This document shows positions 1 through 64,000 of a stretch of DNA of 64,000 nucleotides, in pieces (position 1 is the first letter of the stretch; each line of letters opens with the position of its first letter). Below the pieces are notes generated by a model. It saw only the letters and a list, made by a program, of their open reading frames with translations, was not told the DNA's origin and ran no database searches. Origin of the DNA: Vicinamibacteria bacterium (GTDB lineage: Bacteria > Acidobacteriota > Vicinamibacteria > Marinacidobacterales > Marinacidobacteraceae). The translations under genes were made by a program, and so were the position numbers. Where the stretch lies: positions 2,592,001 through 2,656,000 of the forward strand of contig OY821641.1 in assembly GCA_963555995.3 (NCBI GenBank), read 5' to 3'.

Positions 1-716
1 TGAAACACGTGGAACTTGTCGAACACGATCTCCGCTTCGGTGTTCTCCCGGACCGACCGGATGTACGGCTGCGCCATGTCCATCGCCACCTGCTCAAGCT
101 CGGCACACCCTTCCGACCCCAGTTCCTCGAAGAAGCCGTCAAGAGCCGTTTGGCTCCGCCCGTCAGCGACATACAGGACGCTGCCTGCCAGATCGTTCAC
201 CACCGTCACATACTCGTGCCGCTTCTGGAAGGAGGTCTCATCCACCCCGATCCGACGGGGCGGACGGAGCTCCCGGCGCGCCAGCCCCCGCCGCACCGCC
301 CGGTGCTGGATACCCGCCACCTGACCCCACGAAAGACCGAACTGCCGCGCGACCGCCGAGGCGCTCGCTTCCAGAAGCCAGGCGATCACCAGCCCCTCGA
401 AACGGGCCGTGAATCGGGAGTTCGCATCCGCCCACGGGGGAACCACCTGTCGCACCCCATGCACCGTGCAGCGCACCCGCGGGATCTCCGCCACCAACCA
501 GGTCTGATACTGCATCGTGTCCAGATGCCGCCAGCGCCGCCGCCGCCCGTCGTGCCGCTGACCCGCCTCGCCGCACTCCGGGCACGCCAGGCGGCCTCCC
601 GTCCACACCACCATCACCTCAACCTCCTCCGTCTCGTGGCGCACCAGGACCTCCGACACCTGCCACGGGGGACGCAAGCCGAGAAGCGATTGGTAATGCT
701 GGGTGATGTACGTCAT
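1..716 (-). CDS. ISL3-family transposase (3' part outside window; missing from ORF track)
   Basis: Manual translation MTYITQHYQSLLGLRPPWQV...CPECG...RRWRHLD...PRVRC..HGV...PWA...SRFT..FE...IGVDETSFQKRHEYVTVV...VAMDM..PY...IVFDKFHV matches zf-ISL3, HTH and DDE motifs. Confidence 0.92.
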   Translation of the reverse strand, partial: MTYITQHYQSLLGLRPPWQVSEVLVRHETEEVEVMVVWTGGRLACPECGEAGQRHDGRRRRWRHLDTMQYQTWLVAEIPRVRCTVHGVRQVVPPWADANSRFTARFEGLVIAWLLEASASAVARQFGLSWGQVAGIQHRAVRRGLARRELRPPRRIGVDETSFQKRHEYVTVVNDLAGSVLYVADGRSQTALDGFFEELGSEGCAELEQVAMDMAQPYIRSVRENTEAEIVFDKFHVF

Positions 717-829
717 CACGCCAGCATAAAACGACGCCTCCCGAGCACCCTCCCGAAACCGCGCCCGCTTCCGGGAGGCGATCTACTTCCCCTGGGCGGG
801 CTGGATCTCAGCCCGGCTGCGGCCTGTTT

Positions 830-851
830 CCACACGAAACCGTGAAGAGCC
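830..851 (-). repeat. Left terminal inverted repeat of ISL3 element
   Basis: ccacacgaaaccgtgaagagcc; partner end is outside the window. Confidence 0.7.
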
Positions 852-995
852 AAACTGGGCCACCCCCGAGGGTTGGACGGCATCATGATGGTGTCTGGGG
901 CGTGGGGGTTGATCCGGGGTTCGGGGGACAAGCGGCTCTCCGAACTGGTGTTCATGGTGGAGCAATAGCCGGGTAGCGGCTCTCCGCTCCCTCCC

Positions 996-1427
996 TCAAT
1001 CGCGCTCCTGATCCCGGAACCGGTCGAGGAACGCGGCGGGGCTGAGAATCGGTATCCCGCGGAACGGGGACATATCCAGCAGGTCCAGATCGCCCGTTAC
1101 CAGGCAGTTTGCGTCCCCCATCAGCGCCGTCTCAAGCATCTTGTCGTCATCGGGGTCGCGACACCCCAGCTTGGCCCCGGCTATCGAGACGAATTCCGAG
1201 ACTGCCCGCAGTTGGGCCAGGTAGACCAGCCGGTGTTCCCGAGCTGCATACCGGTCGAACTTCGACCGAAGCAGGCGAGTCCGAAGCTCCTCGAAGGTCT
1301 CCTCGGAGAACAGCAGCACGCCGTTTTCCGCCCGGAGCACGTCCACGACCGCCCGCGGCGGGCTCTCTCGTCGAAGCGCAGCGCTGATCAGTACATTCGT
1401 GTCCAGAACAAGCCGCTCAGCTTTCAT
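996..1427 (-). CDS. PIN-domain toxin (TIGR00305-like)
   Basis: LVLDTNVLISA...CRDPDDDKMLETA...LVTGDLDLL; overlaps the upstream antitoxin. Confidence 0.9.
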   Translation of the reverse strand: MKAERLVLDTNVLISAALRRESPPRAVVDVLRAENGVLLFSEETFEELRTRLLRSKFDRYAAREHRLVYLAQLRAVSEFVSIAGAKLGCRDPDDDKMLETALMGDANCLVTGDLDLLDMSPFRGIPILSPAAFLDRFRDQERD

Positions 1428-1668
1428 CGGCCAACAGCGCGTTCAGCTCGGACTCGGTCAATCCGCGGGCGGCTGCTTCCTGACCCAGAGCGTCCATCGT
1501 CTGCGTCAGCCGTTCCCAGGCGGCGCCGCGAAGACGCTCATATTGCTGGACCGACATCACGACGCTGACGGGCCTCTCCTTCTTCGTGACGAGTACCGGG
1601 GCGCTCTGGGAGGCGTCAAGCAGACGTCCGAAGCTGTTCTTGGCCTCTCGGGCGGCGATCCTTCTCAT
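1417..1668 (-). CDS. Phd/YefM-family antitoxin
   Basis: IAAREAKNSFGRLLD...PVLVTKKERPVSVVMS. Confidence 0.9.
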   Translation of the reverse strand: MRRIAAREAKNSFGRLLDASQSAPVLVTKKERPVSVVMSVQQYERLRGAAWERLTQTMDALGQEAAARGLTESELNALLADES

Positions 1669-1744
1669 TAAGCCATTATAGCTATTAGAGCTATGTCATT
1701 CGTGATCCTCCCCTCCCTACCGCCACCGTGTTAGCCTCGATTCC

Positions 1745-2647
1745 GTGGAACGGGAATCGGGCGGCGCGGCCACGGAGACCCCGGTCGGCCCGGACGGGAA
1801 CTGGACGGAGCCGGCGCGCAGGGAGCGCAACCGGGACGCCATCCGCCGCTTCTTCGAGACCGGGGAGTACCCCTACCGGCGGAAGCTCGCCCGCCGACCG
1901 TACGAACGGCAAAAAGCCGCGCTGCAGGTCGAGCTGCTCAAGGTGCAGGACTGGGTGAAGGCGACGAACGAGAAGATCGTCGTCCTCTTCGAGGGCCGGG
2001 ACGCCGCCGGCAAGGGCGGGACCATCAAGCGGTTCACCGAGCATCTCAACCCGCGCGGCGCCCGGGTGGTCGCGCTGGAAAAGCCGACCGACGGCGAACA
2101 GACCGAGTGGTTCTTCCAGCGCTACATCCACCACCTGCCGCGGGGCGGCGAAATCGTGCTGTTCGACCGTTCCTGGTACAACCGCGCCGGCGTCGAGCGG
2201 GTCATGGGGTTCTGCGGCGGCAGGGACTACCTGGAGTTCATGCGGCAGGCACCCGAGCTGGAGCGGATGCTCGTGCGCAGCGGGATCCGACTCATCAAGT
2301 ACTGGTTCTCGGTGACCCAGGAGGAGCAGCGCCGCCGCTTCGAAGCCCGCGAGCAGGACGTGCTGAAGCGGTGGAAGATGTCGCCGATCGACCGCCAGTC
2401 CCTCAACAAGTGGGACGAGTACACGGCGGCCAAGGAGGCGATGTTCTTCTACACGGACACCGCCGACGCCCCCTGGACGATCGTCAAGTCGGACTGCAAG
2501 AAGCGCGCGCGGCTGAACTGCATGCGGCACTTCCTGGCCGCGCTGCCCTACACGAACAAGGACGAGCGCGTCGTAGGGCGTCCGGATCCGCTCATCGTCG
2601 CCAGCGCCGACCTCAGCGGCGCGGGCGAAGCGGTGCCCGGCGCCTGA
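1745..2647 (+). CDS. ppk2: Polyphosphate kinase 2
   Basis: FEGRDAAGKGGTIKR, FDRSWYNRAGVERVMGF, KKRARLN. Confidence 0.95.
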   Translation: MERESGGAATETPVGPDGNWTEPARRERNRDAIRRFFETGEYPYRRKLARRPYERQKAALQVELLKVQDWVKATNEKIVVLFEGRDAAGKGGTIKRFTEHLNPRGARVVALEKPTDGEQTEWFFQRYIHHLPRGGEIVLFDRSWYNRAGVERVMGFCGGRDYLEFMRQAPELERMLVRSGIRLIKYWFSVTQEEQRRRFEAREQDVLKRWKMSPIDRQSLNKWDEYTAAKEAMFFYTDTADAPWTIVKSDCKKRARLNCMRHFLAALPYTNKDERVVGRPDPLIVASADLSGAGEAVPGA

Positions 2648-2735
2648 CGCGGGCGGCGTGCGGGTGCCTCGCGTCGTCCGCGTCGAACAGCGCGACGAGC
2701 GCCGACGAATCCACGAAGACCGGGAGCGGCGCCAT
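2613..2735 (-). pseudogene. Truncated VapC/PIN toxin remnant (about 40 aa)
   Basis: MAPLPVFVDSSALVALFDADDARHPHAAR is a VapC N-terminus, coupled to the upstream antitoxin by a TGATG overlap; it runs into the convergent ppk2 3' end and stops. Confidence 0.75.
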
Positions 2736-3172
2736 CAGCCGCCCTCCTCCACCGCGCGGGCGAACTCCTCGTCGTGGTTCTCCGCGAGCCCGCCGCCGCC
2801 CGAGCGGTAGCGACCGATCACCGACTTCATGGCTTCGCAGTCTTCGTCGAGCCGCCGCCGGTCGGTGTCGGCATCCAGCAGTTCGCGCAGCAGCACTTCC
2901 GGAGCCACGCCGCGTTCTCCGGCCGCCTGGCGGAGCCGCTCCATGACGCCCTTCGGAGCCGTCCCGGCGACCGCCGCACCGTAGGCCGCCCGCGGTTCGG
3001 CGACCCGATCGGCGGCGGCCTCCGGCGGAGCGTCCGCCGCCCCGGACGCCGGCACGAGCCGCGCCACCGGTCGGCCCCACTTGGTGATGACCACGGGCGT
3101 CCCGGTGGCCGCGACCTCGTCCATCGTCTTCAGGCAGATGTCCTTGAACTTGCCGGCGGGAAGAGTGCGCAT
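2735..3172 (-). CDS. Phd/YefM antitoxin fused to a second VapB/RHH-like region
   Basis: N-terminal MRTLPAGKFKDICLKTMDEVAATGTPVVITKWGRPVARLVP, linker VAEPRAAYG, C-terminal ...VIGRYRSGGGGLAENHDEEF; ATG 3172 preferred over 3457. Confidence 0.75.
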   Translation of the reverse strand: MRTLPAGKFKDICLKTMDEVAATGTPVVITKWGRPVARLVPASGAADAPPEAAADRVAEPRAAYGAAVAGTAPKGVMERLRQAAGERGVAPEVLLRELLDADTDRRRLDEDCEAMKSVIGRYRSGGGGLAENHDEEFARAVEEGG

Positions 3173-3362
3173 CCGCCGATTGTAGCCATGGCCATATCTC
3201 GGCTCGCGGACCGCCAGCGCGAGACGACCGGACGCTTCCCGGCCATCTCCCGAACCCCGTACCCCCGATGGCTTTCGTGTGAGGGTAGATCGTTGAATAG
3301 CGGTCAGCCTCCCTGCAGCGCGGCGGCTAGACTTGCGTTCCGCGGAGCGAGAGACCAGCCAG

Positions 3363-3674
3363 ATGACTGAAGCGCGACTGAACGACGTTCGGGAGATCGT
3401 GGCGCAGGTGCTCGCCGAGATCTTCGGCGACACGGTGCGATTCGGACGGATCCACATGGGTTCCCTCGTGGATCACGACGGGTTCGAGTACGTGACCGCC
3501 CGCGTCATCTACGAGTCCCCGGACGAATCGCTCGATGCCAGGAAGATGGTGAGCGTCCATGGCCCCCTGAATGATCGGGTGCTGGCAATCGGGGTGGACG
3601 CCATTCCGGTCGTGTCGTACATCGCCAAGTCGGAAGAACGGGAATGGCTCGGTGATCGCGCGCAATCTGATTGA
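3363..3674 (+). CDS. Small protein, probable partner (divergent MNT-like antitoxin) of the downstream HEPN protein
   Basis: 103 aa, GSLVDHDG motif, overlaps start of the HEPN gene. Confidence 0.55.
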   Translation: MTEARLNDVREIVAQVLAEIFGDTVRFGRIHMGSLVDHDGFEYVTARVIYESPDESLDARKMVSVHGPLNDRVLAIGVDAIPVVSYIAKSEEREWLGDRAQSD

Positions 3675-4116
3675 GACCGCCCGTTCCCTGATCCCGGCCG
3701 GTCGGGGGCGGCCCCGGGAGACGGACCTTCGCCGCGCCGCGAGTACGACCTACTACGCCGCGTTCCACCGCCTCATGCAGTGCTGCGCCGACCGACTGGT
3801 CGGAACCGGTCTCGCTCGGCAAACTCCCGCCTGGAACCGCGTGTACCGAGCGTTGAACCACGCTCAGTGCGCACGGGTCCGCAGGCGGGAAGCGAGGGGT
3901 CTTTCGATCCCGGTTCGAGCGCTGACAGACCTGCTTCCGGACCTGATGGGTCGCCGACACGCCGCCGACTACGACCCCGGTGCCGACTTCACGAAGTCGG
4001 AGGTCCTCGGAGACATTGGCGCGACCGAAGCTGCGTTGGACGCGTTCGACAGATCATCGGCCAACGATCAGCGCGAGCTCGCCGTCTTCCTGCTGTTCCG
4101 CGAGCGGCCCGACTGA
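3652..4116 (+). CDS. HEPN-domain protein
   Basis: LRRAASTTYYAAFH and RRHAADYDP motifs; GTG start at 3652. Confidence 0.75.
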   Translation: MIARNLIETARSLIPAGRGRPRETDLRRAASTTYYAAFHRLMQCCADRLVGTGLARQTPAWNRVYRALNHAQCARVRRREARGLSIPVRALTDLLPDLMGRRHAADYDPGADFTKSEVLGDIGATEAALDAFDRSSANDQRELAVFLLFRERPD

Positions 4117-4175
4117 TCTCACGGCGACTGCCGTTCCCCATCACGGCCGGACCGCGGGAATGCCCGGCTTTCGGC

Positions 4176-4391
4176 CACCTCGCTGCCGGGCGGCTCCGGC
4201 GCATCCTGTTCCGGCTCCAGGAGGCGACCGACCCACGCAGCGCTGATGCGCCCGAGTTTCGGCTGCATCCGCTGAATGGCGACCGCGCGGGCGAGTGGAG
4301 TGTTCGCGTCTCCGGCAACTGGCGGGTCGTGTTCCGTTTCGAGGACAAAGAGGTCGTGGACGTGAACCTGATTGACTATCACTGTCGGTAG
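4176..4391 (+). pseudogene. higB: 5'-truncated HigB (RelE-type) toxin
   Basis: RLRRIL.RL....FRLHPLNGDRAGEWSVRVSGNWRVVFRFED..VVDVNLIDYH; no in-frame start and the usual N-terminus is absent. Confidence 0.75.
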
Positions 4392-4413
4392 AGGAGTGCC
4401 GACAAGGAACGAC

Positions 4414-4704
4414 ATGACGAACGACCGCGTCGGCCCGATGCGGAACCCGCCGCATCTCGGCGAACTGATCCGGGAGAGCATGGACGAACTGGGTTGGACC
4501 GTGACCCGGACGGCGGAGCAACTCGGCTGCGAGCGGGGCACGCTGTCACGCCTGCTGAACGGCAAGGCGGGGCTGTCGGCCGCCATGGCGCTGGCGCTGG
4601 AGGACGTCGGCTGGGGCACCGCCGACCACTGGATGCGGATGCAGGCGAGCTACGAACTCGCGCAGGCGCGCCGGGACCGGGCGTCCGCGGCGGCTACGGC
4701 CTGA
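4414..4704 (+). CDS. higA: HigA antitoxin (HTH)
   Basis: MRNPPHLGELIRE...TLSRLLNGKAGLSAAMALALE...WMRMQASYEL. Confidence 0.9.
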   Translation: MTNDRVGPMRNPPHLGELIRESMDELGWTVTRTAEQLGCERGTLSRLLNGKAGLSAAMALALEDVGWGTADHWMRMQASYELAQARRDRASAAATA

Positions 4705-4722
4705 CCGAACCGGCCGCGCGAC

Positions 4723-5058
4723 TCACCGATGGCTCGGCGCGCCCTGTCCGGCCGCGTCCGAATCGAGCGCCACTTCCGGGCGCAACTTCAGGCCCAGAGC
4801 GTCGAGGACCCGGAGAACGGTGTCGAGCGTGGGATTGCGCTCCCCCGAAAGCGCCTTGTAGAGGCTTTCGCGGGACAGGCCGGCGTCGGACGCGACCTGC
4901 GACATCCCCCGGGCGCGGGCCATATCGCCGAGCGCCTTGGCGATGAACGCGGCATCGCCGGCCGCCTCCTCCATGCAGGCTTCCAGACAGGCGGCCATTT
5001 CCTCCGGCGTGCGGAGGTGCTCGGCCACGTCGTAAGGCGTAGTAGCGGTCGTGGTCAT
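4723..5058 (-). CDS. Addiction-module antidote protein (TIGR02684-like), orphan
   Basis: YDVAEHLRTPEEMAACL...ALGDMARARGMSQVA..AGLSRESLYKALS..RNPTLDTVLRVL. Confidence 0.88.
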   Translation of the reverse strand: MTTTATTPYDVAEHLRTPEEMAACLEACMEEAAGDAAFIAKALGDMARARGMSQVASDAGLSRESLYKALSGERNPTLDTVLRVLDALGLKLRPEVALDSDAAGQGAPSHR

Positions 5059-5133
5059 GGTTCCCACCTACAGGTTTGCCGTGTGAACGCAGTCCCGCGG
5101 GTCCGCCAGGCGCCGTGATGGCGCCACCGGCTG

Positions 5134-5294
5134 GGAACGCCGGTCTCCAGACCGGCACAGCGGGCCGAAGGCCCGCGGACGTCGTACCGCTGTCTGCCGT
5201 GATGGACCAGGAGTCGAACCCATTCGTGCGGGGCAGCGTCGTGCCGTGCGCTGCGCTGTCGCGCAGCGCGTGCCGGTCTGAAGATCGGCGCTCC
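5134..5294. repeat. REP doublet (REPIN/MITE-like), about 160 bp
   Basis: ggaacgccggtctccagaccggca ... tgccggtctgaagatcggcgctcc; spacer is homologous to the reverse complement of 27219-27331. Confidence 0.85.
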
Positions 5295-5472
5295 AGACAA
5301 CCATTTTCATGACCGACGAGGTGTGCAGGAGGACCGATCATGAGGATTTCGGGGAAGGCGTAGGGCCGTCGTCCAGCGATCCGCGTAGACGTCGGACTTC
5401 CGGATCGCAACGGACGGAACGTAGCCAGAAGGCTACAGCCTGTCGAAGAGCGTCGTCTGCCGGCGTTCATCA

Positions 5473-6636
5473 CTACGCGGCCCAGTCACGCACCCACCCC
5501 ATCATCTCCTCCAGCGGAATCCCCAGGATCTCCGCCCCGCGACCCAGGGAAATGCGACCATCTTCCAGAGCCCTTCTCACCAGTCGGGAAAGGCAATCTG
5601 GCCTGAAGTCGTGCTCCGACAGCGCCACCGGCTCGCTGGCGCGACTCCAGTTCCACGCGAACTCACTCTCCTGGAGCGCTTCCGGCTCATCCCGCTTTCC
5701 CGGAGTCCTTCCGAAGCGACTCCGGTGCTGCGTCTGGAATCTGCCCCAGACATCGCGACTCTCGCGGTCCGTCGTGACGAGCCGGTAGAGCACGGTCCTG
5801 TAGCTGACCCGGAACGTCCGCTTCACTGCGAGAACGCGCACCAGCAGCGGGTACCCGCGAGTGGCCTCCCACTCGACGGCGAAGGCCTCCTCCGGCATCA
5901 GGAACTCGCTGGCAAAGGCGTCCGCATCGGCCTCGGCCTTCCGTGGAAGGTCGGTTTGTTCGCTCCGGAATTCCCCCGGATGGAGAAGCAGATGCCCCAG
6001 TTCGTGGGCAGCCGTGAAGATCCAGCGCTCCACCGAGATCCGGTCCCAGACGTTGACCACCACCGCCGGACCACCGTCCTCCGGCCCCACGCTCAGCCCG
6101 AAGAACGAGTCACGCTTCTTGTCCAGCAAGAGGACCTTGACGCCGCTGTCTTCGAGCAACCGGCAGATGTTGGCGACCGGCGCCCGGGACCCGAGCCCCG
6201 CCGCCCGTCGCACGGCTCTCGCGACCTCCGCGGGAGGCCTGACGCCGTTTGACGCGACCAGTTCCTGAAACCGGAACGGCTGCGTTTCGTTCAGTTCCGC
6301 CTCCAGCCAGACGTAGGCGTCCAGCCTCGCCGAGACTTCCGCGAGCGTCTGCTCTCGCCCGTACATCGTCGAGTGAGCGCGGAAGCGGGCACTCCGAAGC
6401 GGCCGCACGGGGATGACCAGATCCCGGACCGGAACCCCAAGGGCCCGCGCCAGCCCGGCGAGCGTCCCCGCGCGGGGCACAACAACGCCACGCTCGATCT
6501 TCCCGATGGCGACCCGGGACACCCCAACCTGCTCGGCGAGCGCGGCCTGGGTCAGCCGCCGGTCCAGCCGCAGCCGGGCGACGTTCGCAGCGATCGCGGT
6601 CTCTTGAGACATGGCCCCTCGCTTGACAAGCTCCAT
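5473..6636 (-). CDS. XRE-family HTH fused to ImmA/IrrE metallopeptidase
   Basis: N-terminal HTH LTQAALAEQVGVSRVAIGKIERG; FTAAHELGH zinc motif; E.DADAFASEFLMP; start may be 6612. Confidence 0.92.
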   Translation of the reverse strand: MELVKRGAMSQETAIAANVARLRLDRRLTQAALAEQVGVSRVAIGKIERGVVVPRAGTLAGLARALGVPVRDLVIPVRPLRSARFRAHSTMYGREQTLAEVSARLDAYVWLEAELNETQPFRFQELVASNGVRPPAEVARAVRRAAGLGSRAPVANICRLLEDSGVKVLLLDKKRDSFFGLSVGPEDGGPAVVVNVWDRISVERWIFTAAHELGHLLLHPGEFRSEQTDLPRKAEADADAFASEFLMPEEAFAVEWEATRGYPLLVRVLAVKRTFRVSYRTVLYRLVTTDRESRDVWGRFQTQHRSRFGRTPGKRDEPEALQESEFAWNWSRASEPVALSEHDFRPDCLSRLVRRALEDGRISLGRGAEILGIPLEEMMGWVRDWAA

Positions 6637-6667
6637 AGTTATCTTATCTACATAGCCTGTGAAAACG

Positions 6668-7810
6668 ATGCTCCATAGAGAGACTCAGAACGCCGACTAC
6701 ACTCGGGACCAGAGAGATCCCGCCGTGCCGTATCCCCAACCGACCTTCCCTCGCGCCGAGGTGGACGCCGCCGGGAGAGTCCTCACGGAGACCCCGACCG
6801 CGGACGCAACCGCGGGCGCGGCGCGACAGCGGGCAAGGGAGCTGGTGGACGACTGGCGGGCTTCCCACGCCCATCCGCTGGTCACGTTCCGCGTTCTTCT
6901 GGAGGAGCGCGCCCGCCGCATCGCCCCGGAGGCGCTGGTGGCGCAGCGGCTGAAGCGCCTCGCCTCTGTGGAAGCGAAGCTCCGCCGGTTCCCCTGGATG
7001 AAGGTCTCGCGGATGCAGGACCTCGGCGGCTGCCGGGCCATCCTCCCGTCCGTGCGGGAGGTGCGGGAACTCGTCGAGACCTGCCGACAGGGCCGCGAGG
7101 AACACGAGTTCGTCAAGGAATCCGACTACCTCGAGCAGCCGAAGCGCAACGGCTATCGCAGCGTCCATCGCGTCTATCGCTACCGCTCCCGGGCGGGCCG
7201 GAACGCGGCCTGGAACGGGCATCGGATCGAGATCCAGATCCGGTCCCGCCTGCAGCACGCCTGGGCGACTGCGGTGGAGACGGTGGACGCCCTGACCGGC
7301 ACCCGACTGAAGACGAGCGGCCCCGCGAACGGCCTCTGGGACCGCTTCTTCGCGCTCATGGGGAGCGTCTTCGCCATTGAAGAAGGGTGCCCGCCAGTGC
7401 CAGAGACTCCCGCAACGCGGTCCGAACTGCGGGATGAGGTCCGGGACCTCGTTCGGGCGCTTGACGTGGAGGGCGCGCTCTTCGGTCTGGGGAGCACCAT
7501 CCAGAATGTTCGACTGCCCGCCGACGCCGCGTGGTTCCTGATGAGCCTGGACGCCGCCGGCCGGAAGGTGTTCATCCGCAGCTACGGCCAGCGGCAGTTT
7601 TCCACCGCCCAGGCCGAGTACCTCAGGCTCGAAGCAGAGTACGAAGGCAGGCCCGGGTTCCAGGCGTGCCTCCTGTCCACGGACTCGGCGAAAGCCCTTC
7701 GGCAGGCGTATCCCAACTACTTCCTCGATGTCAGCGCGTTCTCCGAGTCGCTGAACCGGTTTCTCGACGGCCCGGACGATCGGGCCTCCGAGTACCAGCG
7801 TGCTTCCTGA
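6668..7810 (+). CDS. capRel: Small alarmone synthetase-domain protein, fused CapRel-like toxin-antitoxin
   Basis: QRLKRL.S...KL.R, MQDLGGCR, DY...PK.NGYRSVH, IEIQIRSRLQHAWATAVE; C-terminal YPNY (YxxY) motif; about 380 aa. Confidence 0.75.
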   Translation: MLHRETQNADYTRDQRDPAVPYPQPTFPRAEVDAAGRVLTETPTADATAGAARQRARELVDDWRASHAHPLVTFRVLLEERARRIAPEALVAQRLKRLASVEAKLRRFPWMKVSRMQDLGGCRAILPSVREVRELVETCRQGREEHEFVKESDYLEQPKRNGYRSVHRVYRYRSRAGRNAAWNGHRIEIQIRSRLQHAWATAVETVDALTGTRLKTSGPANGLWDRFFALMGSVFAIEEGCPPVPETPATRSELRDEVRDLVRALDVEGALFGLGSTIQNVRLPADAAWFLMSLDAAGRKVFIRSYGQRQFSTAQAEYLRLEAEYEGRPGFQACLLSTDSAKALRQAYPNYFLDVSAFSESLNRFLDGPDDRASEYQRAS

Positions 7811-7896
7811 CCCCATCTGAAGGCGCAACGCTGCTATCGAGAGCCGCTTCGAGTACAACACCACGGACCAGAACCTCCCGCCCCCCTGCTGACCCG

Positions 7897-9102
7897 ATGT
7901 TCGACACGAAAGACCAGATCCTCGACCAACTCCGCGCCGGGGAGGACAGCCGCGCCGAGTTCAAAGAAGTGCGCTTCGGGGGCCGCGGGGTGATCTCTCC
8001 CAATACCGAAGATCTGGCCGGCGAACTGGTGGCGTTCGCAAACGCCGGTGGCGGCGCGCTCTTCCTCGGTGTGGACGATTCGGGAAAAGTGCTCGGCATC
8101 CCGTCGGACCGAGTCGGCGCCACGGAACGCTGGCTGGTCAACGTGGCGACGAACAACTGTGATCCCCCGATTCGGCCGGACGTGCGCAAGGTCTGTCTTG
8201 CCGTCCCTAACGGAGATGAGCAGCCGATTCTGGTCATTCGCGTTCCCCGGGGCACCTTCGTCCACCAGACCTCGGGAGGCCGGTACTACGCACGGGTCGG
8301 CTCGACAAAACAGCGGCTCACCTCGCCGGAACTCGCGCGGCTCTTCCAGGATCGCGGCCGCGGTTACGTCTTCGACGAACAGCCGGTGTTCGCCGCCGAC
8401 GTGAACGAGCTCGACTGGGACCGCCTCGAAACATTCTTTGGTCGCTCGCCGAACATTCCGTGGCTCGACCTGCTACGCAACACCCGCGTCGTGCTGCGCG
8501 ACGAGGAGGACGCCGACCGGCCTTCGGTGGCCGGTCTGTTGACCTTCGGCAAACAGCCGACCGAGCACCTGCGGAGCGCCTGGATCGAAGCCGCCTGCTA
8601 CCGGGGAACCCGGCTTTCATCCGACGATCTGATCCACGAGGAGCGCCTCCGCGGCCCGGCCCCCGACCAGATGGACGCCGCGGTCGCCTTCGTCATGCGC
8701 TTCGGCGCCGCCGGTGACGACCCGGCCCGCCGACCGCCCTATGACATCGAGGTGGTGGACGAGGCCATCGTCAACGCCGTCGCCCACCGCGACTATTCCA
8801 TCTACGGCGCAAAGATCCGCCTCTTCCTGTTCGCCGACCGCCTGGAGCTCTACAGCCCGGGTAAGCTGCCCAACACGATGACGCTGGAGGAAATGCCCTA
8901 CCGCGTCTTCACCCGTAACCAACACCTCGTGAACTTCCTCTCCCGCATCCACAGCAAGCGCACGGGCCGGGTCTTCCTCGAATCGCGCGGCGAAGGCGTC
9001 CGTAGGATCCTTGAAGGCGGCGAAGCCCACTCCGGCCGCCGCCCCAAGTACGAACTCTTCGGCGAGGAACTCCGCCTTACCCTCTGGACCAAAGCACGGT
9101 GA
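7897..9102 (+). CDS. Schlafen/AlbA_2 domain plus HATPase_c_4 protein
   Basis: GEDSRAEFKE, VAFANAGGG.LFLGVDD, EAIVNAVAHRDYS, LELYSPGKL, RN..LVNFL, ESRGEGV. Confidence 0.88.
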   Translation: MFDTKDQILDQLRAGEDSRAEFKEVRFGGRGVISPNTEDLAGELVAFANAGGGALFLGVDDSGKVLGIPSDRVGATERWLVNVATNNCDPPIRPDVRKVCLAVPNGDEQPILVIRVPRGTFVHQTSGGRYYARVGSTKQRLTSPELARLFQDRGRGYVFDEQPVFAADVNELDWDRLETFFGRSPNIPWLDLLRNTRVVLRDEEDADRPSVAGLLTFGKQPTEHLRSAWIEAACYRGTRLSSDDLIHEERLRGPAPDQMDAAVAFVMRFGAAGDDPARRPPYDIEVVDEAIVNAVAHRDYSIYGAKIRLFLFADRLELYSPGKLPNTMTLEEMPYRVFTRNQHLVNFLSRIHSKRTGRVFLESRGEGVRRILEGGEAHSGRRPKYELFGEELRLTLWTKAR

Positions 9103-9271
9103 ACGCAGGTTGCGGACCGAAAGGGTACCGTCTGTCGCATTGTGGATCACGAGACAATTCAGAGGACAGTGTTCCACCCAACGCTACCGTAGGGCCGGAT
9201 AGGCGGTAGTAACCGGACGGTATCGCTTCGAAGTCGTGCAGGTGTGCGTCACCGAGACTCAAACGGGATAG

Positions 9272-11479
9272 ATGGGCTGGGGCGGAATGCATCGCGACGG
9301 GAAGGAAAACCGATTGCACTGCATGTGGCGTCGCGTCACGGAGATACTGGGGTCCCCTTGGCGCTGGTGGCGGAACCGAAAAGGACGCGCAGCGGGCCAG
9401 ATGCCGGCGGTGCTCGGCGATGGTTTGGGCGGAGCGAATTGGGACCGGCATCCAGTACCAACAAGCTCGGAGACTGCACCGCCCACAGCGGAACCAACCG
9501 AGGCAGAACCAAGTAACACGGCGCAGGAGAACGACACCGACCCACTACCGACTCCCGATAAGGATCGCGCCGGGGGCGAACCAATCTCGCACGGAATTGC
9601 TGAGAGGGAGCGCGACAGCGAAGCGTCGCGACGACCGCGGTCGCGCGGGGGCGAACGCGGGCGGGAGCATCGGGGCAAGGATCCTGCTGACGGGGAGACT
9701 GTGTGGCATCCGTCGGCAACAAAGGAGGGACAGGTAGAGATCGTGTGCCGTGAGCACGAAGGGCGGTGGGAGCTAGCGGTCGTGCCGCGTCGCGGCGTGG
9801 TGGTGCGCGGCACCGATGGGCAGCTGGCGTCAGCGAACGGCGAATTCGTTCCGGCATCCTTTCGCAGCGAGGTCTATATCGAGAACGTCGCAGGAGGAGA
9901 GCGCCGACTCCTGCCGCTGTATACGGACAAACCAATGGTCTTCCAAGTCGGCACGGACTGGCGGGGTCCGGGCCGCAAAGTGCGCGGAGTCGGTGTCGGC
10001 CACTTCGTGGCGATCGTGCCCATGGAGTGGACCCGTTGGGGAAGCGCGCCGGTGAAGCCGGAACCATGTGCGGATGCGGGTTTCTGCGCGCACTACTTCC
10101 ACGGGGCTCGAGGGGACGCACCGAAGGCCGAAGGGTTCGAAGAATTCGGCGCCGTGTCGACCTCGGTCATCGAACTTGTCGGTCGGCGGGTCTTCGACGA
10201 CTCGGATCAGGGCGAGCTGTACGTGGGGCATGTACCGGAGCTAAACGCGCCAGGCATGGCGTGGGCACATGTGGGCGAGGAGGGTCGAAAAGGCTGGCGC
10301 GAAACCTATCGCCTGGACAGCGGACAAACGCTCGCCGATGTCGTCGGGGATCGCCAAGGGTGGTTCTTTGTACGCGTGTACCGCGAGGGCGAAATAGTGC
10401 AGGCGGACAGCGTCCAGTTCCGATACCTCGCGAGTCTGCGGGAGATCCGCATCGACGGGAGGCCGTACACGGCCGACACGCTCTTGACTCCGGGGCCGCG
10501 AGGCCACGGAACGTCGCGGATCGATTTCGTCGGATCAACCAAAGCCCGCGTCCGCATCGAGGGAACGGTGACGAGCGGACTGAGTGTGGCGCCCGGTGGC
10601 ACGTCGGTCGCGTGTGCCCCGCACCCAGAGCTGGGGGAGTTGCAGTTTCGGTTGACCGATGGCCACGGAGCGGTGGATGTTGTGATCGACCTGCCGCGGG
10701 TGTGGTGGCGGCTGGAGCGCGCGGGACAGGCGCTGGCCTCCTGGAGGGACCGATCCGATACCGTGACTAGGAACGAGTACCGAGCGCTGGCGCTCGACGG
10801 GTTTGCGGTAACGGTAAGGGTGCCGGCACGGGCCGCCCCGGTCGGGTTCGGCTTCGACGAGGAAGGTCGAGTGGGGTACCCGGGCAGGCGGGAGGGACGG
10901 CGCGCGTTGTGCGTCGTGTCGCTCCGGGATTTCGCGGACCACGAGGAGATCGACCGGCGGTTGTTCCGGGATGCCGTCTTTGGCGCGCGCTGCGGGGAGG
11001 CCATAGTGGACCTCATGAAGGTGGCCGCCGACCCGTTACCCAAGATCGCTGAATTCACAGTCGCGCCTGCTCGCGCGCGGGTGGGGGAGACGGTGGCCGT
11101 ACTCTGGAGGATCGAGAACTGCGAAGGCGTCGAAGTCTCACTGGAGCCGGACGTCGGTCCGGTGGCTGCCGAGGGCCGGTACAAAATCCGAATGGACCGA
11201 CGGACGCGGGTGGCCCTGCGGCTCGTCGCACCCGGGATGAACGACCTCGTGCGCGAGTTCTTCGTCGACTTGGAGCCACCCGCGGCGTCCTTGGAGCAAC
11301 AGCCCATAGCGCGCGCAAGGCGAGCCGGGAGCTGGCGTCGCGCGAAGGGATTCAGCCCCGGGGAGATGGCGGAGGCCGCGGGCTCAGTGCGACTATCGGT
11401 AAGGCGCGACCGGCGCCGCAGAAGCGCGCACGCGATCAACATCGCGTCACTTGAGGACTGGATGAATGCACAACGCTGA
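9272..11479 (+). CDS. Uncharacterised helicase partner: beta-rich/Ig-like domains plus C-terminal ribosomal protein L13e-like domain
   Basis: 735 aa; Ig-like PKIAEFTVAP...GETVAVLWRIENC..V.LEPDVGPV; C-terminal RRAKGFSPGEMAEA...DRRRRSAHAINIASL; overlaps the helicase start by 14 nt; start uncertain. Confidence 0.75.
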   Translation: MGWGGMHRDGKENRLHCMWRRVTEILGSPWRWWRNRKGRAAGQMPAVLGDGLGGANWDRHPVPTSSETAPPTAEPTEAEPSNTAQENDTDPLPTPDKDRAGGEPISHGIAERERDSEASRRPRSRGGERGREHRGKDPADGETVWHPSATKEGQVEIVCREHEGRWELAVVPRRGVVVRGTDGQLASANGEFVPASFRSEVYIENVAGGERRLLPLYTDKPMVFQVGTDWRGPGRKVRGVGVGHFVAIVPMEWTRWGSAPVKPEPCADAGFCAHYFHGARGDAPKAEGFEEFGAVSTSVIELVGRRVFDDSDQGELYVGHVPELNAPGMAWAHVGEEGRKGWRETYRLDSGQTLADVVGDRQGWFFVRVYREGEIVQADSVQFRYLASLREIRIDGRPYTADTLLTPGPRGHGTSRIDFVGSTKARVRIEGTVTSGLSVAPGGTSVACAPHPELGELQFRLTDGHGAVDVVIDLPRVWWRLERAGQALASWRDRSDTVTRNEYRALALDGFAVTVRVPARAAPVGFGFDEEGRVGYPGRREGRRALCVVSLRDFADHEEIDRRLFRDAVFGARCGEAIVDLMKVAADPLPKIAEFTVAPARARVGETVAVLWRIENCEGVEVSLEPDVGPVAAEGRYKIRMDRRTRVALRLVAPGMNDLVREFFVDLEPPAASLEQQPIARARRAGSWRRAKGFSPGEMAEAAGSVRLSVRRDRRRRSAHAINIASLEDWMNAQR

Positions 11480-14400
11480 AGAGCTGAGCGGCTGGACGGA
11501 GACCATCCGACAGCGTTATCGGAACTATTTGCGGACATCGTTCTTCTTCAAGGAACCCGCGCTGCGAACCTCGTTCGCAGTGGCGCTAGAGCAGGAGGCG
11601 GAGCTGCTGAAGGGACCGTTTCCGGAACCGGGACGGTTGTTCGCCCGTGGCGTGAGCGCGCCGGAGCTCGCGCAGGAATACCTCGGTAGTGAGTGCGACG
11701 GGTTGCGTCCGGCACTGCTTGACAATCCCTTGTACACGCACCAAGAGCGGGCTGTACGAATGACCTTCGGCGAAGCGCGCAACGTTGTGGTGGCCACCGG
11801 GACGGCGAGTGGCAAAACGGAGAGCTTCCTGTATCCGATCCTGTTCGAGTTGTACCGGCAGCATCTGGCCGGGCAGCTTGCGGTGCCGGGTGTTCGCGCC
11901 TTGGTGCTCTATCCGATGAACGCGCTCGCGAACGATCAACGGGAGCGTCTGCGGAAAATCTGCCGCACGCTAGAACACCACGGTTCGGATTTCATACCGA
12001 CGTTTGGGCAGTACATCGGCGAGACCCCCTACATTGCGCCGGCCGACGTGGCCGAGGAGGCTGCCCGTGGTGAACTGCTAGGCCGTGAGCAGATGCGGCA
12101 GACACCGCCACACATCCTCTTGACGAACTACTCGATGCTGGAATACCTGCTGATGCGGCCGGACGATAGTCCGCTGTTCGAGAACAGCAGCCAGTGGCAG
12201 TTCATGGTGCTTGACGAGGCTCACCAGTACCGGGGCGCGAAAGGCATGGAGATGGGGATGCTGCTGCGGCGCCTCAAACAACGCCTGCGCGACGGCGGGC
12301 GGGCGGACGCGTTCCGCTGCATCGCAACGAGTGCCACGATGAGTTCGGGGGAGGGCGGCAAAGAGCGCCAAGCGGTCGCGGACTTCGCGACGGCTCTGTT
12401 CGGCGAACCGTTCGAAATGGACGGCGTAATCTTCGGGGAACTGGACGCAACAGATCGCCCCATGGCCACTGCGGGGCGCTACCACGCGTTTCTGCGGGCC
12501 TTGGAGGGCGCCTTCTTGGTCCATCGTGGTGGCAGGGACGTAGTGGTTTTGAACCGCAGCGGTGGGGAGGCACCAGCGGGGCCTCCCGTGCCGCTCGAGA
12601 TCGCGCTCTGCAGGGAATGTGGGCAGCACTACTATGTGGGTCGCGAGCGCGGCGGGCGGCTCGCGGAAGGAATTCGGGATCCCAGCCACGAGTCGTTCGG
12701 CGTCGAGTACTTCCTGCCGACGGACTACGCGGCCACACACTGGCTCTGTCGCCGCTGCGGGGCGCTGTCCGGCGGCGGGCCTACGTGCGATTGCGACGCA
12801 GGCACGGGGGTGAAGCACTGCGAGGCACATCCGGACCGGCCGGACCAGTTGCGCGAATGCGCTGTGTGCGGCTACCAGCGGGGTAGTCTGGGCGATCCCG
12901 TCCAAGAGATCGTGCACGGGTCAGACGGGCCGAACGCAGTGATCGCCACGGCGCTCCACGAAGTGCTGCCAGCAGAGCGCCGCAAGGTGTTGGCGTTCGC
13001 GGACAGCCGGCAGGAAGCCGCGTTCTTCGCCTGGTACGCGGAGGACTCATACAAGAAGCTCCGCGATCGCAACCTCATGCTTCGGGCGCTCCGCTCGAGT
13101 CCCATCGATGTCGAAGGGTTGTCGGTGGACGACCTGGCGACACGGTTGGCACGGCAATGGGACGCAGCCGGTCTCCTGAAGGAATCCGACACTCAGGAGA
13201 CACGCAAGCGCGCGGTCCTTGGGTCGATCTTTGCAGAGGCGCTCACCGAAGAGCGGCGCCTTTCATTGGCGGGCGTAGGGCTCGTGAAATGGACGGTGAG
13301 AATCCCAGCAGATGTCTTATTGCCCGCTATCGTGCATGCGACGCCGTGGCGCTTGAGCGATTTCGAGGCGCGGGAACTGATCGGCTTCCTGCTGGAACAG
13401 ATGCGCACGCGGCGTGCTCTCGCGCTGCCGGAGGGACCGGGAGCGCCGGACTGGGCCGATGTGACGCCGTGGGCGACCCAGGCGTTCGCACCCGGCCCAC
13501 CCGGACGCCGAAAGGGCGTGGTGCAATGGGGCGGACCGCAATCGGCCGTCGTCACGCACTATCTCGCCAGGCTGCTCGGTGCCGAGGTTTTCGAGGAGCA
13601 GCGCCCGCAAACGTCTCAGGCGCTGATGCGGGCGCTGTGGCAGGCACTCCGGGACCGGGATCGCGCCCACCGTTCGGACGAACAGCTGTTGTGGGGTGGC
13701 CAGGGCAGGTGGAACGGGACGTTCCGGATTAGCCCACACTGGCTGCGGGTCCAGCTGGCCGACGCAGCCGACATCTGGGAATGTGACACGTGCGCAGGGC
13801 TGAGCGCACACCGCGTGCGCGGCATCTGTCCCCGCAACGGATGCCCCGGAACGCTTGGCTCGGTAGACGAGGGGCGATTAGGTCAGAACCACTATCGGAT
13901 TCTCTACGAGAGCGACGAACTTCCCGCCGAATTGGTGGCGGAAGAGCACACCGCGCAGATCGAAAGCGGTGAGGCGCGGCGCCGTCAACGGGATTTCAAG
14001 GATGGATCGACACACTTGCTCAGCTCGTCGACGACGTTTGAGGTAGGTGTCGACCTCGGCGATCTGGACGTGGTATTCCTGCGAAACGTCCCGCCCGAGC
14101 CATTCAACTACACACAACGCGTGGGGCGTGCCGGGCGCCGGGACAGGCCCGGGCTCGCGCTGACGTACTGCCGGCGGAACCCGCACGACCTGTACCACTA
14201 CGGCGACCCCGAGGAGCGGGTGATCAGGGGCAAAGTGGAGCCACCCAGGCTCCGGATGACGAATGAGAGGATCATCGTACGGCACATGGTTGCCGCGTCG
14301 CTTGCGGCCTTTTTCAAGGCTGACGACAACCGCGGCCGGTTCAAGAATGTGGAGGCGTTCGTGGGGGACTGGTCGGCACCTCGGAGCGTGTCGGACGTAA

Positions 14401-15677
14401 GGAGCTTTTGCACCGGCAACGCGGCGCTTGGGAAGGCGCTGCGTCGCATCGTTCCTGATGAGATGCACGACGCGGTCGGTCTGTCCTCGGACGGCTGGGT
14501 GAGGCGCGTCTGCGGGCCCGCGAGCCGCTTCGCGCAAGTTGAAGCGGAGGTAGTTTCTGACTACCAACGCATGGAAGACTTGCGACTGGCGCTATTCCAG
14601 AAGCGGGAGAGCACGGGTCGGGTCGAGGCTCGGATCAGGACGGTACGCCGTGAATCGACCCTGACTTTCCTGTCGCGCAAGGCGGTGATCCCGAAATACG
14701 GCTTTCCGGTGGATGTCGTAGAACTGGACACGCACTCGGAGGACGGGCGCGTGGCCCTGCAACGGGATCTGTCGCAGGCGATCGCGGAGTACGCACCAGG
14801 GGGGCGCGTTGTTGCGAACAAGCGCGAGTGGTCGTCGTACGGGCTGAAGATGGTAGCTGGGAAGGCGTGGCCCGTGCGGTCCTACGCGTACGACGACGCA
14901 CGGAGTTTCCGGCAGTGGCACGAGGGCGATCCGTCAGCGCCGCCTGATGCCCGCCGATATGTGATCCCGGAATGGGGGTTCGTGACCCAGTGGTCGAAAC
15001 AACCGCCACGGCCGCAGGGCCGCGCGCGGCGCTTCTACACTACCCGGCCGTTCTTCCGGGGCTTCGGCCGCGTGGATCGGCCGACCACGCGCGTCGTTCG
15101 CGGCGTGGAGGTGACGCAGGCGCAACCCGGGACGCTCGTGATTCTCTGCGAAGGGAGGAACCGGTCGGGTTTCTACATCTGCGGCATGTGCGGCGCGCAT
15201 GCCACGGCGCGAAAGAGGGCACATCGGACACCTGCGAACATCGCTTGCCAAGGTTCGATGGGCTGGTTCTCGCTCGGCCATGAACTCGTAACCGACGTGG
15301 TGCGCCTGAAGTTTCCGGGAGTCGGAGACGAGTGGCACGCATACTCGGTCGGGTATGCCGTGCTCCTGGGCGCCGCGGAGACGCTCGGCGTGCCCAACAC
15401 GGACTTGAACGTGACGATTGCAAGGGCTGAAGATCCAGGCACGTCCGCCATCGTGCTCTACGACGCGGTGCCGGGTGGGGCCGGACTGGTCGCGCAACTC
15501 GAGCGTGACGACGTGTTTTCACGCGTGCTGGTGCTCGCCCGTCAGCGCGTGGACGGCGACTGTGGTTGCGATTCAAGCTGTTACGGTTGCCTACGCAGCT
15601 ACCGGAATCAGTTCGCGCATCCGTACCTCCACCGGATGCGCGCGGCGGAGACGCTGGACGCGCTAAGAGGGCCGTGA
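11466..15677 (+). CDS. DEAH-box helicase with Zn ribbons and C-terminal DUF1998 (YprA family, DruE-like)
   Basis: LYTHQ, TGTASGKT, YPMNALANDQ, TNYSMLEY, DEAH, TSAT, LAFADSRQEAA, TFEVGVDLG, QRVGRAGR, YDAVPGGAG, CGCDSSCYGCL. Confidence 0.92.
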   Translation: MHNAEELSGWTETIRQRYRNYLRTSFFFKEPALRTSFAVALEQEAELLKGPFPEPGRLFARGVSAPELAQEYLGSECDGLRPALLDNPLYTHQERAVRMTFGEARNVVVATGTASGKTESFLYPILFELYRQHLAGQLAVPGVRALVLYPMNALANDQRERLRKICRTLEHHGSDFIPTFGQYIGETPYIAPADVAEEAARGELLGREQMRQTPPHILLTNYSMLEYLLMRPDDSPLFENSSQWQFMVLDEAHQYRGAKGMEMGMLLRRLKQRLRDGGRADAFRCIATSATMSSGEGGKERQAVADFATALFGEPFEMDGVIFGELDATDRPMATAGRYHAFLRALEGAFLVHRGGRDVVVLNRSGGEAPAGPPVPLEIALCRECGQHYYVGRERGGRLAEGIRDPSHESFGVEYFLPTDYAATHWLCRRCGALSGGGPTCDCDAGTGVKHCEAHPDRPDQLRECAVCGYQRGSLGDPVQEIVHGSDGPNAVIATALHEVLPAERRKVLAFADSRQEAAFFAWYAEDSYKKLRDRNLMLRALRSSPIDVEGLSVDDLATRLARQWDAAGLLKESDTQETRKRAVLGSIFAEALTEERRLSLAGVGLVKWTVRIPADVLLPAIVHATPWRLSDFEARELIGFLLEQMRTRRALALPEGPGAPDWADVTPWATQAFAPGPPGRRKGVVQWGGPQSAVVTHYLARLLGAEVFEEQRPQTSQALMRALWQALRDRDRAHRSDEQLLWGGQGRWNGTFRISPHWLRVQLADAADIWECDTCAGLSAHRVRGICPRNGCPGTLGSVDEGRLGQNHYRILYESDELPAELVAEEHTAQIESGEARRRQRDFKDGSTHLLSSSTTFEVGVDLGDLDVVFLRNVPPEPFNYTQRVGRAGRRDRPGLALTYCRRNPHDLYHYGDPEERVIRGKVEPPRLRMTNERIIVRHMVAASLAAFFKADDNRGRFKNVEAFVGDWSAPRSVSDVRSFCTGNAALGKALRRIVPDEMHDAVGLSSDGWVRRVCGPASRFAQVEAEVVSDYQRMEDLRLALFQKRESTGRVEARIRTVRRESTLTFLSRKAVIPKYGFPVDVVELDTHSEDGRVALQRDLSQAIAEYAPGGRVVANKREWSSYGLKMVAGKAWPVRSYAYDDARSFRQWHEGDPSAPPDARRYVIPEWGFVTQWSKQPPRPQGRARRFYTTRPFFRGFGRVDRPTTRVVRGVEVTQAQPGTLVILCEGRNRSGFYICGMCGAHATARKRAHRTPANIACQGSMGWFSLGHELVTDVVRLKFPGVGDEWHAYSVGYAVLLGAAETLGVPNTDLNVTIARAEDPGTSAIVLYDAVPGGAGLVAQLERDDVFSRVLVLARQRVDGDCGCDSSCYGCLRSYRNQFAHPYLHRMRAAETLDALRGP

Positions 15678-15820
15678 GGTCTGCGGTGCGGCGACCGCCA
15701 AGAATGCCGAGGTCCGGCTCGAGGGCCGTCCGGACTCCAACGTTTTTCGGAGTGGGCGGACACGGGGTCATATGCCGCGTATCGGAGCGACCAGAGTCGT
15801 AACGGAGGTTGAGATCGGAC

Positions 15821-16663
15821 GTGAAGAAGCAACTTGGGTACAGCGAGTTCTCCTTCGGGTACGCCTTCACGGAGAACTTGGTGCGGTCGTCGGCGGCGGG
15901 TCCGCCGGCCGCACCGCGTTTTCCAAACCTGCAAGAGGAGGGACAGCTTGGCTATGACGTGCAGTTGACGGCGGGAGGAGTTCCGTTGTTCCTGCAGTTC
16001 AAGCTGCCGGAACGGATGGTGCGCACGACGGCGGCCGAGATTTCGAAGTACGGCCTCAATCGGAGTGGTCTGTCAACACCGTTCTTTCGGTTGTATCTGA
16101 TGAAGAGGAACGTGTCCCGGCAGCACGAGCTGCTGATCGAAATAGAACAGAAGGAGCCTGGAAGCGTCTTCTACGCAATGCCCCACCTGGTTGGACCGCG
16201 AGAATTCAGCACGGCCTACGCCGCTATGGCCGTGCATCGACACTCCGTGCTGTTTTCTCCCTGTGATATCGGTCCGTTGCGAGACGATGCGCAGCACACA
16301 GTTGCGTACGACCCGAGGTCGCGCGGCGCGTGGTTTTGTTCGGAGCCGAAACTCATTGAAGCCCACGATGTCGTGTCGGTGCTTGCGGAGAGGGGCCGGG
16401 CGGCGAGTGAGCAGGTGACAGGTGGTTTGGCAGCCGTGGCGCGAGCGATTTCCGGACGGATTCTGTCGACGAGACCCGGTGAGCTTGACGACGTAGCAGC
16501 TGCGGCGCGGGAACGGCGGCGGCGCATCGTCGCGGATTCGCGGCAGCGCGACGAGGCAGAGGAAGCCGTTGAGGAGCTGTTCATCGCACGAGAGTTAGCC
16601 CGCATCGGACTAGGTGTGGAGTTGCTGATCGCGCAGCCCCGCCCTGCGACGGCGACGAGGTGA
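15821..16663 (+). CDS. Putative PD-(D/E)xK restriction-like nuclease
   Basis: SEFSFGYAF...EEGQLGYDV...PLFLQFKL, a D...QxK active-site pattern. Confidence 0.62.
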   Translation: MKKQLGYSEFSFGYAFTENLVRSSAAGPPAAPRFPNLQEEGQLGYDVQLTAGGVPLFLQFKLPERMVRTTAAEISKYGLNRSGLSTPFFRLYLMKRNVSRQHELLIEIEQKEPGSVFYAMPHLVGPREFSTAYAAMAVHRHSVLFSPCDIGPLRDDAQHTVAYDPRSRGAWFCSEPKLIEAHDVVSVLAERGRAASEQVTGGLAAVARAISGRILSTRPGELDDVAAAARERRRRIVADSRQRDEAEEAVEELFIARELARIGLGVELLIAQPRPATATR

Positions 16664-16781
16664 TAGCCAGAATCCGGATCGTGCGTAATGACCTAGTGAA
16701 TCATTGCCCTAGTGATCCAGAACAGCGACCACGGGGAGGGATGCCCACCAAAGACCGGCGTTCCCAGCCCGCGCGTCAGTC

Positions 16782-18374
16782 TCAGTTCTCCAGCTCGTCC
16801 TCCCGGACCGTCGGGTAGTCGATGCCGAGCTGCTCCAGGTAGGTGTCGTAGGTGTCGGGGTCGTAGTAGAAGGGGCGCATGGCTTCGCGGAACGAATCCA
16901 TCCTGTCCTTGTTGAGGTGGATCGCCGGGGGGTCGTTGGGGCCGATGAGGGGGCTGTACTGGTGCTCGGCGGTCTGTTGGGTGAAGTAGTTCTTGGCTGC
17001 CGTGACGAGTGAGGGGTCGAGGAAGAGGTCCATCAGGGTCATGGCGATGACCCGGGCGCCGGCGGTGACGCCCTTGTGGGCGATGGGGGTCGCCATCGCG
17101 ACCGCGTTGGCCCAGTGGTGGCCCGGGCCGCCGGGGATGTTCGCGGGATAACGCATGGTGACGGTGGGGACCTTCCAGGAGATGTCCCCGATGTCGTCGG
17201 AGAAGCCGCCGAGCCGGGGCTCGGGCGCCGGGCCGCCCATCCGGCCGAGTTCCGTGGCGAGGCCGCGCTGCTCGACGCCGAGTTCGCGCTGGAGGCCCCG
17301 GGCGAGCGTCTGGTCGGCTTCGCTCCACTCGGGAAGGCCCACGCGCTCGATGTTGGCCCAGACCGCTTCCGCGACGGGCTTGTTGAAGTGGCGGGGGTAG
17401 GCGTGGCCGAGGATGCGCCATGACGCCTTGGTGGAGGTCATCGCGGCGGCCGCCTCGGCCATCGTGTTGCCGAGTTCGTAGAGCTCCTTCATGTGGGGCT
17501 GGTCGAGCTCGCGGAAGTAGTACCAGACGGAGGCGAGCTGGGGGACGACGTTGGGCTGGTCGCCGCCGTTCGAGATCACGTAGTGGGAGCGGTGCGGCAG
17601 GCGGAGGTGCTCGCGCTTGACGTTCCACGCCATGTTCATGATCTCGACCGCGTCGAGGGCGCTGCGTCCGCGCCACGGCGCGCCCGCGGAGTGGGCCGAC
17701 TCGCCCTCGAAGGTGTATTCGACGGAGACGAGGCCGCTGCCCCTGCCCTGGCCCCAGCTCACCCCGAAGTCGGAGGCGACGTGGGTGAAGATGTTGATGT
17801 CTATGTCGTCGAAGTAGCCGGCGCGGATGAACCACGCCTTGGTGGCGAGCAGTTCCTCCGCCACCCCCGGCCAGATGACGATGGTTCCGGGGATGCCCTC
17901 GCGCTCCATGACCTCCTTGGCGGCGAGCGCGCCGACGATGACGACCGCCTGGCCGGAGTTGTGGCCCTCGCCGTGGCCGGGGGCGCCCTCGACGAGCGGA
18001 TCGAAGTAGGCGACGCCGGGCTTCTGGGACGCCTTCGGGATGCCGTCAATGTCGCTGCCGAGCGCGATGACCGGGGAGCCGGAGCCCCAGCGGGCCATCC
18101 AGGCGGTGGGGATGCCGGCGATGCCTTCTTCGACCTCGAAGCCGTGGTCGCGGAGGACGCCGGTGAGGTAGCGGGAGGTCTCGACCTCCTGGAAGCCGAG
18201 CTCGCCGAAGCTGAAGACGGAGTCCACCATCACCTGCGCCAGCTTGGCGCGCTCGGCGGCACCCTGGTCGGCGACGGGGCGGAGGGTTTCGGCGTCCTGG
18301 GCGGCTGCCGGGGCGAGCGCGAGCGCGCACCAGAGGGCCGACAGGGCGGCGGATTTCGGGATGCGGGAAGACAT
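16782..18374 (-). CDS. M20-family amidohydrolase (AbgB-like) with signal peptide
   Basis: FGELGFQE, GSDIDG, GHGEGHNSG, GVAEE, AHSAGAPWRGRSALDAVE, GGDQPNVVP; GGAGG RBS before ATG 18374. Confidence 0.92.
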   Translation of the reverse strand: MSSRIPKSAALSALWCALALAPAAAQDAETLRPVADQGAAERAKLAQVMVDSVFSFGELGFQEVETSRYLTGVLRDHGFEVEEGIAGIPTAWMARWGSGSPVIALGSDIDGIPKASQKPGVAYFDPLVEGAPGHGEGHNSGQAVVIVGALAAKEVMEREGIPGTIVIWPGVAEELLATKAWFIRAGYFDDIDINIFTHVASDFGVSWGQGRGSGLVSVEYTFEGESAHSAGAPWRGRSALDAVEIMNMAWNVKREHLRLPHRSHYVISNGGDQPNVVPQLASVWYYFRELDQPHMKELYELGNTMAEAAAAMTSTKASWRILGHAYPRHFNKPVAEAVWANIERVGLPEWSEADQTLARGLQRELGVEQRGLATELGRMGGPAPEPRLGGFSDDIGDISWKVPTVTMRYPANIPGGPGHHWANAVAMATPIAHKGVTAGARVIAMTLMDLFLDPSLVTAAKNYFTQQTAEHQYSPLIGPNDPPAIHLNKDRMDSFREAMRPFYYDPDTYDTYLEQLGIDYPTVREDELEN

Positions 18375-18633
18375 GGGGGCGCCTCCGGTCGGGGGGTGGT
18401 GGGACGGGTTGGCGATTCTACGGGCGGGGCCGCCCCGGACTCGTGCGCCTCCGAGCGGACCGCGCGCTCCTTGAAGCGCTGATTGCGGCAGTATTCGGGG
18501 CGCTGGTTCCCGAACTCCCCCAAATGACGCTACGGCACGAAACTCTGCTGATCGGGGCCTTCCCGCCACATGGGGTAGCGGTACGCCATGAGGCCAAACA
18601 ACCACGGGAGTTTCGCTGCGCGGAGCGCAGCGG

Positions 18634-18657
18634 TGCCGGTCTGGAGACCGGCGTTCC
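18634..18657. repeat. REP-like palindrome
   Basis: tgccggtctggagaccggcgttcc. Confidence 0.8.
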
Positions 18658-18682
18658 AGGCCGGCGGCGCCATCACGGACCC

Positions 18683-21253
18683 GTGGGGGGCGTGCTGCTC
18701 TTCCTCCTCGCTGCGGGCGCGGCCGGCGCCGAACCGCCGGTCCAGCAGCAGGCGGAGCCGCCGGGGGAGGAGGAAGCGGAGCCGGTGGAGGGGCAGCCCG
18801 AGACCGAGCCGGGGCCGCCGCGGTTCACCGAGGAGGTGGTGGTGGTCGGGACGCGGGCCACGCCGCGCTCGATCCTCGAGTCGGCCGCCCCGATTGACGC
18901 GATCCGGCCGGAGGAGCTGTTGAGCCAGGGGCCGCCCTCGATCTACGAGCGGCTGCGCACGCTGGTCCCGTCGTTCGCGGTGAACACCCAGCCGATCAGC
19001 GACGCCTCGACGCTGGTGCGGCCAGCGATGCTGCGGAACCTGGCGCCGAACCACACCCTGGTGCTCGTGAACGGCAAGCGGCGGCACCGGTCGGCGGTGA
19101 TTGACTGGAACGGGGGGAACGGGGTCTCCTTCGGGTCGCAGGGGCCGGACCTGGCGGCCATCCCCGCCATCGCGCTGCGGCGCGTCGAGGTGCTCCGGGA
19201 CGGGGCGGCGGCGCAGTACGGCTCGGACGCGATCGCGGGGGTCATGAACTTCCTGCTGCGGGACGACCGGTCGGGCGGCGCGGTCGAGTTCCTGAGCGGC
19301 GTTCACGGGGAGGCGTGGGACGGGGAGACGTGGAACGTCGCGGGGAACGTCGGGCTGCCGCTCGGGAACGCGGGCTTCGCGAACCTGAGCCTCGAATACG
19401 GCGGCGCCGCGCCCACCGACCGGAGCGTCCGGCGGACCGACGTGGCGGAGCTGATCGCGGCCGGGAACCGGCACGTCCGGGAGCCGGCGCAGGTGTGGGG
19501 CTCGCCGGATACGGACGGCGACCTGAAGCTGTTCGGCAACTTCGGCCACCTCTTCCGGCGCGGCCTCCAGCTCTACGGACACGCCGGGTACGCGCGGCGG
19601 ACGGTGAGCGGGAGCTTCTTCTTCCGCAACCCGAACACCCGGAGCGGGGTCTTCAGCAACGACGGCGGGCGCACCCTGCTGGTCGGCGACGTGCTGGCGG
19701 CGCGCGGGACGGGTGCGGCGGGCTGCCCGGTGGTACGGGTGGTGGACAGCGTCCCGGACCCGGAACCGCTCGCGCGGGTGCTCGCCGACGAGCACTGCTT
19801 CTCGTTCCAGGAGCGGTTTCCCGGCGGGTTCACCCCCACCTTCGGCGGGACCTCGGGCGACGCGACGCTGGTCTGGGGGGTCCGCCGGCTCTTCGCCGGG
19901 GGCGTCACCTGGGACGCGAGCGTCAGCGTGGGCAACCACGAGGCGAGCTTCTTTCTCGAGGACACGGTGAACGCGTCGCTCGGGCCGGAGACCCCGACGG
20001 ATTTCGACCTCGGCAGCAACCATCAGCGCGAGATCGCCCTGAACCTGGACCTGTCGCGGCCGGTGGGGGACCGCCTCCACCTGGCGGGCGGCGCGGAGTG
20101 GCGGCACGAGCGGTACGAGACGCGCGAGGGCCAGCCGGAGTCGTGGGAGGTCGGCCCGTACGCGGCGCAGGGTTTCGGGGCCGGTTCCAACGGCTACAGC
20201 GGCTACGGCCCGGTGGCCGCCGGGCGCTGGGGCCGCGGCAGCGCCGCTGCGTACGGGGACGTCGAGCTGAGCGGCGGAGCGGGGCGCTGGCTGCTCGGCG
20301 CCGCCCTCCGCGCGGAGCGCTTCGAGGACTTCGGGAACACCGTCAACGGCAAGCTGTCGGGCCGCTACGAGGTGAGCCGCGGACTCTCGCTGCGCGCCAG
20401 CGCCGGGACCGGGTTCCGGGCGCCGACGCCCGGGCAGCAGAACTCGTTCAACGTCTCCACGAAGTTCGATCCGATCCTCCGGGACCTGACCGAGCGGGGC
20501 ACGATCCCTTCCATCTCCCCGGTGGCCGGGCTCCGCGGCGGGGGGCCGCTCGCGCCGGAGACGTCCCGGAACACCTCGCTCGGGGCGCTGGTCGAACGCG
20601 GCCGGTTCACGTTGACCGCCGATCTGTTCCGGGTGGATCTCGCCGACCGGCTCGCGGTCACCAGCGACTTCACCCTGACCCCGGAGGAGGTGGAGGGGCT
20701 CCTCGCCGCGGGGGTCGAGAGCGCCCGGGGGCTGGCGAGCTTCCGCTTCTTCACGAACGACATCGCGACCCGTTCGCAGGGGGTGGACGTCGTGGCGACG
20801 TGGGCGCCGCGGGCGCTGGGGGGCGACACGCGCCTCGGCGCCGTCCTGAACCACACCACCACCACCGTGACGGACTTCAATCCGGAGACGCTCCAGGCGG
20901 AACGCCGGGTGCGGGAGTTCGAGTCGTCGCTGCCGCGGAACCGGTGGAACGTCAGCGTGAACAGCCGCGTGGGGATCGCGGAGGTGCTGGCGCGGGTGGG
21001 CTACTACGGGGCGTGGTTCGACTGGGACAGCGCCCAGACGCTGTTCGCCGGGAAGCCGGTGGCGGACCTGGAGGTGAGCCTGCCGGTTTCGGGGCGCGCG
21101 ACGCTCGCGGTCGGCGCGCAGAACGTCTTCAACACCTTCTCCGACGAGAGCCCGAACGCCGGGGACGTGGGGGAGCGGTACAGCGAGTACACGCCGTGGG
21201 GGTTGGGCGGGGTCTTCCTCTACGCCCGGCTCCGCTACGCCTGGGAGGGGTAG
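18683..21253 (+). CDS. TonB-dependent receptor
   Basis: EEVVVVGTR TonB box, LVLVNGKRRH, RVEVLRDGAAAQYGSDAIAGVMN, GFRAP, C-terminal aromatic strand; start uncertain (18524 or 18683). Confidence 0.92.
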   Translation: MGGVLLFLLAAGAAGAEPPVQQQAEPPGEEEAEPVEGQPETEPGPPRFTEEVVVVGTRATPRSILESAAPIDAIRPEELLSQGPPSIYERLRTLVPSFAVNTQPISDASTLVRPAMLRNLAPNHTLVLVNGKRRHRSAVIDWNGGNGVSFGSQGPDLAAIPAIALRRVEVLRDGAAAQYGSDAIAGVMNFLLRDDRSGGAVEFLSGVHGEAWDGETWNVAGNVGLPLGNAGFANLSLEYGGAAPTDRSVRRTDVAELIAAGNRHVREPAQVWGSPDTDGDLKLFGNFGHLFRRGLQLYGHAGYARRTVSGSFFFRNPNTRSGVFSNDGGRTLLVGDVLAARGTGAAGCPVVRVVDSVPDPEPLARVLADEHCFSFQERFPGGFTPTFGGTSGDATLVWGVRRLFAGGVTWDASVSVGNHEASFFLEDTVNASLGPETPTDFDLGSNHQREIALNLDLSRPVGDRLHLAGGAEWRHERYETREGQPESWEVGPYAAQGFGAGSNGYSGYGPVAAGRWGRGSAAAYGDVELSGGAGRWLLGAALRAERFEDFGNTVNGKLSGRYEVSRGLSLRASAGTGFRAPTPGQQNSFNVSTKFDPILRDLTERGTIPSISPVAGLRGGGPLAPETSRNTSLGALVERGRFTLTADLFRVDLADRLAVTSDFTLTPEEVEGLLAAGVESARGLASFRFFTNDIATRSQGVDVVATWAPRALGGDTRLGAVLNHTTTTVTDFNPETLQAERRVREFESSLPRNRWNVSVNSRVGIAEVLARVGYYGAWFDWDSAQTLFAGKPVADLEVSLPVSGRATLAVGAQNVFNTFSDESPNAGDVGERYSEYTPWGLGGVFLYARLRYAWEG

Positions 21254-21286
21254 TCGGGCCGGCGCGCCGGACGCCGCCGGGGGCCG

Positions 21287-22036
21287 TCAGCCGCCGCTGC
21301 GGGCTTCGGCGATGAGCTGTTTGAGACGCGCGCCGTCCACCGCGCCCGGGACCAGCGTGTTCCCGATCACGAAGGCCGGGGTCCCGTTGATTCCCAGATC
21401 GCGGGCGAGACGCTGGGTGTCCTGCAGGTAGGAAATGATCTCCGCGTCGGCCATGTCCTGCTGCAGGCGTCGCACGTCGAGCCCGGCCTGTCCCGCGATC
21501 TCCATCACCGACTCCTCGGTGAGGCGCTCGGACGCTCCCATGAGCGCCTTGTGGAGCTCCAGGTACTTCCCCTGCTTCTGCGCCGCCATGGACGCGAGCG
21601 CGGCGAAGGTCGAGACCTGGCCCAGCACCGGAAAGTCCTTCCACACGACGCGCAGGCCCGGGTCGGTCTCCAGCAGGTCCATGACCGGTTCGAGCGAGCG
21701 CTTGCAGTAGCCGCACTGGTAGTCGAAGAACTCGACGAGCGTCACGTCGCCGTCGGGGTTGCCGGAGACCGGCGACATCGGGTGGTCCACCAGCGCCACG
21801 CGGTTCTTCACCAGCGCGTCGCGCGTCCGCGCCGCCTGGTCGGCCTGCCGTCTCGCTTGGAGCGCGCGGATCGCCTCCTCGATGATCTCGGGGTGCTCGA
21901 GCAGGTACTCGCGGACGATCTCCCGCACGGCCTCCTTGTCGGGGGGCGGTTGCGGTTCGGGTTGCGCCCGGGCGGTGGTGGCGACCGTCGCGCAGAGGAG
22001 CGCCGCGGAGAGTGCGAGCGCCGTTCTGGACATCAT
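21287..22036 (-). CDS. DsbA-family thiol-disulfide oxidoreductase (ScsC/Com1-like)
   Basis: Signal peptide, VREYLLEHPE, EFFDYQCGYCK, GINGTPAF. Confidence 0.92.
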   Translation of the reverse strand: MMSRTALALSAALLCATVATTARAQPEPQPPPDKEAVREIVREYLLEHPEIIEEAIRALQARRQADQAARTRDALVKNRVALVDHPMSPVSGNPDGDVTLVEFFDYQCGYCKRSLEPVMDLLETDPGLRVVWKDFPVLGQVSTFAALASMAAQKQGKYLELHKALMGASERLTEESVMEIAGQAGLDVRRLQQDMADAEIISYLQDTQRLARDLGINGTPAFVIGNTLVPGAVDGARLKQLIAEARSGG

Positions 22037-22176
22037 GCGGAGCCTCCCTGGACCGCTCGAGCGACGGGGCGCCGCGTTCTTCGGACCTGACGTCCCCTGA
22101 TTGGGGGGGACGGAGGGATTGTAGGTGCGCCGTGCAGCGCGCGCCTGCAGCCCTGTCGCTGCGCTCCGCGCAGCGG

Positions 22177-22200
22177 TGCCGGTCTGAAGACCGGCGCTCC
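22177..22200. repeat. REP-like palindrome
   Basis: tgccggtctgaagaccggcgctcc. Confidence 0.8.
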
Positions 22201-22204
22201 CCTT

Positions 22205-24166
22205 TCAGTGGGATAGGCCGGGGAGTTGCTCGAGGTAGCCGACGCCGGGGAGTTCTACGTCCTTGGCGAGGAGGTAGAAGTCGAAGAAGGCTTTCATGTC
22301 GGTGAGCATCCGGATCGTGTTGTCAAAGCCCCGGACGTAGAAGTTTTCGCCTGGGTAGGCCTGGTAGCGGGCGGGCTTGTAGAGGCGCTGGAGCTCGCGG
22401 AAGAACTCGGTCATCTGCGGGGAGCCGGGATAGCGGCCCTCGCCGTGGAGCACGAAGACGGGGACCCGGGCGTCGGCGAGGTGGTAGTAGGGGGAGTTCG
22501 CGAGGTAGCGGTCCCGGTGCTCCTCGAGCCGCCCCATCTCCTTGCGGAGTTGCTGCAGGTGGCGGAACTCGCCGTCCTCGAAGAAGGTGACCCGGTCGCA
22601 GTAGCCGGACGCCGCGATCACGGCCCCGAAGATCTCGCCGCCGAAGCTCACCGCCGCGCAGGACATGAACCCGCCGTAGCTCGTTCCCGTGGTTCCGATC
22701 CGCTCCGGGTGGACGTAGGGGAGGGTGCGGAGGTACTCGGCCGCCGCCACCACGTCCGCGAAGTCGCACTTGCCCCAGCAGCCGTCGTTGGCCTCCTCGA
22801 AGGCGCGGCCGTAGCCGGAGCTGCCGCGCACGTTGGGGAGCAGGACCACGTAGCCGCGCTGGACGAAGAACTGGACGGCGGGTTCGAAGCTGTCCTCCCA
22901 CTGCGACGTGGGGCCGCCGTGGGTCCAGACGATGGCCGGGTGGCGGCCTTCCCCGTCGTCCCGCCCGGCGGCGGGCCGATAGAGGTACGAGGGGATCGTC
23001 AGCCCGTCCCCGCTCGGGAACGCCACCTTCGCGGGGGTGACCAGGCGGCGTTCGATGGCCGCCAGCGGCATCGAATCGGTCCGCCGGGACGACTTCCCCG
23101 AGGCGAGGGCGTGGACGAACAGGTCCCCGGGGCGGGTGGGCGTTTCGAGGGTGTAGGAGATGCGGTTGCCGTCGGGCGACCACTGGGGCGCTCCGATGAT
23201 CCCGGACTCGGGGGCCGCGATGACTTGCGGCTCGCCGCCGCCCGCCGGCGCGACCCGGAGCTGGTAGGTCCCCCCGTGGTTCTCGACGTACGCGAACCCG
23301 CCGCCGTCCGGGGACCAGGCGCCTTCCGTCTGGTCGGCCGCTGCCGCCGCCAGCGGCGTGGGTTCGCCGCCCGACCGGGGCACGGACCAGTAGTTGATCC
23401 ACCCGGAGCGATAGGACGGGAAGACGACCGTGGCGCCGTCCGGGGAGACGAGGGGATAGCCGAACGTGCCGCCCTCGCCGTAGTCGAAGAAGTCCTCGTC
23501 GCGGGCGATGACCCGCTCTGCGCCGCCGCCGGCCGGGACTTCGACGATGGTGTGGTCCATCCATTCCCCGTCGAGCCGGACGAACAGGACCGACGCGGAG
23601 TCGGGGCTCCAGGCGGGATAGACCTCCAGGGCGGGTCCGTCGGTCAGCCGGCGGGACTCCCCGGACGGGACCTCCACCGTCCACACGTCGTACTGCCCGT
23701 GGCGGTTGCCGGCGAACGCGATCCGGCGTCCGTCCGGCGACCAGGAAGCGCCCTTGATGAGCCGCCCGCCGTTCCCGGTGAGGCGGGACGCTTCGGCTTT
23801 CTCGAGGGACCAGAGCCAGATCTCCGGCGTGCCGCTGCGGTCCGATACCCAGGAGATCCACCGTCCGTCCGGCGACCAGCGCGGCTCGGCGGACGCGAGG
23901 AAATGACCGCTGCCGCCCGTGGAGACCGGCAGCTCGCTGACCGCGCCGCCCTCGGCGCGGAGGAGACGCGGGTTCGCGCCGCCGAGGAGGATCCGGTCGC
24001 CGTCCGGGGACCAGCGGGGCGTCTCGCCGCCCACGGATGAGGAGAGCGACAGGAGCGTCTCCACGGGGAGCGGTTCGGGCGCGTCCCGGTGCTGGGCGGC
24101 GCCGGGGGCGGCGAGGAGGGCGAGCGAGAGGGCTGACAGTGCGCTGATTCTCGTGACTGGCGGCAT
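22205..24166 (-). CDS. S9-family peptidase-like protein with PD40/TolB propeller
   Basis: Repeated WSPDG, HGGP, PNVRGSSGYG, GTSYGG; canonical triad Asp and His substituted. Confidence 0.9.
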   Translation of the reverse strand: MPPVTRISALSALSLALLAAPGAAQHRDAPEPLPVETLLSLSSSVGGETPRWSPDGDRILLGGANPRLLRAEGGAVSELPVSTGGSGHFLASAEPRWSPDGRWISWVSDRSGTPEIWLWSLEKAEASRLTGNGGRLIKGASWSPDGRRIAFAGNRHGQYDVWTVEVPSGESRRLTDGPALEVYPAWSPDSASVLFVRLDGEWMDHTIVEVPAGGGAERVIARDEDFFDYGEGGTFGYPLVSPDGATVVFPSYRSGWINYWSVPRSGGEPTPLAAAAADQTEGAWSPDGGGFAYVENHGGTYQLRVAPAGGGEPQVIAAPESGIIGAPQWSPDGNRISYTLETPTRPGDLFVHALASGKSSRRTDSMPLAAIERRLVTPAKVAFPSGDGLTIPSYLYRPAAGRDDGEGRHPAIVWTHGGPTSQWEDSFEPAVQFFVQRGYVVLLPNVRGSSGYGRAFEEANDGCWGKCDFADVVAAAEYLRTLPYVHPERIGTTGTSYGGFMSCAAVSFGGEIFGAVIAASGYCDRVTFFEDGEFRHLQQLRKEMGRLEEHRDRYLANSPYYHLADARVPVFVLHGEGRYPGSPQMTEFFRELQRLYKPARYQAYPGENFYVRGFDNTIRMLTDMKAFFDFYLLAKDVELPGVGYLEQLPGLSH

Positions 24167-24282
24167 GGGGAACCTCCCGTGGGCGGTACGGTGGCCGGCG
24201 ACCGATTCTACGGAGGGGGGAGGCGGTCGCGCCGTTACGGGAGAGCAGCGATGTGCGGTTTCGCGGCCCTCTCGGGCCGCGA

Positions 24283-24305
24283 TGCCGGCCGGAGGCCGGC
24301 GCTCC
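24283..24305. repeat. REP-like palindrome (variant)
   Basis: tgccggccggaggccggcgctcc; same variant at 61843-61865. Confidence 0.75.
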
Positions 24306-24312
24306 GGAGAGG

Positions 24313-25323
24313 CTACCCGGCGACTTCGTCGGGGGCCGGCGGGTGGTACCCGCCGTTCACCGTCACCCCACCGTTGCCGTGACGGTAGTGGTTGCGGCCC
24401 TTGAGGATCTGGTCGGCCAAAACGATGGCGTCTTGCGTGGACAGTTGTGAAAGACCGGCGAGATGCCCGATGAACGGCCGGAGATCGCCCTCATCCGCGA
24501 TTTCCAGCATTCCGATGTAGGCCGGCCTCCGTTCCGTGCTGATGATCGGCGGGAACTCGCCGTTCCGTACGAAGACGTAGGCCATCAGCAGTCGTGACAT
24601 CCGACCGTTGCCGTCCTGGAATGGGTGGATGCGGACGAACTCGTGGTGCAACCAGGCGGCCTCGACCTCCGCCGGGAGGTTCCGGTCCGCGTGGGCGTGG
24701 TGGAACTCCAGCAAACGGTCGAGTTCGGAGCGGACCTGCTCCGGGGGGCAGTACTCGTGGACGTAGCCGTCGGGCCGCCGGGGGTTGTTCGGACGGATCT
24801 TGTAGTCGCCCTTCCGCAGCGGAATCTGGATGCGCCTGCCGGTCAGCCCCTCGATCCCGACCGCCGTGTCCTGGTGGCCGGTCAGGACCTGGTGGAGAGA
24901 CTTGAAGACGTGATGGCTGAGGGGGGTCTTGCCCGTCGCCATGTCGAAGACGGCCTCCAGCGTCTCCTCCTGGTCTTCGAGGAGGCCCCGCAAGGTCTCA
25001 TCGGAGAGGTCGCCGATGAGGCTGTGCGCCCCGCGAACTCCCGCGAAGCCCTCGGTGATGAGCTGTTCCGTGACGCCGCGGCGGAGCACGTAGAGGTTCT
25101 CGACCTGGCCGGTCTCGATGGCGAAGGCGCGCTTCCGCTCCCGGAGCCAGATGTCCATGAGGGTCCGGTCGGCCTTCCGGTCCTCGAGCTTCTGCCGCAC
25201 CTCCCGCCACTCGGTGACCAACTCCCGGTAGGCGGGCACGCCCCAGGACTCGGCCTCACGGGGGAGATCGCGTACCGGGCGCCAGACAGCGCCGACGGGC
25301 TTCGGGCCGGGAGGTTCCGCCAT
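24313..25323 (-). CDS. Fic-family protein
   Basis: HPFQDGNGRMSR motif. Confidence 0.92.
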   Translation of the reverse strand: MAEPPGPKPVGAVWRPVRDLPREAESWGVPAYRELVTEWREVRQKLEDRKADRTLMDIWLRERKRAFAIETGQVENLYVLRRGVTEQLITEGFAGVRGAHSLIGDLSDETLRGLLEDQEETLEAVFDMATGKTPLSHHVFKSLHQVLTGHQDTAVGIEGLTGRRIQIPLRKGDYKIRPNNPRRPDGYVHEYCPPEQVRSELDRLLEFHHAHADRNLPAEVEAAWLHHEFVRIHPFQDGNGRMSRLLMAYVFVRNGEFPPIISTERRPAYIGMLEIADEGDLRPFIGHLAGLSQLSTQDAIVLADQILKGRNHYRHGNGGVTVNGGYHPPAPDEVAG

Positions 25324-25339
25324 GACGCGTTTCCCTGTC

Positions 25340-25852
25340 CTACCCGAGCGCTTCCCGCGCTTCCCGGTCCGCTTCCCGCCGGCGGAGGGTCTCGCGGCGG
25401 TCGCGGTTGCTCTTGCCCTTCGCGAGCGCCACCTGGACCTTGATCCAGCCGTTCCGGAGGTGGATGCGGAGCGGCACGAGCGTCAGGCCGGCGGTGGTGA
25501 GCTTGCCGGCGATCCGCCGCATCTCGTCCTCGTGGAGCAGGAGCTTCCGGTTCCGCTCCGGGTTCCCCTGTTCGGGCGGCGCGTTCACGTAGGGCGCGAT
25601 GTGGCAGTTGACGAGGAAGATCTCGCCGTTCCGCTCGCGGCCGTAGGCGTCCTTGAGGTTCGCCCCGCCGGCCCGGCAGGACTTCACCTCGGCGCCGGTG
25701 AGCGCGATGCCCGCCTCGAACTGCTCGAGGACCACGAAGTTCCGCCGCGCCCTCCGGTTCTCCGCGAGCACCTGCTCGTTGCGGAAGCCTCCCCCGTGCG
25801 CTCCGGCGGAGCGCAGTCTTCTTTTCTTCCTTGCCGTCTTCTTGCGACTCAT
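25340..25852 (-). CDS. smpB: SsrA-binding protein
   Basis: NRRAR, EAGIALTGAEVKS, RKLLLH, LTLVPL, LAKGK...DRR. Confidence 0.96.
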   Translation of the reverse strand: MSRKKTARKKRRLRSAGAHGGGFRNEQVLAENRRARRNFVVLEQFEAGIALTGAEVKSCRAGGANLKDAYGRERNGEIFLVNCHIAPYVNAPPEQGNPERNRKLLLHEDEMRRIAGKLTTAGLTLVPLRIHLRNGWIKVQVALAKGKSNRDRRETLRRREADREAREALG

Positions 25853-25923
25853 GCGAACGAGTCTAGCGGGCCGATGGAACGGGCCGCCGGGACCGGCGCG
25901 TTTACCATGCGGGGCGACACCCG

Positions 25924-27153
25924 ATGCCCGAATTCCTGTGCCAGGTCGGCGAACCGGCGGGCGACCTGCGGCGGCTCCGGCTGACCGCCCGCGACGCCGA
26001 CGCGGCCCGCCAGGAACTCCAGGAACAGGGGCTGCACGTCTTCGCGGTCCGGCGCCTGTCCTCGTTCGCCGCGTTCGGCCGCCTCTTCGAGGGCGGCACG
26101 CCCTTCTGGCGGCGGCGTCCGGTCCGAAGCCGCGAGGTGCTGCTCTTCAACCAGGAACTCGCGGCGCTGCTGCACGCCGGGCTGCCGCTCGCCGAGTCGC
26201 TCGGCATCATGGTCGAGCGCATGGAGAACCCGACCCTGCGGGAGGCGGTGCAGACCATCTTCGCCGAGGTCCGGTCCGGCGTGCCGATGAGCACCGCGGC
26301 CGCCCGCTATCCCTTCTTCCCGTCGGTCTATCCGGCGTGCCTGCAGGCGGGCGAGACCAGCGGGGACCTCCCGGGCATGATCGTCCGGTTCACGGACGCC
26401 ATGCGCGTCGCGGTGAAGGCGCGGTCGAGCCTGACCGCGGCCATGGTCTATCCCGCCTTCCTGCTCACCGCGCTGCTCGGCACCGCCGCCTACCTCCTGC
26501 TCGGGGTGGTCCCGAACTTCGTCCCCTTCTTCGCCGGGTTCGGGCAGGAACTGCCGCCGCTGACCACGGCGCTGCTGACCGCCGCGGAGTTCGTGCGGAC
26601 CCACCTGCTGTGGGTCGTCGCCGGCCTGCTGGCCGGGGTGCTGGTCTTCGCCGCCTGGTCCCGGACCGGCCGCGCGAAGCGTGTCCGGGACCGGGTGGTC
26701 CTCCGGCTGCCGGCCATCGGCGAGGTGCTCCGGCTGTACTCCGTCTCCCAATTCGCGCGGTCGCTGGGCACGCTGCTCGCCGGGGGGATGCCGCTCGTCA
26801 GCGCGATCCCGGTGGCGGCGCGCGGGGTGGGCAACCGCTACCTGCGGAGCGTGCTGGAGCCGACCGCCGGGGCCGTCCGCGAGGGCCGCTCCTTCGTCGA
26901 GACCCTGGCGGAGACCGGCGAGATCCCCGGCTTCGCGCTCCAGATGGTGCGGGTGGGCGAGGGGACCGGCGACCTCGCGCGGATGGTCTCCTCGGTCGCC
27001 GACTTCAACGACGAGGTGATCGAGAACCGGGTGACCGTGCTCCTCAGCCTCCTCACCCCGGTCGTGCTCCTCATCCTGGGCGGCTTCGTGGCGCTGGTGC
27101 TGCTCGCGATCTATCTGCCGCTCTTCAGCCTCGCCTCGGCGCCCCAGTTCTGA
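25924..27153 (+). CDS. gspF: Type II secretion/type IV pilus platform protein (GspF/PilC)
   Basis: FNQELAALLHAGLPL, AGETSGDL, AMVYP, FARSLGTLLAGGMPL, MVRVGEGTGDL, AIYLPLF. Confidence 0.92.
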   Translation: MPEFLCQVGEPAGDLRRLRLTARDADAARQELQEQGLHVFAVRRLSSFAAFGRLFEGGTPFWRRRPVRSREVLLFNQELAALLHAGLPLAESLGIMVERMENPTLREAVQTIFAEVRSGVPMSTAAARYPFFPSVYPACLQAGETSGDLPGMIVRFTDAMRVAVKARSSLTAAMVYPAFLLTALLGTAAYLLLGVVPNFVPFFAGFGQELPPLTTALLTAAEFVRTHLLWVVAGLLAGVLVFAAWSRTGRAKRVRDRVVLRLPAIGEVLRLYSVSQFARSLGTLLAGGMPLVSAIPVAARGVGNRYLRSVLEPTAGAVREGRSFVETLAETGEIPGFALQMVRVGEGTGDLARMVSSVADFNDEVIENRVTVLLSLLTPVVLLILGGFVALVLLAIYLPLFSLASAPQF

Positions 27154-27194
27154 TGCGGCCCTTCCGTCCCGAACGCCAGCGCGGCTTCACGCCG

Positions 27195-27355
27195 GGAACG
27201 CCGGTCTTCAGACCGGCACGCGCTGCGCGACAGCGCCGCGCACGGCACGACGCGGCCCCGTGCGATGGCGTTCGACGCTGGGTCCATCACGGCAACCAGC
27301 GTTACGACGTGCGCGGGCCTTCGGCCCGCTGTGCCGCTCTGAAGAGCGGCGCTCC
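27195..27355. repeat. REP doublet (REPIN/MITE-like)
   Basis: ggaacgccggtcttcagaccggca ... tgccgctctgaagagcggcgctcc; inverted homologue of 5134-5294. Confidence 0.85.
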
Positions 27356-27407
27356 CAACCGTCTCCGCCGGTTCCATGACCGGCGGAGCGACCAGGAGGA
27401 CCCGATC

Positions 27408-27938
27408 ATGACGGTTCCGCCCGGTAGGGGTTTCCCACCGGCACTGCCGTCCGCTGGCTCGCGCCCGGCGGCGCAGTCGGGCTTCACGCTCATCGAACTC
27501 GTCGTCGCCGCCGGGATCCTCGCGGTGCTGGCGATGGGGATCATCCCGGTGGCGAAGGTCGCGTCGGTCCGCGCCGACGAGATCGAGCTGAGTCGGAGCC
27601 TGCGGACCCTGCGGATGGCGATTGACGCCTACCACGAGGCCGCCGAGGCCGGGGAGATTGATCCGGACTTCATCGAGCCCGACCACGAGAACTACCCGCC
27701 GGACCTCGAGGCGCTGGTGGAGGGGGTGCCCGGCCCTCGGGACCCGGACGGCCGCGCCCCGGTCCTCCGCTTCCTCCGGCGTCTTCCGACGGACCCGATG
27801 ACCGGACGCGCCGACTGGCTGCTGCGCTCCTGGCAGGACGACCCGGACCGGCTCTCCTGGGGGGGCCAGAACGTCTACGACGTGCGCTCCGCGTCTCCCC
27901 GCCGCGCCCTCGACGGCACCCTCTACCGGTCATGGTGA
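27408..27938 (+). CDS. Type II secretion pseudopilin (GspG-like)
   Basis: AGGAGG RBS; prepilin site G/FTLIEL; FLRRLPTDPMTG, VYDVRS. Confidence 0.88.
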   Translation: MTVPPGRGFPPALPSAGSRPAAQSGFTLIELVVAAGILAVLAMGIIPVAKVASVRADEIELSRSLRTLRMAIDAYHEAAEAGEIDPDFIEPDHENYPPDLEALVEGVPGPRDPDGRAPVLRFLRRLPTDPMTGRADWLLRSWQDDPDRLSWGGQNVYDVRSASPRRALDGTLYRSW

Positions 27939-28339
27939 CGAAGAACCTCCCGACCCGGCGCGAGGCCGGGTTCAGCTTCATCGAGATGGTGCTGGTGCTG
28001 CTGGTCCTCGGGATTCTCTTCGCCATCGCGGTGCCCCGCTACCAGGCGCAGATCGTGAAGGCGAAGGAGGCGGTGCTGGAGCACAACCTCGCGACCATGC
28101 GGGAGCGGCTCGACCAGTACCGCGCCGACCACGACGAGTTCCCGGCCAACCTCGCCGACCTCGTCGTCTCCGGCTATCTCCGGGAGATCCCCGAGGACCC
28201 CATCACCCAGTCCATCCTCTGGGAGGAGGTGCGCGACGGCTACGACCCCATGTTCCCGGACGCCCCGGCCGGGGTCTCCGACGTCCGCAGCCGCTCGGAG
28301 GAGGTCGGAAGCGACGGGCGGCCGTACCGTGAGTGGTGA
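27932..28339 (+). CDS. Type II secretion pseudopilin (GspG-like)
   Basis: G/FSFIEM; KAKEAVL..NL..MR..LDQY; GYLREIPEDPIT. Confidence 0.88.
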   Translation: MVTKNLPTRREAGFSFIEMVLVLLVLGILFAIAVPRYQAQIVKAKEAVLEHNLATMRERLDQYRADHDEFPANLADLVVSGYLREIPEDPITQSILWEEVRDGYDPMFPDAPAGVSDVRSRSEEVGSDGRPYREW

Positions 28340-28937
28340 CCGTCGCCGGGGCGAGGCCGGCTACGTGCTCTTCGGGGTGCTCATCGGCATCACGCTGCTC
28401 GGCGTGGGGCTGTCCGCCGCGGTCACGCTCTGGAGCCAGGTCGTCCAGCGCGAAGACGAAGCGGAACTGCTCTTCCGGGGCGAGGCGATCGTGCGCGCGC
28501 TGGAGCGCTTCCAGCAGGACCGCCCGGGCACGCTTCCCGAAACCCTCGACGAGCTGGTGGAGGGCAAGTACCTCCGCCGCGCCTGGCTCGACCCCATGAC
28601 CGGGCGCACCTTCCGCATCCTGCGCGCCGAGGAGGCGGCGGCCCCCGCCACCGCCGCAGCGGGCGTCATCGGTGGGCGGCCGCGCCCCACCAACCCGGCC
28701 GGCGCAGAGTTCGAAGAGCGGGAACCGCCGAACGACGAAGAGGGCCGGCAAGCGCCGGACGGAGCCGCCGAACCCTCCACCGGGATCACCGGCGTGGTCA
28801 GCACCAGCGACCTCCTCAGCTTCCGCACCTACGAGGGCGCCCGCCGCTACAGCGACTGGCGCTTCGAGGCCCAGGTCAGCGCAACGGCCGGAGGCGGCTC
28901 CCCGACCCGGGAAGCGCCCGACCGCGACCCACTCTGA
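28329..28937 (+). CDS. Type II secretion minor pseudopilin-like protein
   Basis: G/YVLFGVL, REDEAELLFRG, YLRR...DPMTG, YSDWRF. Confidence 0.8.
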   Translation: MSGDRRRGEAGYVLFGVLIGITLLGVGLSAAVTLWSQVVQREDEAELLFRGEAIVRALERFQQDRPGTLPETLDELVEGKYLRRAWLDPMTGRTFRILRAEEAAAPATAAAGVIGGRPRPTNPAGAEFEEREPPNDEEGRQAPDGAAEPSTGITGVVSTSDLLSFRTYEGARRYSDWRFEAQVSATAGGGSPTREAPDRDPL

Positions 28938-28952
28938 AATGCCGCTTCACTT

Positions 28953-29008
28953 CGACTTTTCCACAAAACGCCGCCGAGTGGGAAAAAATCGAGCAAATCT
29001 CGTCTATG
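28953..29008 (+). promoter_or_regulatory. Conserved upstream motif copy 1 (TTTTCCAC-N13-GTGGGAAA...CGTCTATG)
   Basis: Aligns with 40159-40215 and 63178-63235. Confidence 0.65.
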
Positions 29009-29026
29009 CATGTGGAGGACTTCCAC

Positions 29027-29452
29027 ATGCACGAACACAACGTCCACGCCGCACGACCCGGGGCTCCGTTGCCCGAAGGCGCGGCCCACTCCTATACTCC
29101 GGAACGTGATGAGCCGGGAGCACCGATGAGCGGCGGCGAGGCGGCGCGGATCACACCCGCCGGAGGCCGGAGTGGCGAGCGGCTGACGCGCGCCGACCGG
29201 ATCGTGGTCACCATACTCGCGGCCATGCTCAGTGGCACGCTCGTCGGGTTCGTGGCGATCGGAAGCCAGCTCGTGGCGCTCCAGCGGCAGATCGGCGAGG
29301 TCCGCACGGACATGACCCGAGAGATCGGCGATCTCCGAACCGAGATGCACAGCGAGTTCGGCAAGCTCTCGGACCGGATCACCCGCATCGAAACGCTGCT
29401 CGAGACCCGCCTCGGTCCGGCGCCCGACGCCCGAGATCCGGCCGGGCCCTGA
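29027..29452 (+). CDS. Small TM plus heptad coiled-coil protein
   Basis: GGAGGA RBS; hydrophobic helix, then LQRQIGEVRTDMTREIGDLRTEMHSEFGKLSDRITRIETLL. Confidence 0.72.
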   Translation: MHEHNVHAARPGAPLPEGAAHSYTPERDEPGAPMSGGEAARITPAGGRSGERLTRADRIVVTILAAMLSGTLVGFVAIGSQLVALQRQIGEVRTDMTREIGDLRTEMHSEFGKLSDRITRIETLLETRLGPAPDARDPAGP

Positions 29453-29536
29453 ACGCGGTCTTCCGCCCGCGGCGGGCGGCGCCGGCCCCCTCCGGGAGAA
29501 CTGACCGGAGGTCGGCGCTCCAAGCCGGCGCGTCGC

Positions 29537-32425
29537 TCACTCCGGCCCGGCACCGTCCGCGAGGTGCTGCGCGATGTACTCGGCCGGGTGGATCGCGGAG
29601 CGGTGGGTCGCGTCGAAGACCTGGTGCCGGCACGAGGTCCCGGCCGCCACCAGCGCGTCCTCGGTCGCGAGTTCCCGCACCGCCGGGAAGAGCCGGCGCT
29701 CACCGATGGCCAGCGAGATCTCGTAGTGATCCGAGGTGTAGCCGAAGCTGCCGGCCATGCCGCAGCAACCCGAATCGGCGACGGTGACCTGGGCCCCGGT
29801 GGTGGCGAGCAAGCCCTGGAGTGGGCCGGTCCCGCAGAACGTCTTCTGGTGGCAGTGTCCGTGGGCGAGGACTTGGGACCCTTCGCCGCGGCCGCCGGTG
29901 AGCCGGGCGAGCTCCTCCGAGTGATCGGCCAGGAACTCGTCGAAGAGCACCGCGCGCTGCGCGACGTGCTCGGCCGCCGCCCGCTCTTCCTCGGGAACCA
30001 GCTCCGGGATCTCGTCGCGGAAGCTGAACAGGCACGAGGGCTCGAGCCCGACGATGGGCGTGCCTTTCGCGGCGACGGGGCCGAGGGCCCGGACACTCTC
30101 CCGGGCCAACCGGCCGGCCCGGTCGAGGAGACCCCGCGAGATCGCCGGCCGGCCGCAGCAGACCTCGGGCGCCAACGCCACGCGGTAGCCGAGCGCCCAG
30201 AGCACCCGGCAGGCGGCGATCCCGATCTGCGGCTCGAAGTAGTTCGTGAAGGTGTCGGGGAAGAGCGCCACCTCGCCCCGCGGAGCGGCCGGCTGGGAGG
30301 CGGCCTCCACCCTCCGGAACCAGCGAGCGAAGGGCTGGCGGGCGAGGCCCGGGAGGCTCCGGCGCCGGTCGAAACCGATGGTCCGGGCCAGCAGGGAGGC
30401 CGCCCAGCCCCGCCGGTCGACCCAGCGGGCGAGCGGCCCGAAGCGGCTTCCCCAGCGGGCCAGCACGTCGGGCGCGCCGAAGATGCGGTCGGCGAGCGGA
30501 CGCTTCCGGTCCCGGTAGTAGCGGTGCTGGAAGTCCGACTTGAGCCGGGCCATGTCCACCCCGGACGGGCACTCGGCCTTGCAGGCCTTGCAGCCGAGGC
30601 AGAGATCGAGCGCCTGGAGGACCCGGTCCTCCGACTCCCGCTCGGGCGGCAGCCGCCCGTCGAGCAGCGCCCGCAGCAGGTTGGCCCGGCCCCGCGTGGA
30701 GTGCTCCTCCTCCTTGGTCGCCATGAACGAGGGGCACATCGTCCCCACGAGTTCCTTGCGGCAGACCCCGGCCCCGTTACAGAGCTCGACCGCCCCTGCG
30801 AAGCCGCCGTGGCGCCGGTAGGGGTAGACCACCGGCAGTTCCTCCACCCGGTAGTCCCCTCCGTAGCGCAGGTTGTCGGTCATGGCCGGCGCGTCCACCA
30901 CCTTCCCCGGGTTCATGATGCCGGCCGGGTCGAACGCCGCCTTGAGACGCTTGAACGCGTCGTAGACCCGCGGCCCGAAGACCCTCTCGTTGAAGTGGCT
31001 GCGCGCGAGACCGTCGCCGTGCTCGCCGCTCATCGCGCCCCCGAAGTCGAGCACCAGCTCGCAGATCTCCTGGGCGAGGGTGTCCATCTTCCGGATCTCG
31101 GCGGGGTCCTTCAGGTTGATGAGCGGCCGGATGTGGAGGCAGCCGGCGCCGGCGTGGGCATAGAAGCTCCCCTCGGTGTCGCGGCCGGCGAGGATGTCCT
31201 CGAACCCGCGGATGAACTCCGGCAGCCGGGAGGGTTCGACCGCGGTGTCCTCGACGAAGGCGATGGGCTTCTTGTCGCCGGGGAGGCTGAGGAGGAGCGG
31301 GAGCGCGGCCTTCCGCACCGCCCAGACGTTCCTCTGTTCGGCGGGATCGAGCACGCGGAGGTGAGGGCGGCCCCGGTTTCCGAGGCGGCGTTCGAGGTCG
31401 GCCAGCTTGGACGCCACCTCCGCCCGGCTGTGGCCGGCGAACTCGACCAGGATGAGGGCCCCGGGCTCGCCCTCGATGAAGTGGAGGCGCCGCGAGTACT
31501 CGAGCGACTCGCGGGCGAGCTCCATGACCATCCGGTCCACGAGTTCCACGCAGGTCGGACGCAGTTCGAGCGCCGTCACCCCCGCTTCGAGCGCCGGGAG
31601 CATCCCGTCGAAGTGCAGGACGGCGAGCCCGACCGCGGGCGGCAGCCGGTAGAGCTTCACCCGCGCCTCCACCACGGTCCCGAGCGTCCCCTCGGAGCCG
31701 ACGACGAGGTGCGCCAGGTTCACCCCCCCGGGATCGAGCAGCACGTCCAGGTTGTAGCCGGAGACGCGCCGGGGGATGCGGGGGAACCGCTCCCGGATGT
31801 CCTCCGAATACTCGTCGCGAAGCGCCAGCAGCTCGCGGAGCAGGGGGGCGAGCGCCCCGTTCCCCCGCGCCCGGCGCCGGATGTCCTCCCAGCTCAGCCA
31901 GCCGAGCCGCTCGCAACTCCCGTCGGGCAGCACCACGGTGGCGTCGATGACGTTCTCCACCGTCTTGCCGTAGACGAGCGAGCGGGCGCCGGCCGAGTTG
32001 TTGCCGATCATGCCGCCGAGGTTGGCGCGGTTCGAGGTCGAGGTCTCGGGGCCGAACCGCAGCCCGTGGGGGGCGAGCGCCGCGCCGAAGGCGTCCTGGA
32101 CCACCCCCGGCTGCACCCGGGCCCACATCTCCTCCCGGTTGATCTCGAGCACGCTCCGGAAGTGCACCGACAGGTCGAGCACCACCGCTTCGCCGACCGC
32201 CTGTCCGGCGAGCGAGGTGCCGCCGCCGCGCGGCAGCACCGGCGCCCCCGCCTCCGCGGCGACCCGGACCGCCTCCGCCACATCCGCGGTGTGGCGGGGG
32301 ATCACCACCCCGAGCGGCTCGACCTGGTAGATGCTGGCGTCGTTCGAGTAGAGGATCCGGCTCGCGCGGTCGAACCGCACGTCCCCCTCGATCCGCGATG
32401 CAAGTTCGCGCGCCAACTCTCCCAT
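29537..32425 (-). CDS. FAD-binding and Fe-S oxidoreductase (YdiJ/GlcD-GlcF fusion type)
   Basis: PRGGGTSLAGQ, GSEGTLG, SGEHGDG, CNGAGVC, CLGCKACKAECP, CCGMAGSFG. Confidence 0.93.
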   Translation of the reverse strand: MGELARELASRIEGDVRFDRASRILYSNDASIYQVEPLGVVIPRHTADVAEAVRVAAEAGAPVLPRGGGTSLAGQAVGEAVVLDLSVHFRSVLEINREEMWARVQPGVVQDAFGAALAPHGLRFGPETSTSNRANLGGMIGNNSAGARSLVYGKTVENVIDATVVLPDGSCERLGWLSWEDIRRRARGNGALAPLLRELLALRDEYSEDIRERFPRIPRRVSGYNLDVLLDPGGVNLAHLVVGSEGTLGTVVEARVKLYRLPPAVGLAVLHFDGMLPALEAGVTALELRPTCVELVDRMVMELARESLEYSRRLHFIEGEPGALILVEFAGHSRAEVASKLADLERRLGNRGRPHLRVLDPAEQRNVWAVRKAALPLLLSLPGDKKPIAFVEDTAVEPSRLPEFIRGFEDILAGRDTEGSFYAHAGAGCLHIRPLINLKDPAEIRKMDTLAQEICELVLDFGGAMSGEHGDGLARSHFNERVFGPRVYDAFKRLKAAFDPAGIMNPGKVVDAPAMTDNLRYGGDYRVEELPVVYPYRRHGGFAGAVELCNGAGVCRKELVGTMCPSFMATKEEEHSTRGRANLLRALLDGRLPPERESEDRVLQALDLCLGCKACKAECPSGVDMARLKSDFQHRYYRDRKRPLADRIFGAPDVLARWGSRFGPLARWVDRRGWAASLLARTIGFDRRRSLPGLARQPFARWFRRVEAASQPAAPRGEVALFPDTFTNYFEPQIGIAACRVLWALGYRVALAPEVCCGRPAISRGLLDRAGRLARESVRALGPVAAKGTPIVGLEPSCLFSFRDEIPELVPEEERAAAEHVAQRAVLFDEFLADHSEELARLTGGRGEGSQVLAHGHCHQKTFCGTGPLQGLLATTGAQVTVADSGCCGMAGSFGYTSDHYEISLAIGERRLFPAVRELATEDALVAAGTSCRHQVFDATHRSAIHPAEYIAQHLADGAGPE

Positions 32426-32478
32426 GGGCCGTGGAGGGTACCGGAGCGAAAGATGCGGGCAAGGTGGCGCGACGGCCT

Positions 32479-32502
32479 GGAACGCCGGTCTCCAGACCGG
32501 CA
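32479..32502. repeat. REP-like palindrome
   Basis: ggaacgccggtctccagaccggca. Confidence 0.8.
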
Positions 32503-32570
32503 CCGCGGCGCTCCGCGCCGCGCACGTCGCACCCCACCCGTCCTCACGGCGTGTTGGATGCGGTGGCCGG

Positions 32571-33533
32571 CTAGTCCCCCAACGCCTCCAGCGTCATGCT
32601 CGCGATCGCCAGGTCCTGAACCCCCATCCCGGTCAGATCCACGACCGAGATCCCCTCCTCCGCCATCCGCGGATCCGGCTCGGCCAGCGCCAGCATTTCA
32701 CCGAAGGAAACGTCGCAGTCCTCGGCGACCTCCCCGGCCCGCACCGCGGCGCCGAAGTCGCTGTTGCTGAGGCACTCCTCGTGGGCGTCGGTGACGATGG
32801 TGTGGGCCCTGCCCAGGATGCGCGGATCCAGTTCCGTCTTCCGCGGCGTGTCGGCCCCCACGGCGACGATGTGGAGCGTCCCGGGAACGTCCTCGAGCCG
32901 GACGACCGGGCTCGTGGCCGGGGTGGTGGTGACGAGGACGGCGCTCGCGTGGCACACCTCGCGGACGGTGTCCATCGGGGCCGCCGCGAGGCCGCCCGCC
33001 CGCAGCCGGTCGCAGAGCGCGGCGGCCTTCTCCGCGGCACGCCCCCAGACCGCGACCGACGAGAGCCCCAGGTGGGCGCAGATCATCCCGGCCTGCATCT
33101 CCGCCTGCGTCCCGGCGCCGATCACCCCGAGCGTCGCGTCCTTCGGGACCGGTTTCAGGCCGGCGGCGAGGGCCCCGGCAGCCGCGGTGCGGACATTGGT
33201 CAGCCAGCACTCGTCGTGGAGCAGGGCCACCGGCAGGCCGGTGTCCGCGGAGATCAGCAGCACCATGCCGCCCGCGCCCGGCAGGCCGCGGGCCGCGTTC
33301 CGGTACGACCCCGAGGCGATCTTGACCGCCACGTACGGGTTGCCGCTCCAGGTCGCGGACTTGACGTGGCACTCGCCGTGCTGTTCGTCCCGGTCGTCGC
33401 GGAAGACGATCTGGGTGGGCTCGGGGCAGTGCACCAGCCCCTGCGCGTGGGCGATGAACCCCGCCTTCACCGCCTCGACGGCGGCTTCCGGAGCGATGGC
33501 GGCCTGGATCTCGGCCAAGGAAACGATGCGCAT
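32571..33533 (-). CDS. Ornithine cyclodeaminase/mu-crystallin family protein
   Basis: LTNVRTAAAG, IGAGTQA, AVGADTPRKTELD, DLTGMGVQDLAIA. Confidence 0.92.
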   Translation of the reverse strand: MRIVSLAEIQAAIAPEAAVEAVKAGFIAHAQGLVHCPEPTQIVFRDDRDEQHGECHVKSATWSGNPYVAVKIASGSYRNAARGLPGAGGMVLLISADTGLPVALLHDECWLTNVRTAAAGALAAGLKPVPKDATLGVIGAGTQAEMQAGMICAHLGLSSVAVWGRAAEKAAALCDRLRAGGLAAAPMDTVREVCHASAVLVTTTPATSPVVRLEDVPGTLHIVAVGADTPRKTELDPRILGRAHTIVTDAHEECLSNSDFGAAVRAGEVAEDCDVSFGEMLALAEPDPRMAEEGISVVDLTGMGVQDLAIASMTLEALGD

Positions 33534-33566
33534 GGGGTCGGTCCTCTCCGGAACGAAGCGTAGCGG

Positions 33567-33766
33567 GCTTGGAACGCCGGTCTCCAGACCGGCACAGCGG
33601 CGCTCCGCGCCGCGCACGGCGGGGCGTTCGCCTGCGCCGTGGTCCTCTCCGGATGCACCTCAGCGGATTGGAGATTTCCTTACCCGCATCCCGCAACGGC
33701 GCATAGCGAAACGACATCCGCGGCGCGGAGCGCCGCTGTGCCGGTCTGGAGACCGGCGTTCCAAGC
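33567..33766. repeat. REP doublet with perfect 48-bp inverted arms
   Basis: 33567-33614 is the exact reverse complement of 33719-33766. Confidence 0.88.
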
Positions 33767-33787
33767 CGGCGCGCCCGCCCGCCGTCC

Positions 33788-34219
33788 TCAGTTTTGCCGC
33801 TTCGCGATCATCCCGAGCACCGCGGCGATCAGGATGAGCGCCAGCGGGACGAAGGCGGTGACGAGGCCGAGGCCGACGCCCAGGATCGGCGCGCGGAGCA
33901 GGATGACCACGGCGTTCACCAAACTCGCGATGAGCAGCCACTTGAAGAGGCGGCCCCGCCGCCGGTACGGCCCCCACGCGATCCCGAACAGCAGGATTCC
34001 GTAGGAGAGCCCGAACGCGGCCGCGGTGCCCCGCCGGGCGGAGAGCGCGGCGGCGAGTTCCGCGTCTCCGTTCGCAACCTCGGCGGGGGTGAACCGGCCG
34101 CCGATCAGGTCGGCGTCGGGGTTCAGGTAGGCGAAGTTGAGCGAGGTCAGCGAGATCAGGATCGTGATGGCTCCCAGGAGGGCGAAGATCACCCAACTTA
34201 CGGTGTGCGCGTGCTTCAT
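33788..34219 (-). CDS. Hypothetical membrane protein (about 4 TM)
   Basis: Four hydrophobic segments; starts 12 bp after the amidohydrolase stop. Confidence 0.75.
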   Translation of the reverse strand: MKHAHTVSWVIFALLGAITILISLTSLNFAYLNPDADLIGGRFTPAEVANGDAELAAALSARRGTAAAFGLSYGILLFGIAWGPYRRRGRLFKWLLIASLVNAVVILLRAPILGVGLGLVTAFVPLALILIAAVLGMIAKRQN

Positions 34220-34231
34220 GGCCGTTACCGC

Positions 34232-35503
34232 TTACTGTCCTCCGACCCACCCGGCGCTCAGTCCGGCCCGGTCCACTTCCTCGCCCCGGAGGTACACCGA
34301 CTCGATCATCCGGGTGTTCGTGATGTCGTCGAGCGGGTTCGCCTCCAGCACCACAAAGTCAGCGCTCTTGCCGGCCGCGATGCTGCCGGTGTCGTGCAGC
34401 ATCAGGTACTCGGCGCCGGCGCTGGTGGAGGCGACGATCACCTCGTGCGGGGTCATCCCGGACTCCACCATGTCCCGCATCTCGATGTGGGGACGCCAGC
34501 CCGCGTTGCCGTCGGTGCCCATGACGATCTTCATCCCCGCCTCGTTGAGCCGGGCGAGGTTCCGCGCCTGGATGCCGAAGGACTCGTGCGCCTCGGGCCG
34601 CTCCTCGTGGGCCGCCTGGGCCGCCTCCAGCGCTTCGCCGGACAGCGTTCCCGACAGCCAGCTCATGTCCTCGTAGGCCCCGCGAGCCCCGAGGTTCGGG
34701 ATCAGGACCACGTTCGGCCGTTCCTGGACCATCGCCACGAACTCGTCGTCCACGTCCATGTCGCGGACGCTGTGGGCGAACGAGTCCACCCCGGCCTCCA
34801 GCAGCCCCTTCGCGTCCTCGAGCGAGAAGATGTGGGCGGTCACCCGGAGGCCGTGCTCGTGGGCCTCCTCGATGATCGGGCCGTAGAGGTCCGCGGTCAG
34901 CTTGTCGTACTGGCCGCCGCGGTCGTCCACCCAGATCTTCACGATGTCCACGTTCGCGGCGGCGAGCTCCCGGACCGCGGCCCGCCCCTCCTCTGCGGTG
35001 TTGATCCAGTAGGGGGCCTCGGAGCGCCCCGGCTCGTGCCGGGTGATCCCGCGTCCGGCGGTCATCGCGAGGGCCGCGCCCGGGACCGGGTTGTCGCGCA
35101 CGGCGGCCCCCGCGTCGCCGTCGTCATGGCCGAGGCTCACGGCGGCGCCGACCCCGTAGTAGGCGCGCCGCTGGAGGTCGTCCACCAGGCCCTCGCGGTC
35201 CACCCGCAGGTGCACATGGGTATCAATGAGCGCCGGGATGACGAACCGGCCGGAGAGGTCCACCCGCGCGGCGCCCTCCGGCGCCATGACCGCGTCCGCC
35301 GCCCCCGCGGCTACGAAGCGGCCGTCTTCGACCACGAAGACGCCGTTCTCGATCGGGTCGCTGCCGTCACCGACGATGACGGTCGCGCCCTCGAACACGA
35401 CGGCGTTCGACTGCGGGGCCTCCCCGGTCGGGGCGCAGGCGCCGAAGAGCAAGAGTGCGGCGGAAAGAGTGGCGCAGACCGCGCCGGTCCGGTTTCGGAA
35501 CAT
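34232..35503 (-). CDS. Metal-dependent amidohydrolase, probable lipoprotein
   Basis: LFGAC lipobox, PALIDTHVH, VKIWVDD, VTAH, MGTD, GKSADFVVL. Confidence 0.9.
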   Translation of the reverse strand: MFRNRTGAVCATLSAALLLFGACAPTGEAPQSNAVVFEGATVIVGDGSDPIENGVFVVEDGRFVAAGAADAVMAPEGAARVDLSGRFVIPALIDTHVHLRVDREGLVDDLQRRAYYGVGAAVSLGHDDGDAGAAVRDNPVPGAALAMTAGRGITRHEPGRSEAPYWINTAEEGRAAVRELAAANVDIVKIWVDDRGGQYDKLTADLYGPIIEEAHEHGLRVTAHIFSLEDAKGLLEAGVDSFAHSVRDMDVDDEFVAMVQERPNVVLIPNLGARGAYEDMSWLSGTLSGEALEAAQAAHEERPEAHESFGIQARNLARLNEAGMKIVMGTDGNAGWRPHIEMRDMVESGMTPHEVIVASTSAGAEYLMLHDTGSIAAGKSADFVVLEANPLDDITNTRMIESVYLRGEEVDRAGLSAGWVGGQ

Positions 35504-35673
35504 GCTGTCTCCTCCTGGGCTTGCGGCGGGCGGAAGGCCCGTCCGCAGGAAGTCGTGGGGCGGAAAGACTACCGGCTCGAAGGCCGTCCCCGCATCAGCG
35601 ACAAGAGCCCGCATCCAGTAGTCTCCGTCGCGTGATCCGGCCGCCGGGACCGAGGCCGGACCGAGGAGGGGTC

Positions 35674-37653
35674 ATGAGACTGCACCGTTTTCTTGTCGCC
35701 GCAGCGGGACTGGCGTTCGCCGGGGGGCTCGCGTGTTCGGTGGAGGAAGGCGGTTCGCCGGCCGCGTCCGCCGACGAGATCGCCGGGCCGATCGGCGCCG
35801 CCGAACTGGTGGACCTGCGGGCCGCGGTCGGGGGCAGCCGTTCGCCGCAGTGGGCGCCGGACGGGTCCCTGATCACCTTCGTGTCGGCCGGGGGCGACCT
35901 CGCCGGCGTGGACCCCGCGGACGGGTCGTTCCGGGTCCTCACCCCGGACCTGACGCTCAGCGGGGTGGGATCGCTCGGGGCCCCGCAGCCGGTCTGGTCG
36001 CCCGACGGACGTTTCGTCGCCTACACCACCGACCGCGACGGCGCGCCGGACATCTACCTGTGGTCGGCCGAGGACGGCACGGACCGGCGCCTCACCCGGC
36101 TCTCGGCGCGGGCGAACGGGCTCGCCTGGTCTCCCGACGGCCAATGGATCGCGTTCGCGGGCGACCGGTTCGGCAACATGGACATCTGGAAGGTGTCGGT
36201 TCCTGAGGGACAGGTACACCGCCTGACCGGCGACCCGCTCTACGAGGGATATCCGAGCTGGGCTCCGGACTCCGGGGCGCTCTTCTACGTGCGCATGGAC
36301 GACCGCTGGGTGGATCACGACGTGATCGAGGTCACCCCCGACGGCCGGAACCCGCGCACGGTGGTGGAGGACCGCGGCTTCTTCGACTACCGCGCGGGCC
36401 GGGGGTTCGGCGCCGCCCAGCCGTCGCCCGACGGCGAGCACCTGCTCTTCCGCTCGCAGCGGAGCGGCTGGCTGAACTTCTGGATCGCGCCGCGCGCGGG
36501 GGGCGAGCCCCGGCCGCTGGCGGCTTCCGACCACGACCAGAGCGACGCCCGCTGGTCGCCCGACGGCGCCTGGGTCAGCTATACCGAGAACCGGGGCGGC
36601 GTCCATTCGCTGCGGCTGGCGGCGGCCGACGGGTCCGGCGGCCGGACGCTCGTGGAGCGGGAGAACGGAGCGGCGCTCCGTCCCGAGTGGTCACCCGACG
36701 GGACCCGGATCAGCTACACCTTCGAGACCCCGGCGCGTCCCGCGGAACTCTTCGTGCTCGACGTCGCGTCGGGAGAGAGCACGCTGGCGCACAGCGAGAT
36801 CGGCGCGGACGCCGAGCCCCGGGTCCATCTCCCCGAGAAGATCCGCTACCCGAGCACCGACGGCCTCACCATCGAGGCCTACCTGCACCGGCCCCCGGAC
36901 GCCGCTCCCGGCGAACGCTTCCCCGGCGTGGTCTGGATCCACGGCGGACCCACGTCCCAGTTCGACGAGCAGTTCCGGCGGCACCAGCAGGTCCACTTCT
37001 TCGCCCAGCGCGGCTACGTCGTGCTCATGCCGAACATCCGCGGCAGTTCCGGCTACGGCCTCGCCTTCGAGGACCTCAACAACGGCTGCTGGGGACACTG
37101 CGACCTCGAGGACATCCTCGCCGGGGTGGACTACCTGAAGGGCCGCCCCGACGTGGACCCCGACCGGATCGGGGTCACCGGCACCAGCTACGGCGGGATC
37201 ATGACCATGGCGGCGGTCGCCTTCGCCCCGGACGTCTTCCAGGCGGCCATCTCGCTGTCGGGGTACGGCGACATGACCGAGTTCCACTCCACGGTCCACG
37301 AACTCCAGCACATCAAGCTGGTCGAGTACGAACTCGGCCCGTACCCCGAGAACCGGGAGACCTACCGGAACAGCTCCTCCATCCTGAAGGCGCACCAGGT
37401 CACGACCCCGACTTTCGTGATCCAGGGCGAGGGCGTGGCCGCCGGCTGGCGGATGCGCGAGGACCAGCCGCAGGCCGCGCTGAACTTCGCCCGCAAGCTC
37501 GACCAGCACTACAAGATCGTCCGCTACAAGGCGTACCCGAACGAGGGGTACTACGTGTACGGGAGGCAGAACACGATCGACAAGCTCCACGACATGCTCG
37601 ACTTCTTCGAGGAGTTCCTGACCACCGACATCCACTACCCCACCACGGAGTGA
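35674..37653 (+). CDS. S9-family peptidase-like lipoprotein with PD40 propeller (paralogue of 22205-24166)
   Basis: GAGGAGG RBS, GLAC lipobox, WSPDG repeats, HGGP, GTSYGG; triad Asp and His substituted. Confidence 0.9.
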   Translation: MRLHRFLVAAAGLAFAGGLACSVEEGGSPAASADEIAGPIGAAELVDLRAAVGGSRSPQWAPDGSLITFVSAGGDLAGVDPADGSFRVLTPDLTLSGVGSLGAPQPVWSPDGRFVAYTTDRDGAPDIYLWSAEDGTDRRLTRLSARANGLAWSPDGQWIAFAGDRFGNMDIWKVSVPEGQVHRLTGDPLYEGYPSWAPDSGALFYVRMDDRWVDHDVIEVTPDGRNPRTVVEDRGFFDYRAGRGFGAAQPSPDGEHLLFRSQRSGWLNFWIAPRAGGEPRPLAASDHDQSDARWSPDGAWVSYTENRGGVHSLRLAAADGSGGRTLVERENGAALRPEWSPDGTRISYTFETPARPAELFVLDVASGESTLAHSEIGADAEPRVHLPEKIRYPSTDGLTIEAYLHRPPDAAPGERFPGVVWIHGGPTSQFDEQFRRHQQVHFFAQRGYVVLMPNIRGSSGYGLAFEDLNNGCWGHCDLEDILAGVDYLKGRPDVDPDRIGVTGTSYGGIMTMAAVAFAPDVFQAAISLSGYGDMTEFHSTVHELQHIKLVEYELGPYPENRETYRNSSSILKAHQVTTPTFVIQGEGVAAGWRMREDQPQAALNFARKLDQHYKIVRYKAYPNEGYYVYGRQNTIDKLHDMLDFFEEFLTTDIHYPTTE

Positions 37654-37700
37654 ACCCGGGAGTTGACCGGCGACACCGGCCTCCATGGCGACGCGGGCTG

Positions 37701-37857
37701 GGAGCGCCGGTGTTCACACCGGCACGCGCTGCGTAGCAGCGCACGGCACGACACTGATCTCTGCGATGGCTCTCCCCCTCTCGGTACAACATCGCGAACA
37801 GCGACACCGCATCCGCGGGCCTTCGGCCCGCTGTGCCGGTGTGAACACCGGCGCTCC
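37701..37857. repeat. REP doublet (REPIN/MITE-like)
   Basis: ggagcgccggtgttcacaccggca ... tgccggtgtgaacaccggcgctcc; shares internal hairpin gcgggccttcggcccgc with the 5134 and 27195 copies. Confidence 0.85.
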
Positions 37858-37917
37858 CAGCATCTCGCGGCGCGAGCGTCGGCGCTCACCTGGGTGTCAC
37901 CACAGACCGTTCACGTG

Positions 37918-37958
37918 AACCTTGAAAATCAAAAGCCGTGCTTTTGATTTTCAAGGTT
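37918..37958. repeat. Perfect AT-rich inverted repeat (19-bp arms, 3-nt loop) between convergent genes
   Basis: aaccttgaaaatcaaaagc-cgt-gcttttgattttcaaggtt. Confidence 0.85.
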
Positions 37959-38039
37959 GAAGGCGGATCGAGAGGGGGAGTGCACCGTCCCTCATCCCGC
38001 CCGGGCGCGATGGCCGATGCCAGCCGCCCGGCCCTTCGG

Positions 38040-40097
38040 TTACTGCGGTTCGCCGAGGTTGACCGGTTCCGGATCCACCAGCTTCACCGCCCACAGCCCC
38101 GAGTGGTGGTCGGCGACGAAGATGTGGCCCTTGTAGGGCTGCGGCCCCCAGACCATGGGGGCATTGGGGATGAAGCTCTCCGGGTCCTGCGGCCGGAAGA
38201 CCGCGATCTCGCGGCCCTGGCGGTAGAGGTCGCCCCGTAGCTCGCCGGAGATGTCCACCACCCGCAGGCCGCCGTTGTAGTAGCCGATGTAGAGGATGTC
38301 GTCCTCGACCCAGAGGTTGTGGGTCCCGGCCTCGGGCACCTGGTAGCGCGCCACCTCGCGGGCGTCCTCCCACTCGTCCCACTCGTAGATGTGGATCCAG
38401 CCGGCGGCCCGGTCGGGCGTGTCCGGCTCGCCGATCGTCTGGTAGGGGAACGCCTCGTCGCCGCCGATCATCAGGAACTTGCCGGTGGACTGGCTGCGGT
38501 AGGGATAGGCGGCGTGGTTCCAACCGCTCGGGTAGCGGGTCCGCCCCAGTTCGACCGGGTTGTTCGGGGCGCCGCCCCTGCCGCCGCCGCCAACGTCCAC
38601 CGCGACGATCCCATCGTCCCAGTTGGACGAGTAGGCGATCCCGTCCACCACCCAGACGTCGTGGATGGAGTGGCCGGGGGTGTCCAGCTCGAAACGTCCC
38701 ACCCGGTACGGGTTCGTCGGGTCCTCGGCGTTCAGGATGTCGTAGCGGCGTCCCGCCGAGAGCGCGTAGATGTGGTCCTCCGCGATGAAGACGTTGTGGA
38801 CGCCGCCGGTGAGCTGGTCGTCGTAGCGGGCGATCACCTGCACCCCGCTCTGCGGGTCGCTGACGTCCAGGATCACGAGGCCGTTCCGCCGGTTGGAGGC
38901 GCCCTCGCGGCTGATGACGCAGAACTGCGCGTCCTCCGAGACCTTCACGTCGTTCACCGTCCGGGCGTCCACGCGCACCGTGTCAATGAGCGACATCGCC
39001 GCGGGGTCGGTGACGTCCCAGAAGTAGGCGTGGCCGTCGGCGCCCCAGGTGCCGGTGACCGCGTAGTCGCGGCCGTCCGTGCCCTCCCAGACCCAGAGGT
39101 CGGAGGTGTAGCGGTCGCGGACGGGGCCCTGTCCCACGATCTCGACGTCCTTCCGCACCTTCCGGGACGTCACCGCCACGGTGGCGCTGGCCGACGTCGT
39201 GAAGCCGTCGGCGATCACGGTGTGGGTCCCCGAGCGCTCGGCCACGAAGGCGCCGGCGGCGTCCACCTGGCCGATGGCGCCCGGCGCCACGATCCCGTCC
39301 GCCGGCGCCCCGAGGGTCGCGAACTGCACCGGGTAGTCGGGGACCTCGTTCCCGGCGGCGTCGGTCACCTTCGCCTCGAAAAAGACCACGTCGCCGGTGC
39401 GGATCGCCTCCTCGGGCGCCCCGGTGAGCGTGATGGAGGCGACCGGGTTGGCGAGCACTTCGATCTCGGTGTCGCTGGACGCCTCCTCGGCGGAGACGGT
39501 GAGGGTCGTCCGTCCCGCTCCGGTCAGGGCGAGCGTCCCGAGGGAATCCACGCTCGCCACCGACGGGTCCGCGCTGCTCCAGCCCACCTCCACGTCGCTG
39601 CGGACCGCGCCCGAAATGTCGGTGACCGTCGAACGCAGCCCGATCTCGGTGCCGGCGTAGAGGTGGCCGGGCAGGTTGGCGACCTCCACCGTGGCCACCG
39701 GCGGGTTGGGGATGGTCACCGGGATCTCCACCATCACCGCGGGTTCGGCCCGCCGGTCGGTGTCCTCGGGATCCTTCGGGACCATGGCGATCAGGGTGTG
39801 CTCGCCGGGCCGGAAGGCCTCCACGATGCCGGCGGGGTTCACGCCCACCGAGCGGCGGCGGCGCGAGAAGAAGACGACGGTGCGGTCCATGGCGTTGCCG
39901 TCCGCGTCGCGGACCTCGGCCTCGAGGGTGGCCGTCGCCCCCACCTCGAGCGTCAGTTCGCTCGGGGTGATGACGAGTTCGGCGGGCTCGGGGCCGGCGG
40001 TCTCCTCGGCTTCCTCCTGGGCGAACGCCGGAAGGGCGAGGAGGAGAGCGGCGACGGCCGCCACGGGAATCGGTTGAGGGCGGAATGTGCGGGTCAT
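38040..40097 (-). CDS. Secreted Ig-like (Big_2) plus LVIVD-repeat beta-propeller protein
   Basis: Signal peptide, WSSADPSVASVD Ig motif, LVILDVSDP and GGLRVVDIS repeats. Confidence 0.85.
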   Translation of the reverse strand: MTRTFRPQPIPVAAVAALLLALPAFAQEEAEETAGPEPAELVITPSELTLEVGATATLEAEVRDADGNAMDRTVVFFSRRRRSVGVNPAGIVEAFRPGEHTLIAMVPKDPEDTDRRAEPAVMVEIPVTIPNPPVATVEVANLPGHLYAGTEIGLRSTVTDISGAVRSDVEVGWSSADPSVASVDSLGTLALTGAGRTTLTVSAEEASSDTEIEVLANPVASITLTGAPEEAIRTGDVVFFEAKVTDAAGNEVPDYPVQFATLGAPADGIVAPGAIGQVDAAGAFVAERSGTHTVIADGFTTSASATVAVTSRKVRKDVEIVGQGPVRDRYTSDLWVWEGTDGRDYAVTGTWGADGHAYFWDVTDPAAMSLIDTVRVDARTVNDVKVSEDAQFCVISREGASNRRNGLVILDVSDPQSGVQVIARYDDQLTGGVHNVFIAEDHIYALSAGRRYDILNAEDPTNPYRVGRFELDTPGHSIHDVWVVDGIAYSSNWDDGIVAVDVGGGGRGGAPNNPVELGRTRYPSGWNHAAYPYRSQSTGKFLMIGGDEAFPYQTIGEPDTPDRAAGWIHIYEWDEWEDAREVARYQVPEAGTHNLWVEDDILYIGYYNGGLRVVDISGELRGDLYRQGREIAVFRPQDPESFIPNAPMVWGPQPYKGHIFVADHHSGLWAVKLVDPEPVNLGEPQ

Positions 40098-40158
40098 GGA
40101 GCGCGGTCCCTCCGTGCGGGGGAATATACGCCCGCCCGCCGCTACTGCACGTTCGCTT

Positions 40159-40215
40159 CGATTTTTCCACATTTCGTCACGCGGTGGGAAATTTCCGACC
40201 GGAATTGCGTCTATG
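40159..40215 (+). promoter_or_regulatory. Conserved upstream motif copy 2
   Basis: cgatttttccac-N13-gtgggaaatttccgaccggaattgcgtctatg. Confidence 0.65.
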
Positions 40216-40270
40216 TCTTTTGGGGAGGCTTCCGTTCGACGGACGCCCCTTTTCCCCGAAGGAGCTACCG

Positions 40271-40636
40271 ATGCCTCAAAGCGCGCCGCAACCATCCCCG
40301 CGTGAACAAGATACGTCTCGGCGGCGGGGAGAAACCCCGCCTTCCGGCAGGGACGATGCGACACGGAAACCAGCGCCGAACGGCGCTCTGTACCACACCC
40401 TGGTGAAGGCCGGATTCGAGCCTCAGGTGGCCTATACTGCTGAAAGGCGGATACAGGCCATGACTTCGGAGATCGCTGGCGACCGCGTGCAGCCGGTGCT
40501 CGCGGAAATCCGGCAGATTCGGGAGAACATGAAGTCGGATCTGGCTGCCACCGAGACCCGGATCGTCAAGTGGATGTTCGGGGCGCTGATGGCCCAGGGA
40601 GCGTTCATCATCGCCGTCATCAAGCTGCTGGGCTGA
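40271..40636 (+). CDS. Coiled-coil protein with C-terminal TM (CCDC90/DUF1640-like)
   Basis: AAGGAG RBS; LVKAGF.P..A...KSDLAATETRIVKWMFGALMAQGAFIIAVIKLL. Confidence 0.75.
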   Translation: MPQSAPQPSPREQDTSRRRGETPPSGRDDATRKPAPNGALYHTLVKAGFEPQVAYTAERRIQAMTSEIAGDRVQPVLAEIRQIRENMKSDLAATETRIVKWMFGALMAQGAFIIAVIKLLG

Positions 40637-40803
40637 CCTCTGGAGCTGCTTGCGCAGCGGCGCCCGGAGGGACGGAGCGCAGGATCGCCCGCCTGCGGCG
40701 GCCGCGGGCATTTCAGGAGGAGGCTGAAGCGACTCACGGCAGGCGGCCGACCTTCGTCGCCGCAGCGAACTGCACCACCCGCCCGCCGTGAAAACGGCGG
40801 AAA

Positions 40804-41014
40804 CGGCTTGGAGCGCCGGCTTCAGCCGGCACAGCCCGCCAAGGGCGGGCAGCGGGAAGGACCTCACCTGCCGGGATGGCACGAAGGCCGGGAACGCGGG
40901 CCACCAGTTCTTCGGTGGCGCCTCAACTGCCCTCGCGCCATCCGGCCGGCAGCTGTACGTCGTCCCGCTGCGCTTCGCGCAGCAAGTGCCGGCTGAAGCC
41001 GGCGCTCCAAGCCG
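40804..41014. repeat. REP doublet with 29-bp inverted arms
   Basis: cggcttggagcgccggcttcagccggcac / gtgccggctgaagccggcgctccaagccg. Confidence 0.85.
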
Positions 41015-41150
41015 GCGGCGCCCTGAGGGCTGTTGGCGGATCTGCGGGATCCGATTCTCACGGCAACTGGGCCGCGTGCGTTTACCCGCCGACCGCTAAT
41101 ATCTGACCAGACCTTGAGGGCGGCGCGGTTCGACGCGCCGCCGACACACC

Positions 41151-42053
41151 TTGCAGACATTGGCCGGGCGGCCGACCGCCCAGCATCCGGAACTCCGGAG
41201 CCGGTCCGCGCGCGGAGGTGTCGCGCTCGGACTCGCGGGATTGGCGCTGCTCCTGAGTGGGGCTCCGGCTGGCGCCCAGGTCGTCGAGCGGGTGGTGGAC
41301 GGCGACACGATCATCGTGGCGGGCGTCGGGCGCGTGCGGCTGATCGGGGTGGACACCCCGGAAACGGTGGACCCGCGCCGGCCGGTCCAGTTCTTCGGCC
41401 GGGAAGCGAGCGCCTTCGCCAAGCGGCTGCTGGAGGGCAAGCGGGTCCGGCTCGAATTCGATCAGCAGCGCACGGATCGCTACGGGAGGACGCTCGCCTA
41501 CGTCTGGCTGCCCGACGGTCCCATGGCGAACGCCGAGATCATCCGGCTCGGCTTCGGCCACGCCTACACGCGCTTCCCCTTCCGGTACCTCGAAGAGTTT
41601 CGGAAACTCGAACGCGAGGCGCGGCTCGCGGGCCACGGCCTCTGGGGCGCGGACGACTCCGCTCCGGCGGCGGACGCCGACGCATCGGCGGACCGGGCCG
41701 CGGCGTGGGACGACAACCGCAACGGCCGCGTCTCTTGCGCCGAGGCCCGCCGGCACGGCATCGCCCCGGTCCGCCGCGAGCATCCGGCGTACGCGTTCAT
41801 GACCGACCCGGACGGCGACGGCGTGGTGTGCGAAGCCGGCGCGGCAGCGAATCCCGCCGCCCGCGGGGATGCCGCCAGCCGCTGGGACGACAACGGCAAT
41901 GGCCGCGTCTCCTGCGCTGAGGCCCGCCGACACGGCATCGCGCCCGTCCGCCGCGGTCATCCGGCGTACGAGTTCATGACCGACCGGGACGGTGACGGCG
42001 TGGTGTGCGAAGCCGCCGGCCGCCATCGCGACCCCGCGGCAGCGTCCCGGTAG
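41151..42053 (+). CDS. Secreted thermonuclease (SNase) with two Excalibur-like Ca-binding repeats
   Basis: VVDGDT, VRLIGVDTPE, DRYGRTLAYV, GLW; two copies of WDDNxNGRVSCAEARRHGIAPVRRxHPAYxFMTDxDGDGVVCE; start uncertain. Confidence 0.88.
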   Translation: MQTLAGRPTAQHPELRSRSARGGVALGLAGLALLLSGAPAGAQVVERVVDGDTIIVAGVGRVRLIGVDTPETVDPRRPVQFFGREASAFAKRLLEGKRVRLEFDQQRTDRYGRTLAYVWLPDGPMANAEIIRLGFGHAYTRFPFRYLEEFRKLEREARLAGHGLWGADDSAPAADADASADRAAAWDDNRNGRVSCAEARRHGIAPVRREHPAYAFMTDPDGDGVVCEAGAAANPAARGDAASRWDDNGNGRVSCAEARRHGIAPVRRGHPAYEFMTDRDGDGVVCEAAGRHRDPAAASR

Positions 42054-42060
42054 CGTCGGT

Positions 42061-42471
42061 TCAGGCAGCAGGCCGCGGACCGGACCAGTCTTCGCAGGCC
42101 AAACCGTCAACGCGGGCGAACTCGCGGACGTTGGCCGTCACGAGAACCAGGCCGCGGGCGCGCGCCTGGCCGGCGATGAGGATGTCGTAGGGACCGATCG
42201 GGCGTCCGGCGCGCTCCAATCCCGCCCGGACCGCTCCCGCGGACCGCGCGTCCGAGGCGTCGAACGGCACGATTTCCAACCCGATGCTGTCGAGCTGCGC
42301 GAGGTTCCGGTTCTGCCGCCGGCTCTTGAACGCGCCGTAGTAGAGCTCGTAAGCCGCCGGCGCGGGCAGTCCGATGTCGGCGACCCGTTGACGGCGGACG
42401 CGAGCCTCCAACCCGGGATCGCTGCGGTTGAGCAGCGCGATGCAGGCGTTGGTGTCCAGCAGGTACCGCAT
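42061..42471 (-). CDS. vapC: VapC PIN toxin
   Basis: MRYLLDTNACI, ELYYGA, PIGPYDILIAGQA, LVTANVREF. Confidence 0.93.
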   Translation of the reverse strand: MRYLLDTNACIALLNRSDPGLEARVRRQRVADIGLPAPAAYELYYGAFKSRRQNRNLAQLDSIGLEIVPFDASDARSAGAVRAGLERAGRPIGPYDILIAGQARARGLVLVTANVREFARVDGLACEDWSGPRPAA

Positions 42472-42719
42472 CAATCGAACAGCGTGTCCAGTTCGGGGCG
42501 GCTCTGTTCCTCCGGTTGCTGCCGGCCTTCGGCGAGAAAGTCTTCGGAAAACGCGCCGCCGACGGCATCGAGCCACGACCAGTCGTCCGCGATCGGCTCG
42601 AGGATCACCCGGCGCCCCTGACGGCGAATCCGGACTTCCGTCCCGTCCATACGGAACGGCTTCGGCAGGCGCACGGCCTGGGAACGGCCGGACCAGAAGA
42701 GCTTCGCCGTGTGCGTCAT
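42471..42719 (-). CDS. vapB: VapB (AbrB-type) antitoxin
   Basis: TAKLFWSGRSQAVRLPKPFR; TGATG coupling to vapC. Confidence 0.93.
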   Translation of the reverse strand: MTHTAKLFWSGRSQAVRLPKPFRMDGTEVRIRRQGRRVILEPIADDWSWLDAVGGAFSEDFLAEGRQQPEEQSRPELDTLFD

Positions 42720-42736
42720 GACCTTTCCGGCAAGGA

Positions 42737-42757
42737 ATATATCTCATTGAGATATAT
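42737..42757. promoter_or_regulatory. Probable VapBC autoregulatory operator palindrome
   Basis: atatatctca-t-tgagatatat immediately upstream of vapB. Confidence 0.7.
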
Positions 42758-42891
42758 CACGGGCGGGCGTTCCCGATCGGCTGGTTCCTGCGCCGCCGCA
42801 CGATCAGCGAAGCACGGCCCGCCGCTGGTGACGGCGGATTCCGCTCGGCGATGGGGGAGGCGCGACCGACGGGCCGGATAGGATCAGCCCT

Positions 42892-44436
42892 ATGCGGCGG
42901 CGACTGCCCTTGGGGATCCAGAACCTCCGTGAGATTCGGGAGGAGGGCTGCTACTACGTGGACAAGACCCCCTGGATCCGGCAACTCGTGGACCGGGGCA
43001 AGTACTACTTCCTGTCGCGGCCGCGGCGGTTCGGGAAGAGCCTGCTGCTGGACACGATCAAGGAACTCTTCGAGGGGAACGAAGCGCTCTTCCGGGGACT
43101 TGCCATCCACGGCGGCTGGGACTGGTCGGCTCCGGCGCCGGTGGTACGGCTCGACTTCGCGGGGGGCAGCTACGGATCGCCGGAGGACCTGGGGGCCGGG
43201 CTGGCGATCCAGTTCGACCGGCTCGAGGCGGCCTACGGGATCGAGCGCCGTTACGAAAGGCCAGCGGACCGGTTCGGACACCTGATCTGGTCCCTCCACG
43301 AGCGGACCGGTCAGCGCGTCGTGGTGCTGGTGGATGAATACGACAAGCCGATCCTGGACACCCTGGAGACGCCGGAGGTGGCGGTGGCGCACCGGAAGGC
43401 GCTGCGCGGGCTCTACGGGGTCATCAAGGCGAGCGACGCGCACCTGCGGTTCGCCATGCTGACCGGGGTGAGCAAGTTCACCAAGGTGAGCCTGTTCTCG
43501 GAGTTGAACAACCTGACGGACATCACGCTGGACCGGCGTTACGGGGCGCTCTGCGGCTACACCGAAGAGGATCTCGACACGGTGTTCGCGCCGGAACTCG
43601 CGGATCTCGACCGGGAACTCGTAAGGGATTGGTACAACGGCTATTCGTGGGGCGGACCGGACCGGGTGTACAACCCCTACGGGCTGCTGCGGCTGTTCGA
43701 CAGCCGGAAGTTCTCGGGCCACTGGTTCGAGTCGGGGACGCCGAAGTTCCTCGTGGAGACGCTGGTCGGGCGTGGAGTGTCTTCGGTGTCGCTCGACGGG
43801 ACGCTGACCACGGAATCGCTGCTGTCGGTGTTCGACGTGGAGGAGATCGGGACGGAGGCGCTGCTGTTCCAGACGGGCTACCTGACGATCGCGACCGAGG
43901 AGGTGCGCGCGCGGGGGACCGCCTACCGGCTCGGGTATCCGAACCGGGAGGTGCGGCAGGGCCTGAACGAGCACCTGCTCGCGGGCCTGGTGCGGAATCC
44001 GCCGAGACAGCAGGCGAACAGCTACCGGCTCGAAACGCTGCTGGAGGCCCACGACTGCGCCGGCCTGAAGGAGCTGTTCCACTCCTTCTTCGCCAGCATT
44101 CCCTATGAGTGGTACACGCGGAACGACATCGCCCGCTACGAGGGGTACTACGCGAGCGTGTTCTATTCCTACTTCGCGGCGCTGGGGTACGACGTCACGG
44201 TGGAGGATTCGAGCAACCAGGGCCGGCTGGACATGGCGGTGCAGGCCGGGGGCCGCACGTACCTATTCGAGTTCAAGGTCCGGGAAGCGACGGCGCCGGG
44301 ATCGGCGCTCGCCCAGCTACGGGACCGCGACTACGCCGCGAAGTATCGGAGCCGGGGCGAGCCGATCCACCTCGTGGGCGTGGAGTTCAGCAGCGAGACA
44401 CGGAACATCACGGCATTCGAAGTCGCGGACGCCTGA
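42892..44436 (+). CDS. AAA-ATPase-like plus PD-(D/E)xK (PDDEXK_9) protein
   Basis: LPLGIQ, YYVDKT, SRPRRFGKSL, LVDEYDKP, WYNGY, GRLDM...LFEFK. Confidence 0.93.
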   Translation: MRRRLPLGIQNLREIREEGCYYVDKTPWIRQLVDRGKYYFLSRPRRFGKSLLLDTIKELFEGNEALFRGLAIHGGWDWSAPAPVVRLDFAGGSYGSPEDLGAGLAIQFDRLEAAYGIERRYERPADRFGHLIWSLHERTGQRVVVLVDEYDKPILDTLETPEVAVAHRKALRGLYGVIKASDAHLRFAMLTGVSKFTKVSLFSELNNLTDITLDRRYGALCGYTEEDLDTVFAPELADLDRELVRDWYNGYSWGGPDRVYNPYGLLRLFDSRKFSGHWFESGTPKFLVETLVGRGVSSVSLDGTLTTESLLSVFDVEEIGTEALLFQTGYLTIATEEVRARGTAYRLGYPNREVRQGLNEHLLAGLVRNPPRQQANSYRLETLLEAHDCAGLKELFHSFFASIPYEWYTRNDIARYEGYYASVFYSYFAALGYDVTVEDSSNQGRLDMAVQAGGRTYLFEFKVREATAPGSALAQLRDRDYAAKYRSRGEPIHLVGVEFSSETRNITAFEVADA

Positions 44437-44540
44437 TCAACAGCGTCCAGACCTCACCTTCCGCGAGTGAGCCCCCGGAAGCGGGTTGCGCCCATCCGGT
44501 GGCTTCCGGCGGCAACCGGCCTGATTGACGTGAGATTCCC

Positions 44541-44939
44541 TCAAAGCAGCCGCGCGCCGGGAAGCGAAGCCATCCGGCGGTCCAGAGTCAGGGTTTCCAG
44601 TGCGCCCTCGGCATAGTCGTCGGCGATGAGCCGGTCCATCAGGCCGGGGGATGCGGGGGCTTCGATCATGGCGAGCACGCGCCGTCCGTTACGCGGGGTG
44701 ACCAGTCCGCTCCGGAACACCTCCAGCAGCGCGGCGCGCGCATCGGCGCGCGACACGCCGTAGTGGTGCTGCACGGCGATGTACGCCTCGCCGATGACCT
44801 GATTCGAAGCCAGGATTACCGCGTCCTCCGCCTCGATCAGGTCGCGTAGCGCATCCCGGCACCGGTTGAACTCCGCCGGAGGGTCGCCGGTCAGGAGCCG
44901 GACGAATACGGACGTGTCAATCCCGAAGCGACGGGTCAT
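44541..44939 (-). CDS. PIN-domain toxin
   Basis: GIDTSVFVRLLTGD, VIGEAY, MDRLIA, TLTLDRR. Confidence 0.85.
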   Translation of the reverse strand: MTRRFGIDTSVFVRLLTGDPPAEFNRCRDALRDLIEAEDAVILASNQVIGEAYIAVQHHYGVSRADARAALLEVFRSGLVTPRNGRRVLAMIEAPASPGLMDRLIADDYAEGALETLTLDRRMASLPGARLL

Positions 44940-45159
44940 GGGGTTGTTCGCGGAAGGCGTCCATGTCGAAGGTCCCCTGCCCACGCTTCAGTTTGCTCCG
45001 GAGCGGGGCCAGCCGGTCCGGGTCAATGCGCCGGGGGCAGAGGAGGAAACCTTCGGGGGTCTCTTCGAGCAGGAGCCGGTCACCCGGCTGCGCGCCCAGG
45101 GCGTCGAGCACCCGCGCTGGAAAGGTGACCTGGCGTTTTGACGTGACTTTCACCAGCAT
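44917..45159 (-). CDS. AbrB/MazE-family antitoxin
   Basis: VKVTSKRQVTFPARVLDALGAQPGD; AAGGAG RBS. Confidence 0.88.
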   Translation of the reverse strand: MLVKVTSKRQVTFPARVLDALGAQPGDRLLLEETPEGFLLCPRRIDPDRLAPLRSKLKRGQGTFDMDAFREQPHDPSLRD

Positions 45160-45315
45160 CGAGATCACTCCTTACCCAGAATCTATCAGGGTAAGGCGCC
45201 CTCGAGGAGCCACGCGGTGCGTTTCGCCGAGCGATCCCGAACAGGGGTCCAATCGTCAGGGGACATGCAGCGACGTTCAGCGACCTCTCGGCAACACCTG
45301 ATCAACCAGGGATCA

Positions 45316-45385
45316 ATTGAAAAAACTACGTTTTTTCAATGACTTATGCGTGGTTCGTTCTCTTATATCGTTTTTCGATCAAATA
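45316..45385. repeat. AT-rich site: 11-bp palindrome, caatgactta block and tcttatatcg..tttcgatcaaata block
   Basis: Both blocks recur at 47006-47058 on the other side of the Schlafen-ATPase gene. Confidence 0.75.
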
Positions 45386-45409
45386 TGAGAGGTGACCGCG
45401 GGTCAACCG

Positions 45410-46906
45410 TCAGGACGACGGACCCCCGTTTCCGCTTTCCTGCGCCGCCCACCACGGGATGTACCGCATTGCCTTGCGTGAGGCTGCCGCGCTTTCGGGG
45501 GTGATCGCACCGCTCTTCACGGCGTTCCGAATGAGGCGGGAGGCCGTTGCACGGTTCTGGTCGGAGATGCCGAACCGCCGCCGCAGCGACGTGTTCGTGA
45601 GGGCGTCACCGTTCACGTACCGGAGGCACGCATGGAGGTAGCAGGCCCAGTTCCGGTCGTCCGCCCCCAGCTCCCCGAGTTTCTTCCGGGCGTGAAGGGT
45701 CACGCGAGTGAAGCCTCGCGGCTTCTGGAACCGGGGCGGCGGAAGCTCGTGCGCCTCGATTTCCTCGACCACCCGGTCTATGCCCATGCCCCGTTCCTCG
45801 CTGAAACCGAACCGGCGCATGAGCGAGGCGAGCCGGTCGTTGCGGGACTGCGGCGGCGCGTCCACCAGGCGCTCCGTCTCCACCAGCGGTTCGCCCGGAT
45901 TCGTGATCTCGATCCGGCCGTCGAAGATCTCGACCATCGGCCCCGCCCCGCGCACCGCAAGGTCCTGATGGATCAGCGCGTTGGCCACCAGTTCCCGCAC
46001 CGCGACCGGGGGAAACGTCCACTCGATTTCCCGTCGGACCCGGCCAATGACTTCCCGTGACGGCAACTGGCCGTCCAACTGCTGGTTCAGGCGGTCGAGG
46101 CAGCGTGCGTAACCGTCCTCGAACTCCCACTCCCGGGCCTCGCCGGTGCGCCCGGAGCCGCGGTAACGGATGAGCCGCACCGCCTTCCGGCCCAGCTCGG
46201 GAAAGTCCGCCAGCCGTCGCGCCAGCAGCACCGCTCCCAGGTTCGTAACGTCCCACCCTCCGGAAACCCCCGGACGGAGCAACCCGTCCATGGCGAGCAC
46301 CTTGAGGGCGGAGCGCCGATTCCCCGGCGCGGGCTGACGCAGCCGCTCGAAGTACGCGGGGTAATCGAGCAACTGCGCGACCTCTGCCTCGGGGAGGTTC
46401 TCCGCCGCGATACGGGCCTCGAACGGCGTCGCGTCGAAGACGCGCCAGAGCGCCCGTTCGTATTCCGGGAACCTGTCGAGCCGCCGGGTCTGGCTTTCGA
46501 TGCGGAGGAATCTCTCCCCTCCGAAGGCCACCGGCTGGGTCCGCGCAGGGCTGACCTGGAGGACGACGACGCGCTTGTGGTCCACCTCCACTTCGTGGAA
46601 TTCAAAGGGAACGGACGGCGTCAACTGCTGGAGCAGCCACGGGATCAGCGGCTCGCTCCCCTTCGTTTCCTTCCGGGGCTGGAACCGGGTCCCCACGATC
46701 GCATGGGTGCCGTCTTCCACCCCCCAGACCAGGTAGCCGGCGAGCTGGCCGCCAAGCGCCGCGCTGTTGGCGAGCGCCGAGATGCGCTGGCCGATCATCC
46801 TCGGCTCGTTCTGGTTGACCTTGAACTCCACCCACTCGTTCTCCGCCGGCAGTCTGCACAACTCCCGGACCCGCGCCACGATGGACGCGACCTCCCCGCC
46901 GGTCAT
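45410..46906 (-). CDS. Schlafen/AlbA_2 plus HATPase_c_4 and wHTH protein
   Basis: ENEWVEFK, ISALANSA, YLVWGVED, RELVANALIHQD, SRNDRLASLMRR, EERGMGID, LTNTSLRRRFG. Confidence 0.9.
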   Translation of the reverse strand: MTGGEVASIVARVRELCRLPAENEWVEFKVNQNEPRMIGQRISALANSAALGGQLAGYLVWGVEDGTHAIVGTRFQPRKETKGSEPLIPWLLQQLTPSVPFEFHEVEVDHKRVVVLQVSPARTQPVAFGGERFLRIESQTRRLDRFPEYERALWRVFDATPFEARIAAENLPEAEVAQLLDYPAYFERLRQPAPGNRRSALKVLAMDGLLRPGVSGGWDVTNLGAVLLARRLADFPELGRKAVRLIRYRGSGRTGEAREWEFEDGYARCLDRLNQQLDGQLPSREVIGRVRREIEWTFPPVAVRELVANALIHQDLAVRGAGPMVEIFDGRIEITNPGEPLVETERLVDAPPQSRNDRLASLMRRFGFSEERGMGIDRVVEEIEAHELPPPRFQKPRGFTRVTLHARKKLGELGADDRNWACYLHACLRYVNGDALTNTSLRRRFGISDQNRATASRLIRNAVKSGAITPESAAASRKAMRYIPWWAAQESGNGGPSS

Positions 46907-47005
46907 CGTCCGACGCCTTCCGAGCCCGCCCGGCGTCCCGCCAAACCCGGTGCCCAGGCGATGGAACCCGAGGACTCCGGCGGGGTTGAAGAGCACATGG
47001 GCGCA

Positions 47006-47058
47006 TCTTATATCGCATTTCGATCAAATAAAGTAACACAACTTTTTACAATGACTTA
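47006..47058. repeat. AT-rich site, partner of 45316-45385
   Basis: tcttatatcgcatttcgatcaaata (23 of 25 identical to 45361-45385), then tttttacaatgactta. Confidence 0.75.
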
Positions 47059-47136
47059 GCATAGATTCTGGATTACTGGAGCACTTCCCGATCAAGGAAA
47101 CCCACGCCGCCCACGGACGTGGTGCCGTGTGAGCAG

Positions 47137-47160
47137 GGAGCGCCGGTCTTCAGACCGGCA
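47137..47160. repeat. REP-like palindrome
   Basis: ggagcgccggtcttcagaccggca. Confidence 0.8.
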
Positions 47161-47226
47161 TCGCCCGCCGTCGGCGGGCGAATGGCGCCGCCCCCCGCTC
47201 GAGACCCCGAATACGATTCGCGGTCC

Positions 47227-49239
47227 GTGTCCGACGATCCCCCCTATGCGCTGCCGAAAGATACGCGGGTCAAGGAATACAAGATCAAGCGAGTCCTCGG
47301 TAGGGGTGGGTTCGGGATCACTTATCTGGTTCACGACCTCAACCTGAAGGGCCCGGTAGCACTGAAGGAGTACTTCCCCGCTGAATACGCCCGACGTGTG
47401 CAAGACGGCTCGGTAAGGCCCATTTCGCCCGAGAGCCGGGCCAACTTCGATTGGGGCCGGAAGCGTTTCGTGGAGGAGGCGCAGACACTCCATCGGTTGC
47501 GGCATCCCAACGTGGTCCGCGTGCTCCAGTGTTTCGAAGCGCATGGCACGGCCTACATCGTGATGGAGCACATCAAGGGCAGGCCGCTGGAGAAGATTCT
47601 CGCTGAACGTGAGCGTCTTCCGGCAGCCGAATGGAAGTCACTGCTCGATCAGCTATTGAACGGGCTCGAGCATGTGCATGAGCACGGCTACCTCCACAGG
47701 GATGTCAAGCCGGGGAACATCATGATTCGTGACCACGGTGCCGAGCCAGTGTTCATTGATTTCGGCAGCGCTCGTGTAGACGCCCAGGATCCCCACACCA
47801 GGGTGCTAACGGAGGCATACGCCCCGCTGGAGCAAGGGATGGGAGAGAAGGAGGGGCCGCCGACCGATCTCTATTCACTCGCCGTCGTGTCGTACCGCGC
47901 GCTACTCGGCAAGCTGCCCCCCAAAGCGCAGAATCGCGCCGTTGAGGACACGATCGCTCGTCTGGAGCAGCGCGTGACCGGGGCAGAGCGCGCGTGGCTC
48001 GCTGCCCTCGATCAATGCCTGAACCTGTATCCCAGAGACCGCCCACAGTCGGTGGCAAACCTCCGGGAGATGCTGGCGAAACCGGCTGGCGCGTCGGACC
48101 GGATGGTCACGCCGCTCTGGGAGACGATCCGACATCCGGTACGTGCCGCACGAAGGCGGGCAGTGCGGAGATATGGCCAAGCGTTTGACCGCAAACTCGA
48201 GAAACACGGAAGCACGATATGGCTCATTGAGTACATGGGTTCGCCGTACGACGGGTGGAAAGTCATCAGGCGGGTAGAAGCTCTGGCGGGTGGAGAAATG
48301 AGCGCGGTCGTGTCCGAGCCCATGCACACCGGCGCCCGAGCTGGTAGGGACCCGCTCTTCGAAAGGCGAGTGGCCACGGAGGAGGAGGGGCTCGCGTGGC
48401 TCTATGAGTTGGAAACGAACGGCAGGATCGCGGAGGCAGCGCGGGAACGGATCGAGAGCTGGCGGAGCCCCAGGAACGAGGACAGCAATGGCAAGACCCT
48501 TTCCGGCGTTATCAGCGTGGATCTCCGCCTGATCCCGCTCCCGTCGTGGAATCGACGGAGTCCTGACGGTGGACCTTACGAATTCCCGACCGTAAACGGC
48601 GTCCGCGTGTGGGATCTCGGCATCCGAACTACAACGCTTCCACCAGTGGGCACCGATGGGGTAACCCGGTTCTCCGGGACCGTCACGGAGTCGCTCCCGT
48701 TGGTGTGGTGGGAAGTGGAGTGGTATCCGTACGGCGCACAGGACGGAAAGCCCCTGCCGTGGTATTTGCCGGGCTCTGTGGGATTCGCGACGTCCCTTGA
48801 GGTACGGAAGCACAAATCTGCCCGTCGCGCGCTACCGCCCAGCTTGGCAGAGAAGATCAGAGCGTGGGACGCCACGAATCACGAATTCGAGGCGATCTCG
48901 TTCAGGGTATCGGGCCAAGTATGGGCGCACGGGAAACACGCCCCGAGAACGTGGCAGCGCAAAAGCGCCCCCGGTGACGGTTGGTGGGTATTGGCAGCGG
49001 CGTTGCTGACGGCCGCGAGTTGCGTCACTCTGTGGGAGGGTGATCGGTGGGCGATCTTGCAGTTCCCTTCCATGCTCGGGGTCTGGATTCTGATCCTCTG
49101 GAAGAAGTTGTGGCGATTTGTTTCGTTTCATGGGAGTGGACTTGATTTCGGCAACGACCAGAGTGGGCTTGAAGGCGGCTGCGGCTGTCTTCTGGTCCTT
49201 GTGGCCTGTACGGTCGCTCCTTTCCTTCGGCACTGCTGA
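47227..49239 (+). CDS. Ser/Thr protein kinase with unknown C-terminal region and terminal TM segments
   Basis: LGRGGFG, VALKEYFP, HRDVKPGN, DFG, YAPLE, TDLYSL; GTG start at 47227 inferred by alignment with the kinase at 55945. Confidence 0.9.
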   Translation: MSDDPPYALPKDTRVKEYKIKRVLGRGGFGITYLVHDLNLKGPVALKEYFPAEYARRVQDGSVRPISPESRANFDWGRKRFVEEAQTLHRLRHPNVVRVLQCFEAHGTAYIVMEHIKGRPLEKILAERERLPAAEWKSLLDQLLNGLEHVHEHGYLHRDVKPGNIMIRDHGAEPVFIDFGSARVDAQDPHTRVLTEAYAPLEQGMGEKEGPPTDLYSLAVVSYRALLGKLPPKAQNRAVEDTIARLEQRVTGAERAWLAALDQCLNLYPRDRPQSVANLREMLAKPAGASDRMVTPLWETIRHPVRAARRRAVRRYGQAFDRKLEKHGSTIWLIEYMGSPYDGWKVIRRVEALAGGEMSAVVSEPMHTGARAGRDPLFERRVATEEEGLAWLYELETNGRIAEAARERIESWRSPRNEDSNGKTLSGVISVDLRLIPLPSWNRRSPDGGPYEFPTVNGVRVWDLGIRTTTLPPVGTDGVTRFSGTVTESLPLVWWEVEWYPYGAQDGKPLPWYLPGSVGFATSLEVRKHKSARRALPPSLAEKIRAWDATNHEFEAISFRVSGQVWAHGKHAPRTWQRKSAPGDGWWVLAAALLTAASCVTLWEGDRWAILQFPSMLGVWILILWKKLWRFVSFHGSGLDFGNDQSGLEGGCGCLLVLVACTVAPFLRHC

Positions 49240-49240
49240 C

Positions 49241-50584
49241 GTGTCCCGCTTGCACCTCACCTCATCCCTGACGGCTCTTCGTCCTCCTCCACGCACCAAT
49301 ACGGTGCCCGGTCCATGTCACCGCACGGTGCAGTGCCTCACACTCGTTGTGGCGACGCTGGCCTCCTTGGGCTCCACACGCGTTCAAGCGCAGCCACAGA
49401 CTACCGAACCCGCCGTCGTTCGCGTCCTGTTCGCCACTGAGGACGGGTTCGGGGCCGGGTCGGGGTTCTTCGTGAACGACACGCACATCGTCACGAACGA
49501 GCACCTTGTTTCGCATCCCAGTTCAGCTCCCGAATTGTTCGTTTTGTTTGCCGGGCAGGACACCCCGGAACCGGTAGAACTCGACTGGTCGAACCCCGAA
49601 CTCGATCTGGCCGTGCTTGGCTACACCGGTGGCACCTCTCGCGGGGTGCTCGCACTCACCACGGCCGATCCCGCTCGCGGCGCGGAAGTGTTCGCGCTCG
49701 GCTATCCCGGGCCGGCCGATGCCGGCTCGCTTGGCGGGGCCGCGTCGAGCACGCTCACCGAGGGCATCCTGAGCAGGGCGCCGTTCGAGGCGCAGTGGGG
49801 GCGCGACGGAACCGCCTTCGCCCGTGTGCTCCAGCACAGCGCCGCCATCAATCCGGGGAGCAGCGGAGGCCCGCTCGTGAATGCCTGTGGCGCGGTCGTC
49901 GGCGTGAACACGAGCGGCGCTTTCAGCGAGCTGCGGGACGCCGACGGCAACCTCATCGGGACGAGCGCCGCTCAGGGCATCTTCTTCGCCCTGACGGCTT
50001 CGGAACTCCGCGCGGAACTTGGGCGGCGCGGAGTGGACTTTTCCCTTGCCGAAGAGTGCGAATCCGAGGCGGGCGCAGCGCCGTTTCTTCCCTTGTTCAT
50101 CGGCCTGCTTCTGGTTGCGTTGGTCGCAGCCGGCGCCTGGTTCGCGTATCGCCGCTCGCCCCCGGGCGCGGCGGGCACCCCTGTCGGCAGTAACGGGCCG
50201 CCCGCCAAACCCGCAGAGGGCGCGGGCGGACGCCCACCGGTCCACGATCCGCCGACCCCTCCGCCAACCACGGCGCGGTTCACCGGCCGATCCGGGACAC
50301 CGGACCTGTCCGTGCCGGCCCTGAAGGACGCCCGCCACGGCATCAGCATCGGCCGCAATCCTCGACTCGTGGACCGGCCGCTCTCCGACCCGACGCTCTC
50401 CCGCCGTCACTTCCGCGTCAGCCTCGATAACGGCCGCCTGTTCGTCGAGGACCTGGGCTCGACCCACGGCACCTTCGTCAACGGCGAGCGCCTGAAGCCG
50501 TACCATGCCCGCCGCCTCGAAAACGGCGATACCGTCCGCGCCGGAAAGGGAGAATGGCGGTTCACCGCTACGGAGTCCGATTGA
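49241..50584 (+). CDS. Trypsin-like serine protease - TM - FHA protein
   Basis: GSGF..VTNEHLV (His), DLAVL (Asp), NPGSSGGPL (Ser); TM FLPLFIGLLLVALVAAGAWFAY; FHA GR..SRRH..STHGT; start uncertain. Confidence 0.88.
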   Translation: MSRLHLTSSLTALRPPPRTNTVPGPCHRTVQCLTLVVATLASLGSTRVQAQPQTTEPAVVRVLFATEDGFGAGSGFFVNDTHIVTNEHLVSHPSSAPELFVLFAGQDTPEPVELDWSNPELDLAVLGYTGGTSRGVLALTTADPARGAEVFALGYPGPADAGSLGGAASSTLTEGILSRAPFEAQWGRDGTAFARVLQHSAAINPGSSGGPLVNACGAVVGVNTSGAFSELRDADGNLIGTSAAQGIFFALTASELRAELGRRGVDFSLAEECESEAGAAPFLPLFIGLLLVALVAAGAWFAYRRSPPGAAGTPVGSNGPPAKPAEGAGGRPPVHDPPTPPPTTARFTGRSGTPDLSVPALKDARHGISIGRNPRLVDRPLSDPTLSRRHFRVSLDNGRLFVEDLGSTHGTFVNGERLKPYHARRLENGDTVRAGKGEWRFTATESD

Positions 50585-50985
50585 AACTGAAGAAACATCG
50601 CGTGCTGATCGTCGGACGGGGCCGGCAGGCGGATATCCGGTTGGACCACCGGACCGTGTCACGCCTGCATCTGGAGCTGGTGTTGGGAGCGGGCGGCGAG
50701 ATTCACGTCGCGGATCGGTCGAGCCGGAACGGCACTCGCGTCCGGTCGGACGGAAAGTGGCAGGCCCTCACCGCGCAGTCCGTGTCCCCTGCGGACCGCC
50801 TGCAGCTCGGCGATCTGGAGACCACGGTAGAGGACCTGCTGCAGCGAGTGCCGGCGGAGCCTCCCGACACCGGCCGGCGCTCTGACGACGGCCCGGGCGG
50901 GCGGCCGGATGCCGCCCCGGACCCGGATCTCCCTTCCGGCCCGGTTCGCCGGAATCCCGAAACCGGCGAAGTGATCCGCGGCTGA
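50581..50985 (+). CDS. FHA-domain protein
   Basis: VGR, VSRLH, SRNGT; TTGA overlap with the upstream stop. Confidence 0.85.
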   Translation: MKLKKHRVLIVGRGRQADIRLDHRTVSRLHLELVLGAGGEIHVADRSSRNGTRVRSDGKWQALTAQSVSPADRLQLGDLETTVEDLLQRVPAEPPDTGRRSDDGPGGRPDAAPDPDLPSGPVRRNPETGEVIRG

Positions 50986-50990
50986 ACACG

Positions 50991-51755
50991 ATGGCGGACC
51001 CCGGCGAACTTCGCGACCGCCTGACGACGGCGGCGCCCGCCATCGGGCTCGGGTCGGCGTTCGTGGCCGTGTTGAGCCTGCTGCTGACCGAAGGCTGGGC
51101 CGCCGACTTCCTGCTCGACCGCAACTCGACAGTGTTCCCCTATCCGTTCACGATCCAGAACGTCATGTGGCTGCTCTTCTTCGGCGCCTTGGGAGAACTC
51201 TGGGTCCGCTTCCAGCGGAGCAGTCTCGAACGGGTCCAACTGCGGCAGAAACTCCTGCCGGAGGACGAGGAAACGATGCTGCGCATTCAGGACCTGGGCG
51301 CGGTCCGCGCGCGTTGCCGGGGGGAAGAGCGGTTCTTCGTTCAACGGCTCGTGTCCCGCTGCGTCCTCCAGTTCCAGAGCTCGAAATCCACCGAACGCGC
51401 CAACGCGCTCCTCGACTCGTCGCTCAACCTGATGCAGCACGAAGTGGACAACAAGTACGCGATCGTCCGCTATCTGGTGTGGGTCATCCCGACGATCGGC
51501 TTCATCGGCACCGTGGTGGGAATCGCCGCCGCGCTCAACAGCGCAGGCGCCGCCGAGGACTACCAGGACCCCGCGCTCCTCGGAGAACTGACCCGCGATC
51601 TGGGCGTCGCTTTCTACACTACGATGCTGGCGTTGATCCAGTCGGCATTGCTGGTTCTCGCCCAGAATCAGGTGCAGGCGCGCGAGGAGGGAGCGCTGAA
51701 CGAGGCGGGCCAGTACTGTCTCGACAACCTGATCAACCGACTCTACGAGAAGTGA
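50991..51755 (+). CDS. MotA/TolQ/ExbB proton-channel family protein
   Basis: IPTIGFIGTVVGI...LGVAFYTTMLAL; four hydrophobic segments. Confidence 0.88.
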   Translation: MADPGELRDRLTTAAPAIGLGSAFVAVLSLLLTEGWAADFLLDRNSTVFPYPFTIQNVMWLLFFGALGELWVRFQRSSLERVQLRQKLLPEDEETMLRIQDLGAVRARCRGEERFFVQRLVSRCVLQFQSSKSTERANALLDSSLNLMQHEVDNKYAIVRYLVWVIPTIGFIGTVVGIAAALNSAGAAEDYQDPALLGELTRDLGVAFYTTMLALIQSALLVLAQNQVQAREEGALNEAGQYCLDNLINRLYEK

Positions 51756-51765
51756 GGCAGCGCCC

Positions 51766-52422
51766 ATGCCCGTGTATCGAACCCCCGATGGCCGGATCGT
51801 GGAGGAGCGGACCAAGCAGCGGCTGCTCGGGGGACGCCGGAAAACCACCGCTCCCGACAGCGAGCGGACCACGGTTGCGAACGCCGGGGACGAAGCCCCG
51901 CCGTCCCCGAATCCGCCGCGCCGCGGCTACGGTGATCCCACCGTGGTGCACGCGCCTCGTACCCGGGGTACCGGCGCCACGTCTCCCCCAGTAGCTCCCG
52001 ACAGGGAAACGACGCGGCTTCATGGAAGCATCGGTGGAAGCGCGACGGGCGTGGAGGGAGCGCCGCCCGTCGTGGACCCCGTGGCGGGGTGGCTCGTCGT
52101 GGTGGACGGCCCCGGAACCGGGACGGACCTGCGAATCGGCATCGGCCAGAACGTAGTTGGCCGCGATCCCGAGAACCGGATCGGACTCGCTTTCGGGGAC
52201 CGGAAGATCTCCCGCCGCGATCACCTCCGGGTCAACTACGACCATGAGCGCCGCGTGTTCTCGGTGGTGCCCGGGACCAGCGCGAACCTCGCGTATCTGA
52301 ACGGGACGGCGATCGAACAGCGCTCGGTCCTCGCGGCGGGCGACACGATCCGCATCGGACGCACCACGCTGCGCTTCGTCGCCTTCTGCGGAGACGACTT
52401 CAACTGGCCGGATGAGGACTGA
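51766..52422 (+). CDS. FHA-domain protein with Thr-rich disordered N-terminus
   Basis: PVAGWLVVVDGPG, VGR, ISRRDH, YLNG, IRIGRTTLRFVAFCG..F.W. Confidence 0.87.
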   Translation: MPVYRTPDGRIVEERTKQRLLGGRRKTTAPDSERTTVANAGDEAPPSPNPPRRGYGDPTVVHAPRTRGTGATSPPVAPDRETTRLHGSIGGSATGVEGAPPVVDPVAGWLVVVDGPGTGTDLRIGIGQNVVGRDPENRIGLAFGDRKISRRDHLRVNYDHERRVFSVVPGTSANLAYLNGTAIEQRSVLAAGDTIRIGRTTLRFVAFCGDDFNWPDED

Positions 52423-53542
52423 TCGCGGCGGCCCGGCACGGCTCGCTCGCGGAGCCAGCGCCGCTACGGCCCTCACCGTCCTGGCGGTCGGCTGCGGAAC
52501 CTCGGGGGTGGGTGCGGACCCGCCGTGGTTCCTCGTCGCGCTTGGGACGGCGGCGCTCCTGGCCTTGGCGGTGTTCGGGCTGGAATTCGCGTTCCGAGGT
52601 TTGCGGATGCGGCGCGCCGCGGTCGGCTCGCCGGGCTCGGGAATCCGCCACGCCCACGGCCAGTCCCTGGGCAAGCGGGAGCGACAGGAAGACGACCTCG
52701 GGCACATTGACGGCGACACCCTCGACCCGGAAGGCAACCATTCCGTCGTCCTGGTGGCGGACGGAATGGGCGGCCACGCCGCCGGCGAGGTGGCGAGCCG
52801 CGCCGCCGTCCGCGGCTTCGTGCAGGCGTACGGAACGCGGGGACCCGCCCCGAACCGCCTCCGGTCGGCGCTCGACCGGGCGAACGCGGCCATCGCCGAA
52901 GAGAGGGATCGGGACAGGGCGCTCTTCGGCATGGGAACCACCCTGGTCGCGGCGGCGGTGACCGAACAGGGACTCCACTGGATCAGCGTCGGCGATTCCC
53001 CGCTCTATCTCTTCCGCGCCGGACGGCTCGAACGGCTGAACGAGGACCATTCGATGCGGCCCGTGATCGCCCGCCTGCTGGAGGAAGATCCGGAAGCGGC
53101 GTCCAACTACAGCCCGAACCAGCTTCTTTCCGCGCTCATGGGCGGCCACATCGAGAAGACGGACGCCCCGGCGACGCCCCGACGACTCGAAGCCGGGGAC
53201 ATCGTTCTGGTAGCGACCGACGGCCTTGAGACCCTCGATGAGGAGGAGACGGAGGCCCTGATCGCGGAGCATCGCGGCGGAGGTCCGGACGCGGTCCGCG
53301 ACGCCCTGCTGCGAGCCGTCGAGGCGAAGGATCATCCCCGTCAGGACAACACGAGCCTGTTCGTGATCGAGGTCGAGCGGAGTTCGGTGAACGGCGGACC
53401 GTCAAGGGACCCGGGCGAGGCGGCGGCAGCGGAACCAGCCACGGAACCTCCGGGAGACGAGGCCGACGGGCGCTCGGCAGAGCCGCGCCCCGACGGACCG
53501 GCAGGCAGCGACGAAGGAGGCGGCGATGCGCGGGACGGGTAG
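52412..53542 (+). CDS. Membrane-anchored PP2C-family Ser/Thr phosphatase
   Basis: RQEDD, VADGMGGH, MGTTL, VGDS, DHS, ATDGL, QDNTS; N-terminal LAVGC and TM. Confidence 0.92.
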   Translation: MRTDRGGPARLARGASAATALTVLAVGCGTSGVGADPPWFLVALGTAALLALAVFGLEFAFRGLRMRRAAVGSPGSGIRHAHGQSLGKRERQEDDLGHIDGDTLDPEGNHSVVLVADGMGGHAAGEVASRAAVRGFVQAYGTRGPAPNRLRSALDRANAAIAEERDRDRALFGMGTTLVAAAVTEQGLHWISVGDSPLYLFRAGRLERLNEDHSMRPVIARLLEEDPEAASNYSPNQLLSALMGGHIEKTDAPATPRRLEAGDIVLVATDGLETLDEEETEALIAEHRGGGPDAVRDALLRAVEAKDHPRQDNTSLFVIEVERSSVNGGPSRDPGEAAAAEPATEPPGDEADGRSAEPRPDGPAGSDEGGGDARDG

Positions 53543-54929
53543 CGCTGCCCTCGTGGCGGCCGTCGTTCTCTTGGGTTTTGCCGCACTGGTGCGAGCGCAG
53601 CCACCGGACCTCAGCGACGTCCGGGAACAGGTGGTCATCGTGCGGGCCTTCGATGCCATGGGGCGCGCGCTGGGCGACATCTCCGGTTTCGCGGTCGGCG
53701 GCGGGTTCGTGGCCACGAACGCCGCGCTGCTCGCCGGAGCGGAGGACGTGGTGATCGTTCTGCCGGAGACCCGCGACGAGTTTCCGGCCGCGGTGGCCGT
53801 TCTGGAACGGCGTTCGGGGGTGGCGGTCCTCCAGGCGGACGGCTTCGGAGCCGCGGGATTGCGCTTCGCCGCCCCGGAAGCGGAGCCGGCGCAGGGCCAG
53901 GGGCTCTACCTGCCCCGCTTCGCCTCCGACGGAACGCTGGACGCGGAAGCGGTTCGCGGTTCGATTTCCGAACTGCGGATCATCGAGCCGACGGCGGTGG
54001 GGGAGCGGGACGTGTTGCTCTACCGCCACAACGCTCCGGCGACGGCGCGCCAGTACGGGATGCCGCTGCTCAACGACTGCGGTGAGGCGGTCGGGCAGTT
54101 GCGCACCGACCCCGACATGTCGCGCACCACCCTGAACGCCCGGCCCGATCCGGGACCCGCCCCGTTCGCGGCAGCGGCGGTGGCGGTTCGCGACGTGCTC
54201 GCTGCGGCCGGGGCCGAACCGGGGCTCGCGGACGAGCCGTGCCTCGATCCGGTCGCCGCAGCGGAGGCGGCGCGGCGGGAGGCGGACGCGGCAGCGGCGC
54301 GGGCCGAGGCCGCCGCCGCGGAAGCGGCAACAGCCGGCGAGGAGCGTGACGCCGCCCGCGAGGAAGCCGAGGCTGCCCGGACGGCGGCGGAAGAGAGTCA
54401 GGCGGAGCGGGAGTCTGCGGAGGCCGAGGCGGAGCGCCTGGCGAGACAGCGCCGCTGGCTTGGGGCTGCGGTGATTCTCGGGATGGCGGTGGTCGTCGCC
54501 GTCATCTTTCTGCTCGCCCAGCGGCTCCGCCGCCGCCGTGAGGCGCTCGCCGCCTCGAAGAAGGAACTGGAAGGGGCCCTCCGCCCGGCCGCTTTCTCCT
54601 GTCTCCTCGACGGCGCCCACGAGAGCGGGCGGGGCTACGCGCTGAAGATCAGCGCCGAGCAGCTTGGTTCGCCCTCGGGGGTGGTCGTGGGGAGGAACCC
54701 CGCCCAGGCGGGAGCCTTGCTCGACCACCCGGAAGCCTCGCGCGAACACCTCCGGCTCACGGCGCGGGGTGACGAACTTGCCGTGACGGATCTCCACTCC
54801 ACGAACGGGACCTTCGTGAACGGCGAGCGGCTGGAAGCGGGAGCGGAGAGCCCAGTGGCGGACGGCGCCGAGATCGGCGTCGGATCGGCCATCACGCTGC
54901 GCCTGACGGTCCAGCGAACCGAAACATGA
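53526..54929 (+). CDS. Catalytically dead trypsin-like - coiled coil - TM - FHA protein
   Basis: Signal peptide; SGF..VATNAALL, SGVAVL, RQYGMPLLNDCG (triad lost); Ala/Glu coiled coil; TM; FHA GR..SREH..STNGT. Confidence 0.82.
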   Translation: MRGTGSAALVAAVVLLGFAALVRAQPPDLSDVREQVVIVRAFDAMGRALGDISGFAVGGGFVATNAALLAGAEDVVIVLPETRDEFPAAVAVLERRSGVAVLQADGFGAAGLRFAAPEAEPAQGQGLYLPRFASDGTLDAEAVRGSISELRIIEPTAVGERDVLLYRHNAPATARQYGMPLLNDCGEAVGQLRTDPDMSRTTLNARPDPGPAPFAAAAVAVRDVLAAAGAEPGLADEPCLDPVAAAEAARREADAAAARAEAAAAEAATAGEERDAAREEAEAARTAAEESQAERESAEAEAERLARQRRWLGAAVILGMAVVVAVIFLLAQRLRRRREALAASKKELEGALRPAAFSCLLDGAHESGRGYALKISAEQLGSPSGVVVGRNPAQAGALLDHPEASREHLRLTARGDELAVTDLHSTNGTFVNGERLEAGAESPVADGAEIGVGSAITLRLTVQRTET

Positions 54930-55888
54930 GGCCGATCCGCCGCGAAGCGAGCATCTTCAGCGTCTCGGCGATTGATCTGTTCGCGTCGGCGCTCGGCGCC
55001 TTCGTGATCGTCTCCTTCGTCCTGTTCCCTTACTTCCCGAACACCGGTGAGGTGCCCCCGGCCCCGGTGGCTCCGCCGACGCCCCCGCCGCCGGTACCCG
55101 CGCCGCCGACCGGCATTTCGGCGGCGGAGGCAGCCGCCCTCGAAGCGCGGATCGCGGAGTTGGAAGGGGAACTCGGCGCCGCCCGGAGCCGGGAGTCGGA
55201 CCTGGGGGAGGAACTCGGCGACGCAAGGAGCCGGGAGTCCGAACTGTCGCGGGCTCTCGACGAGGCGACCTCCACGATCAGGAAGCTGCCGCCGCTCGAC
55301 CTGGTGATTGCGCTCGACACCACGAATAGCATGACGAACGAAGTCGTTGGGCTTCGCGAAGAGATCGCCGGTCTCGCGGAACTCCTCGTGGAGTTGACCG
55401 ATGACGCGGCGGTGGGCCTGATCGAGTTCAAGGACCGGTGCGATCCCGTGAACGCAGTGCGGGTTACCGGGCTGCGGCCGGTGAACCGTCAGACGGCACA
55501 GGAACTCGCCGTCTTCGCCCGATCCATGATCCCTGGCACGCCGTGCAATTTGACCGCGGACGAGGACTACGCCGAAGCCCTTCGCGCGGCGGTGCTGTCA
55601 GAGTGGCGACCCGTCTCGGAACGGCGATCCATCGTGCTGATCTCGGACAATCCCGCTCACGACGACATGCGCACTCAAGCAATCTCCGACGCGCGGGCTT
55701 TTGCAATGCGGCCGGGGGCTCGCCACACCGTCTCGTCGGTCTTTGTGGACACCAGCCCGAACCCGCGACACCCCGACACGGAGGACTTCATGCGTCAGGT
55801 GACGCAGGCCGGACGAGGCCGATTCGTCGAGGCCGACCGGAATGCGTCGTTATCGGTGACCATCCTCCTGGCGGTCTTCCGGAGCTGA
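54926..55888 (+). CDS. ExbD/MotB-like Asp-bearing TM anchor, coiled coil and vWA domain
   Basis: FSVSAIDLFASALGAFVIVSFVLF; Pro-rich linker; MIDAS-like DLVIALDTTNSM; IVLISDNPAH; ATGA overlap. Confidence 0.8.
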   Translation: MRPIRREASIFSVSAIDLFASALGAFVIVSFVLFPYFPNTGEVPPAPVAPPTPPPPVPAPPTGISAAEAAALEARIAELEGELGAARSRESDLGEELGDARSRESELSRALDEATSTIRKLPPLDLVIALDTTNSMTNEVVGLREEIAGLAELLVELTDDAAVGLIEFKDRCDPVNAVRVTGLRPVNRQTAQELAVFARSMIPGTPCNLTADEDYAEALRAAVLSEWRPVSERRSIVLISDNPAHDDMRTQAISDARAFAMRPGARHTVSSVFVDTSPNPRHPDTEDFMRQVTQAGRGRFVEADRNASLSVTILLAVFRS

Positions 55889-55944
55889 AGAGACCACAAA
55901 CCACCAGTCGCATCCCTCCCCGCAGGTAAGACCCGAGCGCGACC

Positions 55945-58900
55945 ATGGCCCGTGAGTACCCCGACGCGCTCCCAGCGGGCTATCGGCTCGAGGAATTCAA
56001 GATCGTCCGCGTGCTCGGCCAAGGAGGCTTCGCGATCACCTATCTGGCGAAGGACAACTACCGGGATCAGGAGGTGGCCCTCAAGGAGTATTTCCCGGCC
56101 GGCAACGCCATGCGAACCGGCGGGACGCGTGTGGAGCCGACGCCGGGCGCCCGCGAGGTCTTCGACTGGGGATACCGACGCTTTCTCGATGAGGCGCGAG
56201 CGCAATCGAAGTTCCGCCATCCCAACATCCCGGTGCTCCATCGGTATTTCCGCGCCAACGGCACGGCCTATGTCGCCATGGATTACATCAAGGGACCTTC
56301 CCTTTCGGATCTTCTCGCTGATCGCGGCAGTCTCTCCGTGAACCAGTGGCGTCCATGGCTGGATCGTCTGCTCGACGCACTGGAACACGTACATGGCCAC
56401 GACTACCTGCACCGAGATATCACGCCTCGCAACATTTTGATCCGAGAGTCTGACAACCAGCCGGTTCTTATTGATTTCGGGGCCGCCCGGGTCGCTGGCG
56501 GCGACAAGACCCGAACGGTGGTCTTGACCAAGGCCTACGCCCCGCCAGAGCAAGGTTCAGCCCGCGCGAAGCAGGGACCCTACACGGACATCTATGCACT
56601 CGGAGCAGTGTCGTACTGCGTGCTCACCGGTGAGCTGCCAGCCACCCCGTCTGACCGGGCTGCTGGGGAGGAGCATGAGCCCCTCGCACAGCAACTGGAA
56701 GAGGCTTTCGACTGGGTCGTTGCCGTGGACCGGGCGCTCTGTCTGCGGCCGAAGGACCGTCCACAGAAAACCGCCGCGTGGCGGAAGGAACTGCACGAAG
56801 CAGCCGCGAAGATGTGGTTGTCGGGCGAGCCCGATCAGATAGCGGCCCGGGATGCCGAAGGACTGACGCCCCTCCACCGCGCCGCCGCGGCAGAGCCGGT
56901 TCCCGGCGTCGTGGCGACCTTGCTCGAACTCGGTGCCGACATCCACGCTGTGGCGGGAAGGGACGACGTCGTTCTCTTTGAAAGGCACGGCGACACGCCG
57001 CTACACCGGGCTGCGGCGGCCAATCCGAATCCGGACATAACGGCGGTTCTGCTAGACCGCGGTGCCGACGTTCGGGCGCAGGACCTGATAGGTGAACAGC
57101 CTCTCCACCACGCAGCGAGGCACAACTCCAATGCGAAAGAGATCGCTCTGCTGCTCGACCGCGGTGCCGACATCCACGCCAAGGACGACTCTGGTAGCGC
57201 GCCTCTACACGCGGCCGCCGAGGCCAATTCCCATCCAGGCGTGCTGACGCTCCTGCTTGACCGCGGCGCCGATATCCACGTCAGAAACCGGGATGGAGAA
57301 ACGCCGTTGCACCACGCTGGGGAGAACCCACACGCCGACGTCGTGACCCTTCTCCTCGACTTTGGCGCCGACCTGCACGCGCGGGATGCCAACGGGAATA
57401 CGCCGCTCCATGTCACGGCGTGGCATAACAGAAATCCGGAAACATTCAGGCTCCTGTTGAATCGCGGTGGCGACCTGCAGGCACGGAACAGTTCCGGCGC
57501 TACGCCCCTCCACTGCGCGGTGCGAGGGAGTCAGAGCAGCGAAGTGTTGGCCCTTCTTCTCGACCAGGGCGCCGACCCTCACGCAGTTGACGGCGAGGGG
57601 CGGACAGCCCTGCACTGGGCCGCATCGGAAGACGCCATGGAGACGGTGCAACTGCTCATTGAGCGCGGCGCGGACATCGAGGCGAAAGACTCCGATGGAC
57701 GTCGCCCGCTCCATCTCGCGGCGTCTGAGGACGCCTCCAGCGCGGCCGAATTGCTCCTCAGTCGCGACGCGTGCGTCCGAGCACGCGACCAAGGCGGGTG
57801 TACTCCACTTCACCGGGCCGCGGGCCGGGATTGCCTGCGGGTCTCACAACTGCTGCTCGACAACGGCGCAGACGTGGGAGGGCGGACTCCGACCGATACC
57901 CGAAACTGGACCTCGAAGCTGGATCTTGGTCGAGCGGCAGGTGAGGAGTTGGAGACGCTATGGTGGTTGGCCTTCGACAGCTACGATCCGACCACCAAGG
58001 TTCCGATCTCGATACATGACCCAGACTGGGCGCTGTGGTTCCTGGCATGTGACAACCACTGCGACATCACCGGCTGGGCAGAGACAACGCCTCTACACAC
58101 GGCGGCGCGAACCAATGGCCAGCGTGTGACCGCGCTGCTCCTTGACCGCGGCGCCGATCCAGCGGCCAGAGATTCCACCGGAAGGACACCGCTTCACGTG
58201 GCGGCCCTGAACAACGCCGTGGATGCCGCGAGACTTCTGATTCAGTCGTCTCCGCGCAGCTTGGGCGTCAAGGACACCGCCGGCAGGACACCGCTGCACT
58301 TTGCCGCCTGGGGCGATGCCAGAGAGACGGCGGAACTACTCCTCCGCCATCGTGCCGAGATCAAGTGCAGCGAGGAGACACGCGCCAAGACTTGGTTCTG
58401 GAAGGAGAGCCGCAGGCCCGCCGACATTGTGTGCCTCTTGCTCAGTGGTCCATTCGGCGAACCGGGAAGCGGCTGCCGCGAAGACGCGAAAGCGGTAAAG
58501 GGCTGGCACGACCTTCGGATGCTCACGGAACGACTCCTGCACAAGGGCCATACACCGTTGCATTGGGCTGCGTTCGGTGACTCTCGGGACGTAGCCGAAC
58601 TGCTTCTCGATAAAGGTGTGAATGTCCATGGAGGTGCGGATGACGGAATGACGCCCTTGGACCTGGCAGCGCTCGGCGACGCCTTGATCACCGCACGGCT
58701 GCTCATAGATTGCGGAGCGGATGTCTGCGGTCGGAAAGGTCATGCCACGCCACTGCATTGGGCCGCGCTTGGAAACAGCCGCGAAACTCTGGCACTACTG
58801 TTGGAACGCGGTGCTGATGTCGCAGTGGATATCGGTACAGCGAAGTCCGAAGGAATGACCGCTCTTTTCTGGGCGGTACTCGGAAAGGCTTCCCACGCTG

Positions 58901-61572
58901 CGGAGTTACTTCTGGAACACGGAGCAGAGCTCGGACAGGCCGTGGGTTATGGCCTCGTGTCGCGCCCCTGGATGGACTGGAAGGACGCGCGCGAGGGTGT
59001 TGAGGCACTCAGCGAGGAGTCGAATTCCACGCTGCTTCACTGGGCAGCACTGCGCGATGCCACGGACGTCGTGGACATGTTGCTTGACCGCGGCCTCGAT
59101 CCGGAGGCGGAAGACGCCGAGGGCCGGACGCCGCTGGACTACGCCGCCCAAGGTAACGCCGTCGGTGCGTTGGAGCGTCTTCTGGATCGCGGGGCCGACA
59201 CGAGTGGCAGTCGACGGACGAGCGGCACACCACTTCACAGCGCGTCCCGCGCCGATGCAGTGGACGCCGCGCATCTGTTACTGGAACGTGGATCGGATGT
59301 GCAGGCCGGCGAATCCGACATCGGCACGCCGCTCCACATGGTCCGTTCGACGGAGCTCGCGTCGCTTCTCCTCGATAGTGGGGCCGACGTTGACGCGCGA
59401 GACTCCAACGGAAGCACTCCACTTCACAGCGCCAACGGCAACCGAGCCGTCGCCGAGCAACTGCTTGAACGGGGTGCCGACATCGAAGCGACTGAAGGCT
59501 CTGGAAATACGCCGCTGCACCATGCCGCCGGGGCAGAGAAAGGAAGTGATGTTGCGGAAATCCTGCTCGATCGTGGCGCATCCATCAATGTACCGAACCA
59601 CAACGGAAATACCCCTCTGCACCTAGCCGCATCCGAGACCGGACACAACGATGCCGGAAAGGCGACTGTACTTTGCCTACTCAGGCGGGGTGCTGATGTC
59701 GACCTCGTCAACGCGGATGGCAAGACGCCGCTGATGGTTGCCATCGAAGGGTCCGAAGACTGGGAGGACGTGGTTCGGGATGTGGCAGCATGCTTCCTTG
59801 ACCACGGAGCGGACATCAATGCCCGTGACACACGTGGAAGTACGCCGCTCCACCTGGCGGCTCGATGTCGGTATTCGTCGGTGAGTGAGGAACTGACCTC
59901 GCTGCTCCTTGAGCGTGGTGCCGCCGTTGACGCTGCAGACAACGACGGTCGTACGGCGCTCCATGTTGCTGCAGGCACAGGGCATTCGCGGGTGTCGGCC
60001 GAGCTAATCCGTCGCGGAGCCGACGTCCACGCCCGGACGAAAGAGGGGGAGACGCCGCTGTACAGTGCCGCCGATGGAGCGGCGTGGGGACGATCCGCTG
60101 AGGCTGTGGAACTCCTTCTGGATGAGGAGGCGATGGTTCACGCGAGAACGGAGGACTGCTGGACCCCTCTTCACGCGGCGGCAAGTAGCGGAGCGAAGGA
60201 AGCAGTTGAACTGCTCCTGGATCGCGGAGCGGACTGCCAGAGCCAGACGCGATCCGGCGAGACGCCACTGCATCTGGCGGCGTATCTGCATCTTGTCCAG
60301 GAGTCGGACAATTCGCCCCCGACCGTCAGCAGGCAGCAACTCGAAGTTGTGCAACTGCTCTCGCGTGGGGGTTGCGAGTGGAATGTGAAGGATGAGAGTG
60401 GAGATACGCCACTGAGGTGCTATGTGAGGCAGTGGTGGAGATACAGGAATCGCATGCCCGACGGCCTTGACGGCATCGAATTCGTCCGGCGTTGCGGTGT
60501 GGATGATTCCGCCTTAGTCAATGCCGCCGTCGAGGACCTCGTTCGAGTAGCACCCGAGATGCGTAGCCGATCACTATCTGGCGATCCCGAGAACGCGTCC
60601 GAATCTCTGGACACCCGCACTTACGAGGATTCCAAGGCCACTGTTGATTTTCTTCTCGATCGCGGCGCCGACGTGAATGTACTCAACGCAGCCGGGCGCG
60701 CGCCGATCCACATCGCGGCGGCGGCGGGCGTACCGTCCGTCGTCGAATTCCTTCTGGACCGAGATGCGGAGGTCAACCGCCCCGATGCAAGCGGAAACAC
60801 GCCGCTTCACTCTTGGGCTGAGCAAGTCCTCCTGGATCGCGGTGCTGACGTGATGGCGCGCAATGCGGACGGCGAAACCCCGCTGCACTCGGCAGCGGGT
60901 CGTGATGACTATGTAGCGGCGGAGTTCCTGCTTCGCCATGGTGCAGATGTTGACGCGAGGGACAAGAACGCCGCGACGCCCCTGCATCGGGCCGCTTTCG
61001 AGAATTCGACGAGTGTCGCGGAACAGCTACTGGATCAGGGTGCCGACATCGCGGCCGAAGACCAGAGCGCTGAGACTCCGTTGCACGCCGCGATCCGCGG
61101 TGGCGCCTGGGAAACAGTCGAATTCCTACTGGAACGCGGGGCGGACCCGCAGTCCATCGAGGAGTACGAGTCGGAGGGTCTGGTGGAGACTGGGGCGTCG
61201 ATCGAGGACCGCATCTGTGCCGGGAAGATGCTCCGGATCAAGCGAATCGAGGAGGGCCTGTTTGATGCGCTATGGGAGGGGCTGGACGAACTCTCCCGCC
61301 GCAAGGGATGGGATGAAGGTATGCGCGTCTTTCGGCGGTTACATGAGTGTGTGGAAGACTGGGGCAGTGCGCGATACATGTTCGACTACCCAGAGGAGAA
61401 TCGCGGATTCGGCGCAAGTCTTGAAGGGCTGCTCCGGGAAGAGGGTGAGGAAGGACCGCTGATGCGCCAGCTTCGAGACAAAGCCGACTTCGAATGGCTC
61501 CGCGATCTGGTGTGGGAGCTCAGAGACGGCACGTTGCTGGACCCAGAGCGGTGGGTTGAACGGATGGACTGA
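55945..61572 (+). CDS. Ser/Thr protein kinase with about 35 ankyrin repeats
   Basis: LGQGGFA, VALKEYFP, HRDITPRN, DFG, YAPPE; repeated GxTPLHxAA...LLDRGAD. Confidence 0.93.
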   Translation: MAREYPDALPAGYRLEEFKIVRVLGQGGFAITYLAKDNYRDQEVALKEYFPAGNAMRTGGTRVEPTPGAREVFDWGYRRFLDEARAQSKFRHPNIPVLHRYFRANGTAYVAMDYIKGPSLSDLLADRGSLSVNQWRPWLDRLLDALEHVHGHDYLHRDITPRNILIRESDNQPVLIDFGAARVAGGDKTRTVVLTKAYAPPEQGSARAKQGPYTDIYALGAVSYCVLTGELPATPSDRAAGEEHEPLAQQLEEAFDWVVAVDRALCLRPKDRPQKTAAWRKELHEAAAKMWLSGEPDQIAARDAEGLTPLHRAAAAEPVPGVVATLLELGADIHAVAGRDDVVLFERHGDTPLHRAAAANPNPDITAVLLDRGADVRAQDLIGEQPLHHAARHNSNAKEIALLLDRGADIHAKDDSGSAPLHAAAEANSHPGVLTLLLDRGADIHVRNRDGETPLHHAGENPHADVVTLLLDFGADLHARDANGNTPLHVTAWHNRNPETFRLLLNRGGDLQARNSSGATPLHCAVRGSQSSEVLALLLDQGADPHAVDGEGRTALHWAASEDAMETVQLLIERGADIEAKDSDGRRPLHLAASEDASSAAELLLSRDACVRARDQGGCTPLHRAAGRDCLRVSQLLLDNGADVGGRTPTDTRNWTSKLDLGRAAGEELETLWWLAFDSYDPTTKVPISIHDPDWALWFLACDNHCDITGWAETTPLHTAARTNGQRVTALLLDRGADPAARDSTGRTPLHVAALNNAVDAARLLIQSSPRSLGVKDTAGRTPLHFAAWGDARETAELLLRHRAEIKCSEETRAKTWFWKESRRPADIVCLLLSGPFGEPGSGCREDAKAVKGWHDLRMLTERLLHKGHTPLHWAAFGDSRDVAELLLDKGVNVHGGADDGMTPLDLAALGDALITARLLIDCGADVCGRKGHATPLHWAALGNSRETLALLLERGADVAVDIGTAKSEGMTALFWAVLGKASHAAELLLEHGAELGQAVGYGLVSRPWMDWKDAREGVEALSEESNSTLLHWAALRDATDVVDMLLDRGLDPEAEDAEGRTPLDYAAQGNAVGALERLLDRGADTSGSRRTSGTPLHSASRADAVDAAHLLLERGSDVQAGESDIGTPLHMVRSTELASLLLDSGADVDARDSNGSTPLHSANGNRAVAEQLLERGADIEATEGSGNTPLHHAAGAEKGSDVAEILLDRGASINVPNHNGNTPLHLAASETGHNDAGKATVLCLLRRGADVDLVNADGKTPLMVAIEGSEDWEDVVRDVAACFLDHGADINARDTRGSTPLHLAARCRYSSVSEELTSLLLERGAAVDAADNDGRTALHVAAGTGHSRVSAELIRRGADVHARTKEGETPLYSAADGAAWGRSAEAVELLLDEEAMVHARTEDCWTPLHAAASSGAKEAVELLLDRGADCQSQTRSGETPLHLAAYLHLVQESDNSPPTVSRQQLEVVQLLSRGGCEWNVKDESGDTPLRCYVRQWWRYRNRMPDGLDGIEFVRRCGVDDSALVNAAVEDLVRVAPEMRSRSLSGDPENASESLDTRTYEDSKATVDFLLDRGADVNVLNAAGRAPIHIAAAAGVPSVVEFLLDRDAEVNRPDASGNTPLHSWAEQVLLDRGADVMARNADGETPLHSAAGRDDYVAAEFLLRHGADVDARDKNAATPLHRAAFENSTSVAEQLLDQGADIAAEDQSAETPLHAAIRGGAWETVEFLLERGADPQSIEEYESEGLVETGASIEDRICAGKMLRIKRIEEGLFDALWEGLDELSRRKGWDEGMRVFRRLHECVEDWGSARYMFDYPEENRGFGASLEGLLREEGEEGPLMRQLRDKADFEWLRDLVWELRDGTLLDPERWVERMD

Positions 61573-61616
61573 TGGGACCGCAGGTGCGCGGTCCGCACGC
61601 TGGTGAGTCCTGCGTG

Positions 61617-61865
61617 TTTCGCCCGCCTGCGGCGGGCGGGTGCTGGCTGAAGTCGGCGTTCTGGGCCAGGGCTGCCGTGGGGCCGGTGGAGTCACGACGT
61701 GCGCGGCGCGGAGCGCCGCGCGTGCCGGTCTGGAGACCGGCGTTCCAAGCCGTTTCGCCATTTTCATGACCGGCGGGGTGTGCACGGCTACGGCGCCAGT
61801 GCGAACGGTGCATCGCGTGTTTCGCCCGCCTATGGCAGACGATGCCGGCCGGAGGCCGGCGCTCC
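61617..61865. repeat. Cluster of three REP-like palindromes
   Basis: 61641-61663 (degenerate), 61723-61746, 61843-61865. Confidence 0.75.
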
Positions 61866-61950
61866 GAGGCCTCCTGCTCCGTCTTGTCCGGGTTCGGCGA
61901 CACCGCGTCCACCCGCACCGTCCGGGAGCGAGCGCTGGAAGCAGGTTGCG

Positions 61951-63087
61951 TTATCCGGCGGTGGATGGCGACGGCCGCGAGGATCGCCCCAGGATGTGGT
62001 CGGCGAAACTGGGAATTCCCATTTCCCAGACCGACGGCTCGGCCTCCCACAACACGCCCAGGTCGCTGAGGGTGTTCAGGAGCCCGATTTCGCTGGCCGG
62101 GACGGGCGCCGTCGCGACGAACTCGTCTAGGTCGTCGTCGTCGAGCTGCCCGCCGCGCCTCCGGACCAACGCGGCGAGCGGCCCCAGTGCGCGGTGCACG
62201 GACCGTGCGCGCGCCTCGGCAAAGCGTTCCGCGTAGAACCGCTGGATTACGGTCCGTGCAGCCTCGATACCTTCCTGGGCTGACTGGAGCCCGATCCTCG
62301 GGGAAGACGCGGTCTCCGCCGCGCGCCAGGCAGCGCTGCCGAGCAACTGGATGAAGTACGGATACTCCTGTGACTCCTGCGCGAGGAGTGTGACTGCGTC
62401 GCCGTCCATCGGAAGCCCGGCCCTTCGGGCGGGCTCTCCGAGCGCCCGCACCGCCTCCGACCGTGCGATGCGACCAACCGGCACCCGTGCTAGCGCGCGC
62501 TCCGTGAACGTGCCCGCCAGCCGTAGCCGCCGCGGCGCATCGGGGGTCCCCGCAGCCACGAGCAGGAAGGGCAGGTCCGCGCGGGTGGCGGACTGGACGG
62601 CGTCGAAGAAGAGGCGGCCGGCGTCGGGTTCGATGGCGTGGACCTCGTCGAGCAGGATCACGAGCGGGGCCGGCGCCTGGCCGATCCAGTGCGCGAACAG
62701 CTTGGTGATGTTCCGCGCTGGTTCGCCTGGCTCGGTCGAAACACCGAATCCGGCAGCCTGCACGCCCGTGATTCGCGTTCCGGCGAGGCCGGTGCGTTCC
62801 CTCAGTTCCCCGCGGAGCGCCTCGGGGTCGCGGCATGCCGCGCCCGACAACTCCTCGACCCGCAGCCCCCGCCCGCGAGCATCCTCCGCGATCTGCGACA
62901 GCAAGACAGTCTTCCCGTTGCCACGAGGGCCGTAGAGCAGAAGTCCCTGCGGGGGCCGGCGCCCGCGCTCGAGCGAACTCAGCAGCTCACCGGCAGGCGC
63001 GAGTTCCGCCGCCCGCCCCGCGAGGAGCGGCGGCCGCGCGCCGGCCCCCGGTTGGAAGGGGTTCGCCGGACCGCGGGTTCCCGTCAT
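61951..63087 (-). CDS. AAA ATPase (AAA_16-like)
   Basis: NPFQPGAGARPPLLAGR, GPRGNGKT, ILLDEVH, YPYFIQLLG. Confidence 0.9.
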   Translation of the reverse strand: MTGTRGPANPFQPGAGARPPLLAGRAAELAPAGELLSSLERGRRPPQGLLLYGPRGNGKTVLLSQIAEDARGRGLRVEELSGAACRDPEALRGELRERTGLAGTRITGVQAAGFGVSTEPGEPARNITKLFAHWIGQAPAPLVILLDEVHAIEPDAGRLFFDAVQSATRADLPFLLVAAGTPDAPRRLRLAGTFTERALARVPVGRIARSEAVRALGEPARRAGLPMDGDAVTLLAQESQEYPYFIQLLGSAAWRAAETASSPRIGLQSAQEGIEAARTVIQRFYAERFAEARARSVHRALGPLAALVRRRGGQLDDDDLDEFVATAPVPASEIGLLNTLSDLGVLWEAEPSVWEMGIPSFADHILGRSSRPSPSTAG

Positions 63088-63177
63088 GCGCCGAGCCTAC
63101 CGCAGGTTCCGGCGGCGAACCGGGCTCCGGGCGCCGCAGCGCCCCGCGACGGTGGAAGGTCCCCAGCGTCTTCAATG

Positions 63178-63235
63178 CGAGTTTTCTCCACTACCTGCCC
63201 GAGGTGGGAAAAAACCGACCCGTTTTACGTCTATG
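63178..63235 (+). promoter_or_regulatory. Conserved upstream motif copy 3
   Basis: cgagttttctccac-N12-gtgggaaaaaaccgacccgttttacgtctatg. Confidence 0.65.
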
Positions 63236-63300
63236 CATGGTGAGGGCGCCCAGATGGTGGCGCTCCGAACACCGGCATAGACTCCGAGGAGGGCCGAGCC

Positions 63301-63921
63301 ATGACGACCACCCAGCACGATTCGACATCCACGACCCTGGAGGAGGTCAAGACCATCCTCCGCGAGTTGGCGGAGCGTCAGAAGGAGACCGAACGAGTGC
63401 TGCGGGCGAACGACGAGGAGATCGATCGGCAACTCAAGGAAACCGACCGGCAGATGAAGGAAACCGACCGGCGGCTACGCCGCGCGGAGGACCTGTTCAC
63501 CACCCAGTGGGGGCGGCTCGTGGAGTCGCTCGTCGAGGGCGACCTGTTGAAGCTGCTGCGGGAGCGCGGCGTAAAGGTTGAAGCCGTCTACTCACGCCTC
63601 CGGCTGGAGTGCGGTCCGTACGAACGGGAGGTGGATCTTCTCGCGACGAACGGGGAGGAGGCGGTGGCGGTCGAAGTCAAGACCACCCTGCGGCCGCCCG
63701 ATGTGGACAGATTCCTCGGCCTCCTGACGCACCCGCCGCTGCTGCGGCACGTCGGGGGCCGGCGGTTGTACGGCGCCGTCGCGTACCTCCGGGAACACGA
63801 GGGAACGGCCCGCTACGCCGAGCGGAAGGGATTGTTCGTGATCCGGGCGACCGGCAACAGCGCCAGCATCGTCAACCCGGCGGAGTTCCGGCCGCGCGAC
63901 TTCCACCTGCCGGCCGGCTGA
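63301..63921 (+). CDS. Heptad-repeat coiled coil plus PD-(D/E)xK-like domain (DUF3782-like)
   Basis: GAGGAGG RBS; KETDRQ heptads; WGRLVE, EVDLLATNG, AVEVKTTL, GLFVI. Confidence 0.85.
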   Translation: MTTTQHDSTSTTLEEVKTILRELAERQKETERVLRANDEEIDRQLKETDRQMKETDRRLRRAEDLFTTQWGRLVESLVEGDLLKLLRERGVKVEAVYSRLRLECGPYEREVDLLATNGEEAVAVEVKTTLRPPDVDRFLGLLTHPPLLRHVGGRRLYGAVAYLREHEGTARYAERKGLFVIRATGNSASIVNPAEFRPRDFHLPAG

Positions 63922-63974
63922 GGGGCCGCCGGTGCGAACGGCGTAGCGCGGTTTCGCCCGCCTGCGGCGGGCCG

Positions 63975-63996
63975 TGCCGGCTGAAGCCGGCGTTCC
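63975..63996. repeat. REP-like palindrome
   Basis: tgccggctgaagccggcgttcc, preceded by hairpin gcccgcctgcggcgggc (also present near 61621). Confidence 0.78.
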
Positions 63997-64000
63997 AAGC

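Follow-up and report, generated by a model that had tools for sequence, protein, structure and literature searches.

The locus encodes a two-gene unit, a partner protein directly followed by a compact DruE helicase, which by sequence is of the already catalogued Druantia III-B type and not a new Druantia type. The newly noticed feature is the tail of the partner, which comparison with its relatives identifies as an exchangeable slot. At roughly 55% probability, we read the locus as an anti-phage III-B pair of DruE and a bound, likely membrane-sited partner, the tail of which is likely to be a nucleic-acid-binding recognition module. Positions refer to the window, the whole stretch of 64,000 nucleotides that was analysed, in which the following features are distinguished.

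2660–16780, no strand: inserted defence/TA island, with ppk2 on one flank and an M20 peptidase gene on the other (flank spacing, lower GC)
9272–11479, + strand: partner, probably a DruH-type protein of subtype III-B in trimmed form, 735 aa; translation may really begin at M18 (9323)
9323–9376, + strand: basic, Trp-rich amphipathic helix, aa 18–35 (hydrophobic moment 0.68)
9389–9721, + strand: acidic low-complexity linker, poorly conserved, aa 40–150 (conservation, composition)
9725–11041, + strand: conserved core, a tandem series of Ig-like beta-sandwich domains, aa 152–590 (structure model, Foldseek, HH)
11039–11275, + strand: optional extra Ig-type domain, aa 590–668 (cluster comparison, repeat matches)
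11303–11476, + strand: eL13 (L13e)-derived tail in the exchangeable slot, aa 678–735 (profile matches, selection)
11466–15677, + strand: compact DruE, an SF2 helicase of the YprA family that carries Zn modules and a C-terminal DUF1998/MZB, 1403 aa (PADLOC, Pfam, trees)
15821–16663, + strand: ORF3, a probable PD-(D/E)xK-fold protein, mobile and optional (motif, fold, loci)

Three ORFs lie on the + strand at 9272–11479 (735 aa), 11466–15677 (1403 aa) and 15809–16663 (284 aa), as in the preliminary description, and the first two overlap by the 14 nt claimed there. For ORF3, GTG at 15821 (280 aa) is a more likely start than 15809 and lies 143 nt past the helicase stop. In a same-genus genome (G014) the flanking ppk2 and M20 peptidase genes are ∼1.5 kb apart, compared with 14.1 kb here, and the GC content of the island is below that of its surroundings. 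The three genes also use more A/T-ending codons than their neighbours, as had been noticed: GC3 is 0.75, 0.77 and 0.72 for the partner, helicase and ORF3, respectively, compared with 0.94–0.96 for ppk2, the M20 peptidase and a TonB receptor; the island genes to the left of the partner have values of 0.82–0.85. Relative to a crude background of 1446 ORFs from the genome (median 0.89) the three values fall within the lowest 13–22%, which is low but not extreme. No tRNA was found in the 64-kb window. Among the 22 ORFs scanned with Pfam (1–21 kb) there is no methyltransferase, SNF2 or PLD gene, in agreement with the earlier description, the core of which stands: a YprA helicase resembling that of Druantia, coupled to a partner with an L13e tail, inside a defence island.

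The helicase matches the PADLOC DruE1–4 models with E values of 1e-144 to 1e-98, and the partner matches none of the PADLOC models. Walker A is located at residue 112, DEAH at 250 and motif VI at 884, while the CxxC motifs at 382, 428, 465 and 773, positioned between the RecA parts, are invariant and a Cys4 MZB/DUF1998 module spans aa 1297–1376. These positions bear out the split RecA2 with Zn-binding CxxC inserts and the C-terminal Cys4 DUF1998 that had been described. The chain stops 27 aa past the MZB without a fused PLD nuclease, and the related loci end likewise. In trees built on 29 of 42 and 19 of 42 rows with a simpler model, the clade joins a listed III-B helicase (SH-aLRT 99 and 94), and its union with III-A is rejected by an AU test (p = 0.016). 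A second listed III-B helicase, from a Ralstonia plasmid, has no clear placement. The best two plasmid matches of the helicase are both III-B-like. The phylogeny suggested earlier places the helicase, as far as these alignments go, in the defence branch.

In 29 of 32 loci drawn from GTDB and spread over several phyla, the partner lies directly upstream of the helicase, and the pair is also kept in the additional loci that were fetched. The conserved unit is therefore partner plus helicase; of the neighbourhood whose conservation was to be checked, ORF3 drops out, with none in 45 loci. A protein 52% identical to the partner, MDE0055393.1, adjoins MDE0055394.1 by accession and locus tag, and the latter is listed as 'Druantia III-B-like' in the accessible part of Table S1 of Bell et al. 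2025 (PMC12458937), where no entry was found for six contig prefixes of related loci. In the accessible text of the same paper, subtype III-B is described as a compact PLD-less DruE with one partner. With this architecture and a near relative listed as III-B-like, the proposal of a new Druantia type falls away. The accessible part of PMC13316683 describes MSMEG_1253/1254 as a listed III-B system that protects more than 10^4-fold, that requires DruH–DruE contact for this protection and that blocks phage circularisation; there, anti-phage activity needing both genes is demonstrated for this system only.

As far as these accessible parts go, described III-B systems likewise consist of two coupled genes, partner first, with a compact YprA helicase that has Zn modules and DUF1998 and no PLD. 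Their helicases are about 1560–1670 aa in length, compared with 1403 aa here, and their partners about 1000–1270 aa, compared with 735 aa for the present protein, which shares the central beta array only. Unlike them, the present partner has an amphipathic helix and a linker before the core and an exchangeable eL13/uS5/uS17/Nus tail behind it, features of which no mention was found for III-B in the accessible parts of PMC12458937 and PMC13316683, and ORF3 is an extra gene. Druantia III-A (E. coli DruH–DruE; 10.64898/2026.05.13.724758, PMC13192584, 10.64898/2026.05.12.722862) also combines a YprA helicase with an upstream Ig/Fn3-like partner and forms a separate clade; according to the accessible parts of these reports its DruE, at about 2100 aa, includes PLD domains, whereas the present helicase is 1403 aa without PLD. 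Type III-A was rejected because there is no ∼2100 aa PLD DruE and the DruH3 profiles miss the partner. ARMADA, DISARM, Dpd and BRIGADE, as well as TALON, have a YprA/DUF1998 helicase in common with the present locus, and some of them have a separate or fused nuclease. A PglX-like MTase, an SNF2 helicase, dpd/deazapurine genes, TPR-CSD/TBP and other Dru genes are absent from the ORFs scanned (22 with Pfam, seven window ORFs with PADLOC), and ARMADA, DISARM, Dpd, TALON and Druantia I, II and IV were rejected since these accessory genes are missing beside the helicase.

The partners of this clade are built from four separable parts. An amphipathic helix before the core is found in 74 of 174 clusters, compared with 27 of 174 control stretches at our own cut-off, and the helix aa 18–35 is likely to be a membrane anchor. 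The core is modelled with a pLDDT of 84.6; Foldseek returns only generic Ig arrays (TM about 0.15), with no DruH structure among the matches, and nothing usable came from the ESM Atlas. The domain aa 590–668 is missing in 33 of the 168 clusters initially scored as eL13-tailed, and repeats of its type also occur in proteins that are not related to the partner. In ORF L065 the long stretch at the N-terminus, considered as a fusion, was rejected as upstream read-through.

The partner had been thought distinct from DruH-type proteins, which probably does not hold, as its core can be aligned with long partners that accompany compact DruE (uncharacterised proteins of about 1000–1270 aa; HH P = 95.7, E = 8e-9, 424 columns). 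With this HH probability of 95.7%, the partner is probably a trimmed relative of long III-B-type partners that is homologous over their central beta array. It is without the N- and C-terminal regions of DruH-type proteins of ∼1100–1250 aa and may therefore work differently. No direct homology was detected with DruH of type III-A, nor with the partners that belong to two listed III-B helicases (C. butyricum and the Ralstonia plasmid): the HH probability against III-A DruH is 0.2% directly and 4.5% via the long partners, the DruH3 profiles of PADLOC give no match although a control DruH matches 12 models, and the core has no significant match to either III-B partner.

A complex model of the last core domain of the partner with the helicase scores 0.75, compared with 0.00 for the best control. 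The mark applied is reached by 116 of 157 solved pairs and 2 of 215 mismatched pairs, counts that are approximate because our own alignments were used. The runs have at least 72% of contacts in common, with a partner pLDDT of at least 75. The predicted contact is between partner residues 508–561 and helicase residues 675–682 and 722–753, and includes the near-invariant Asp556 beside Leu551 and Ile560; in the fragment used for modelling it leaves the tail free. The model supports aa 508–561, in the last Ig-like core domain, as the predicted helicase-binding site, a pass in itself being short of a demonstration of binding. In the accessible parts of the 2026 III-A Druantia papers, purified DruH and DruE show no stable binding.

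eL13 is a ribosomal protein of archaea and eukaryotes. The window protein by itself matches L13e of NCBIfam weakly (E = 1.8e-4), while the best family member matches PRK12277 with E = 4e-17 and the best non-repeat PDB match of the tail family profile is the eL13 chain of 9e6q (E = 1.3e-14). Matches of this profile to IcmE repeats were set aside as low-complexity, with no single significant stretch. The tail has the conserved core of archaeal eL13 (PRK12277, PF01294, PDB entry 9e6q), with the motif GFS..EL..AG..I..D.RR, but is fused to a bacterial defence-type protein, is exchangeable for other domains and scores below the equivalog cut-off. Of 204 clusters, 167 have a tail that derives from eL13; in other relatives it is replaced by uS5, uS17 or pieces of NusA or NusG, or NusB is added, so that with MacB_PCD seven kinds of tail have a family match. 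Only a short tail is present in 6 of 204 clusters, and one clade carries a whole sigma70 at the N-terminus of the partner. Tails have been swapped in nature between near-identical cores. A bS6 identity for the tails of P0195 and P0252, seen only by eye, was dropped after Pfam, NCBIfam and own-genome searches gave nothing, and no stand-alone copy of tails U1 and U5 was found in five genomes each. In our literature searches no exchangeable ribosomal or transcription tail on a Druantia partner was found.

The eL13 tails have a median pI of 11.4, compared with 5.2 for the core. Of the non-eL13 tails, 22 of 34 have a net charge of at least +3 and 12 of 34 range from near neutral to acidic, among them the NusA repeat (pI 5.0) and the NusG-like piece (pI 4.6), which natively bind mostly proteins. 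The eL13 tail shows pN < pS in seven of seven pairs, with the same rate as the core, and purifying selection acts on two fused copies of uS5 (dN/dS 0.05–0.11). The fused uS5 of G019 is nearest to rpsE of its own host (dS 0.39 versus 0.80–1.16), while in relatives of the host four of six uS5 tails have drifted to 31–58% identity with host uS5.

ORF3 probably has a PD-(D/E)xK fold, as had been proposed, and is a putative nuclease. Glu9, Glu18, Glu40, Asp46, Gln59 and Lys61 are invariant in 48 sequences, with an E40-G44-D46, Q59-x-K61 pattern. The model matches Hjc with Z = 6.2 (r.m.s.d. 3.7, 108 residues aligned) and five further PD-(D/E)xK-type chains at Z = 5.2–5.8, while an unrelated helical match tops the list at Z = 6.6; the core fold and E..G.D..Q.K motif in common with Hjc, I-Ssp6803I and D212 thus come with middling Z scores of 5.5–6.2. 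Pfam, NCBIfam and PADLOC give no match, and the ESM Atlas gives unnamed clusters and one DUF6615 lead (0.84). The ORF3 profile matched none of the 45 related partner loci, a few of which end at a contig edge, and the gene is missing from locus L001, the helicase of which is 74% identical. Being absent from these loci, ORF3 is at most an optional add-on and is dispensable for the family, and the stand-alone nuclease that was put forward as the core effector loses that role. No promoter or terminator consensus was found around it.

Starting from what is observed, namely the paired genes, their domains and clade, and the identity and exchange of the tail, we propose that on infection the helicase would load onto exposed phage single-stranded DNA or ends and would block phage circularisation and replication, as tested relatives suggest. 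The partner may hold the helicase through its last Ig-like core domain, as modelled, and its N-terminal amphipathic helix would likely put it at the membrane. Judging from the tail census, the tail may grip RNA or single-stranded DNA close to the site of entry, and a slot refilled from host ribosomal and Nus genes would receive ready-folded binders. ORF3 would be a separate mobile gene acquired by this copy, and perhaps by a few closely related copies, and may cut unwound DNA.

Nucleic-acid binding is most likely the function of the tail, and its main rival is that of an integrated decoy, in which the tail is a host-protein bait for phage takeover factors and its binding or modification switches the helicase on. 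We regard this as possible but rather unlikely. Plant NLRs with integrated domains are the analogy, and phage takeover factors target sigma70, Nus factors and ribosomal proteins. Six of the seven tail kinds (all but MacB_PCD) belong to the transcription or translation machinery; the whole N-terminal sigma70 of one clade, the alpha-CTD or sigma4 on 3 of 120 listed long III-B-type partners, the kinship of the G019 tail to its host rpsE and the constraint on fused uS5 point the same way, and DruH is proposed to sense phage proteins in the accessible parts of the 2026 Druantia papers. On the other hand, the four drifted uS5 tails would be poor mimics. The commonest tail has no bacterial counterpart for a phage to target; eL13 is not known from bacteria and yet is the majority tail, so a generic binder fits better than a host mimic. 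We hold it similarly doubtful that in one lineage of Druantia III-B DruH has become a sensor anchored in the membrane, with a plug-in slot refilled many times with host ribosomal and transcription copies as bait that triggers the helicase, and only tentatively would uS5, uS17, NusA, NusB, NusG and N-terminal sigma70 be such plug-ins and archaeal eL13 the ancestral one. It is distinctly improbable that the tail instead anchors the complex to the host's ribosome or RNA polymerase, so that the helicase sits at actively transcribed (incoming phage) DNA or R-loops: NusG-N, the NusA repeat, sigma70 and alpha-CTD all associate with the polymerase, and rRNA or the antitermination complex is bound by uS5, uS17 and NusB, but bacterial ribosomes have no filled eL13 site, a tail ending a 600-aa Ig array would compete with native subunits and many tails have no family match.

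We give equally little credence to a three-gene system with ORF3 as effector in place of the missing fused nuclease. ORF3 is co-oriented, shares the low GC3 and resembles PD-(D/E)xK proteins in fold and motif, and no terminator-like site was found in the gap after the helicase. In 4 of the 26 closest partner clusters the longest contig has the same size as that of an ORF3 homologue (10,287; 273,287; 4,660,265; 5,052,532), the 10-kb case joining the best match of the partner query and that of the ORF3 query, although adjacency itself was not seen. Against this stand its absence from all 45 partner loci including L001, a 143-nt gap without coupling, co-occurrence with the partner in only 1 of 121 genomes of one family, about 1 Mb apart, and homologues that lie alone elsewhere amid transposases and other defence genes. 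For the family the three-gene system was rejected, the pair without ORF3 being what the loci keep. Least probable is that highly expressed genes were captured neutrally as tails, or that the pair serves DNA repair or another purpose than defence. With the exception of MacB, every identified donor is a highly expressed gene, the six clusters with only a short tail would fit and repair helicases occur among YprA relatives, but purifying selection on fused uS5 and eL13, the patchy distribution, the island location and the position of the helicase within the defence branch speak against both.

In many bacterial genomes, selection maintains a ribosomal protein of archaea and eukaryotes for a role outside the ribosome, and core housekeeping genes have been captured repeatedly by a defence-type protein. 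If the slot does hold bait, it would be a bacterial counterpart of integrated-decoy immune receptors and the list of tails would name host targets of unknown phages. The target that DruH senses is left open in the accessible parts of the 2026 Druantia papers, and the natural tail swaps let deletion and swap tests address sensing directly.

The three open reading frames described in the preliminary description were recovered in full, together with the 14-nt overlap between the first two, and share an island with further genes.

Selected genes of the island
5473–6636 (−), HTH-IrrE peptidase gene
6659–7810 (+), RelA/SpoT-domain gene (PADLOC PDC-S33, E = 4e-106)
about 7891–9102 (+), AlbA_2/HATPase_c_4 gene, immediately upstream of the partner
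9272–11479 (+), partner, 735 aa
11466–15677 (+), helicase, a compact DruE of 1403 aa
15821–16663 (+), ORF3, predicted nuclease-fold gene

The most likely start of ORF3 is GTG 15821, since its homologues begin there, and no promoter or terminator consensus was found in the 143-nt gap behind the helicase. The low GC3 noted previously is real: it is 0.75, 0.77 and 0.72 for partner, helicase and ORF3 versus 0.94–0.96 in flanking core genes, and falls within the lowest 13–22% of a crude genome-wide ORF set. The three genes form the right-hand end of a 14-kb block, which also contains toxin–antitoxin, HTH-IrrE, RelA/SpoT and AlbA_2 genes. In the same-genus genome G014 the two flanking genes occur without this block between them; none of the four other genomes in the comparison has a similarly clean junction. 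At 996–4391, PIN-domain, Phd-type antitoxin and HigB-like toxin ORFs surround ppk2. Short elements at 5076–5350, 3049–3201 and 18602–18690, likely REP- or MITE-like repeats, are multicopy in the same-genus genomes searched, and the M20 peptidase gene (16782–18374) has three close copies per genome in all five such genomes.

The helicase is matched by PADLOC DruE1–4 (E = 1e-144 to 1e-98) and by Pfam DEAD, Helicase_C and MZB; it ends 27 residues past MZB and therefore carries no fused nuclease. In the accessible text of Bell et al. (10.1101/2025.09.15.676423) a type III-like branch mostly lacks a nuclease, and in the available part of 10.64898/2026.05.13.724758 subtype III-B is defined as DruH plus a compact DruE without PLDs. 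The searched portion of Bell Table S1 (PMC12458937) lists OXT64_14250/MDE0055394.1 as 'Druantia Type III-B-like'; its neighbour OXT64_14245/MDE0055393.1 (P0016) is 52% identical to the window partner. The two best plasmid matches of the helicase are likewise III-B-like there. In quick LG+G4 trees using 29 and 19 of 42 rows, the window helicase lies inside a fully supported compact clade, which joins PLD-less helicases of ∼1600–1670 aa and the listed C. butyricum III-B protein with support of 99 and 94, respectively, while the listed III-B-like Ralstonia helicase takes no resolved position. Union of the compact clade with three III-A helicases was rejected by the AU test (p = 0.016). The system type and its helicases are already catalogued, and the suggestion of a new Druantia-like type has to be abandoned in favour of a known one. 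MSMEG_1254 carries the same III-B-like listing in the accessible Table S1 (PMC12458937). According to PMC13316683, its system protects more than 10^4-fold against phage and depends on contact between DruH and DruE; a tail protein triggers it, and it stops phage circularisation.

The partner core is left unnamed by PADLOC, Pfam and Atlas. Residues 151–735 are modelled as a β-sandwich chain with a small helical tail (pLDDT 84.6), with generic structural matches to Ig arrays only. The core profile matches genes of ∼1000–1270 aa upstream of long compact DruE at 17–22 bits (shuffled controls at most 2.4 bits), and hhalign against 64 long partners gives P = 95.7 and E = 8e-9 over 424 columns. By these sequence matches the partner is a trimmed member of the III-B-type partner family and a putative DruH relative. 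Comparison with III-A DruH gave no significant link (P 0.2–4.5%); Ig/Fn3 domains also occur in III-A DruH, as stated in the accessible parts of PMC13192584 and 10.64898/2026.05.12.722862. A basic amphipathic helix lies ahead of the linker in 74/174 clusters versus 27/174 controls and is C-terminal instead in the SNF2 fusion at locus L029. The core region appears duplicated in partners P0160 and P0249. Of the long III-B-type pairs at L106, L107, L108 and L096, three lie directly behind PglX/BrxC (BREX-like) genes and one has CRISPR-Cas genes around it.

A complex model of partner residues 151–735 with the helicase, represented by residues 478–815, scored 0.75 compared with 0.00 for the best control; 116 of 157 solved pairs attain the mark for such models, as do 2 of 215 mismatched ones, with own alignments used here. 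Contact agreement is at least 72% and partner pLDDT at least 75. The modelled interface comprises partner residues 508–561 around a conserved LxDFxDHxxI motif and leaves the tail uninvolved. The model lends support to a predicted binding of the partner to the helicase. The pair is conserved as a neighbourhood, a check proposed at the outset: among 32 GTDB loci retrieved via the partner, the helicase (54–74% identity) lies immediately downstream in 29; the exceptions are L002, L029 and L031, the last being a fragment. At L002:11859–14209 the partner carries an eL13 tail, and GmrSD_N and AAA/DUF3696 genes come after it in place of the helicase. Fusion of the core to an SNF2 helicase is N-terminal in L029:7022–11476 (ZorD1-like, PADLOC E = 1e-286; truncated by the locus end) and C-terminal, behind a NusG-like piece, in L110:5555–10825. 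Seven loci of the host's relatives, three metagenome loci and four more hold the pair, two of them duplicating earlier loci and some frameshifted or cut. The partner family counts 1073 clusters at E ≤ 1e-30, part of them Ig-repeat proteins. Its distribution is patchy, with full-length matches in 8/61 related genomes and, in other samples, one strong and four weak matches in 301 genomes, two in 251 and three in 121.

ORF3 had been proposed as a stand-alone nuclease effector of the system. Its family of at least 158 proteins has invariant residues E9, E18, E40, D46, Q59 and K61 (48 aligned sequences), and its model (pLDDT 87) matches Hjc (Z 6.2, r.m.s.d. 3.7 over 108 residues) and, with middling Z, I-Ssp6803I and D212, although one unrelated helical match ranks higher; a PD-(D/E)xK fold is probable from the model. 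The ORF3 profile finds matches in 0/45 partner loci, and among 121 genomes of one family ORF3 (four genomes) and partner (three) coincide once, ∼1 Mb apart. On plasmids and in other islands, homologues occur singly. Some of the lone copies (L038, L119, L120, L123 and L124) lie among restriction-type and ATPase genes (labelled by eye) and some beside transposases and TniB/TniQ genes on plasmids; that at L038:3824–6168 is interrupted by an insertion in genome G001. A role of ORF3 as effector of a three-gene system is improbable, and its homologues possibly represent a one-gene defence family. A small sub-variant of partner, helicase and ORF3 may exist, because in 4 of the 26 closest partner clusters the longest contig equals that of an ORF3 homologue in size (one 10.3 kb).

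The partner's C-terminal tail derives from eL13. A profile of 24 tails has as its best non-repeat PDB match the eL13 chain of 9e6q (E = 1.3e-14), which we take to be archaeal; eukaryotic eL13 ranks lower, and the best members match PRK12277 at E = 4e-17. Of 225 partner sequences, 224 have a complete core end; grouping these at 90% core identity leaves 204 clusters. Since eL13-tailed proteins served as search seeds, eL13 is over-represented.

Tails in the 204 partner clusters
eL13: 167 (one with a whole NusB inserted ahead of eL13)
uS5: 8
uS17: 1
NusA C-terminal repeat: 1 (E = 1.7e-7)
NusG-N-like: 1 (E = 2.2e-4)
MacB_PCD: 1
unnamed families: 5, 3, 2, 2 and 2 members
Zn-ribbon-like: 2
singletons: 3
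short ends: 6

Tails are exchanged. The core FastTree requires at least about 24 tail changes, two of them for uS5, and loci L003, L008 and L025 bear three different tails on cores 70–90% identical. Three unnamed families (P0206/P0257/P0258/P0265/L025, P0212/P0281 and P0034/P0201/P0211) each recur on separate core-tree branches, so their donors were captured or passed on more than once. The unnamed tail U4 matches (39–51%) a stand-alone gene of ∼155 aa in two Chloroflexota genomes (L116:1456–1920 and L117:1486–1968), which has no family match, adjoins a moeA-like gene (labelled by eye) and represents the donor family of U4. In the host's genus and family, each of the six partners ends in uS5, two near-intact (89% and 82–88% to host uS5) and four diverged (31–58%). 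The fused uS5 of genome G019 is nearest its own host rpsE (dS 0.39 versus 0.80–1.16 to four other hosts; 1.46 to the other fused copy), suggesting that it was captured separately or has been refreshed. Identity between the uS17 tail and the uS17 of its host is 42%. In one clade (L024, L026, L030 and L095) a whole σ70 (regions 2, 3, 4 and 1.2) lies N-terminal to the core and the eL13 tail is degenerate; α-CTD or σ4 annotations occur on 3/120 long partners.

The tail is under selection: fused uS5 copies have dN/dS of 0.05–0.11, and eL13 tails evolve as fast as the core (pN < pS in 7/7 pairs). That tails are neutral, or that the pair is a repair module, is very unlikely. We favour nucleic-acid binding by the tail (probability about 0.55), because eL13 tails are highly basic, with a median pI of 11.4, 22/34 other tails have a net charge of at least +3, and eL13 is not known to have a bacterial counterpart to mimic. 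A decoy for phage factors would better account for the bias to proteins of transcription and translation, for the acidic pieces of NusA and NusG, and for the uS5 copy nearest its own host's gene, but is on balance unlikely; a tail serving as a tether has a low probability.

What appears to be new is the presence of eL13 and other ribosomal-protein tails on partners of a known Druantia type, of which literature listings on Druantia, L13e, eL13 and integrated decoys and text searches of Druantia/YprA papers yielded no description. With nucleic-acid binding as the preferred role of the tail, a probably membrane-anchored partner would contact the helicase, as the complex model predicts, and the helicase would act on phage ssDNA or ends, by analogy with III-A and the M. 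smegmatis work.

What the first reader, a model, noticed from the sequence alone, without database searches (positions are those of the whole stretch)
11300..11479. Archaeal/eukaryotic ribosomal protein L13e-like domain at the end of a bacterial defence-island protein
Seen: the last ~60 aa read QPIARARRAGSWRRAKGFSPGEMAEAAGSVRLSVRRDRRRRSAHAINIASLEDWM. Established (from memory): the L13e core is R-x-G-R/K-GFS-x-x-EL-x-x-AG...GI-x-VD-x-RR-x-S-x-H-x-x-NV-x-x-L, and bacterial ribosomes lack L13e. Inference: a co-opted nucleic-acid-binding module that could act as sensor or loader for the coupled helicase, or as a ribosome tether.
Basis: partly seen in the sequence, partly recalled or inferred. Interest (0 to 1): 0.85.

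Follow-up and report, generated by a model that had tools for sequence, protein, structure and literature searches.

The report
Swappable ribosomal-protein tail on helicase partner
A bacterial protein encoded next to a Druantia-type helicase ends in a true copy of the core of ribosomal protein eL13, which bacteria normally lack, and in relatives this tail has been replaced again and again by copies of the host's own ribosome or RNA-polymerase parts, so it is likely an exchangeable aiming module of a predicted anti-phage system.

The parts
9272..11479 (+). Partner gene: 735 aa from the first ATG (the database gene call P0003 starts at nt 9782, 565 aa); variable low-complexity N-terminus, Ig-like core, eL13-like tail
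   Evidence: no Pfam or PADLOC hit
9782..11026 (+). Conserved core, predicted chain of beta-sandwich (Ig-like) domains
   Evidence: AlphaFold2 model, mean pLDDT 82.3; Foldseek and VIA hits are Ig-domain arrays with low TM-scores; invariant columns
11033..11278 (+). Last Ig/PKD-like domain, optional: absent in many relatives, where the tail follows the core directly
   Evidence: model residues 418-499; tails
11297..11476 (+). eL13-derived tail, 60 aa, basic (14 K/R, 6 D/E in the last 65 aa); keeps the positions invariant in archaeal L13e; 4-residue deletion shared with its subclade
11466..15677 (+). DruE/YprA-type SF2 helicase, 1403 aa: Walker A, DEAH, Helicase_C, MZB (DUF1998); no C-terminal nuclease; overlaps the partner's end by 14 nt
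   Evidence: Pfam DEAD 4.7e-19, MZB 2.9e-12; PADLOC DruE1 8.1e-144, DruE3 1.6e-134

Best explanation
The tail is a borrowed eL13 core that likely serves as an exchangeable nucleic-acid-gripping module, predicted to bring the neighbouring DruE-type helicase onto exposed single-stranded DNA or RNA-containing structures of an invader. Shown: the homology, the two-gene coupling, purifying selection on the tail, its ancestral position in the main clade and its repeated replacement. Inferred from Druantia III: the Ig-domain partner acts as sensor or loader for a 3'-5' helicase that unwinds phage replication intermediates. Inferred: one old transfer of an archaeal L13e gene put the domain where deeper relatives have a helical C-terminal domain; since then lineages re-aim the system by fusing in whole copies of small basic host proteins (uS5, uS17, bS6, winged HTH), which are at hand in the chromosome and already shaped to bind RNA or DNA.
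For: eL13 homology by sequence and model. Positions invariant in 113 archaeal L13e (G-F-S, E, D, R, N) are 94-100% kept in 64 bacterial tails and all present in the window copy. Tail dN/dS is about that of the body (roughly 0.15-0.55 in the closer pairs; one recent pair near 0.9) and tail identity exceeds body identity in 347 of 469 pairs. Helicase follows in 44 of 47 loci, next-best real neighbour in at most 4. Most identified replacement tails are RNA- or DNA-binding folds: uS5, bS6, uS17, HTH-like. Degenerate uS5 tails (38-57% identical to the L054 copy) stay in frame although they could hardly assemble into a ribosome. In DruH six Ig-like domains lead to a C-terminal domain, and ssDNA binds at the Ig5/C-terminal interface (10.64898/2026.05.12.722862, passages).
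Confidence: 0.5

Rival explanations
1. Tether: the tail docks the partner, and so the helicase, on RNA polymerase or the ribosome, letting the system ride with gene expression and meet newly transcribed invader DNA. Omega, uS5, uS17, bS6 and sigma-70 fusions would build into the host machines; the eL13 core would bind a conserved 23S rRNA site.
For: Named tails are almost all parts of the expression machinery; N-terminal RpoD fusions in L034, L036 and 6 more proteins. The omega tail is 100% identical in protein to the host's own omega, with 4 of 4 coding differences silent (chance about 0.003); the L055 uS5 tail groups with its host's rpsE (99/97), as compatibility with the host machine would need.
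Against: Bacterial ribosomes have no eL13 (established knowledge; the window's genome has no other copy and 0 of 14 control genomes match), yet eL13 is the tail in 189 of 232 members across ten phyla. Several uS5 tails are heavily diverged. Each of the 5 genomes searched keeps its native rpsE.
Confidence: 0.22
2. Integrated decoy: the tail imitates a host protein that phage take-over factors bind or modify; binding of the phage factor switches on the helicase. Lineages keep re-copying their own housekeeping genes as bait, like the integrated domains of plant NLR receptors (recalled).
For: Exact whole-CDS capture of own rpoZ with the displaced eL13 half still behind the stop; independent uS5 captures (one origin of four uS5 tails rejected, p-AU 0.024; a separate uS5 gain in P0221); a stand-alone host paralogue of the HTH tail in the two Dehalococcoidia genomes that carry it; at least 24 tail changes; purifying selection on fused uS5 (dN/dS 0.05 and 0.12).
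Against: The commonest and oldest tail, eL13, has no bacterial counterpart for a phage to target. Characterised Druantia III systems are triggered by DNA structure. No host source was found for two other tails (incomplete genomes).
Confidence: 0.15
3. The tail is dispensable or only structural: the gene end is a recombination sink that picks up abundant short genes, and eL13 persists as a stabilising cap or by linkage to the overlapping helicase start.
For: Many unrelated tails, including MacB_PCD and short unstructured ones; insertions inside the eL13 tail in L021, P0197, P0269; the tail's last codons carry the helicase start.
Against: Surface arginines and the G-F-S motif are kept across ten phyla; dN/dS well below 1 in most pairs; captures are in frame and span whole coding sequences.
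Confidence: 0.08

Closest known systems
Ribosomal protein eL13, short archaeal form (NCBIfam NF008914, Pfam PF01294; solved chain 9e6q_AH, Pyrobaculum calidifontis 50S)
   Different: Fused to the end of a 560-1350 aa bacterial protein, not a stand-alone ribosomal gene; no member reaches the NCBIfam cut-off (best 58.2 of 96 bits); forms its own branch; donor lineage unresolved.
Druantia type III (DruH-DruE), nearest to the compact III-B / 'type III-like' branch (10.1101/2025.09.15.676423; 10.64898/2026.05.13.724758)
   Same: Two genes, Ig-domain partner upstream of and overlapping a YprA/MrfA helicase with MZB; helicase without PLD nuclease, as described for that branch.
   Different: Partner is shorter than DruH (about 1,100 aa), has no detectable similarity to DruH/DruF models, and lacks the helical N- and C-terminal domains that carry DruH's proposed nuclease site and DruE contact; helicase is 1403 aa and lacks about 100-110 aa after RecA1, where the BrxA-like domain is placed (48-51 aa spacer in 28 of 28 measured against 147-161 in three deeper relatives).
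TALON / TOTE systems (TATA-binding protein in bacterial conflict systems; as described in 10.1101/2025.09.15.676423)
   Same: An archaeo-eukaryotic information-processing protein used beside a YprA-like helicase.
   Different: Those use separate TBP, TPR-CSD and NERD genes; here a two-gene module with a fused, swappable tail.
MZA system MzaA and other defence proteins fused to sigma-70 or RNA polymerase alpha CTD
   Same: Defence-associated proteins carrying transcription-machinery domains; L034/L036 hit the MzaA and RpoD models; PglW has an alpha-CTD-like domain (PMC12839542, passage).
   Different: No ribosomal-protein domains or host-gene recapture reported in the passages seen.

Membership tests
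eL13 (L13e) family | Sequence homology to the eL13 core | tested here: met
   (all 118 short hits are L13e or fragments of this family)
eL13 (L13e) family | Invariant core residues | tested here: met
   R, G-F-S, E, D, R-R, S, N, L present in the window copy; first G of G-x-G-F-S is A, and 4 residues are deleted
eL13 (L13e) family | Same fold | tested here: inconclusive
eL13 (L13e) family | Curated full-length cut-off of the archaeal equivalog (96 bits) | tested here: not met
   26.7 bits here; best relative 58.2
eL13 (L13e) family | Is a subunit of the large ribosomal subunit | not testable with these tools
   needs ribosome co-sedimentation
Druantia type III | DruE: YprA-type SF2 helicase with MZB/DUF1998 | tested here: met
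Druantia type III | Only one partner gene, upstream | tested here: met
   44 of 47 loci, no other shared gene in more than 4
Druantia type III | Partner is a DruH homologue (PADLOC model) | tested here: not met
   0 of 35 members, 0 of 11 further proteins with a Dru hit; note that the DruH-like control from L070 also had no hit, so the models are narrow
Druantia type III | Partner built of Ig-like domains | tested here: met
   predicted model and fold searches; no DruH structure appeared in the libraries
Druantia type III-A | C-terminal PLD nuclease domains on DruE | tested here: not met
   helicase ends within about 30 aa of MZB; full-length relatives end within 25 aa of the match
ARMADA/BRIGADE/TALON/Druantia helicase lineage | BrxA-like helical insert after RecA1 | tested here: not met
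   spacer 48-51 aa in 28 of 28 against 147-161 in L070-L072; read as secondary loss (inference)
Druantia type III | Partner binds the helicase | not tested
Druantia type III | Anti-phage activity needing both genes | not testable with these tools
   needs plating assays

The most novel reading that the evidence does not exclude
A bacterial immune sensor with a capture slot: the partner repeatedly fuses in whole copies of its host's own ribosome and RNA-polymerase subunits (and once an archaeal one) to dock on, or act as bait for attackers of, the gene-expression machinery, coupling that to a DNA helicase. This would be a prokaryotic counterpart of integrated decoys or an expression-coupled defence, with gene capture caught in the act.
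Probability: 0.3. Interest if true: 0.92.

Novelty: new variant of a known kind. Interest (0 to 1): 0.74.

Why it matters
It is a clear case of an archaeal/eukaryotic ribosomal-protein core put to non-ribosomal use in bacteria, spread over ten phyla. More important, the family offers a natural tail-swap series (eL13, uS5, uS17, bS6, omega, HTH) on one helicase, with dated captures from the host chromosome. The role of DruH-like partners is disputed in the 2026 preprints (exonuclease, ssDNA sensor or scaffold); this compact system with a defined 60-residue variable end makes the question of how such helicases are aimed directly testable. It also warns annotators: NCBI already names one 759-aa member 'ribosomal protein L13e' in a Chloroflexota genome (P0208).

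Tried and rejected
Pfam on the window copy: no hit. PADLOC on the partner family: no Dru model. Profile comparison with a DruH-like protein from a plasmid (L070): probability 0.04%. ESM Atlas: no usable hit. Viral contigs: 0 of 18 candidate stretches; phage records: no match; a viral scan with the tail profile could not be run. IcmE/DotG heads the PDB list only by summing many weak matches to its decapeptide repeat (best single E about 1): rejected as an artefact. Isolated-tail model: weak fold matches. Complex prediction of partner core with helicase residues 486-1095: not available, no result. Donor of the eL13 gene: 63 columns do not resolve it; no grouping with the sampled Thaumarchaeota rows (L021 left out for its insertion, 9 rows without a tail match left out). 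Host source of the L003 and L035 tails: not found with these queries. Expression: no RNA holder listed. A third gene: none; the ORF at 15809-16663 is not shared by other loci. Assembly chimera: rejected for the window; not checked for the uS17 (P0036), bS6 (P0303) and P0221 uS5 fusions, known only as proteins. Literature: searches found no description of an eL13 domain in a bacterial defence protein; 'ribosom' occurs 0 times in the main texts of four Druantia/YprA papers and 'L13' 0 times in PMC13639185. Supplementary tables of the bioRxiv papers (above all 10.1101/2025.09.15.676423) were not seen and may list this clade; subscription journals are mostly outside the library.

Full report
OBSERVATION. 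The quoted peptide is the exact end of ORF 9272-11479 (+, 735 aa from the first ATG; the database call P0003 starts at nt 9782) and begins at nt 11300. The next ORF, 11466-15677, overlaps it by 14 nt and is a 1403-aa SF2 helicase with DEAD, Helicase_C and MZB (DUF1998) domains, best matching PADLOC DruE1 (8.1e-144) and DruE3 (1.6e-134). Contigs of two runs hold 9200-12200 whole with no difference (they may be the source), and a sponge-metagenome contig of another study spans 9624-12200 with 144 differences.

THE PROTEIN AND THE MODULE. The body has no Pfam, NCBIfam or PADLOC match and is predicted to be a chain of beta-sandwiches; fold searches return Ig arrays with low TM-scores. A profile search counts 969 clusters at E<=1e-30, a figure that includes some unrelated Ig-repeat proteins such as P0162. 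The 38 genome loci come from ten named phyla; several record names are those of sponge symbionts (recalled), and the one outside run that I laid is labelled sponge metagenome. The helicase follows in 44 of 47 loci (46 fetched plus the window); the misses are one contig end, one broken partner and L002; no other real gene recurs in more than 4 loci. The 30 aligned helicases are 58-74% identical to the window's, with intact Walker A and DEAH, and end without a nuclease domain. The module is patchy: 8 of 55 genomes of the order, 3 of 16 of the genus, 9 of 401 of the class under a stricter filter; none in viral contigs or phage records. In the window it lies in a stretch of 62-69% GC (genome 70%) beside a RelA/SpoT gene (PADLOC PDC-S33, 3.9e-106), an HTH-M78 peptidase gene and a Schlafen/AlbA_2 gene. 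Defence is therefore inferred, not shown.

THE TAIL IS A SLOT. Of 232 family proteins placed on a tree of the core, 189 end in eL13; 6 are cut or broken; the rest carry other tails, and the fewest changes of tail type is 24 (FastTree, many weak forks). Named tails: uS17 (P0036, 7e-31), omega (L017, 3.2e-11), uS5 (P0221; L050/L051 and L053-L058), bS6 (P0303, 6.6e-25), an HhH domain (P0289, 0.0068, NusA-like by recall) and MacB_PCD (P0277); others are HTH-like, Zn-ribbon-like or unnamed by eye. All six relatives in the window's own family carry uS5, not eL13. L034, L036 and six more proteins have sigma-70 at the N-terminus. The two deepest relatives (L071, L072) end in helical tails and have helicases with an extra 100-110 aa after RecA1, so eL13 is ancestral for the main clade but not for the wider family (inference from two outgroups).

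CAPTURE FROM THE HOST. In the genome of L017 the omega tail has a second copy 733 kb away on the same contig, 100% identical over 93 aa. The shared DNA is 311 nt, 304 identical, running from about 10 nt before the start codon to about 10 nt after the stop; all 4 coding differences are silent (23% of possible changes are; about 0.003 for 4 of 4, though they may have arisen in either copy). Right behind the new stop the 3' half of the old eL13 tail is still readable (E=8e-6), so omega replaced eL13 recently. For uS5, each of 5 genomes searched keeps a native rpsE; the L055 tail is 87.7% identical to its own host's rpsE over 519 nt against 79-81% to the four others, groups with it at 99/97, and a single origin of the four uS5 tails tested is rejected (p-AU 0.024; one long branch). 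Fused uS5 copies show dN/dS 0.12 and 0.05 against their hosts' genes (an unsampled donor would mimic this). The HTH-like tail of L008/L013 has a stand-alone paralogue (38-48%) in both host genomes and not in three other genomes searched, with a faint eL13 remnant behind it in L008. No source was found for the L003 and L035 tails. The eL13 tail itself evolves about as slowly as the body, more freely than the helicase.

HOW IT MOST LIKELY WORKS. Characterised Druantia III systems use DruE as a 3'-5' helicase on ssDNA-containing intermediates; DruH has six Ig-like domains between helical ends, binds ssDNA at the Ig5/C-terminal interface (10.64898/2026.05.12.722862: first part and passages), contacts DruE through its C-terminal domain on forked DNA (10.64898/2026.05.13.724313: parts 1-3 of 7), or is read as a scaffold (10.64898/2026.05.13.724758: first part and passages); a mycobacterial pair interacts in two-hybrid tests (PMC13316683: passages). 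A type III-like branch mostly lacks a nuclease (10.1101/2025.09.15.676423: parts 2-3 of 7 and passages). The present partner has the Ig chain but a small foreign domain where DruH has its C-terminal domain. Because unrelated tails sit beside closely related helicases, the tail is unlikely to be the helicase dock (inference). The simplest common property of eL13, uS5, uS17, bS6 and HTH is nucleic-acid binding, so I put 0.5 on an aiming module that grips RNA or ssDNA. Omega and the copying of host-own genes fit a tether (0.22) or decoy (0.15) better, but both struggle with eL13, the commonest tail; a dispensable tail (0.08) is at odds with the conserved arginines. The complex prediction that might have shown partner-helicase binding was not available.

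MEMBERSHIP AND NOVELTY. The domain belongs to the eL13 family by homology but is not a ribosomal L13e gene. The module works, by inference, like compact Druantia III, but the partner fails the DruH model test and the helicase lacks the PLD domains and the BrxA-like insert, so I file it as a new variant of a known kind. Searches and word searches in six papers found no account of it; supplements were not seen. This scan has 10 earlier notes on the same family in at least 9 other genomes (8 shown), which agree on the homology and on swapped tails; a word look-up for host-own copies returned none. They are unchecked notes and are not counted as support.

VERDICT. Real feature; reader right on homology and linkage, function untested. 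Interest 0.74; the most novel reading (capture slot as tether or decoy) has probability about 0.3 and would merit 0.92.

Noticed in passing
L017:11520-11924 and G001:C10:1175988-1176266: Whole-CDS copy of the host's rpoZ fused in frame, displaced eL13 half left behind the stop; the helicase gene just downstream appears frameshifted in a T run near its start, which may be an assembly error.
   Followed up: yes
L034:7316-11386, L036:7328-11374, P0329, P0330, P0332, P0334, P0335, P0337: Family members with a near-complete sigma-70 (RpoD/MzaA-like) at the N-terminus and a diverged eL13 tail that has lost the basic D-x-R-R-R cluster.
   Followed up: partly
P0197, P0269, L021: Insertions inside the eL13 tail: about 70 aa of an SH3-like-looking domain in P0197/P0269, and in L021 a duplicated piece of the protein's own core.
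   Followed up: no
window 15809-16663 (+): 284-aa ORF after the helicase with a PD-(D/E)xK-like motif by eye (recalled pattern); no Pfam, NCBIfam or PADLOC hit, not shared with other loci.
   Followed up: partly
window 5473-9102: HTH plus M78 peptidase (RmrA/IrrE-like, minus strand), RelA/SpoT-domain gene matching PADLOC PDC-S33 at 3.9e-106, and Schlafen AlbA_2 plus HATPase_c_4 gene: likely further defence genes.
   Followed up: partly
window 1-854 and 5127-5294: An element present in 5 identical copies in the genome, and a roughly 165-nt intergenic repeat with dozens of 80-93% identical copies.
   Followed up: no
L077:1435-1887, L078:1378-1914: Conserved 150-180 aa Dehalococcoidia protein with a winged-HTH-like end and no Pfam family, source family of one tail type; possibly an RNA polymerase delta-like protein (recalled).
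   Followed up: partly
P0333, P0336: Stand-alone L13e proteins fused to a C-terminal HHH_5 domain (127-129 aa).
   Followed up: no
P0194, P0246, P0252, P0268, L035: A shared unnamed helical, basic tail of about 90 aa that appears at several places on the tree.
   Followed up: partly
window 55945-61572 (+): 1875-aa Ser/Thr kinase plus ankyrin-repeat protein (PADLOC PDC-M72A, Ankyrin, PD-T4-6 hits).
   Followed up: no
P0208: A 759-aa family member is named 'ribosomal protein L13e' by NCBI in a Chloroflexota genome: an automatic mis-annotation.
   Followed up: no

What the first reader, a model, noticed from the sequence alone, without database searches (positions are those of the whole stretch)
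47227..61572. Candidate undescribed envelope-sensing phosphosignalling system (nine genes)
Seen: a tightly coupled run (overlaps or gaps of 56 bp or less): kinase, trypsin-TM-FHA, FHA, MotA/ExbB, FHA, TM-PP2C, dead trypsin-CC-TM-FHA, Asp-TM-vWA, kinase-ankyrin. It holds writers, an eraser, four pThr readers, a periplasmic protease and an ion-driven motor pair. Established: kinase/PP2C/FHA modules regulate T6SS, vWA/PP2C/kinase form TerY-P defence, and MotAB-like motors power Zorya; none matches this gene set. Inference: a membrane complex coupling periplasmic sensing or proteolysis and proton motive force to phosphorylation, for defence or host interaction.
Basis: partly seen in the sequence, partly recalled or inferred. 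Interest (0 to 1): 0.85.

Follow-up and report, generated by a model that had tools for sequence, protein, structure and literature searches.

The report
Kinase-switched membrane motor with integrin-like head
This nine-gene cluster recurs in several bacterial phyla and encodes a predicted ion-driven membrane motor with an integrin-like binding head, likely switched on by interchangeable sensor kinases; I found no paper describing the whole system.

Summary
The nine genes are real and annotated correctly. The cluster is conserved: 45 of 61 well-flanked GTDB loci hold MotA-like + kinase + PP2C + Asp-helix partner + FHA, across at least five phyla. It lies in no T6SS or Tol locus; only 4 of 50 carrier genomes have TssC. 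The MotA/Asp-helix-vWA pair was already predicted as a motor class (PMC12204202), but I found no paper on the kinase wiring.

Shown here: the rotor head is integrin-beta-like and is swapped for a YfaP/DUF2135 fold in 15 of 78 homologues. One FHA protein carries a Thr-motif linker (148 motifs against 22 in shuffles). The kinases carry about 14 kinds of tail, DGR-hypermutated in 3 of 80 loci. Rotor and protease stalk lengths co-vary.

Anti-phage defence is not supported by gene neighbourhood (11/138 versus 10/125 defence hits). No function or binding was tested. The scan has noted this system at least eight times on other DNA.

The parts
47227..49239 (+). g1: Hanks Ser/Thr kinase, unassigned middle domain, 2-3 predicted C-terminal membrane helices; low GC3 (0.73)
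   Evidence: Pfam Pkinase 1.3e-36; start supported by alignment with 4 orthologues; helices; GC3; no Atlas hit for the tail
49241..50584 (+). g2: predicted signal peptide, trypsin-like protease with intact H-D-S triad, short stalk, TM helix, cytoplasmic FHA (start uncertain: 49241/49304/49328)
50554..50985 (+). g3: soluble FHA adaptor with a conserved C-terminal hairpin-like motif
50991..51755 (+). g4: MotA/TolQ/ExbB-family subunit, predicted pentamer; Thr174 and Thr211 invariant in 77 homologues
   Evidence: Pfam PF01618 2.1e-12; alignment A2; only weak PDB matches to PomA/TolQ/MotA, E 0.07-0.6
51766..52422 (+). g5: N-terminal beta-hairpin, disordered linker with repeated acidic-x-Thr-x-hydrophobic motifs (likely kinase substrate), C-terminal FHA
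   Evidence: AlphaFold model; motif enrichment
52412..53542 (+). g6: PP2C phosphatase with N-terminal TM helix and intact metal-binding Asp motifs
53526..54929 (+). g7: signal peptide, catalytically dead trypsin domain, coiled-coil stalk, TM helix, FHA
54926..55888 (+). g8: transpore helix with Asp17, Pro-rich linker, 51-residue helix, integrin-beta-like vWA head (MIDAS D131/T133/S135, E213, D241); predicted MotB/ExbD-equivalent rotor
55945..61572 (+). g9: Hanks kinase fused to about 24-29 ankyrin repeats, no TM helix; low GC3 (0.69-0.73)
47136..47182 (.). short palindromic intergenic repeat, hundreds of copies in the genome; marks the upstream edge, not specific to the system
   Evidence: 387 blastn pieces in the own genome
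61685..61868 (.). cluster of dispersed intergenic repeats at the downstream edge, not specific to the system
   Evidence: 802 blastn pieces in the own genome

Best explanation
The cluster likely builds a phosphorylation-gated, ion-driven 5:2 membrane motor that would grip and pull a periplasmic target when one of its interchangeable kinases detects a ligand. Step 1 (inferred from variability): the kinases' swappable tails are the sensors; here a cytoplasmic ankyrin array and a membrane-anchored domain, elsewhere periplasmic lectin-fold, Sel1, PEGA or peptidoglycan-binding domains. Step 2 (motif shown, phosphorylation inferred): the active kinase phosphorylates the repeated Thr motifs in g5's disordered linker, and g6 reverses this. 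Step 3 (inferred): the multiply phosphorylated linker cross-links the FHA domains of g3, g5 and the membrane proteins g2 and g7, gathering them on the g4 pentamer, as Fha1 nucleates T6SS assembly and as GltG's helix plus FHA is predicted to dock on AglR. Step 4 (residues shown, rotation inferred): ion flow through the g4/g8 channel (g8 Asp17, g4 Thr174/Thr211) moves the g8 dimer, whose metal-dependent integrin-beta-like head binds an acidic ligand. Step 5 (weakest): the head works at the height of the trypsin domains, where the dead one would hold and the live one, when present, would cut the captured protein. The likely purpose is contact or envelope-threat handling in crowded communities.
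For: Conserved gene set and order over at least five phyla: adjacency FHA-MotA 59, MotA-FHA 62, FHA-PP2C 63, trypsin-TPH 37 among 80 loci. TPH Asp motif in 78 of 78; MotA Thr invariant in 77. Thr motif 148 against 21.7+/-4.9 in 500 shuffles, in 61 of 62 g5 linkers, not enriched in four other regions. This kinase clade occurs in exactly the 4 of 27 family genomes that have the motor. About 14 tail types on the kinases; DGR template/variable repeats at the kinase lectin-fold end in 3 of 80 loci, e.g. 16/17 and 19/20 mismatches at template A. Against the same-genus carrier: core domains 75-98% identical, kinase domains 62% and 74%, ankyrins 57%, g1 tail no match. Best PDB sequence match of the head is integrin beta-3, E 4.5e-7, with the metal-site residues aligned. 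Rotor stalk length tracks dead-trypsin stalk (rho 0.46, n=36; 11 of 13 informative independent pairs, p 0.02) and live-trypsin stalk (rho 0.47, n=29; 7 of 8, p 0.07); three cytoplasmic linkers do not correlate (rho 0.12, -0.16, -0.20). Precedents: PMC12204202 (section 8 read), PMC13713981 (abstract), PMC11761067 (passages).
Against: No interaction, phosphorylation, ion flux or phenotype was measured or modelled. The Thr pattern was chosen after seeing the sequences (best of 7 patterns) and the sequences are related. One control linker (g3) also gave 5:1 same-sign pairs, and the two stalk tests share pairs. The protease step cannot be universal: only 34 of 78 trypsin domains are live, 54 of 80 loci have any trypsin-FHA, and an Alphaproteobacterial variant lacks PP2C, trypsins and the long Thr linker. 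By fold the head is a generic vWA (top hit BatB). The two kinases here lack a periplasmic sensor domain. 16 of 61 well-flanked loci miss at least one core part within 10 kb.
Confidence: 0.45

Rival explanations
1. Zorya-like defence: the motor is the sensor of envelope breach (e.g. phage injection), and its activity triggers the kinases, whose phosphorylation of cell proteins is the output.
For: g4 has a weak ZorA hit (E 3.9e-7 over 93 aa) and the kinases hit PD-T4-6/MAD6 kinase models. Distribution is patchy: 1 of 15 same-genus genomes, and 5 of 5 near-complete ones lack the ~24 kb stretch. Single loci sit beside a Gabija-like pair or BrxD/SNF2 genes. DGR-diversified lectin folds are proposed invasion sensors (PMC10907252, passages).
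Against: No enrichment of PADLOC hits in flanks: 11 of 138 genes (two reverse transcriptases dropped from 13) against 10 of 125 in blind control stretches of the same 20 genomes; loci 8/20 against 6/20. No ZorA tail, OmpA-type ZorB or nuclease effector. The kinase hits cover only the kinase domain. Hypervariable tails on the kinases point to the kinases as sensors.
Confidence: 0.17
2. A signalling hub for another machine: the phospho-relay controls a secretion system, pilus or transcriptional programme encoded elsewhere, with the motor as a PMF or stress gauge.
For: Kinase/PP2C/FHA sets control T6SS assembly (PMC13713981 abstract). The locus has no transcription factor or obvious toxin, so output could act in trans. 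The genome has three further FHA domains elsewhere.
Against: TssC is found in only 4 of 50 carrier genomes; the own genome (93% complete) shows no TssC, VgrG-type or FliG match over the cut-off. No recurring machine gene among the neighbours.
Confidence: 0.15
3. Adhesion, surface motility or host interaction: a small Agl-Glt-like machine that couples PMF to an integrin-like adhesin, with ankyrin kinases dealing with a eukaryotic host.
For: Agl-Glt also combines a TolQ-like motor, an FHA-TM protein and a vWA adhesin (PMC11761067 passages; PMC9946355 search listing). The head is integrin-beta-like. Many carriers are marine MAGs with ankyrin/Sel1 tails.
Against: The vWA head is tethered to the inner membrane on a 10-130 residue stalk, and no outer-membrane or lipoprotein partner recurs. 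g9 has no signal or TM. Free-living cultured genera and a Rhizobium plasmid carry the system. Most close relatives lack it.
Confidence: 0.12
4. A Ton/Tol-like energiser of transport or envelope upkeep that happens to be phospho-regulated.
For: Same motor superfamily; PMC12204202 suggests TPH-vWA motors apply force at the outer membrane.
Against: The genome has two separate ExbB/TolQ loci with standard ExbD genes. No TonB, TolB, Pal or receptor recurs in the loci. Presence in about 1-2% of sampled genomes and frequent absence in close kin do not fit housekeeping.
Confidence: 0.08

Closest known systems
Predicted TolQ-like / transpore-helix vWA (TPH-vWA) 5:2 motors (PMC12204202, Mol Biol Evol 2025; section 8 read in full, supplement text searched)
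   Same: TolQ-like gene with a vWA protein whose N-terminal helix has the conserved Asp; Thr ring residues; no tolR/exbD; function unknown
   Different: There mostly heterologous vWA pairs; the words 'kinase' and 'phosphat' do not occur in the main text. Here a single TPH gene in most loci, a head swappable for DUF2135, and a full kinase/PP2C/FHA/trypsin set. Figure 4c itself could not be seen. The paired form resembles the cousin loci (inference).
T6SS threonine-phosphorylation pathway PpkA-Fha1-PppA (PMC13713981, abstract only; PMC5995506, search listing)
   Same: Membrane kinase, PP2C and an FHA protein as likely dedicated substrate that switch assembly of an envelope machine
   Different: No T6SS core genes in the loci or in 46 of 50 carrier genomes; the machine is a 5:2 motor; several kinases with variable tails
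Myxococcus Agl-Glt focal adhesion motor (PMC11761067, passages)
   Same: TolQ-like pentamer, a TM+FHA protein predicted to dock on it, a vWA domain in the force path
   Different: AglQ/S are ordinary TolR-like; CglB is an outer-membrane adhesin; at least 17 proteins; no kinase/PP2C in the machine; g2/g7 have the opposite topology (FHA C-terminal)
Zorya (ZorA5B2) anti-phage motor (recalled; PADLOC models tested)
   Same: 5:2 motor superfamily, patchy accessory distribution
   Different: No long ZorA tail, no OmpA-type peptidoglycan anchor, no ZorC/D/E effectors, no defence-island enrichment
TerY-P vWA/PP2C/kinase triad (recalled; a related triad is mentioned in PMC7159879, passages)
   Same: vWA + PP2C + kinase in one operon
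   Different: Here the vWA is a membrane rotor beside MotA; g6 and g8 hit no PADLOC model

Membership tests
TPH-vWA / TolQ-like 5:2 motor (PMC12204202) | tolQ-like gene tightly linked to a TM-tethered vWA gene, no tolR/exbD | tested here: met
   g4 and g8; TPH gene in 69 of 80 loci; own ExbD genes lie at two other loci
TPH-vWA / TolQ-like 5:2 motor (PMC12204202) | conserved Asp in the transpore helix and Thr residues in the pentamer helices | tested here: met
   Asp motif 78 of 78; T174, T211 invariant in 77
TPH-vWA / TolQ-like 5:2 motor (PMC12204202) | predominantly heterologous pairs of TPH-vWA genes | tested here: not met
   one TPH gene in the window and most loci; pairs in the Alphaproteobacterial variant, L056/L061, L102 and the cousin loci. 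The paper says 'predominantly', so this does not exclude membership.
TPH-vWA / TolQ-like 5:2 motor (PMC12204202) | 5:2 complex with helices inside the pentamer; ion-driven rotation | not testable with these tools
T6SS threonine-phosphorylation pathway | kinase + PP2C + FHA substrate with Thr sites | tested here: met
   (domains and motifs; phosphorylation itself untested)
T6SS threonine-phosphorylation pathway | linked to T6SS core genes | tested here: not met
   TssC 0 in own genome, 4 of 50 carriers; no VgrG-type match; none recurring in loci
Zorya | ZorA with long cytoplasmic tail, ZorB with OmpA-type domain, ZorC/D/E effectors | tested here: not met
   g4 is 254 aa with one weak ZorA stretch; g8 head is vWA; no effector hits among the nine genes
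Zorya | protection against phage | not testable with these tools
   needs a phage challenge; neighbourhood proxy negative
TerY-P | soluble TerY-type vWA with PP2C and kinase matching the system's models | tested here: not met
   g6 and g8: 0 PADLOC families at E 1e-3; g8 is membrane-anchored
Ton / Tol-Pal | ExbD/TolR plus TonB/TolA, TolB, Pal or receptors in the locus | tested here: not met
Agl-Glt gliding machinery | AglRQS with outer-membrane and periplasmic Glt proteins | tested here: not met
   only FHA-level similarity to GltG, far below cut-off; no recurring OM partner in loci; Glt genes elsewhere in the genome were not searched

The most novel reading that the evidence does not exclude
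A new class of bacterial receptor-to-force machine: a library of hypervariable receptor kinases, in some genomes diversified by retroelements like an adaptive repertoire, switches on a proton-driven rotary motor whose integrin-beta-like head captures and pulls a foreign or damaged protein in the periplasm and presents it to a tethered protease/pseudoprotease pair. It would be a periplasmic, PMF-powered counterpart of ATP-driven unfoldase-protease machines, used for non-self recognition.
Probability: 0.25. Interest if true: 0.92.

Novelty: new variant of a known kind. Interest (0 to 1): 0.72.

Why it matters
The characterised 5:2 ion-driven motors that I recall power flagella, Ton import, Tol-Pal, gliding and Zorya; I know none that is switched by its own Ser/Thr kinase pathway. 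This cluster would add a regulated, signal-driven member and give the first functional handle on the TPH-vWA motors predicted in 2025. The repertoire of kinase tails, with DGR hypermutation in some genomes, implies selection to recognise changing ligands, so the system bears on how bacteria sense contact or threat at the envelope. It is testable now: cultured carriers include Aliiglaciecola lipolytica E3, Alishewanella tabrizica KCTC 23723 and a Rhizobium leguminosarum megaplasmid, and single residues (g8 Asp17, MIDAS, g5 threonines, g2 catalytic Ser) give clean predictions.

Tried and rejected
Chance juxtaposition: rejected by conserved order. Assembly artefact: rejected. T6SS or Tol accessory locus: rejected. 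Defence-island association: tested against blind control stretches and not found; the test is small (20 genomes, ORFs chosen by a heuristic, PADLOC at 1e-30, toxin-antitoxin genes not counted). Phage carriage: 57 pattern matches in viral contigs, none a relative. Plasmids: 3 of 72,556 records, one a full system. Profile search of the 50%-identity protein library: machine busy at every try. g1's C-terminal domain: no Pfam or Atlas hit. Expression: no RNA holder listed. Thr motifs in kinase linkers, TM-FHA linkers, PP2C tails and the g3 tail: not enriched. A conserved motor-binding motif in the g2/g7 TM helices: none seen by eye. MotA tree (FastTree) interleaves phyla, but no clade test was run and MAG binning errors are possible, so I claim no donor. 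The DGR scan was run on L036-L115, not on the window, whose kinases have no lectin-fold domain. Literature: 10 full-text searches; none returned a description of this gene set. The library lacks most subscription papers, bioRxiv supplements are closed, and figure 4c of PMC12204202 could not be seen.
Full report
OBSERVATION. The nine ORFs are present on the + strand at the stated coordinates and carry the stated domains. Catalytic residues are intact in both kinases (G-x-G-G-F, ALKE, HRD, DFG), in the PP2C and in g2 (H129/D163/S249). g7 has lost all three triad residues. All four FHA domains keep the G-R and S-x-x-H phospho-Thr residues, as do 221 of 238 FHA domains in related loci. Public contigs match the locus without differences in the listed long pieces (4 runs, one study). 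The genome is 3.80 Mb, 70% GC, 93% complete. The closest named locus is titled Candidatus Marinacidobacterium sp., and other near hits are Vicinamibacterales and Thermoanaerobaculia.

CONSERVATION. The MotA-like g4 has 3226 homologues at E<=0.001 among 6050 candidates. With HMMs seeded on the window's domains and rebuilt from these loci, FHA occurs in 78 of 80, kinase 74, Asp-helix (TPH) protein 69, PP2C 68, trypsin-FHA 54. Of 61 loci with at least 9 kb on both sides, 45 have MotA, kinase, PP2C, TPH and FHA, and 38 also have trypsin-FHA (L080 duplicates L077 and was dropped from later counts). The commonest neighbours are FHA-PP2C 63, MotA-FHA 62, FHA-MotA 59 and trypsin-TPH 37. All 4 carriers in the host's family keep the window's order, one with an extra ankyrin-only gene before its kinase-ankyrin.

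DISTRIBUTION. The system is rare and patchy: 1 of 15 other genomes of the genus and 4 of 27 of the family, 2 of 300 in the phylum sample, and 7 of 400 in the class of the Aliiglaciecola genome, counting that genome itself (one genome not scored). Five near-complete same-genus genomes have the flanking LVIVD-repeat paralogues and proline racemase within 10-16 kb, while the window's genome has about 24 kb between two paralogues. The MotA tree interleaves phyla (no clade test). A complete variant lies on a conjugative Rhizobium leguminosarum megaplasmid. None was found in viral contigs.

NOT T6SS, NOT TOL. The own genome has no TssC or VgrG-type match, and TssC occurs in 4 of 50 carrier genomes (50 of the 70 loci I first listed). 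Clustering all unassigned neighbours found no recurring T6SS, TonB, TolB or Pal gene. The genome's ordinary ExbD genes sit with two other ExbB/TolQ genes.

THE MOTOR. g4 keeps Thr174 and Thr211 invariant in 77 homologues, plus a strongly conserved cytoplasmic region. It matches solved PomA, TolQ and MotA only weakly (E 0.07-0.6). The TPH Asp motif is present in 78 of 78 partners. PMC12204202 (section 8 read; supplement text searched) predicts this kind of TolQ-like/TPH-vWA motor, function unknown, and does not mention kinases or phosphatases. The AlphaFold model of g8 (pLDDT 84.6) shows helix 15-36, a linker, helix 66-116 and a vWA domain. Its best PDB sequence match is integrin beta-3 (E 4.5e-7). 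The DxSxS motif, the following Asp, the N-x-D-x-P-E segment and the last MIDAS Asp align. By fold it is a generic vWA (top hit BatB). Among 78 TPH proteins, 60 have a MIDAS vWA head, 15 a different head and 3 are truncated or unassigned. One of the 15 was checked and matches YfaP/DUF2135 (TM 0.93 between predicted models). So the head is a swappable binding module on a constant rotor.

THE SWITCH. g5 is modelled as a beta-hairpin, a disordered linker (18-101) and an FHA domain. Its linker is rich in acidic-x(1-2)-Thr-x-hydrophobic motifs: 148 against 21.7+/-4.9 in 500 shuffles, in 61 of 62 homologues (best of 7 patterns, chosen after inspection). The motif is not enriched in four other regions. 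That such motifs are kinase and FHA sites in GarA/OdhI-type proteins is recalled, not tested. The kinase clade occurs in exactly the 4 of 27 family genomes that have the motor, always in the locus; one weaker hit (41%) lies in another family. This resembles PpkA, whose only target is Fha1 (PMC13713981, abstract). A TM+FHA segment docking on a TolQ-like pentamer is predicted for GltG-AglR (PMC11761067, passages).

THE SENSORS. Of 108 full kinase domains in 79 loci, 61 have a TM helix and an outer domain of 80 aa or more, and 31 have a long tail without a detected TM. In the subset scanned the tails include FGE/lectin fold, PEGA, Sel1, ankyrin, peptidoglycan-binding, beta-helix, PDZ, PAN, DUF1036, TerB-DnaJ, DnaJ-C, MORN, DksA zinc finger and 17-kDa antigen. 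Following a lead from earlier scan notes, I found DGR template and variable repeats at the lectin-fold C-terminus in 3 of 80 loci. L049 has a reverse transcriptase and three kinase targets, with 16/17 and 19/20 mismatches at template A and an indel in the third. L070 has a reverse transcriptase and two targets (19/20, 16/19), one a kinase. L065 gives 17/21, with no reverse transcriptase found within the locus. In the window the kinase genes have GC3 0.69-0.73 against 0.80-0.86 for the core and a genome median near 0.87. They are also the least conserved parts against the same-genus carrier. Inputs vary and the machine is constant, which puts the kinases upstream (inference).

THE PROTEASES. 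Of 78 trypsin domains, 34 have H-D-S and 44 do not; 40 of the 44 are closer to g7 than to g2. Many loci keep only the dead form, and some replace it with coiled coil or vWA before TM-FHA. A thermolysin-TM-FHA gene recurs in about ten loci. The g8 stalk length correlates with the dead-trypsin stalk (rho 0.46, n=36; 11 of 13 informative independent pairs) and with the live one (rho 0.47, n=29; 7 of 8). It does not correlate with three cytoplasmic linkers, although one of those gave 5:1 pairs. This is modest evidence that head and trypsin domains work at the same height.

DEFENCE? Anecdotes exist: a Gabija-like pair beside the Rhizobium locus, BrxD/SNF2 genes beside G020's, and PIN, AAA-PD-(D/E)XK and AlbA genes upstream here. 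A paired test found no enrichment: 13 of 138 flank genes had PADLOC hits at 1e-30, 11 after dropping two reverse transcriptases, against 10 of 125 in blind stretches of the same 20 genomes; loci 8/20 against 6/20, Fisher p 1.0 and 0.74. The locus has no nuclease or toxin effector. Zorya and TerY-P membership fail on their defining parts.

VERDICT. A real, undescribed, multi-phylum system built on a motor class predicted in 2025. My committed mechanism is sensor kinase, then phosphorylation of the g5 linker, FHA-driven assembly on the g4 pentamer, and ion-driven capture and pull by the g8 head next to a protease/pseudoprotease pair (0.45). Rough odds by step: g4/g8 motor complex 0.85, g5 as substrate 0.75, gating of the motor 0.55, proteolytic output 0.3. 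Ten full-text searches found no description of the gene set, within a library that lacks most subscription papers. The scan's own unchecked notes list at least eight similar clusters on other genomes; they are not independent support.

Noticed in passing
L025-L035 (order- and class-level relatives), e.g. L027:3665-14127: A cousin cluster: hypothetical protein, kinase-TM-TPR, TM-PEGA-FGE protein, MotA-like gene (about 30% to g4), a protein ending in FHA, and a pair of TPH-vWA genes. It accounts for the loci examined among the 26 of 33 non-family relatives with a weak g4 match. Likely closer to the paired form in PMC12204202.
   Followed up: partly
L132:8782-11361 and L133:8947-11547: On two cyanobacterial plasmids, a distant MotA-like gene with a long C-terminal tail plus two small TPH-like genes (one lacking the Asp) sits among type III-B CRISPR and viperin genes, or nucleotidyltransferase/SLATT and methylase genes: a possible Zorya-like three-gene cassette.
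   Followed up: partly
L131:5684-23483: Full variant on a Rhizobium leguminosarum conjugative megaplasmid with two PP2Cs, kinase-PDZ and kinase-PDZ-PAN receptors and a 1610-aa protein with no Pfam hit, about 3 kb from an OLD-TOPRIM/UvrD (Gabija-like) pair.
   Followed up: partly
L075, L077, L086, L087, L095, L101, L107, L110, L114: Recurring accessory pair: PP2C fused to an unknown domain, and thermolysin (M4)-TM-FHA; fused into one ORF in L107.
   Followed up: partly
window 50900-50985 and 51766-51815: The g3 C-terminal and g5 N-terminal motifs look like the same kind of beta-hairpin and each occurs in loci lacking the other, so both may bind a third part such as g4. Untested.
   Followed up: partly
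window 1-16700: Separate defence-like island: ISL3 transposase, HTH-M78 peptidase (RmrA-like), RelA/SpoT-domain protein (PDC-S33 hit), AlbA-RecG protein and a DruE-like helicase.
   Followed up: no
window 38040-40364 and L123:1169-9501: Tandem array of LVIVD/Big_2 paralogues conserved in the genus; the system and neighbouring toxin-antitoxin-like genes interrupt it.
   Followed up: partly
window 41151-47000: SNase-Excalibur nuclease, two PIN genes, AAA-PD-(D/E)XK and AlbA-RecG genes directly upstream of the cluster.
   Followed up: no
window 51131-51740 and 55000: Other contigs in the same public runs align at 85% or more to g4 and the g8 helix with many differences, suggesting that co-occurring community members also carry the motor.
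   Followed up: no
L074/L076, L059/L074, L077/L080: Some genomes hold two copies of the cluster (L059 and L074 on one chromosome; L077 and L080 near-identical on two contigs).
   Followed up: no

What the first reader, a model, noticed from the sequence alone, without database searches (positions are those of the whole stretch)
50991..55888. MotA/ExbB channel whose apparent partner carries vWA instead of a peptidoglycan-binding domain
Seen: no ExbD/MotB gene follows the MotA-like gene, but the 54926 protein has a short basic N-terminus, one TM with an Asp (SAIDLF), a Pro linker, a coiled coil with a 14-aa duplication and a MIDAS-like DTTNS. Established: ExbD/MotB/ZorB use a TM Asp in 5:2 motors. 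Inference: a motor that grips a periplasmic protein through vWA.
Basis: partly seen in the sequence, partly recalled or inferred. Interest (0 to 1): 0.72.

Follow-up and report, generated by a model that had tools for sequence, protein, structure and literature searches.

The report
Ion motor with swappable periplasmic head
A TolQ/MotA-type membrane protein and an anchored protein with an invariant membrane aspartate likely form an ion-driven motor of a kind already predicted in 2025, but here its outer head is exchanged between unrelated domains and it sits in a kinase-phosphatase-protease operon of untested function.

Summary
Observation confirmed. 50991 is a MotA/TolQ/ExbB protein with its channel threonines invariant (68 of 68). 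54926 has a membrane Asp17 (234 of 234 aligned relatives), a stalk and a vWA head. The 14-aa duplication is real but incidental. The two genes travel together (72 of 80 genome loci; reciprocally 29 of 36 long metagenome loci), even in Gemmatimonadota, where they stand alone. The core idea is in print as a prediction (TPH-vWA/TolQ-like motors, PMC12204202), and this scan reported the operon four times on other DNA. Added here: (1) this is a clade apart from the twin-vWA/PEGA-FGE type that probably matches the paper; (2) its head is exchangeable (integrin-beta-I-like vWA here, another vWA, or YfaP/DUF2135), with at least 8 changes on the A-subunit tree; (3) the kinase/PP2C/FHA/live-and-dead-protease module is usual but dispensable. 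Pairing likely (~0.85). Output unknown; best guess is a phospho-regulated motor gripping a periplasmic partner (0.5), rival an outside-in, Zorya-like sensor (0.3). Binding and rotation are untested. New variant of a predicted kind; interest 0.5.

The parts
50991..51755 (+). A subunit: MotA/TolQ/ExbB-family protein, 254 aa; channel-lining Thr174 (51510-51512) and Thr210 (51618-51620)
   Evidence: Pfam PF01618 E 2.1e-12; T174 and T210 invariant in 68 of 68; best fold matches TolQ/ExbB/MotA/PomA, none at E<=0.001
54926..55888 (+). Likely B (axle) subunit, 320 aa: basic N-terminus, TM with Asp17, Pro linker, helical stalk, vWA head
54971..55027 (+). Transmembrane segment (residues 16-34) with Asp17 at 54974-54976
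   Evidence: hydropathy scan; Asp in 234 of 234 relatives with a residue at that column, 27 of 261 gapped
55055..55276 (+). Pro-rich linker (44-61) and helical stalk (66-117) with the 14-aa duplication at 55169-55252; length variable
55289..55885 (+). vWA head resembling the integrin beta-I domain; MIDAS-like D131-x-T133-x-S135 (55316-55330), E213, D241
   Evidence: D131 255/256, T133 240/256 (S 16), S135 255/256, E213 258/260, D241 257/258; 28 of 31 PDB profile hits are integrin beta chains; fold search
49118..50584 (+). Trypsin-like protease - TM - FHA with intact His/Asp/Ser motifs; true start probably later than the listed TTG (inferred)
   Evidence: Pfam Trypsin_2, FHA; motifs; TM
50554..50985 (+). 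Small FHA protein
   Evidence: Pfam FHA E 4.1e-10
51766..52422 (+). Disordered-looking N-terminus plus C-terminal FHA
   Evidence: Pfam FHA E 2.2e-8
52412..53542 (+). PP2C phosphatase with an N-terminal hydrophobic segment
   Evidence: Pfam PP2C_2; NCBIfam Stp1 E 8e-35, below cut-off
53526..54929 (+). Signal-like N-terminus - pseudo-trypsin (His, Asp and Ser of the triad replaced) - Ala/Glu stalk - TM - FHA
47119..49239 (+). Hanks-type Ser/Thr kinase with intact catalytic motifs and an unannotated C-terminus; GC 62% against 69% for the core operon
55945..61572 (+). Ser/Thr kinase with about 28 ankyrin repeats; GC 63%

Best explanation
The 50991 and 54926 proteins likely form a 5:2 ion-driven motor whose axle would end in a metal-dependent vWA head that grips a periplasmic partner, with the neighbouring kinase, phosphatase and FHA proteins likely switching it on and off. 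Shown: the domain anatomy, the invariant Asp17 and Thr174/Thr210, the linkage of the two genes, and exchange of the head. Inferred: five A subunits enclose two B helices; protonation of Asp17 inside the Thr ring drives relative rotation, as in TolQR/ExbBD/MotAB; the stalk carries that motion to the head, whose MIDAS would take an acidic residue of its ligand. Further inferred: the live and dead protease-TM-FHA proteins dock on the rim of the pentamer, as the FHA-TM part of GltG is predicted to do on AglR, and threonine phosphorylation assembles the unit in response to a periplasmic cue, as PpkA/PppA/Fha1 do for the T6SS. The ligand is unknown; the motor core can exist without the phospho-module.
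For: Asp17 in 234 of 234 and MIDAS residues near-invariant. Thr174/Thr210 in 68 of 68. A-subunit model best matches TolQ/ExbB/MotA. B gene within the locus in 72 of 80 genome loci and 57 of 60 full-length ones, with no ExbD match in those 80. Reciprocal test: A gene in 29 of 36 metagenome loci of 10 kb or more found with the B anchor. In 27 Gemmatimonadota loci 26 hold B, 24 of them convergent with A, and none has FHA or PP2C, so the pair stays together when the rest is gone. Outside that phylum FHA is in 51 of 53 loci, PP2C in 48, kinase in 48, trypsin-FHA in 36; a live plus a dead protease occur together in 29 of 37 loci with such proteins, the window included. Published AF3 models put the Asp of TPH-vWA proteins in the Thr ring of TolQ-like pentamers (PMC12204202 section 8). 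Precedents: GltG FHA+TMH on AglR (PMC11761067 passages); PpkA/PppA/Fha1 (PMC3224232 passages).
Against: The 41-residue anchor profile shows no detectable homology to one canonical ExbD (hhalign probability 0.2%); the likeness rests on position of the Asp. No conserved outer-membrane or periplasmic target gene emerged from clustering the neighbours. The head is not always vWA (YfaP in 6 of 75 B genes of the genome loci; 24 of 117 B matches). 7 of 36 long metagenome loci lack A; four B-YfaP genes sit alone among unrelated genes. Five Gemmatimonadota genomes with the pair gave no FHA match at all (MAGs, completeness not shown), so phospho-control is not essential. In the window A and B are 3.2 kb apart, separated by three genes.
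Confidence: 0.5

Rival explanations
1. Same 5:2 unit, opposite direction: a Zorya-like outside-in sensor. The head anchors or senses at the envelope, ion flow or rotation of the A ring recruits FHA proteins and kinases in the cytoplasm, and the output is a phosphorylation or proteolysis response to envelope attack (phage, predator or host).
For: All recognisable partners face the cytoplasm or are receptor-like, and no outer-membrane target is conserved. The head changes at least 8 times on the A tree and the kinases carry varied C-termini (ankyrin, Sel1, PEGA, FGE-like, TerB-DnaJ), as sensor and conflict systems do. Patchy spread: 4 of 301 genomes of the own phylum; three copies on one contig (L009, L010, L033). 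Weak ZorA matches (PADLOC E 3.9e-7; NCBIfam E 0.015). Window neighbours include PIN-AbrB, Schlafen AlbA_2 and AAA-PD-(D/E)XK genes.
Against: No ZorA tail, no OmpA-type B domain and no ZorC/D/E match in the operon. The ZorA matches cover only the shared channel. Flanks in other genomes are mostly housekeeping by eye. No phenotype data.
Confidence: 0.3
2. A GldLM/PorLM-like arrangement: the axle head engages an FGE-fold or PEGA protein, which is the load, and the phospho-module is an add-on.
For: A PEGA-FGE gene adjoins A in 20 of 21 sister-clade loci; FGE-like domains occur in 19 of 80 loci of this clade, often fused to the kinase. PorK/GldK use an FGE-like fold in the ring driven by PorLM (PMC12421860 passages).
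Against: The window's operon has no FGE-like or PEGA domain, nor do any of the 27 Gemmatimonadota loci. In the T9SS PorM contacts PorN rather than the FGE-fold PorK.
Confidence: 0.1
3. 54926 is only a membrane-anchored adhesin or sensor; the Asp is structural, and 50991 works with a housekeeping ExbD or alone.
For: No detectable homology to ExbD; orphan B-YfaP genes exist; the genes are not adjacent here.
Against: An invariant charged residue in the membrane across three head types and two clades; linkage kept in rearranged, reduced loci; the genome's ExbD genes have their own ExbB.
Confidence: 0.1

Closest known systems
TPH-vWA / TolQ-like motors predicted in PMC12204202 (Mol Biol Evol 2025, section 8, Fig. 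4c-d; Idiomarina homologs)
   Same: TolQ-like gene without tolR/exbD; TM-tethered vWA whose helix carries a conserved Asp; conserved Thr ring in A. A sister family with twin B genes matches this clade's A at hhalign probability 99.5%, 29% identity, and its anchors match weakly.
   Different: Separate clade on the A tree (quick tree, long branch). One B gene here (two in 3 of 80 genome loci and 34 of 80 metagenome loci). Integrin-beta-I-like vWA or YfaP head. Kinase/PP2C/FHA/protease genes present, against 0 of 21 sister loci; the paper's main text has 0 hits for 'kinase' and 1 for 'FHA', that one FhaC. That the sister family is the paper's family is inferred; no Idiomarina TPH-vWA sequence was compared.
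ExbBD, TolQR, MotAB, AglRQS 5:2 motors (PMC9389320 passages)
   Same: A-subunit family and fold; single-TM partner with a conserved Asp.
   Different: B has no ExbD/TolR or OmpA-type periplasmic domain and no detectable ExbD homology; no TonB/TolA C-domain protein, FliG or Glt partner in the operon.
Myxococcus AglRQS-GltG
   Same: TolQ-like pentamer beside FHA-plus-TM proteins; GltG TMH and FHA are predicted to bind AglR.
   Different: Here FHA is C-terminal and the periplasmic part is a trypsin domain, not TonB-C; GltG model matches cover FHA only; no outer-membrane Glt genes.
Zorya ZorAB
   Same: MotA-like channel with a TM-Asp partner (ZorB Asp recalled, not from a call) and possible cytoplasmic output.
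   Different: No ZorA tail, no OmpA domain, no ZorC/D/E; matches far below cut-off.
T6SS threonine-phosphorylation pathway PpkA/PppA/Fha1
   Same: Kinase, PP2C, FHA and a periplasmic vWA acting on an envelope machine.
   Different: vWA is on the axle, not the kinase; no T6SS structural gene matched among the nine operon proteins.

Membership tests
MotA/TolQ/ExbB family (A subunit) | PF01618 above gathering cut-off | tested here: met
   47.3 bits against 22.9
MotA/TolQ/ExbB family (A subunit) | Conserved pore threonines in the two channel helices | tested here: met
   T174 and T210 invariant in 68 of 68
TPH-vWA/TolQ-like motor (PMC12204202) | [quoted passage not shown] | tested here: met
   No ExbD match in 80 genome loci; ExbD in 9 of 80 metagenome loci, in the one examined part of a separate DUF3450-ExbB-ExbB-ExbD cluster
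TPH-vWA/TolQ-like motor (PMC12204202) | TM-tethered vWA with a conserved Asp in the helix, no SHLS motif | tested here: met
TPH-vWA/TolQ-like motor (PMC12204202) | B genes predominantly in heterologous pairs | tested here: not met
   One B gene in this genome; pairs in 3 of 80 genome loci and 34 of 80 metagenome loci. The paper says 'predominantly', so this marks a variant rather than excluding it
TPH-vWA/TolQ-like motor (PMC12204202) | B helices insert in an A pentamer (5:2 model) | not testable with these tools
   The complex tool takes at most 4 copies of a chain and 6 chains; a 5:2 model could not be run
TPH-vWA/TolQ-like motor (PMC12204202) | Homology to the Idiomarina proteins used in the paper | tested here: inconclusive
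   No such sequence found in the supplement passages; compared only with unnamed twin-B loci
ExbD/TolR/MotB (B subunit) | ExbD or MotB/OmpA family match | tested here: not met
   No such Pfam/NCBIfam hit; hhalign to one ExbD 0.2%
vWA with MIDAS | vWA fold and DxSxS...T/E...D motif | tested here: met
   Fold; D-x-T-x-S, E213, D241 near-invariant; E213 aligns with the Glu of integrin beta-8 NIDTPE (its role as metal ligand is recalled)
vWA with MIDAS | Binds a divalent metal and a ligand | not testable with these tools
   needs experiment
Zorya | ZorA tail, OmpA-type ZorB, ZorC/D/E effectors | tested here: not met

The most novel reading that the evidence does not exclude
A 5:2 ion motor that is a modular platform: a fixed Asp-bearing axle onto which evolution repeatedly bolts different heads (an integrin-beta-I-like vWA, another vWA, YfaP/DUF2135), gated by Ser/Thr phosphorylation and FHA docking and wired to a live/dead pair of periplasmic proteases. 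It would be the first phosphorylation-switched member of the MotAB/ExbBD/TolQR class that my searches could find, and a bacterial case of force applied to an integrin-like MIDAS domain.
Probability: 0.3. Interest if true: 0.82.

Novelty: new variant of a known kind. Interest (0 to 1): 0.5.

Why it matters
5:2 motors power flagella, nutrient uptake, division, gliding and Zorya defence. TPH-vWA motors exist only as a prediction with no phenotype. This clade offers a compact test case: a single B gene, named cultured carriers (Aliiglaciecola, Halioxenophilus, Nioella), natural head swaps that point to what the head does, and a natural two-gene minimal version. If the kinase/FHA wiring is real it adds a regulatory layer not found for these motors in my literature searches.

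Tried and rejected
Complex prediction, 4 A (33-254) + 2 B (1-50): no verdict, score 0.16 against a mark of 0.32, controls not folded, non-native stoichiometry; no evidence either way. RNA runs: no RNA holder listed. The 14-aa duplication as a functional feature: rejected, absent in close relatives. NCBIfam Tsi2 and Pfam ACBP4_C matches to the stalk: coiled-coil noise below cut-off. PD-T4-6, MADS6 and Legionella Ank matches: generic kinase or ankyrin similarity. Clustering of unannotated neighbours in 80 loci gave mostly shadow ORFs and no conserved extra gene. PDB sequence search with the YfaP-headed alignment hit only coiled coils; Pfam missed that head and the Atlas identified it. The careful A tree did not finish; quick trees were used. 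In one search the label 'single' wrongly covers L077 and L079, which have two B genes. Literature searches with no relevant paper; one search returned only PMC12204202. The library lacks most subscription papers, and the paper's model and sequence folders were not seen. A findings search for the head swap returned nothing.
Full report
What is in the window. The finding lies in a run of nine genes on the + strand: Ser/Thr kinase (47119), trypsin-TM-FHA (49118), FHA (50554), MotA/TolQ/ExbB protein (50991), FHA (51766), PP2C (52412), pseudo-trypsin-TM-FHA (53526), the TM-stalk-vWA protein (54926) and a kinase with ankyrin repeats (55945). The genome has three MotA_ExbB genes and three ExbD genes; the ExbD genes sit with the other two, and there is one copy of the 54926 anchor. 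By tblastn and phmmer-style local search the FHA matches of the window's queries in this genome fall only in this operon.

The A subunit. 50991 passes the Pfam cut-off. In 68 aligned relatives the motif P167-x-x-GFIGT174 and A207-F-x-T210 are invariant. Its model (pLDDT 89) ranks TolQ, ExbB, MotA and PomA first, although none reaches E 0.001 (best 1.8e-3; TM up to 0.60).

The B candidate. Of 261 relatives held from two searches, 234 have a residue at position 17 and all 234 have Asp. The model gives a helix 11-36, a stalk 66-117 and a Rossmann-like head that matches vWA domains. A profile search of the PDB returns 31 sequences, 28 of them integrin beta chains (E 3e-4 to 1e-2), with Glu213 on the Glu of beta-8 NIDTPE and the WR motif shared. 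D131, T/S133, S135, E213 and D241 are near-invariant, so the head probably keeps an integrin-beta-I-like metal site; the metal role of those residues is recalled knowledge. Against the axle reading, the anchor profile shows no homology to one canonical ExbD. The 14-residue duplication is a recent, unconserved stalk extension.

Linkage. The A protein found 80 loci in species-representative genomes of six phyla. B lies in 72 of 80, and 57 of 60 with full flanks; none has an ExbD match. Of the 8 without B, five genomes were searched: four hold B elsewhere (about 12, 17 and 120 kb away, or on another contig) and one gave only a weak sister-type match. Searching the other way with the 41-residue anchor, A is in 41 of 80 metagenome loci and 29 of 36 that are 10 kb or longer; four long loci hold an orphan B-YfaP gene, two of them apparently the same region. 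These loci include many near relatives and are not independent samples. The most telling case is Gemmatimonadota: 26 of 27 loci hold B, 24 convergent with A, with no FHA or PP2C gene, and five such genomes gave no FHA match anywhere. The pair is therefore the stable unit.

Head exchange. The same anchor carries three heads: the window's vWA type, a second vWA type (Latescibacterota, Nioella, Hyphomonadaceae) and a domain that the Atlas identifies as YfaP/DUF2135 (TM 0.95 over residues 112-238). One further head of unknown type was seen (L221). On a quick tree of 56 A subunits the head label needs 8 changes where 2 is the minimum; YfaP needs 5, at least 4 forced by starred branches. Caveats: the second-vWA profile was built from its own members, three B assignments came from outside the locus, and L035 and most near-identical Longimicrobiales rows were left out. 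Exchange may be by domain recombination or by replacement of whole B genes.

The phospho-module. Outside Gemmatimonadota, FHA is in 51 of 53 loci, PP2C in 48, a kinase in 48 and trypsin-FHA in 36. Live and dead proteases occur together in 29 of 37 loci that have one; in the dead ones the catalytic Ser is replaced, mostly by Tyr or Phe. Some loci add a thermolysin-FHA protein, and the kinases carry variable C-termini. The system is patchy: 4 of 301 genomes of the window's phylum. The nearest named A relatives are Acidobacteriota.

Prior art and the sister clade. PMC12204202 (section 8 read in full; passages; supplement passages) predicts TolQ-like pentamers with TPH-vWA partners, mostly as heterologous pairs, with the Asp in the Thr ring. 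The anchor profile weakly finds such pairs in 151 genomes of the Aliiglaciecola family sample. In 21 of those loci there are two B genes (21), A (20), a PEGA-FGE gene (20) and no FHA, PP2C or kinase. Their A proteins form one side of a starred, long branch (quick tree) and are 29% identical to this clade. I infer this is the paper's family. Four earlier notes of this scan describe the present operon on other DNA; I had found the paper before reading them, and they are not independent evidence.

Mechanism. Best reading (0.5; the pairing alone about 0.85): an A5B2 ion motor whose stalk carries a gripping head, assembled or gated by threonine phosphorylation and FHA docking, with the protease-TM-FHA proteins at the rim. 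The analogies are GltG on AglR (PMC11761067 passages) and PpkA/PppA/Fha1 (PMC3224232 passages). The main rival (0.3) keeps the same unit but reverses the flow: a Zorya-like sensor whose variable head reads the envelope and whose output is cytoplasmic phosphorylation. Nothing here shows binding, rotation, ion specificity or expression.

Verdict. A real, conserved and uncharacterised system. Its core is a published prediction and has been met before in this scan; the separate clade, the exchangeable head, the integrin-like metal site and the dispensable phospho-module are the additions. New variant of a known (predicted) kind; interest 0.5.

Noticed in passing
window 42064-46996: Island-like genes upstream: PIN (42064-42747, -), AAA-ATPase-like with PD-(D/E)XK nuclease (42892-44436), AbrB/MazE-PIN pair (44541-45168, -), Schlafen AlbA_2 with HATPase_c_4 (45410-46996, -).
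   Followed up: partly
window 47119-49239 and 55945-61572: Both kinases have lower GC (62-63%) than the core operon (69%) and genome (70%), hinting that the kinases or their C-termini are swapped in; the C-terminal 380 residues of the first have no Pfam match.
   Followed up: partly
L088, L089, L125-L138, L140-L144: Sister operon: PEGA-FGE protein, TolQ-like A, sometimes a 440-aa protein with no Pfam match, twin TPH-vWA genes and two lipoprotein-like genes; the FGE fold recalls PorK/GldK of the PorLM-driven ring.
   Followed up: partly
L194, L196, L210, L222: Stand-alone TM-Asp/YfaP genes with no A gene within the locus; A may lie elsewhere in those genomes.
   Followed up: no
L221:5345-6190: B anchor with a fourth, Cys-rich head that matches none of the three local head profiles.
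   Followed up: no
L166 and similar (L168, L169, L170, L203): Twin-B subtype of this clade with FHA genes and a kinase-FGE; in L166 a TPR-CHAT gene and a DUF3450-ExbB-ExbB-ExbD-TPR cluster lie upstream.
   Followed up: partly
L034:4943-7246, L039:17566-20124, L070:6406-9120: Thermolysin (M4) protease fused to FHA beside the operon: a second protease class in the same protease-FHA design.
   Followed up: no
L060:7276-9893 and other Longimicrobiales loci: The reduced A+B pair is preceded by a 384-aa protein with no Pfam match (cluster in 25 loci) and, in L060, an LRR protein; possible substitutes for the lost module.
   Followed up: no
L009, L010, L033: Three copies of the operon on one Latescibacterota contig.
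   Followed up: no
window 61951-63087 (-): AAA/STAND-like ATPase just downstream on the opposite strand.
   Followed up: no
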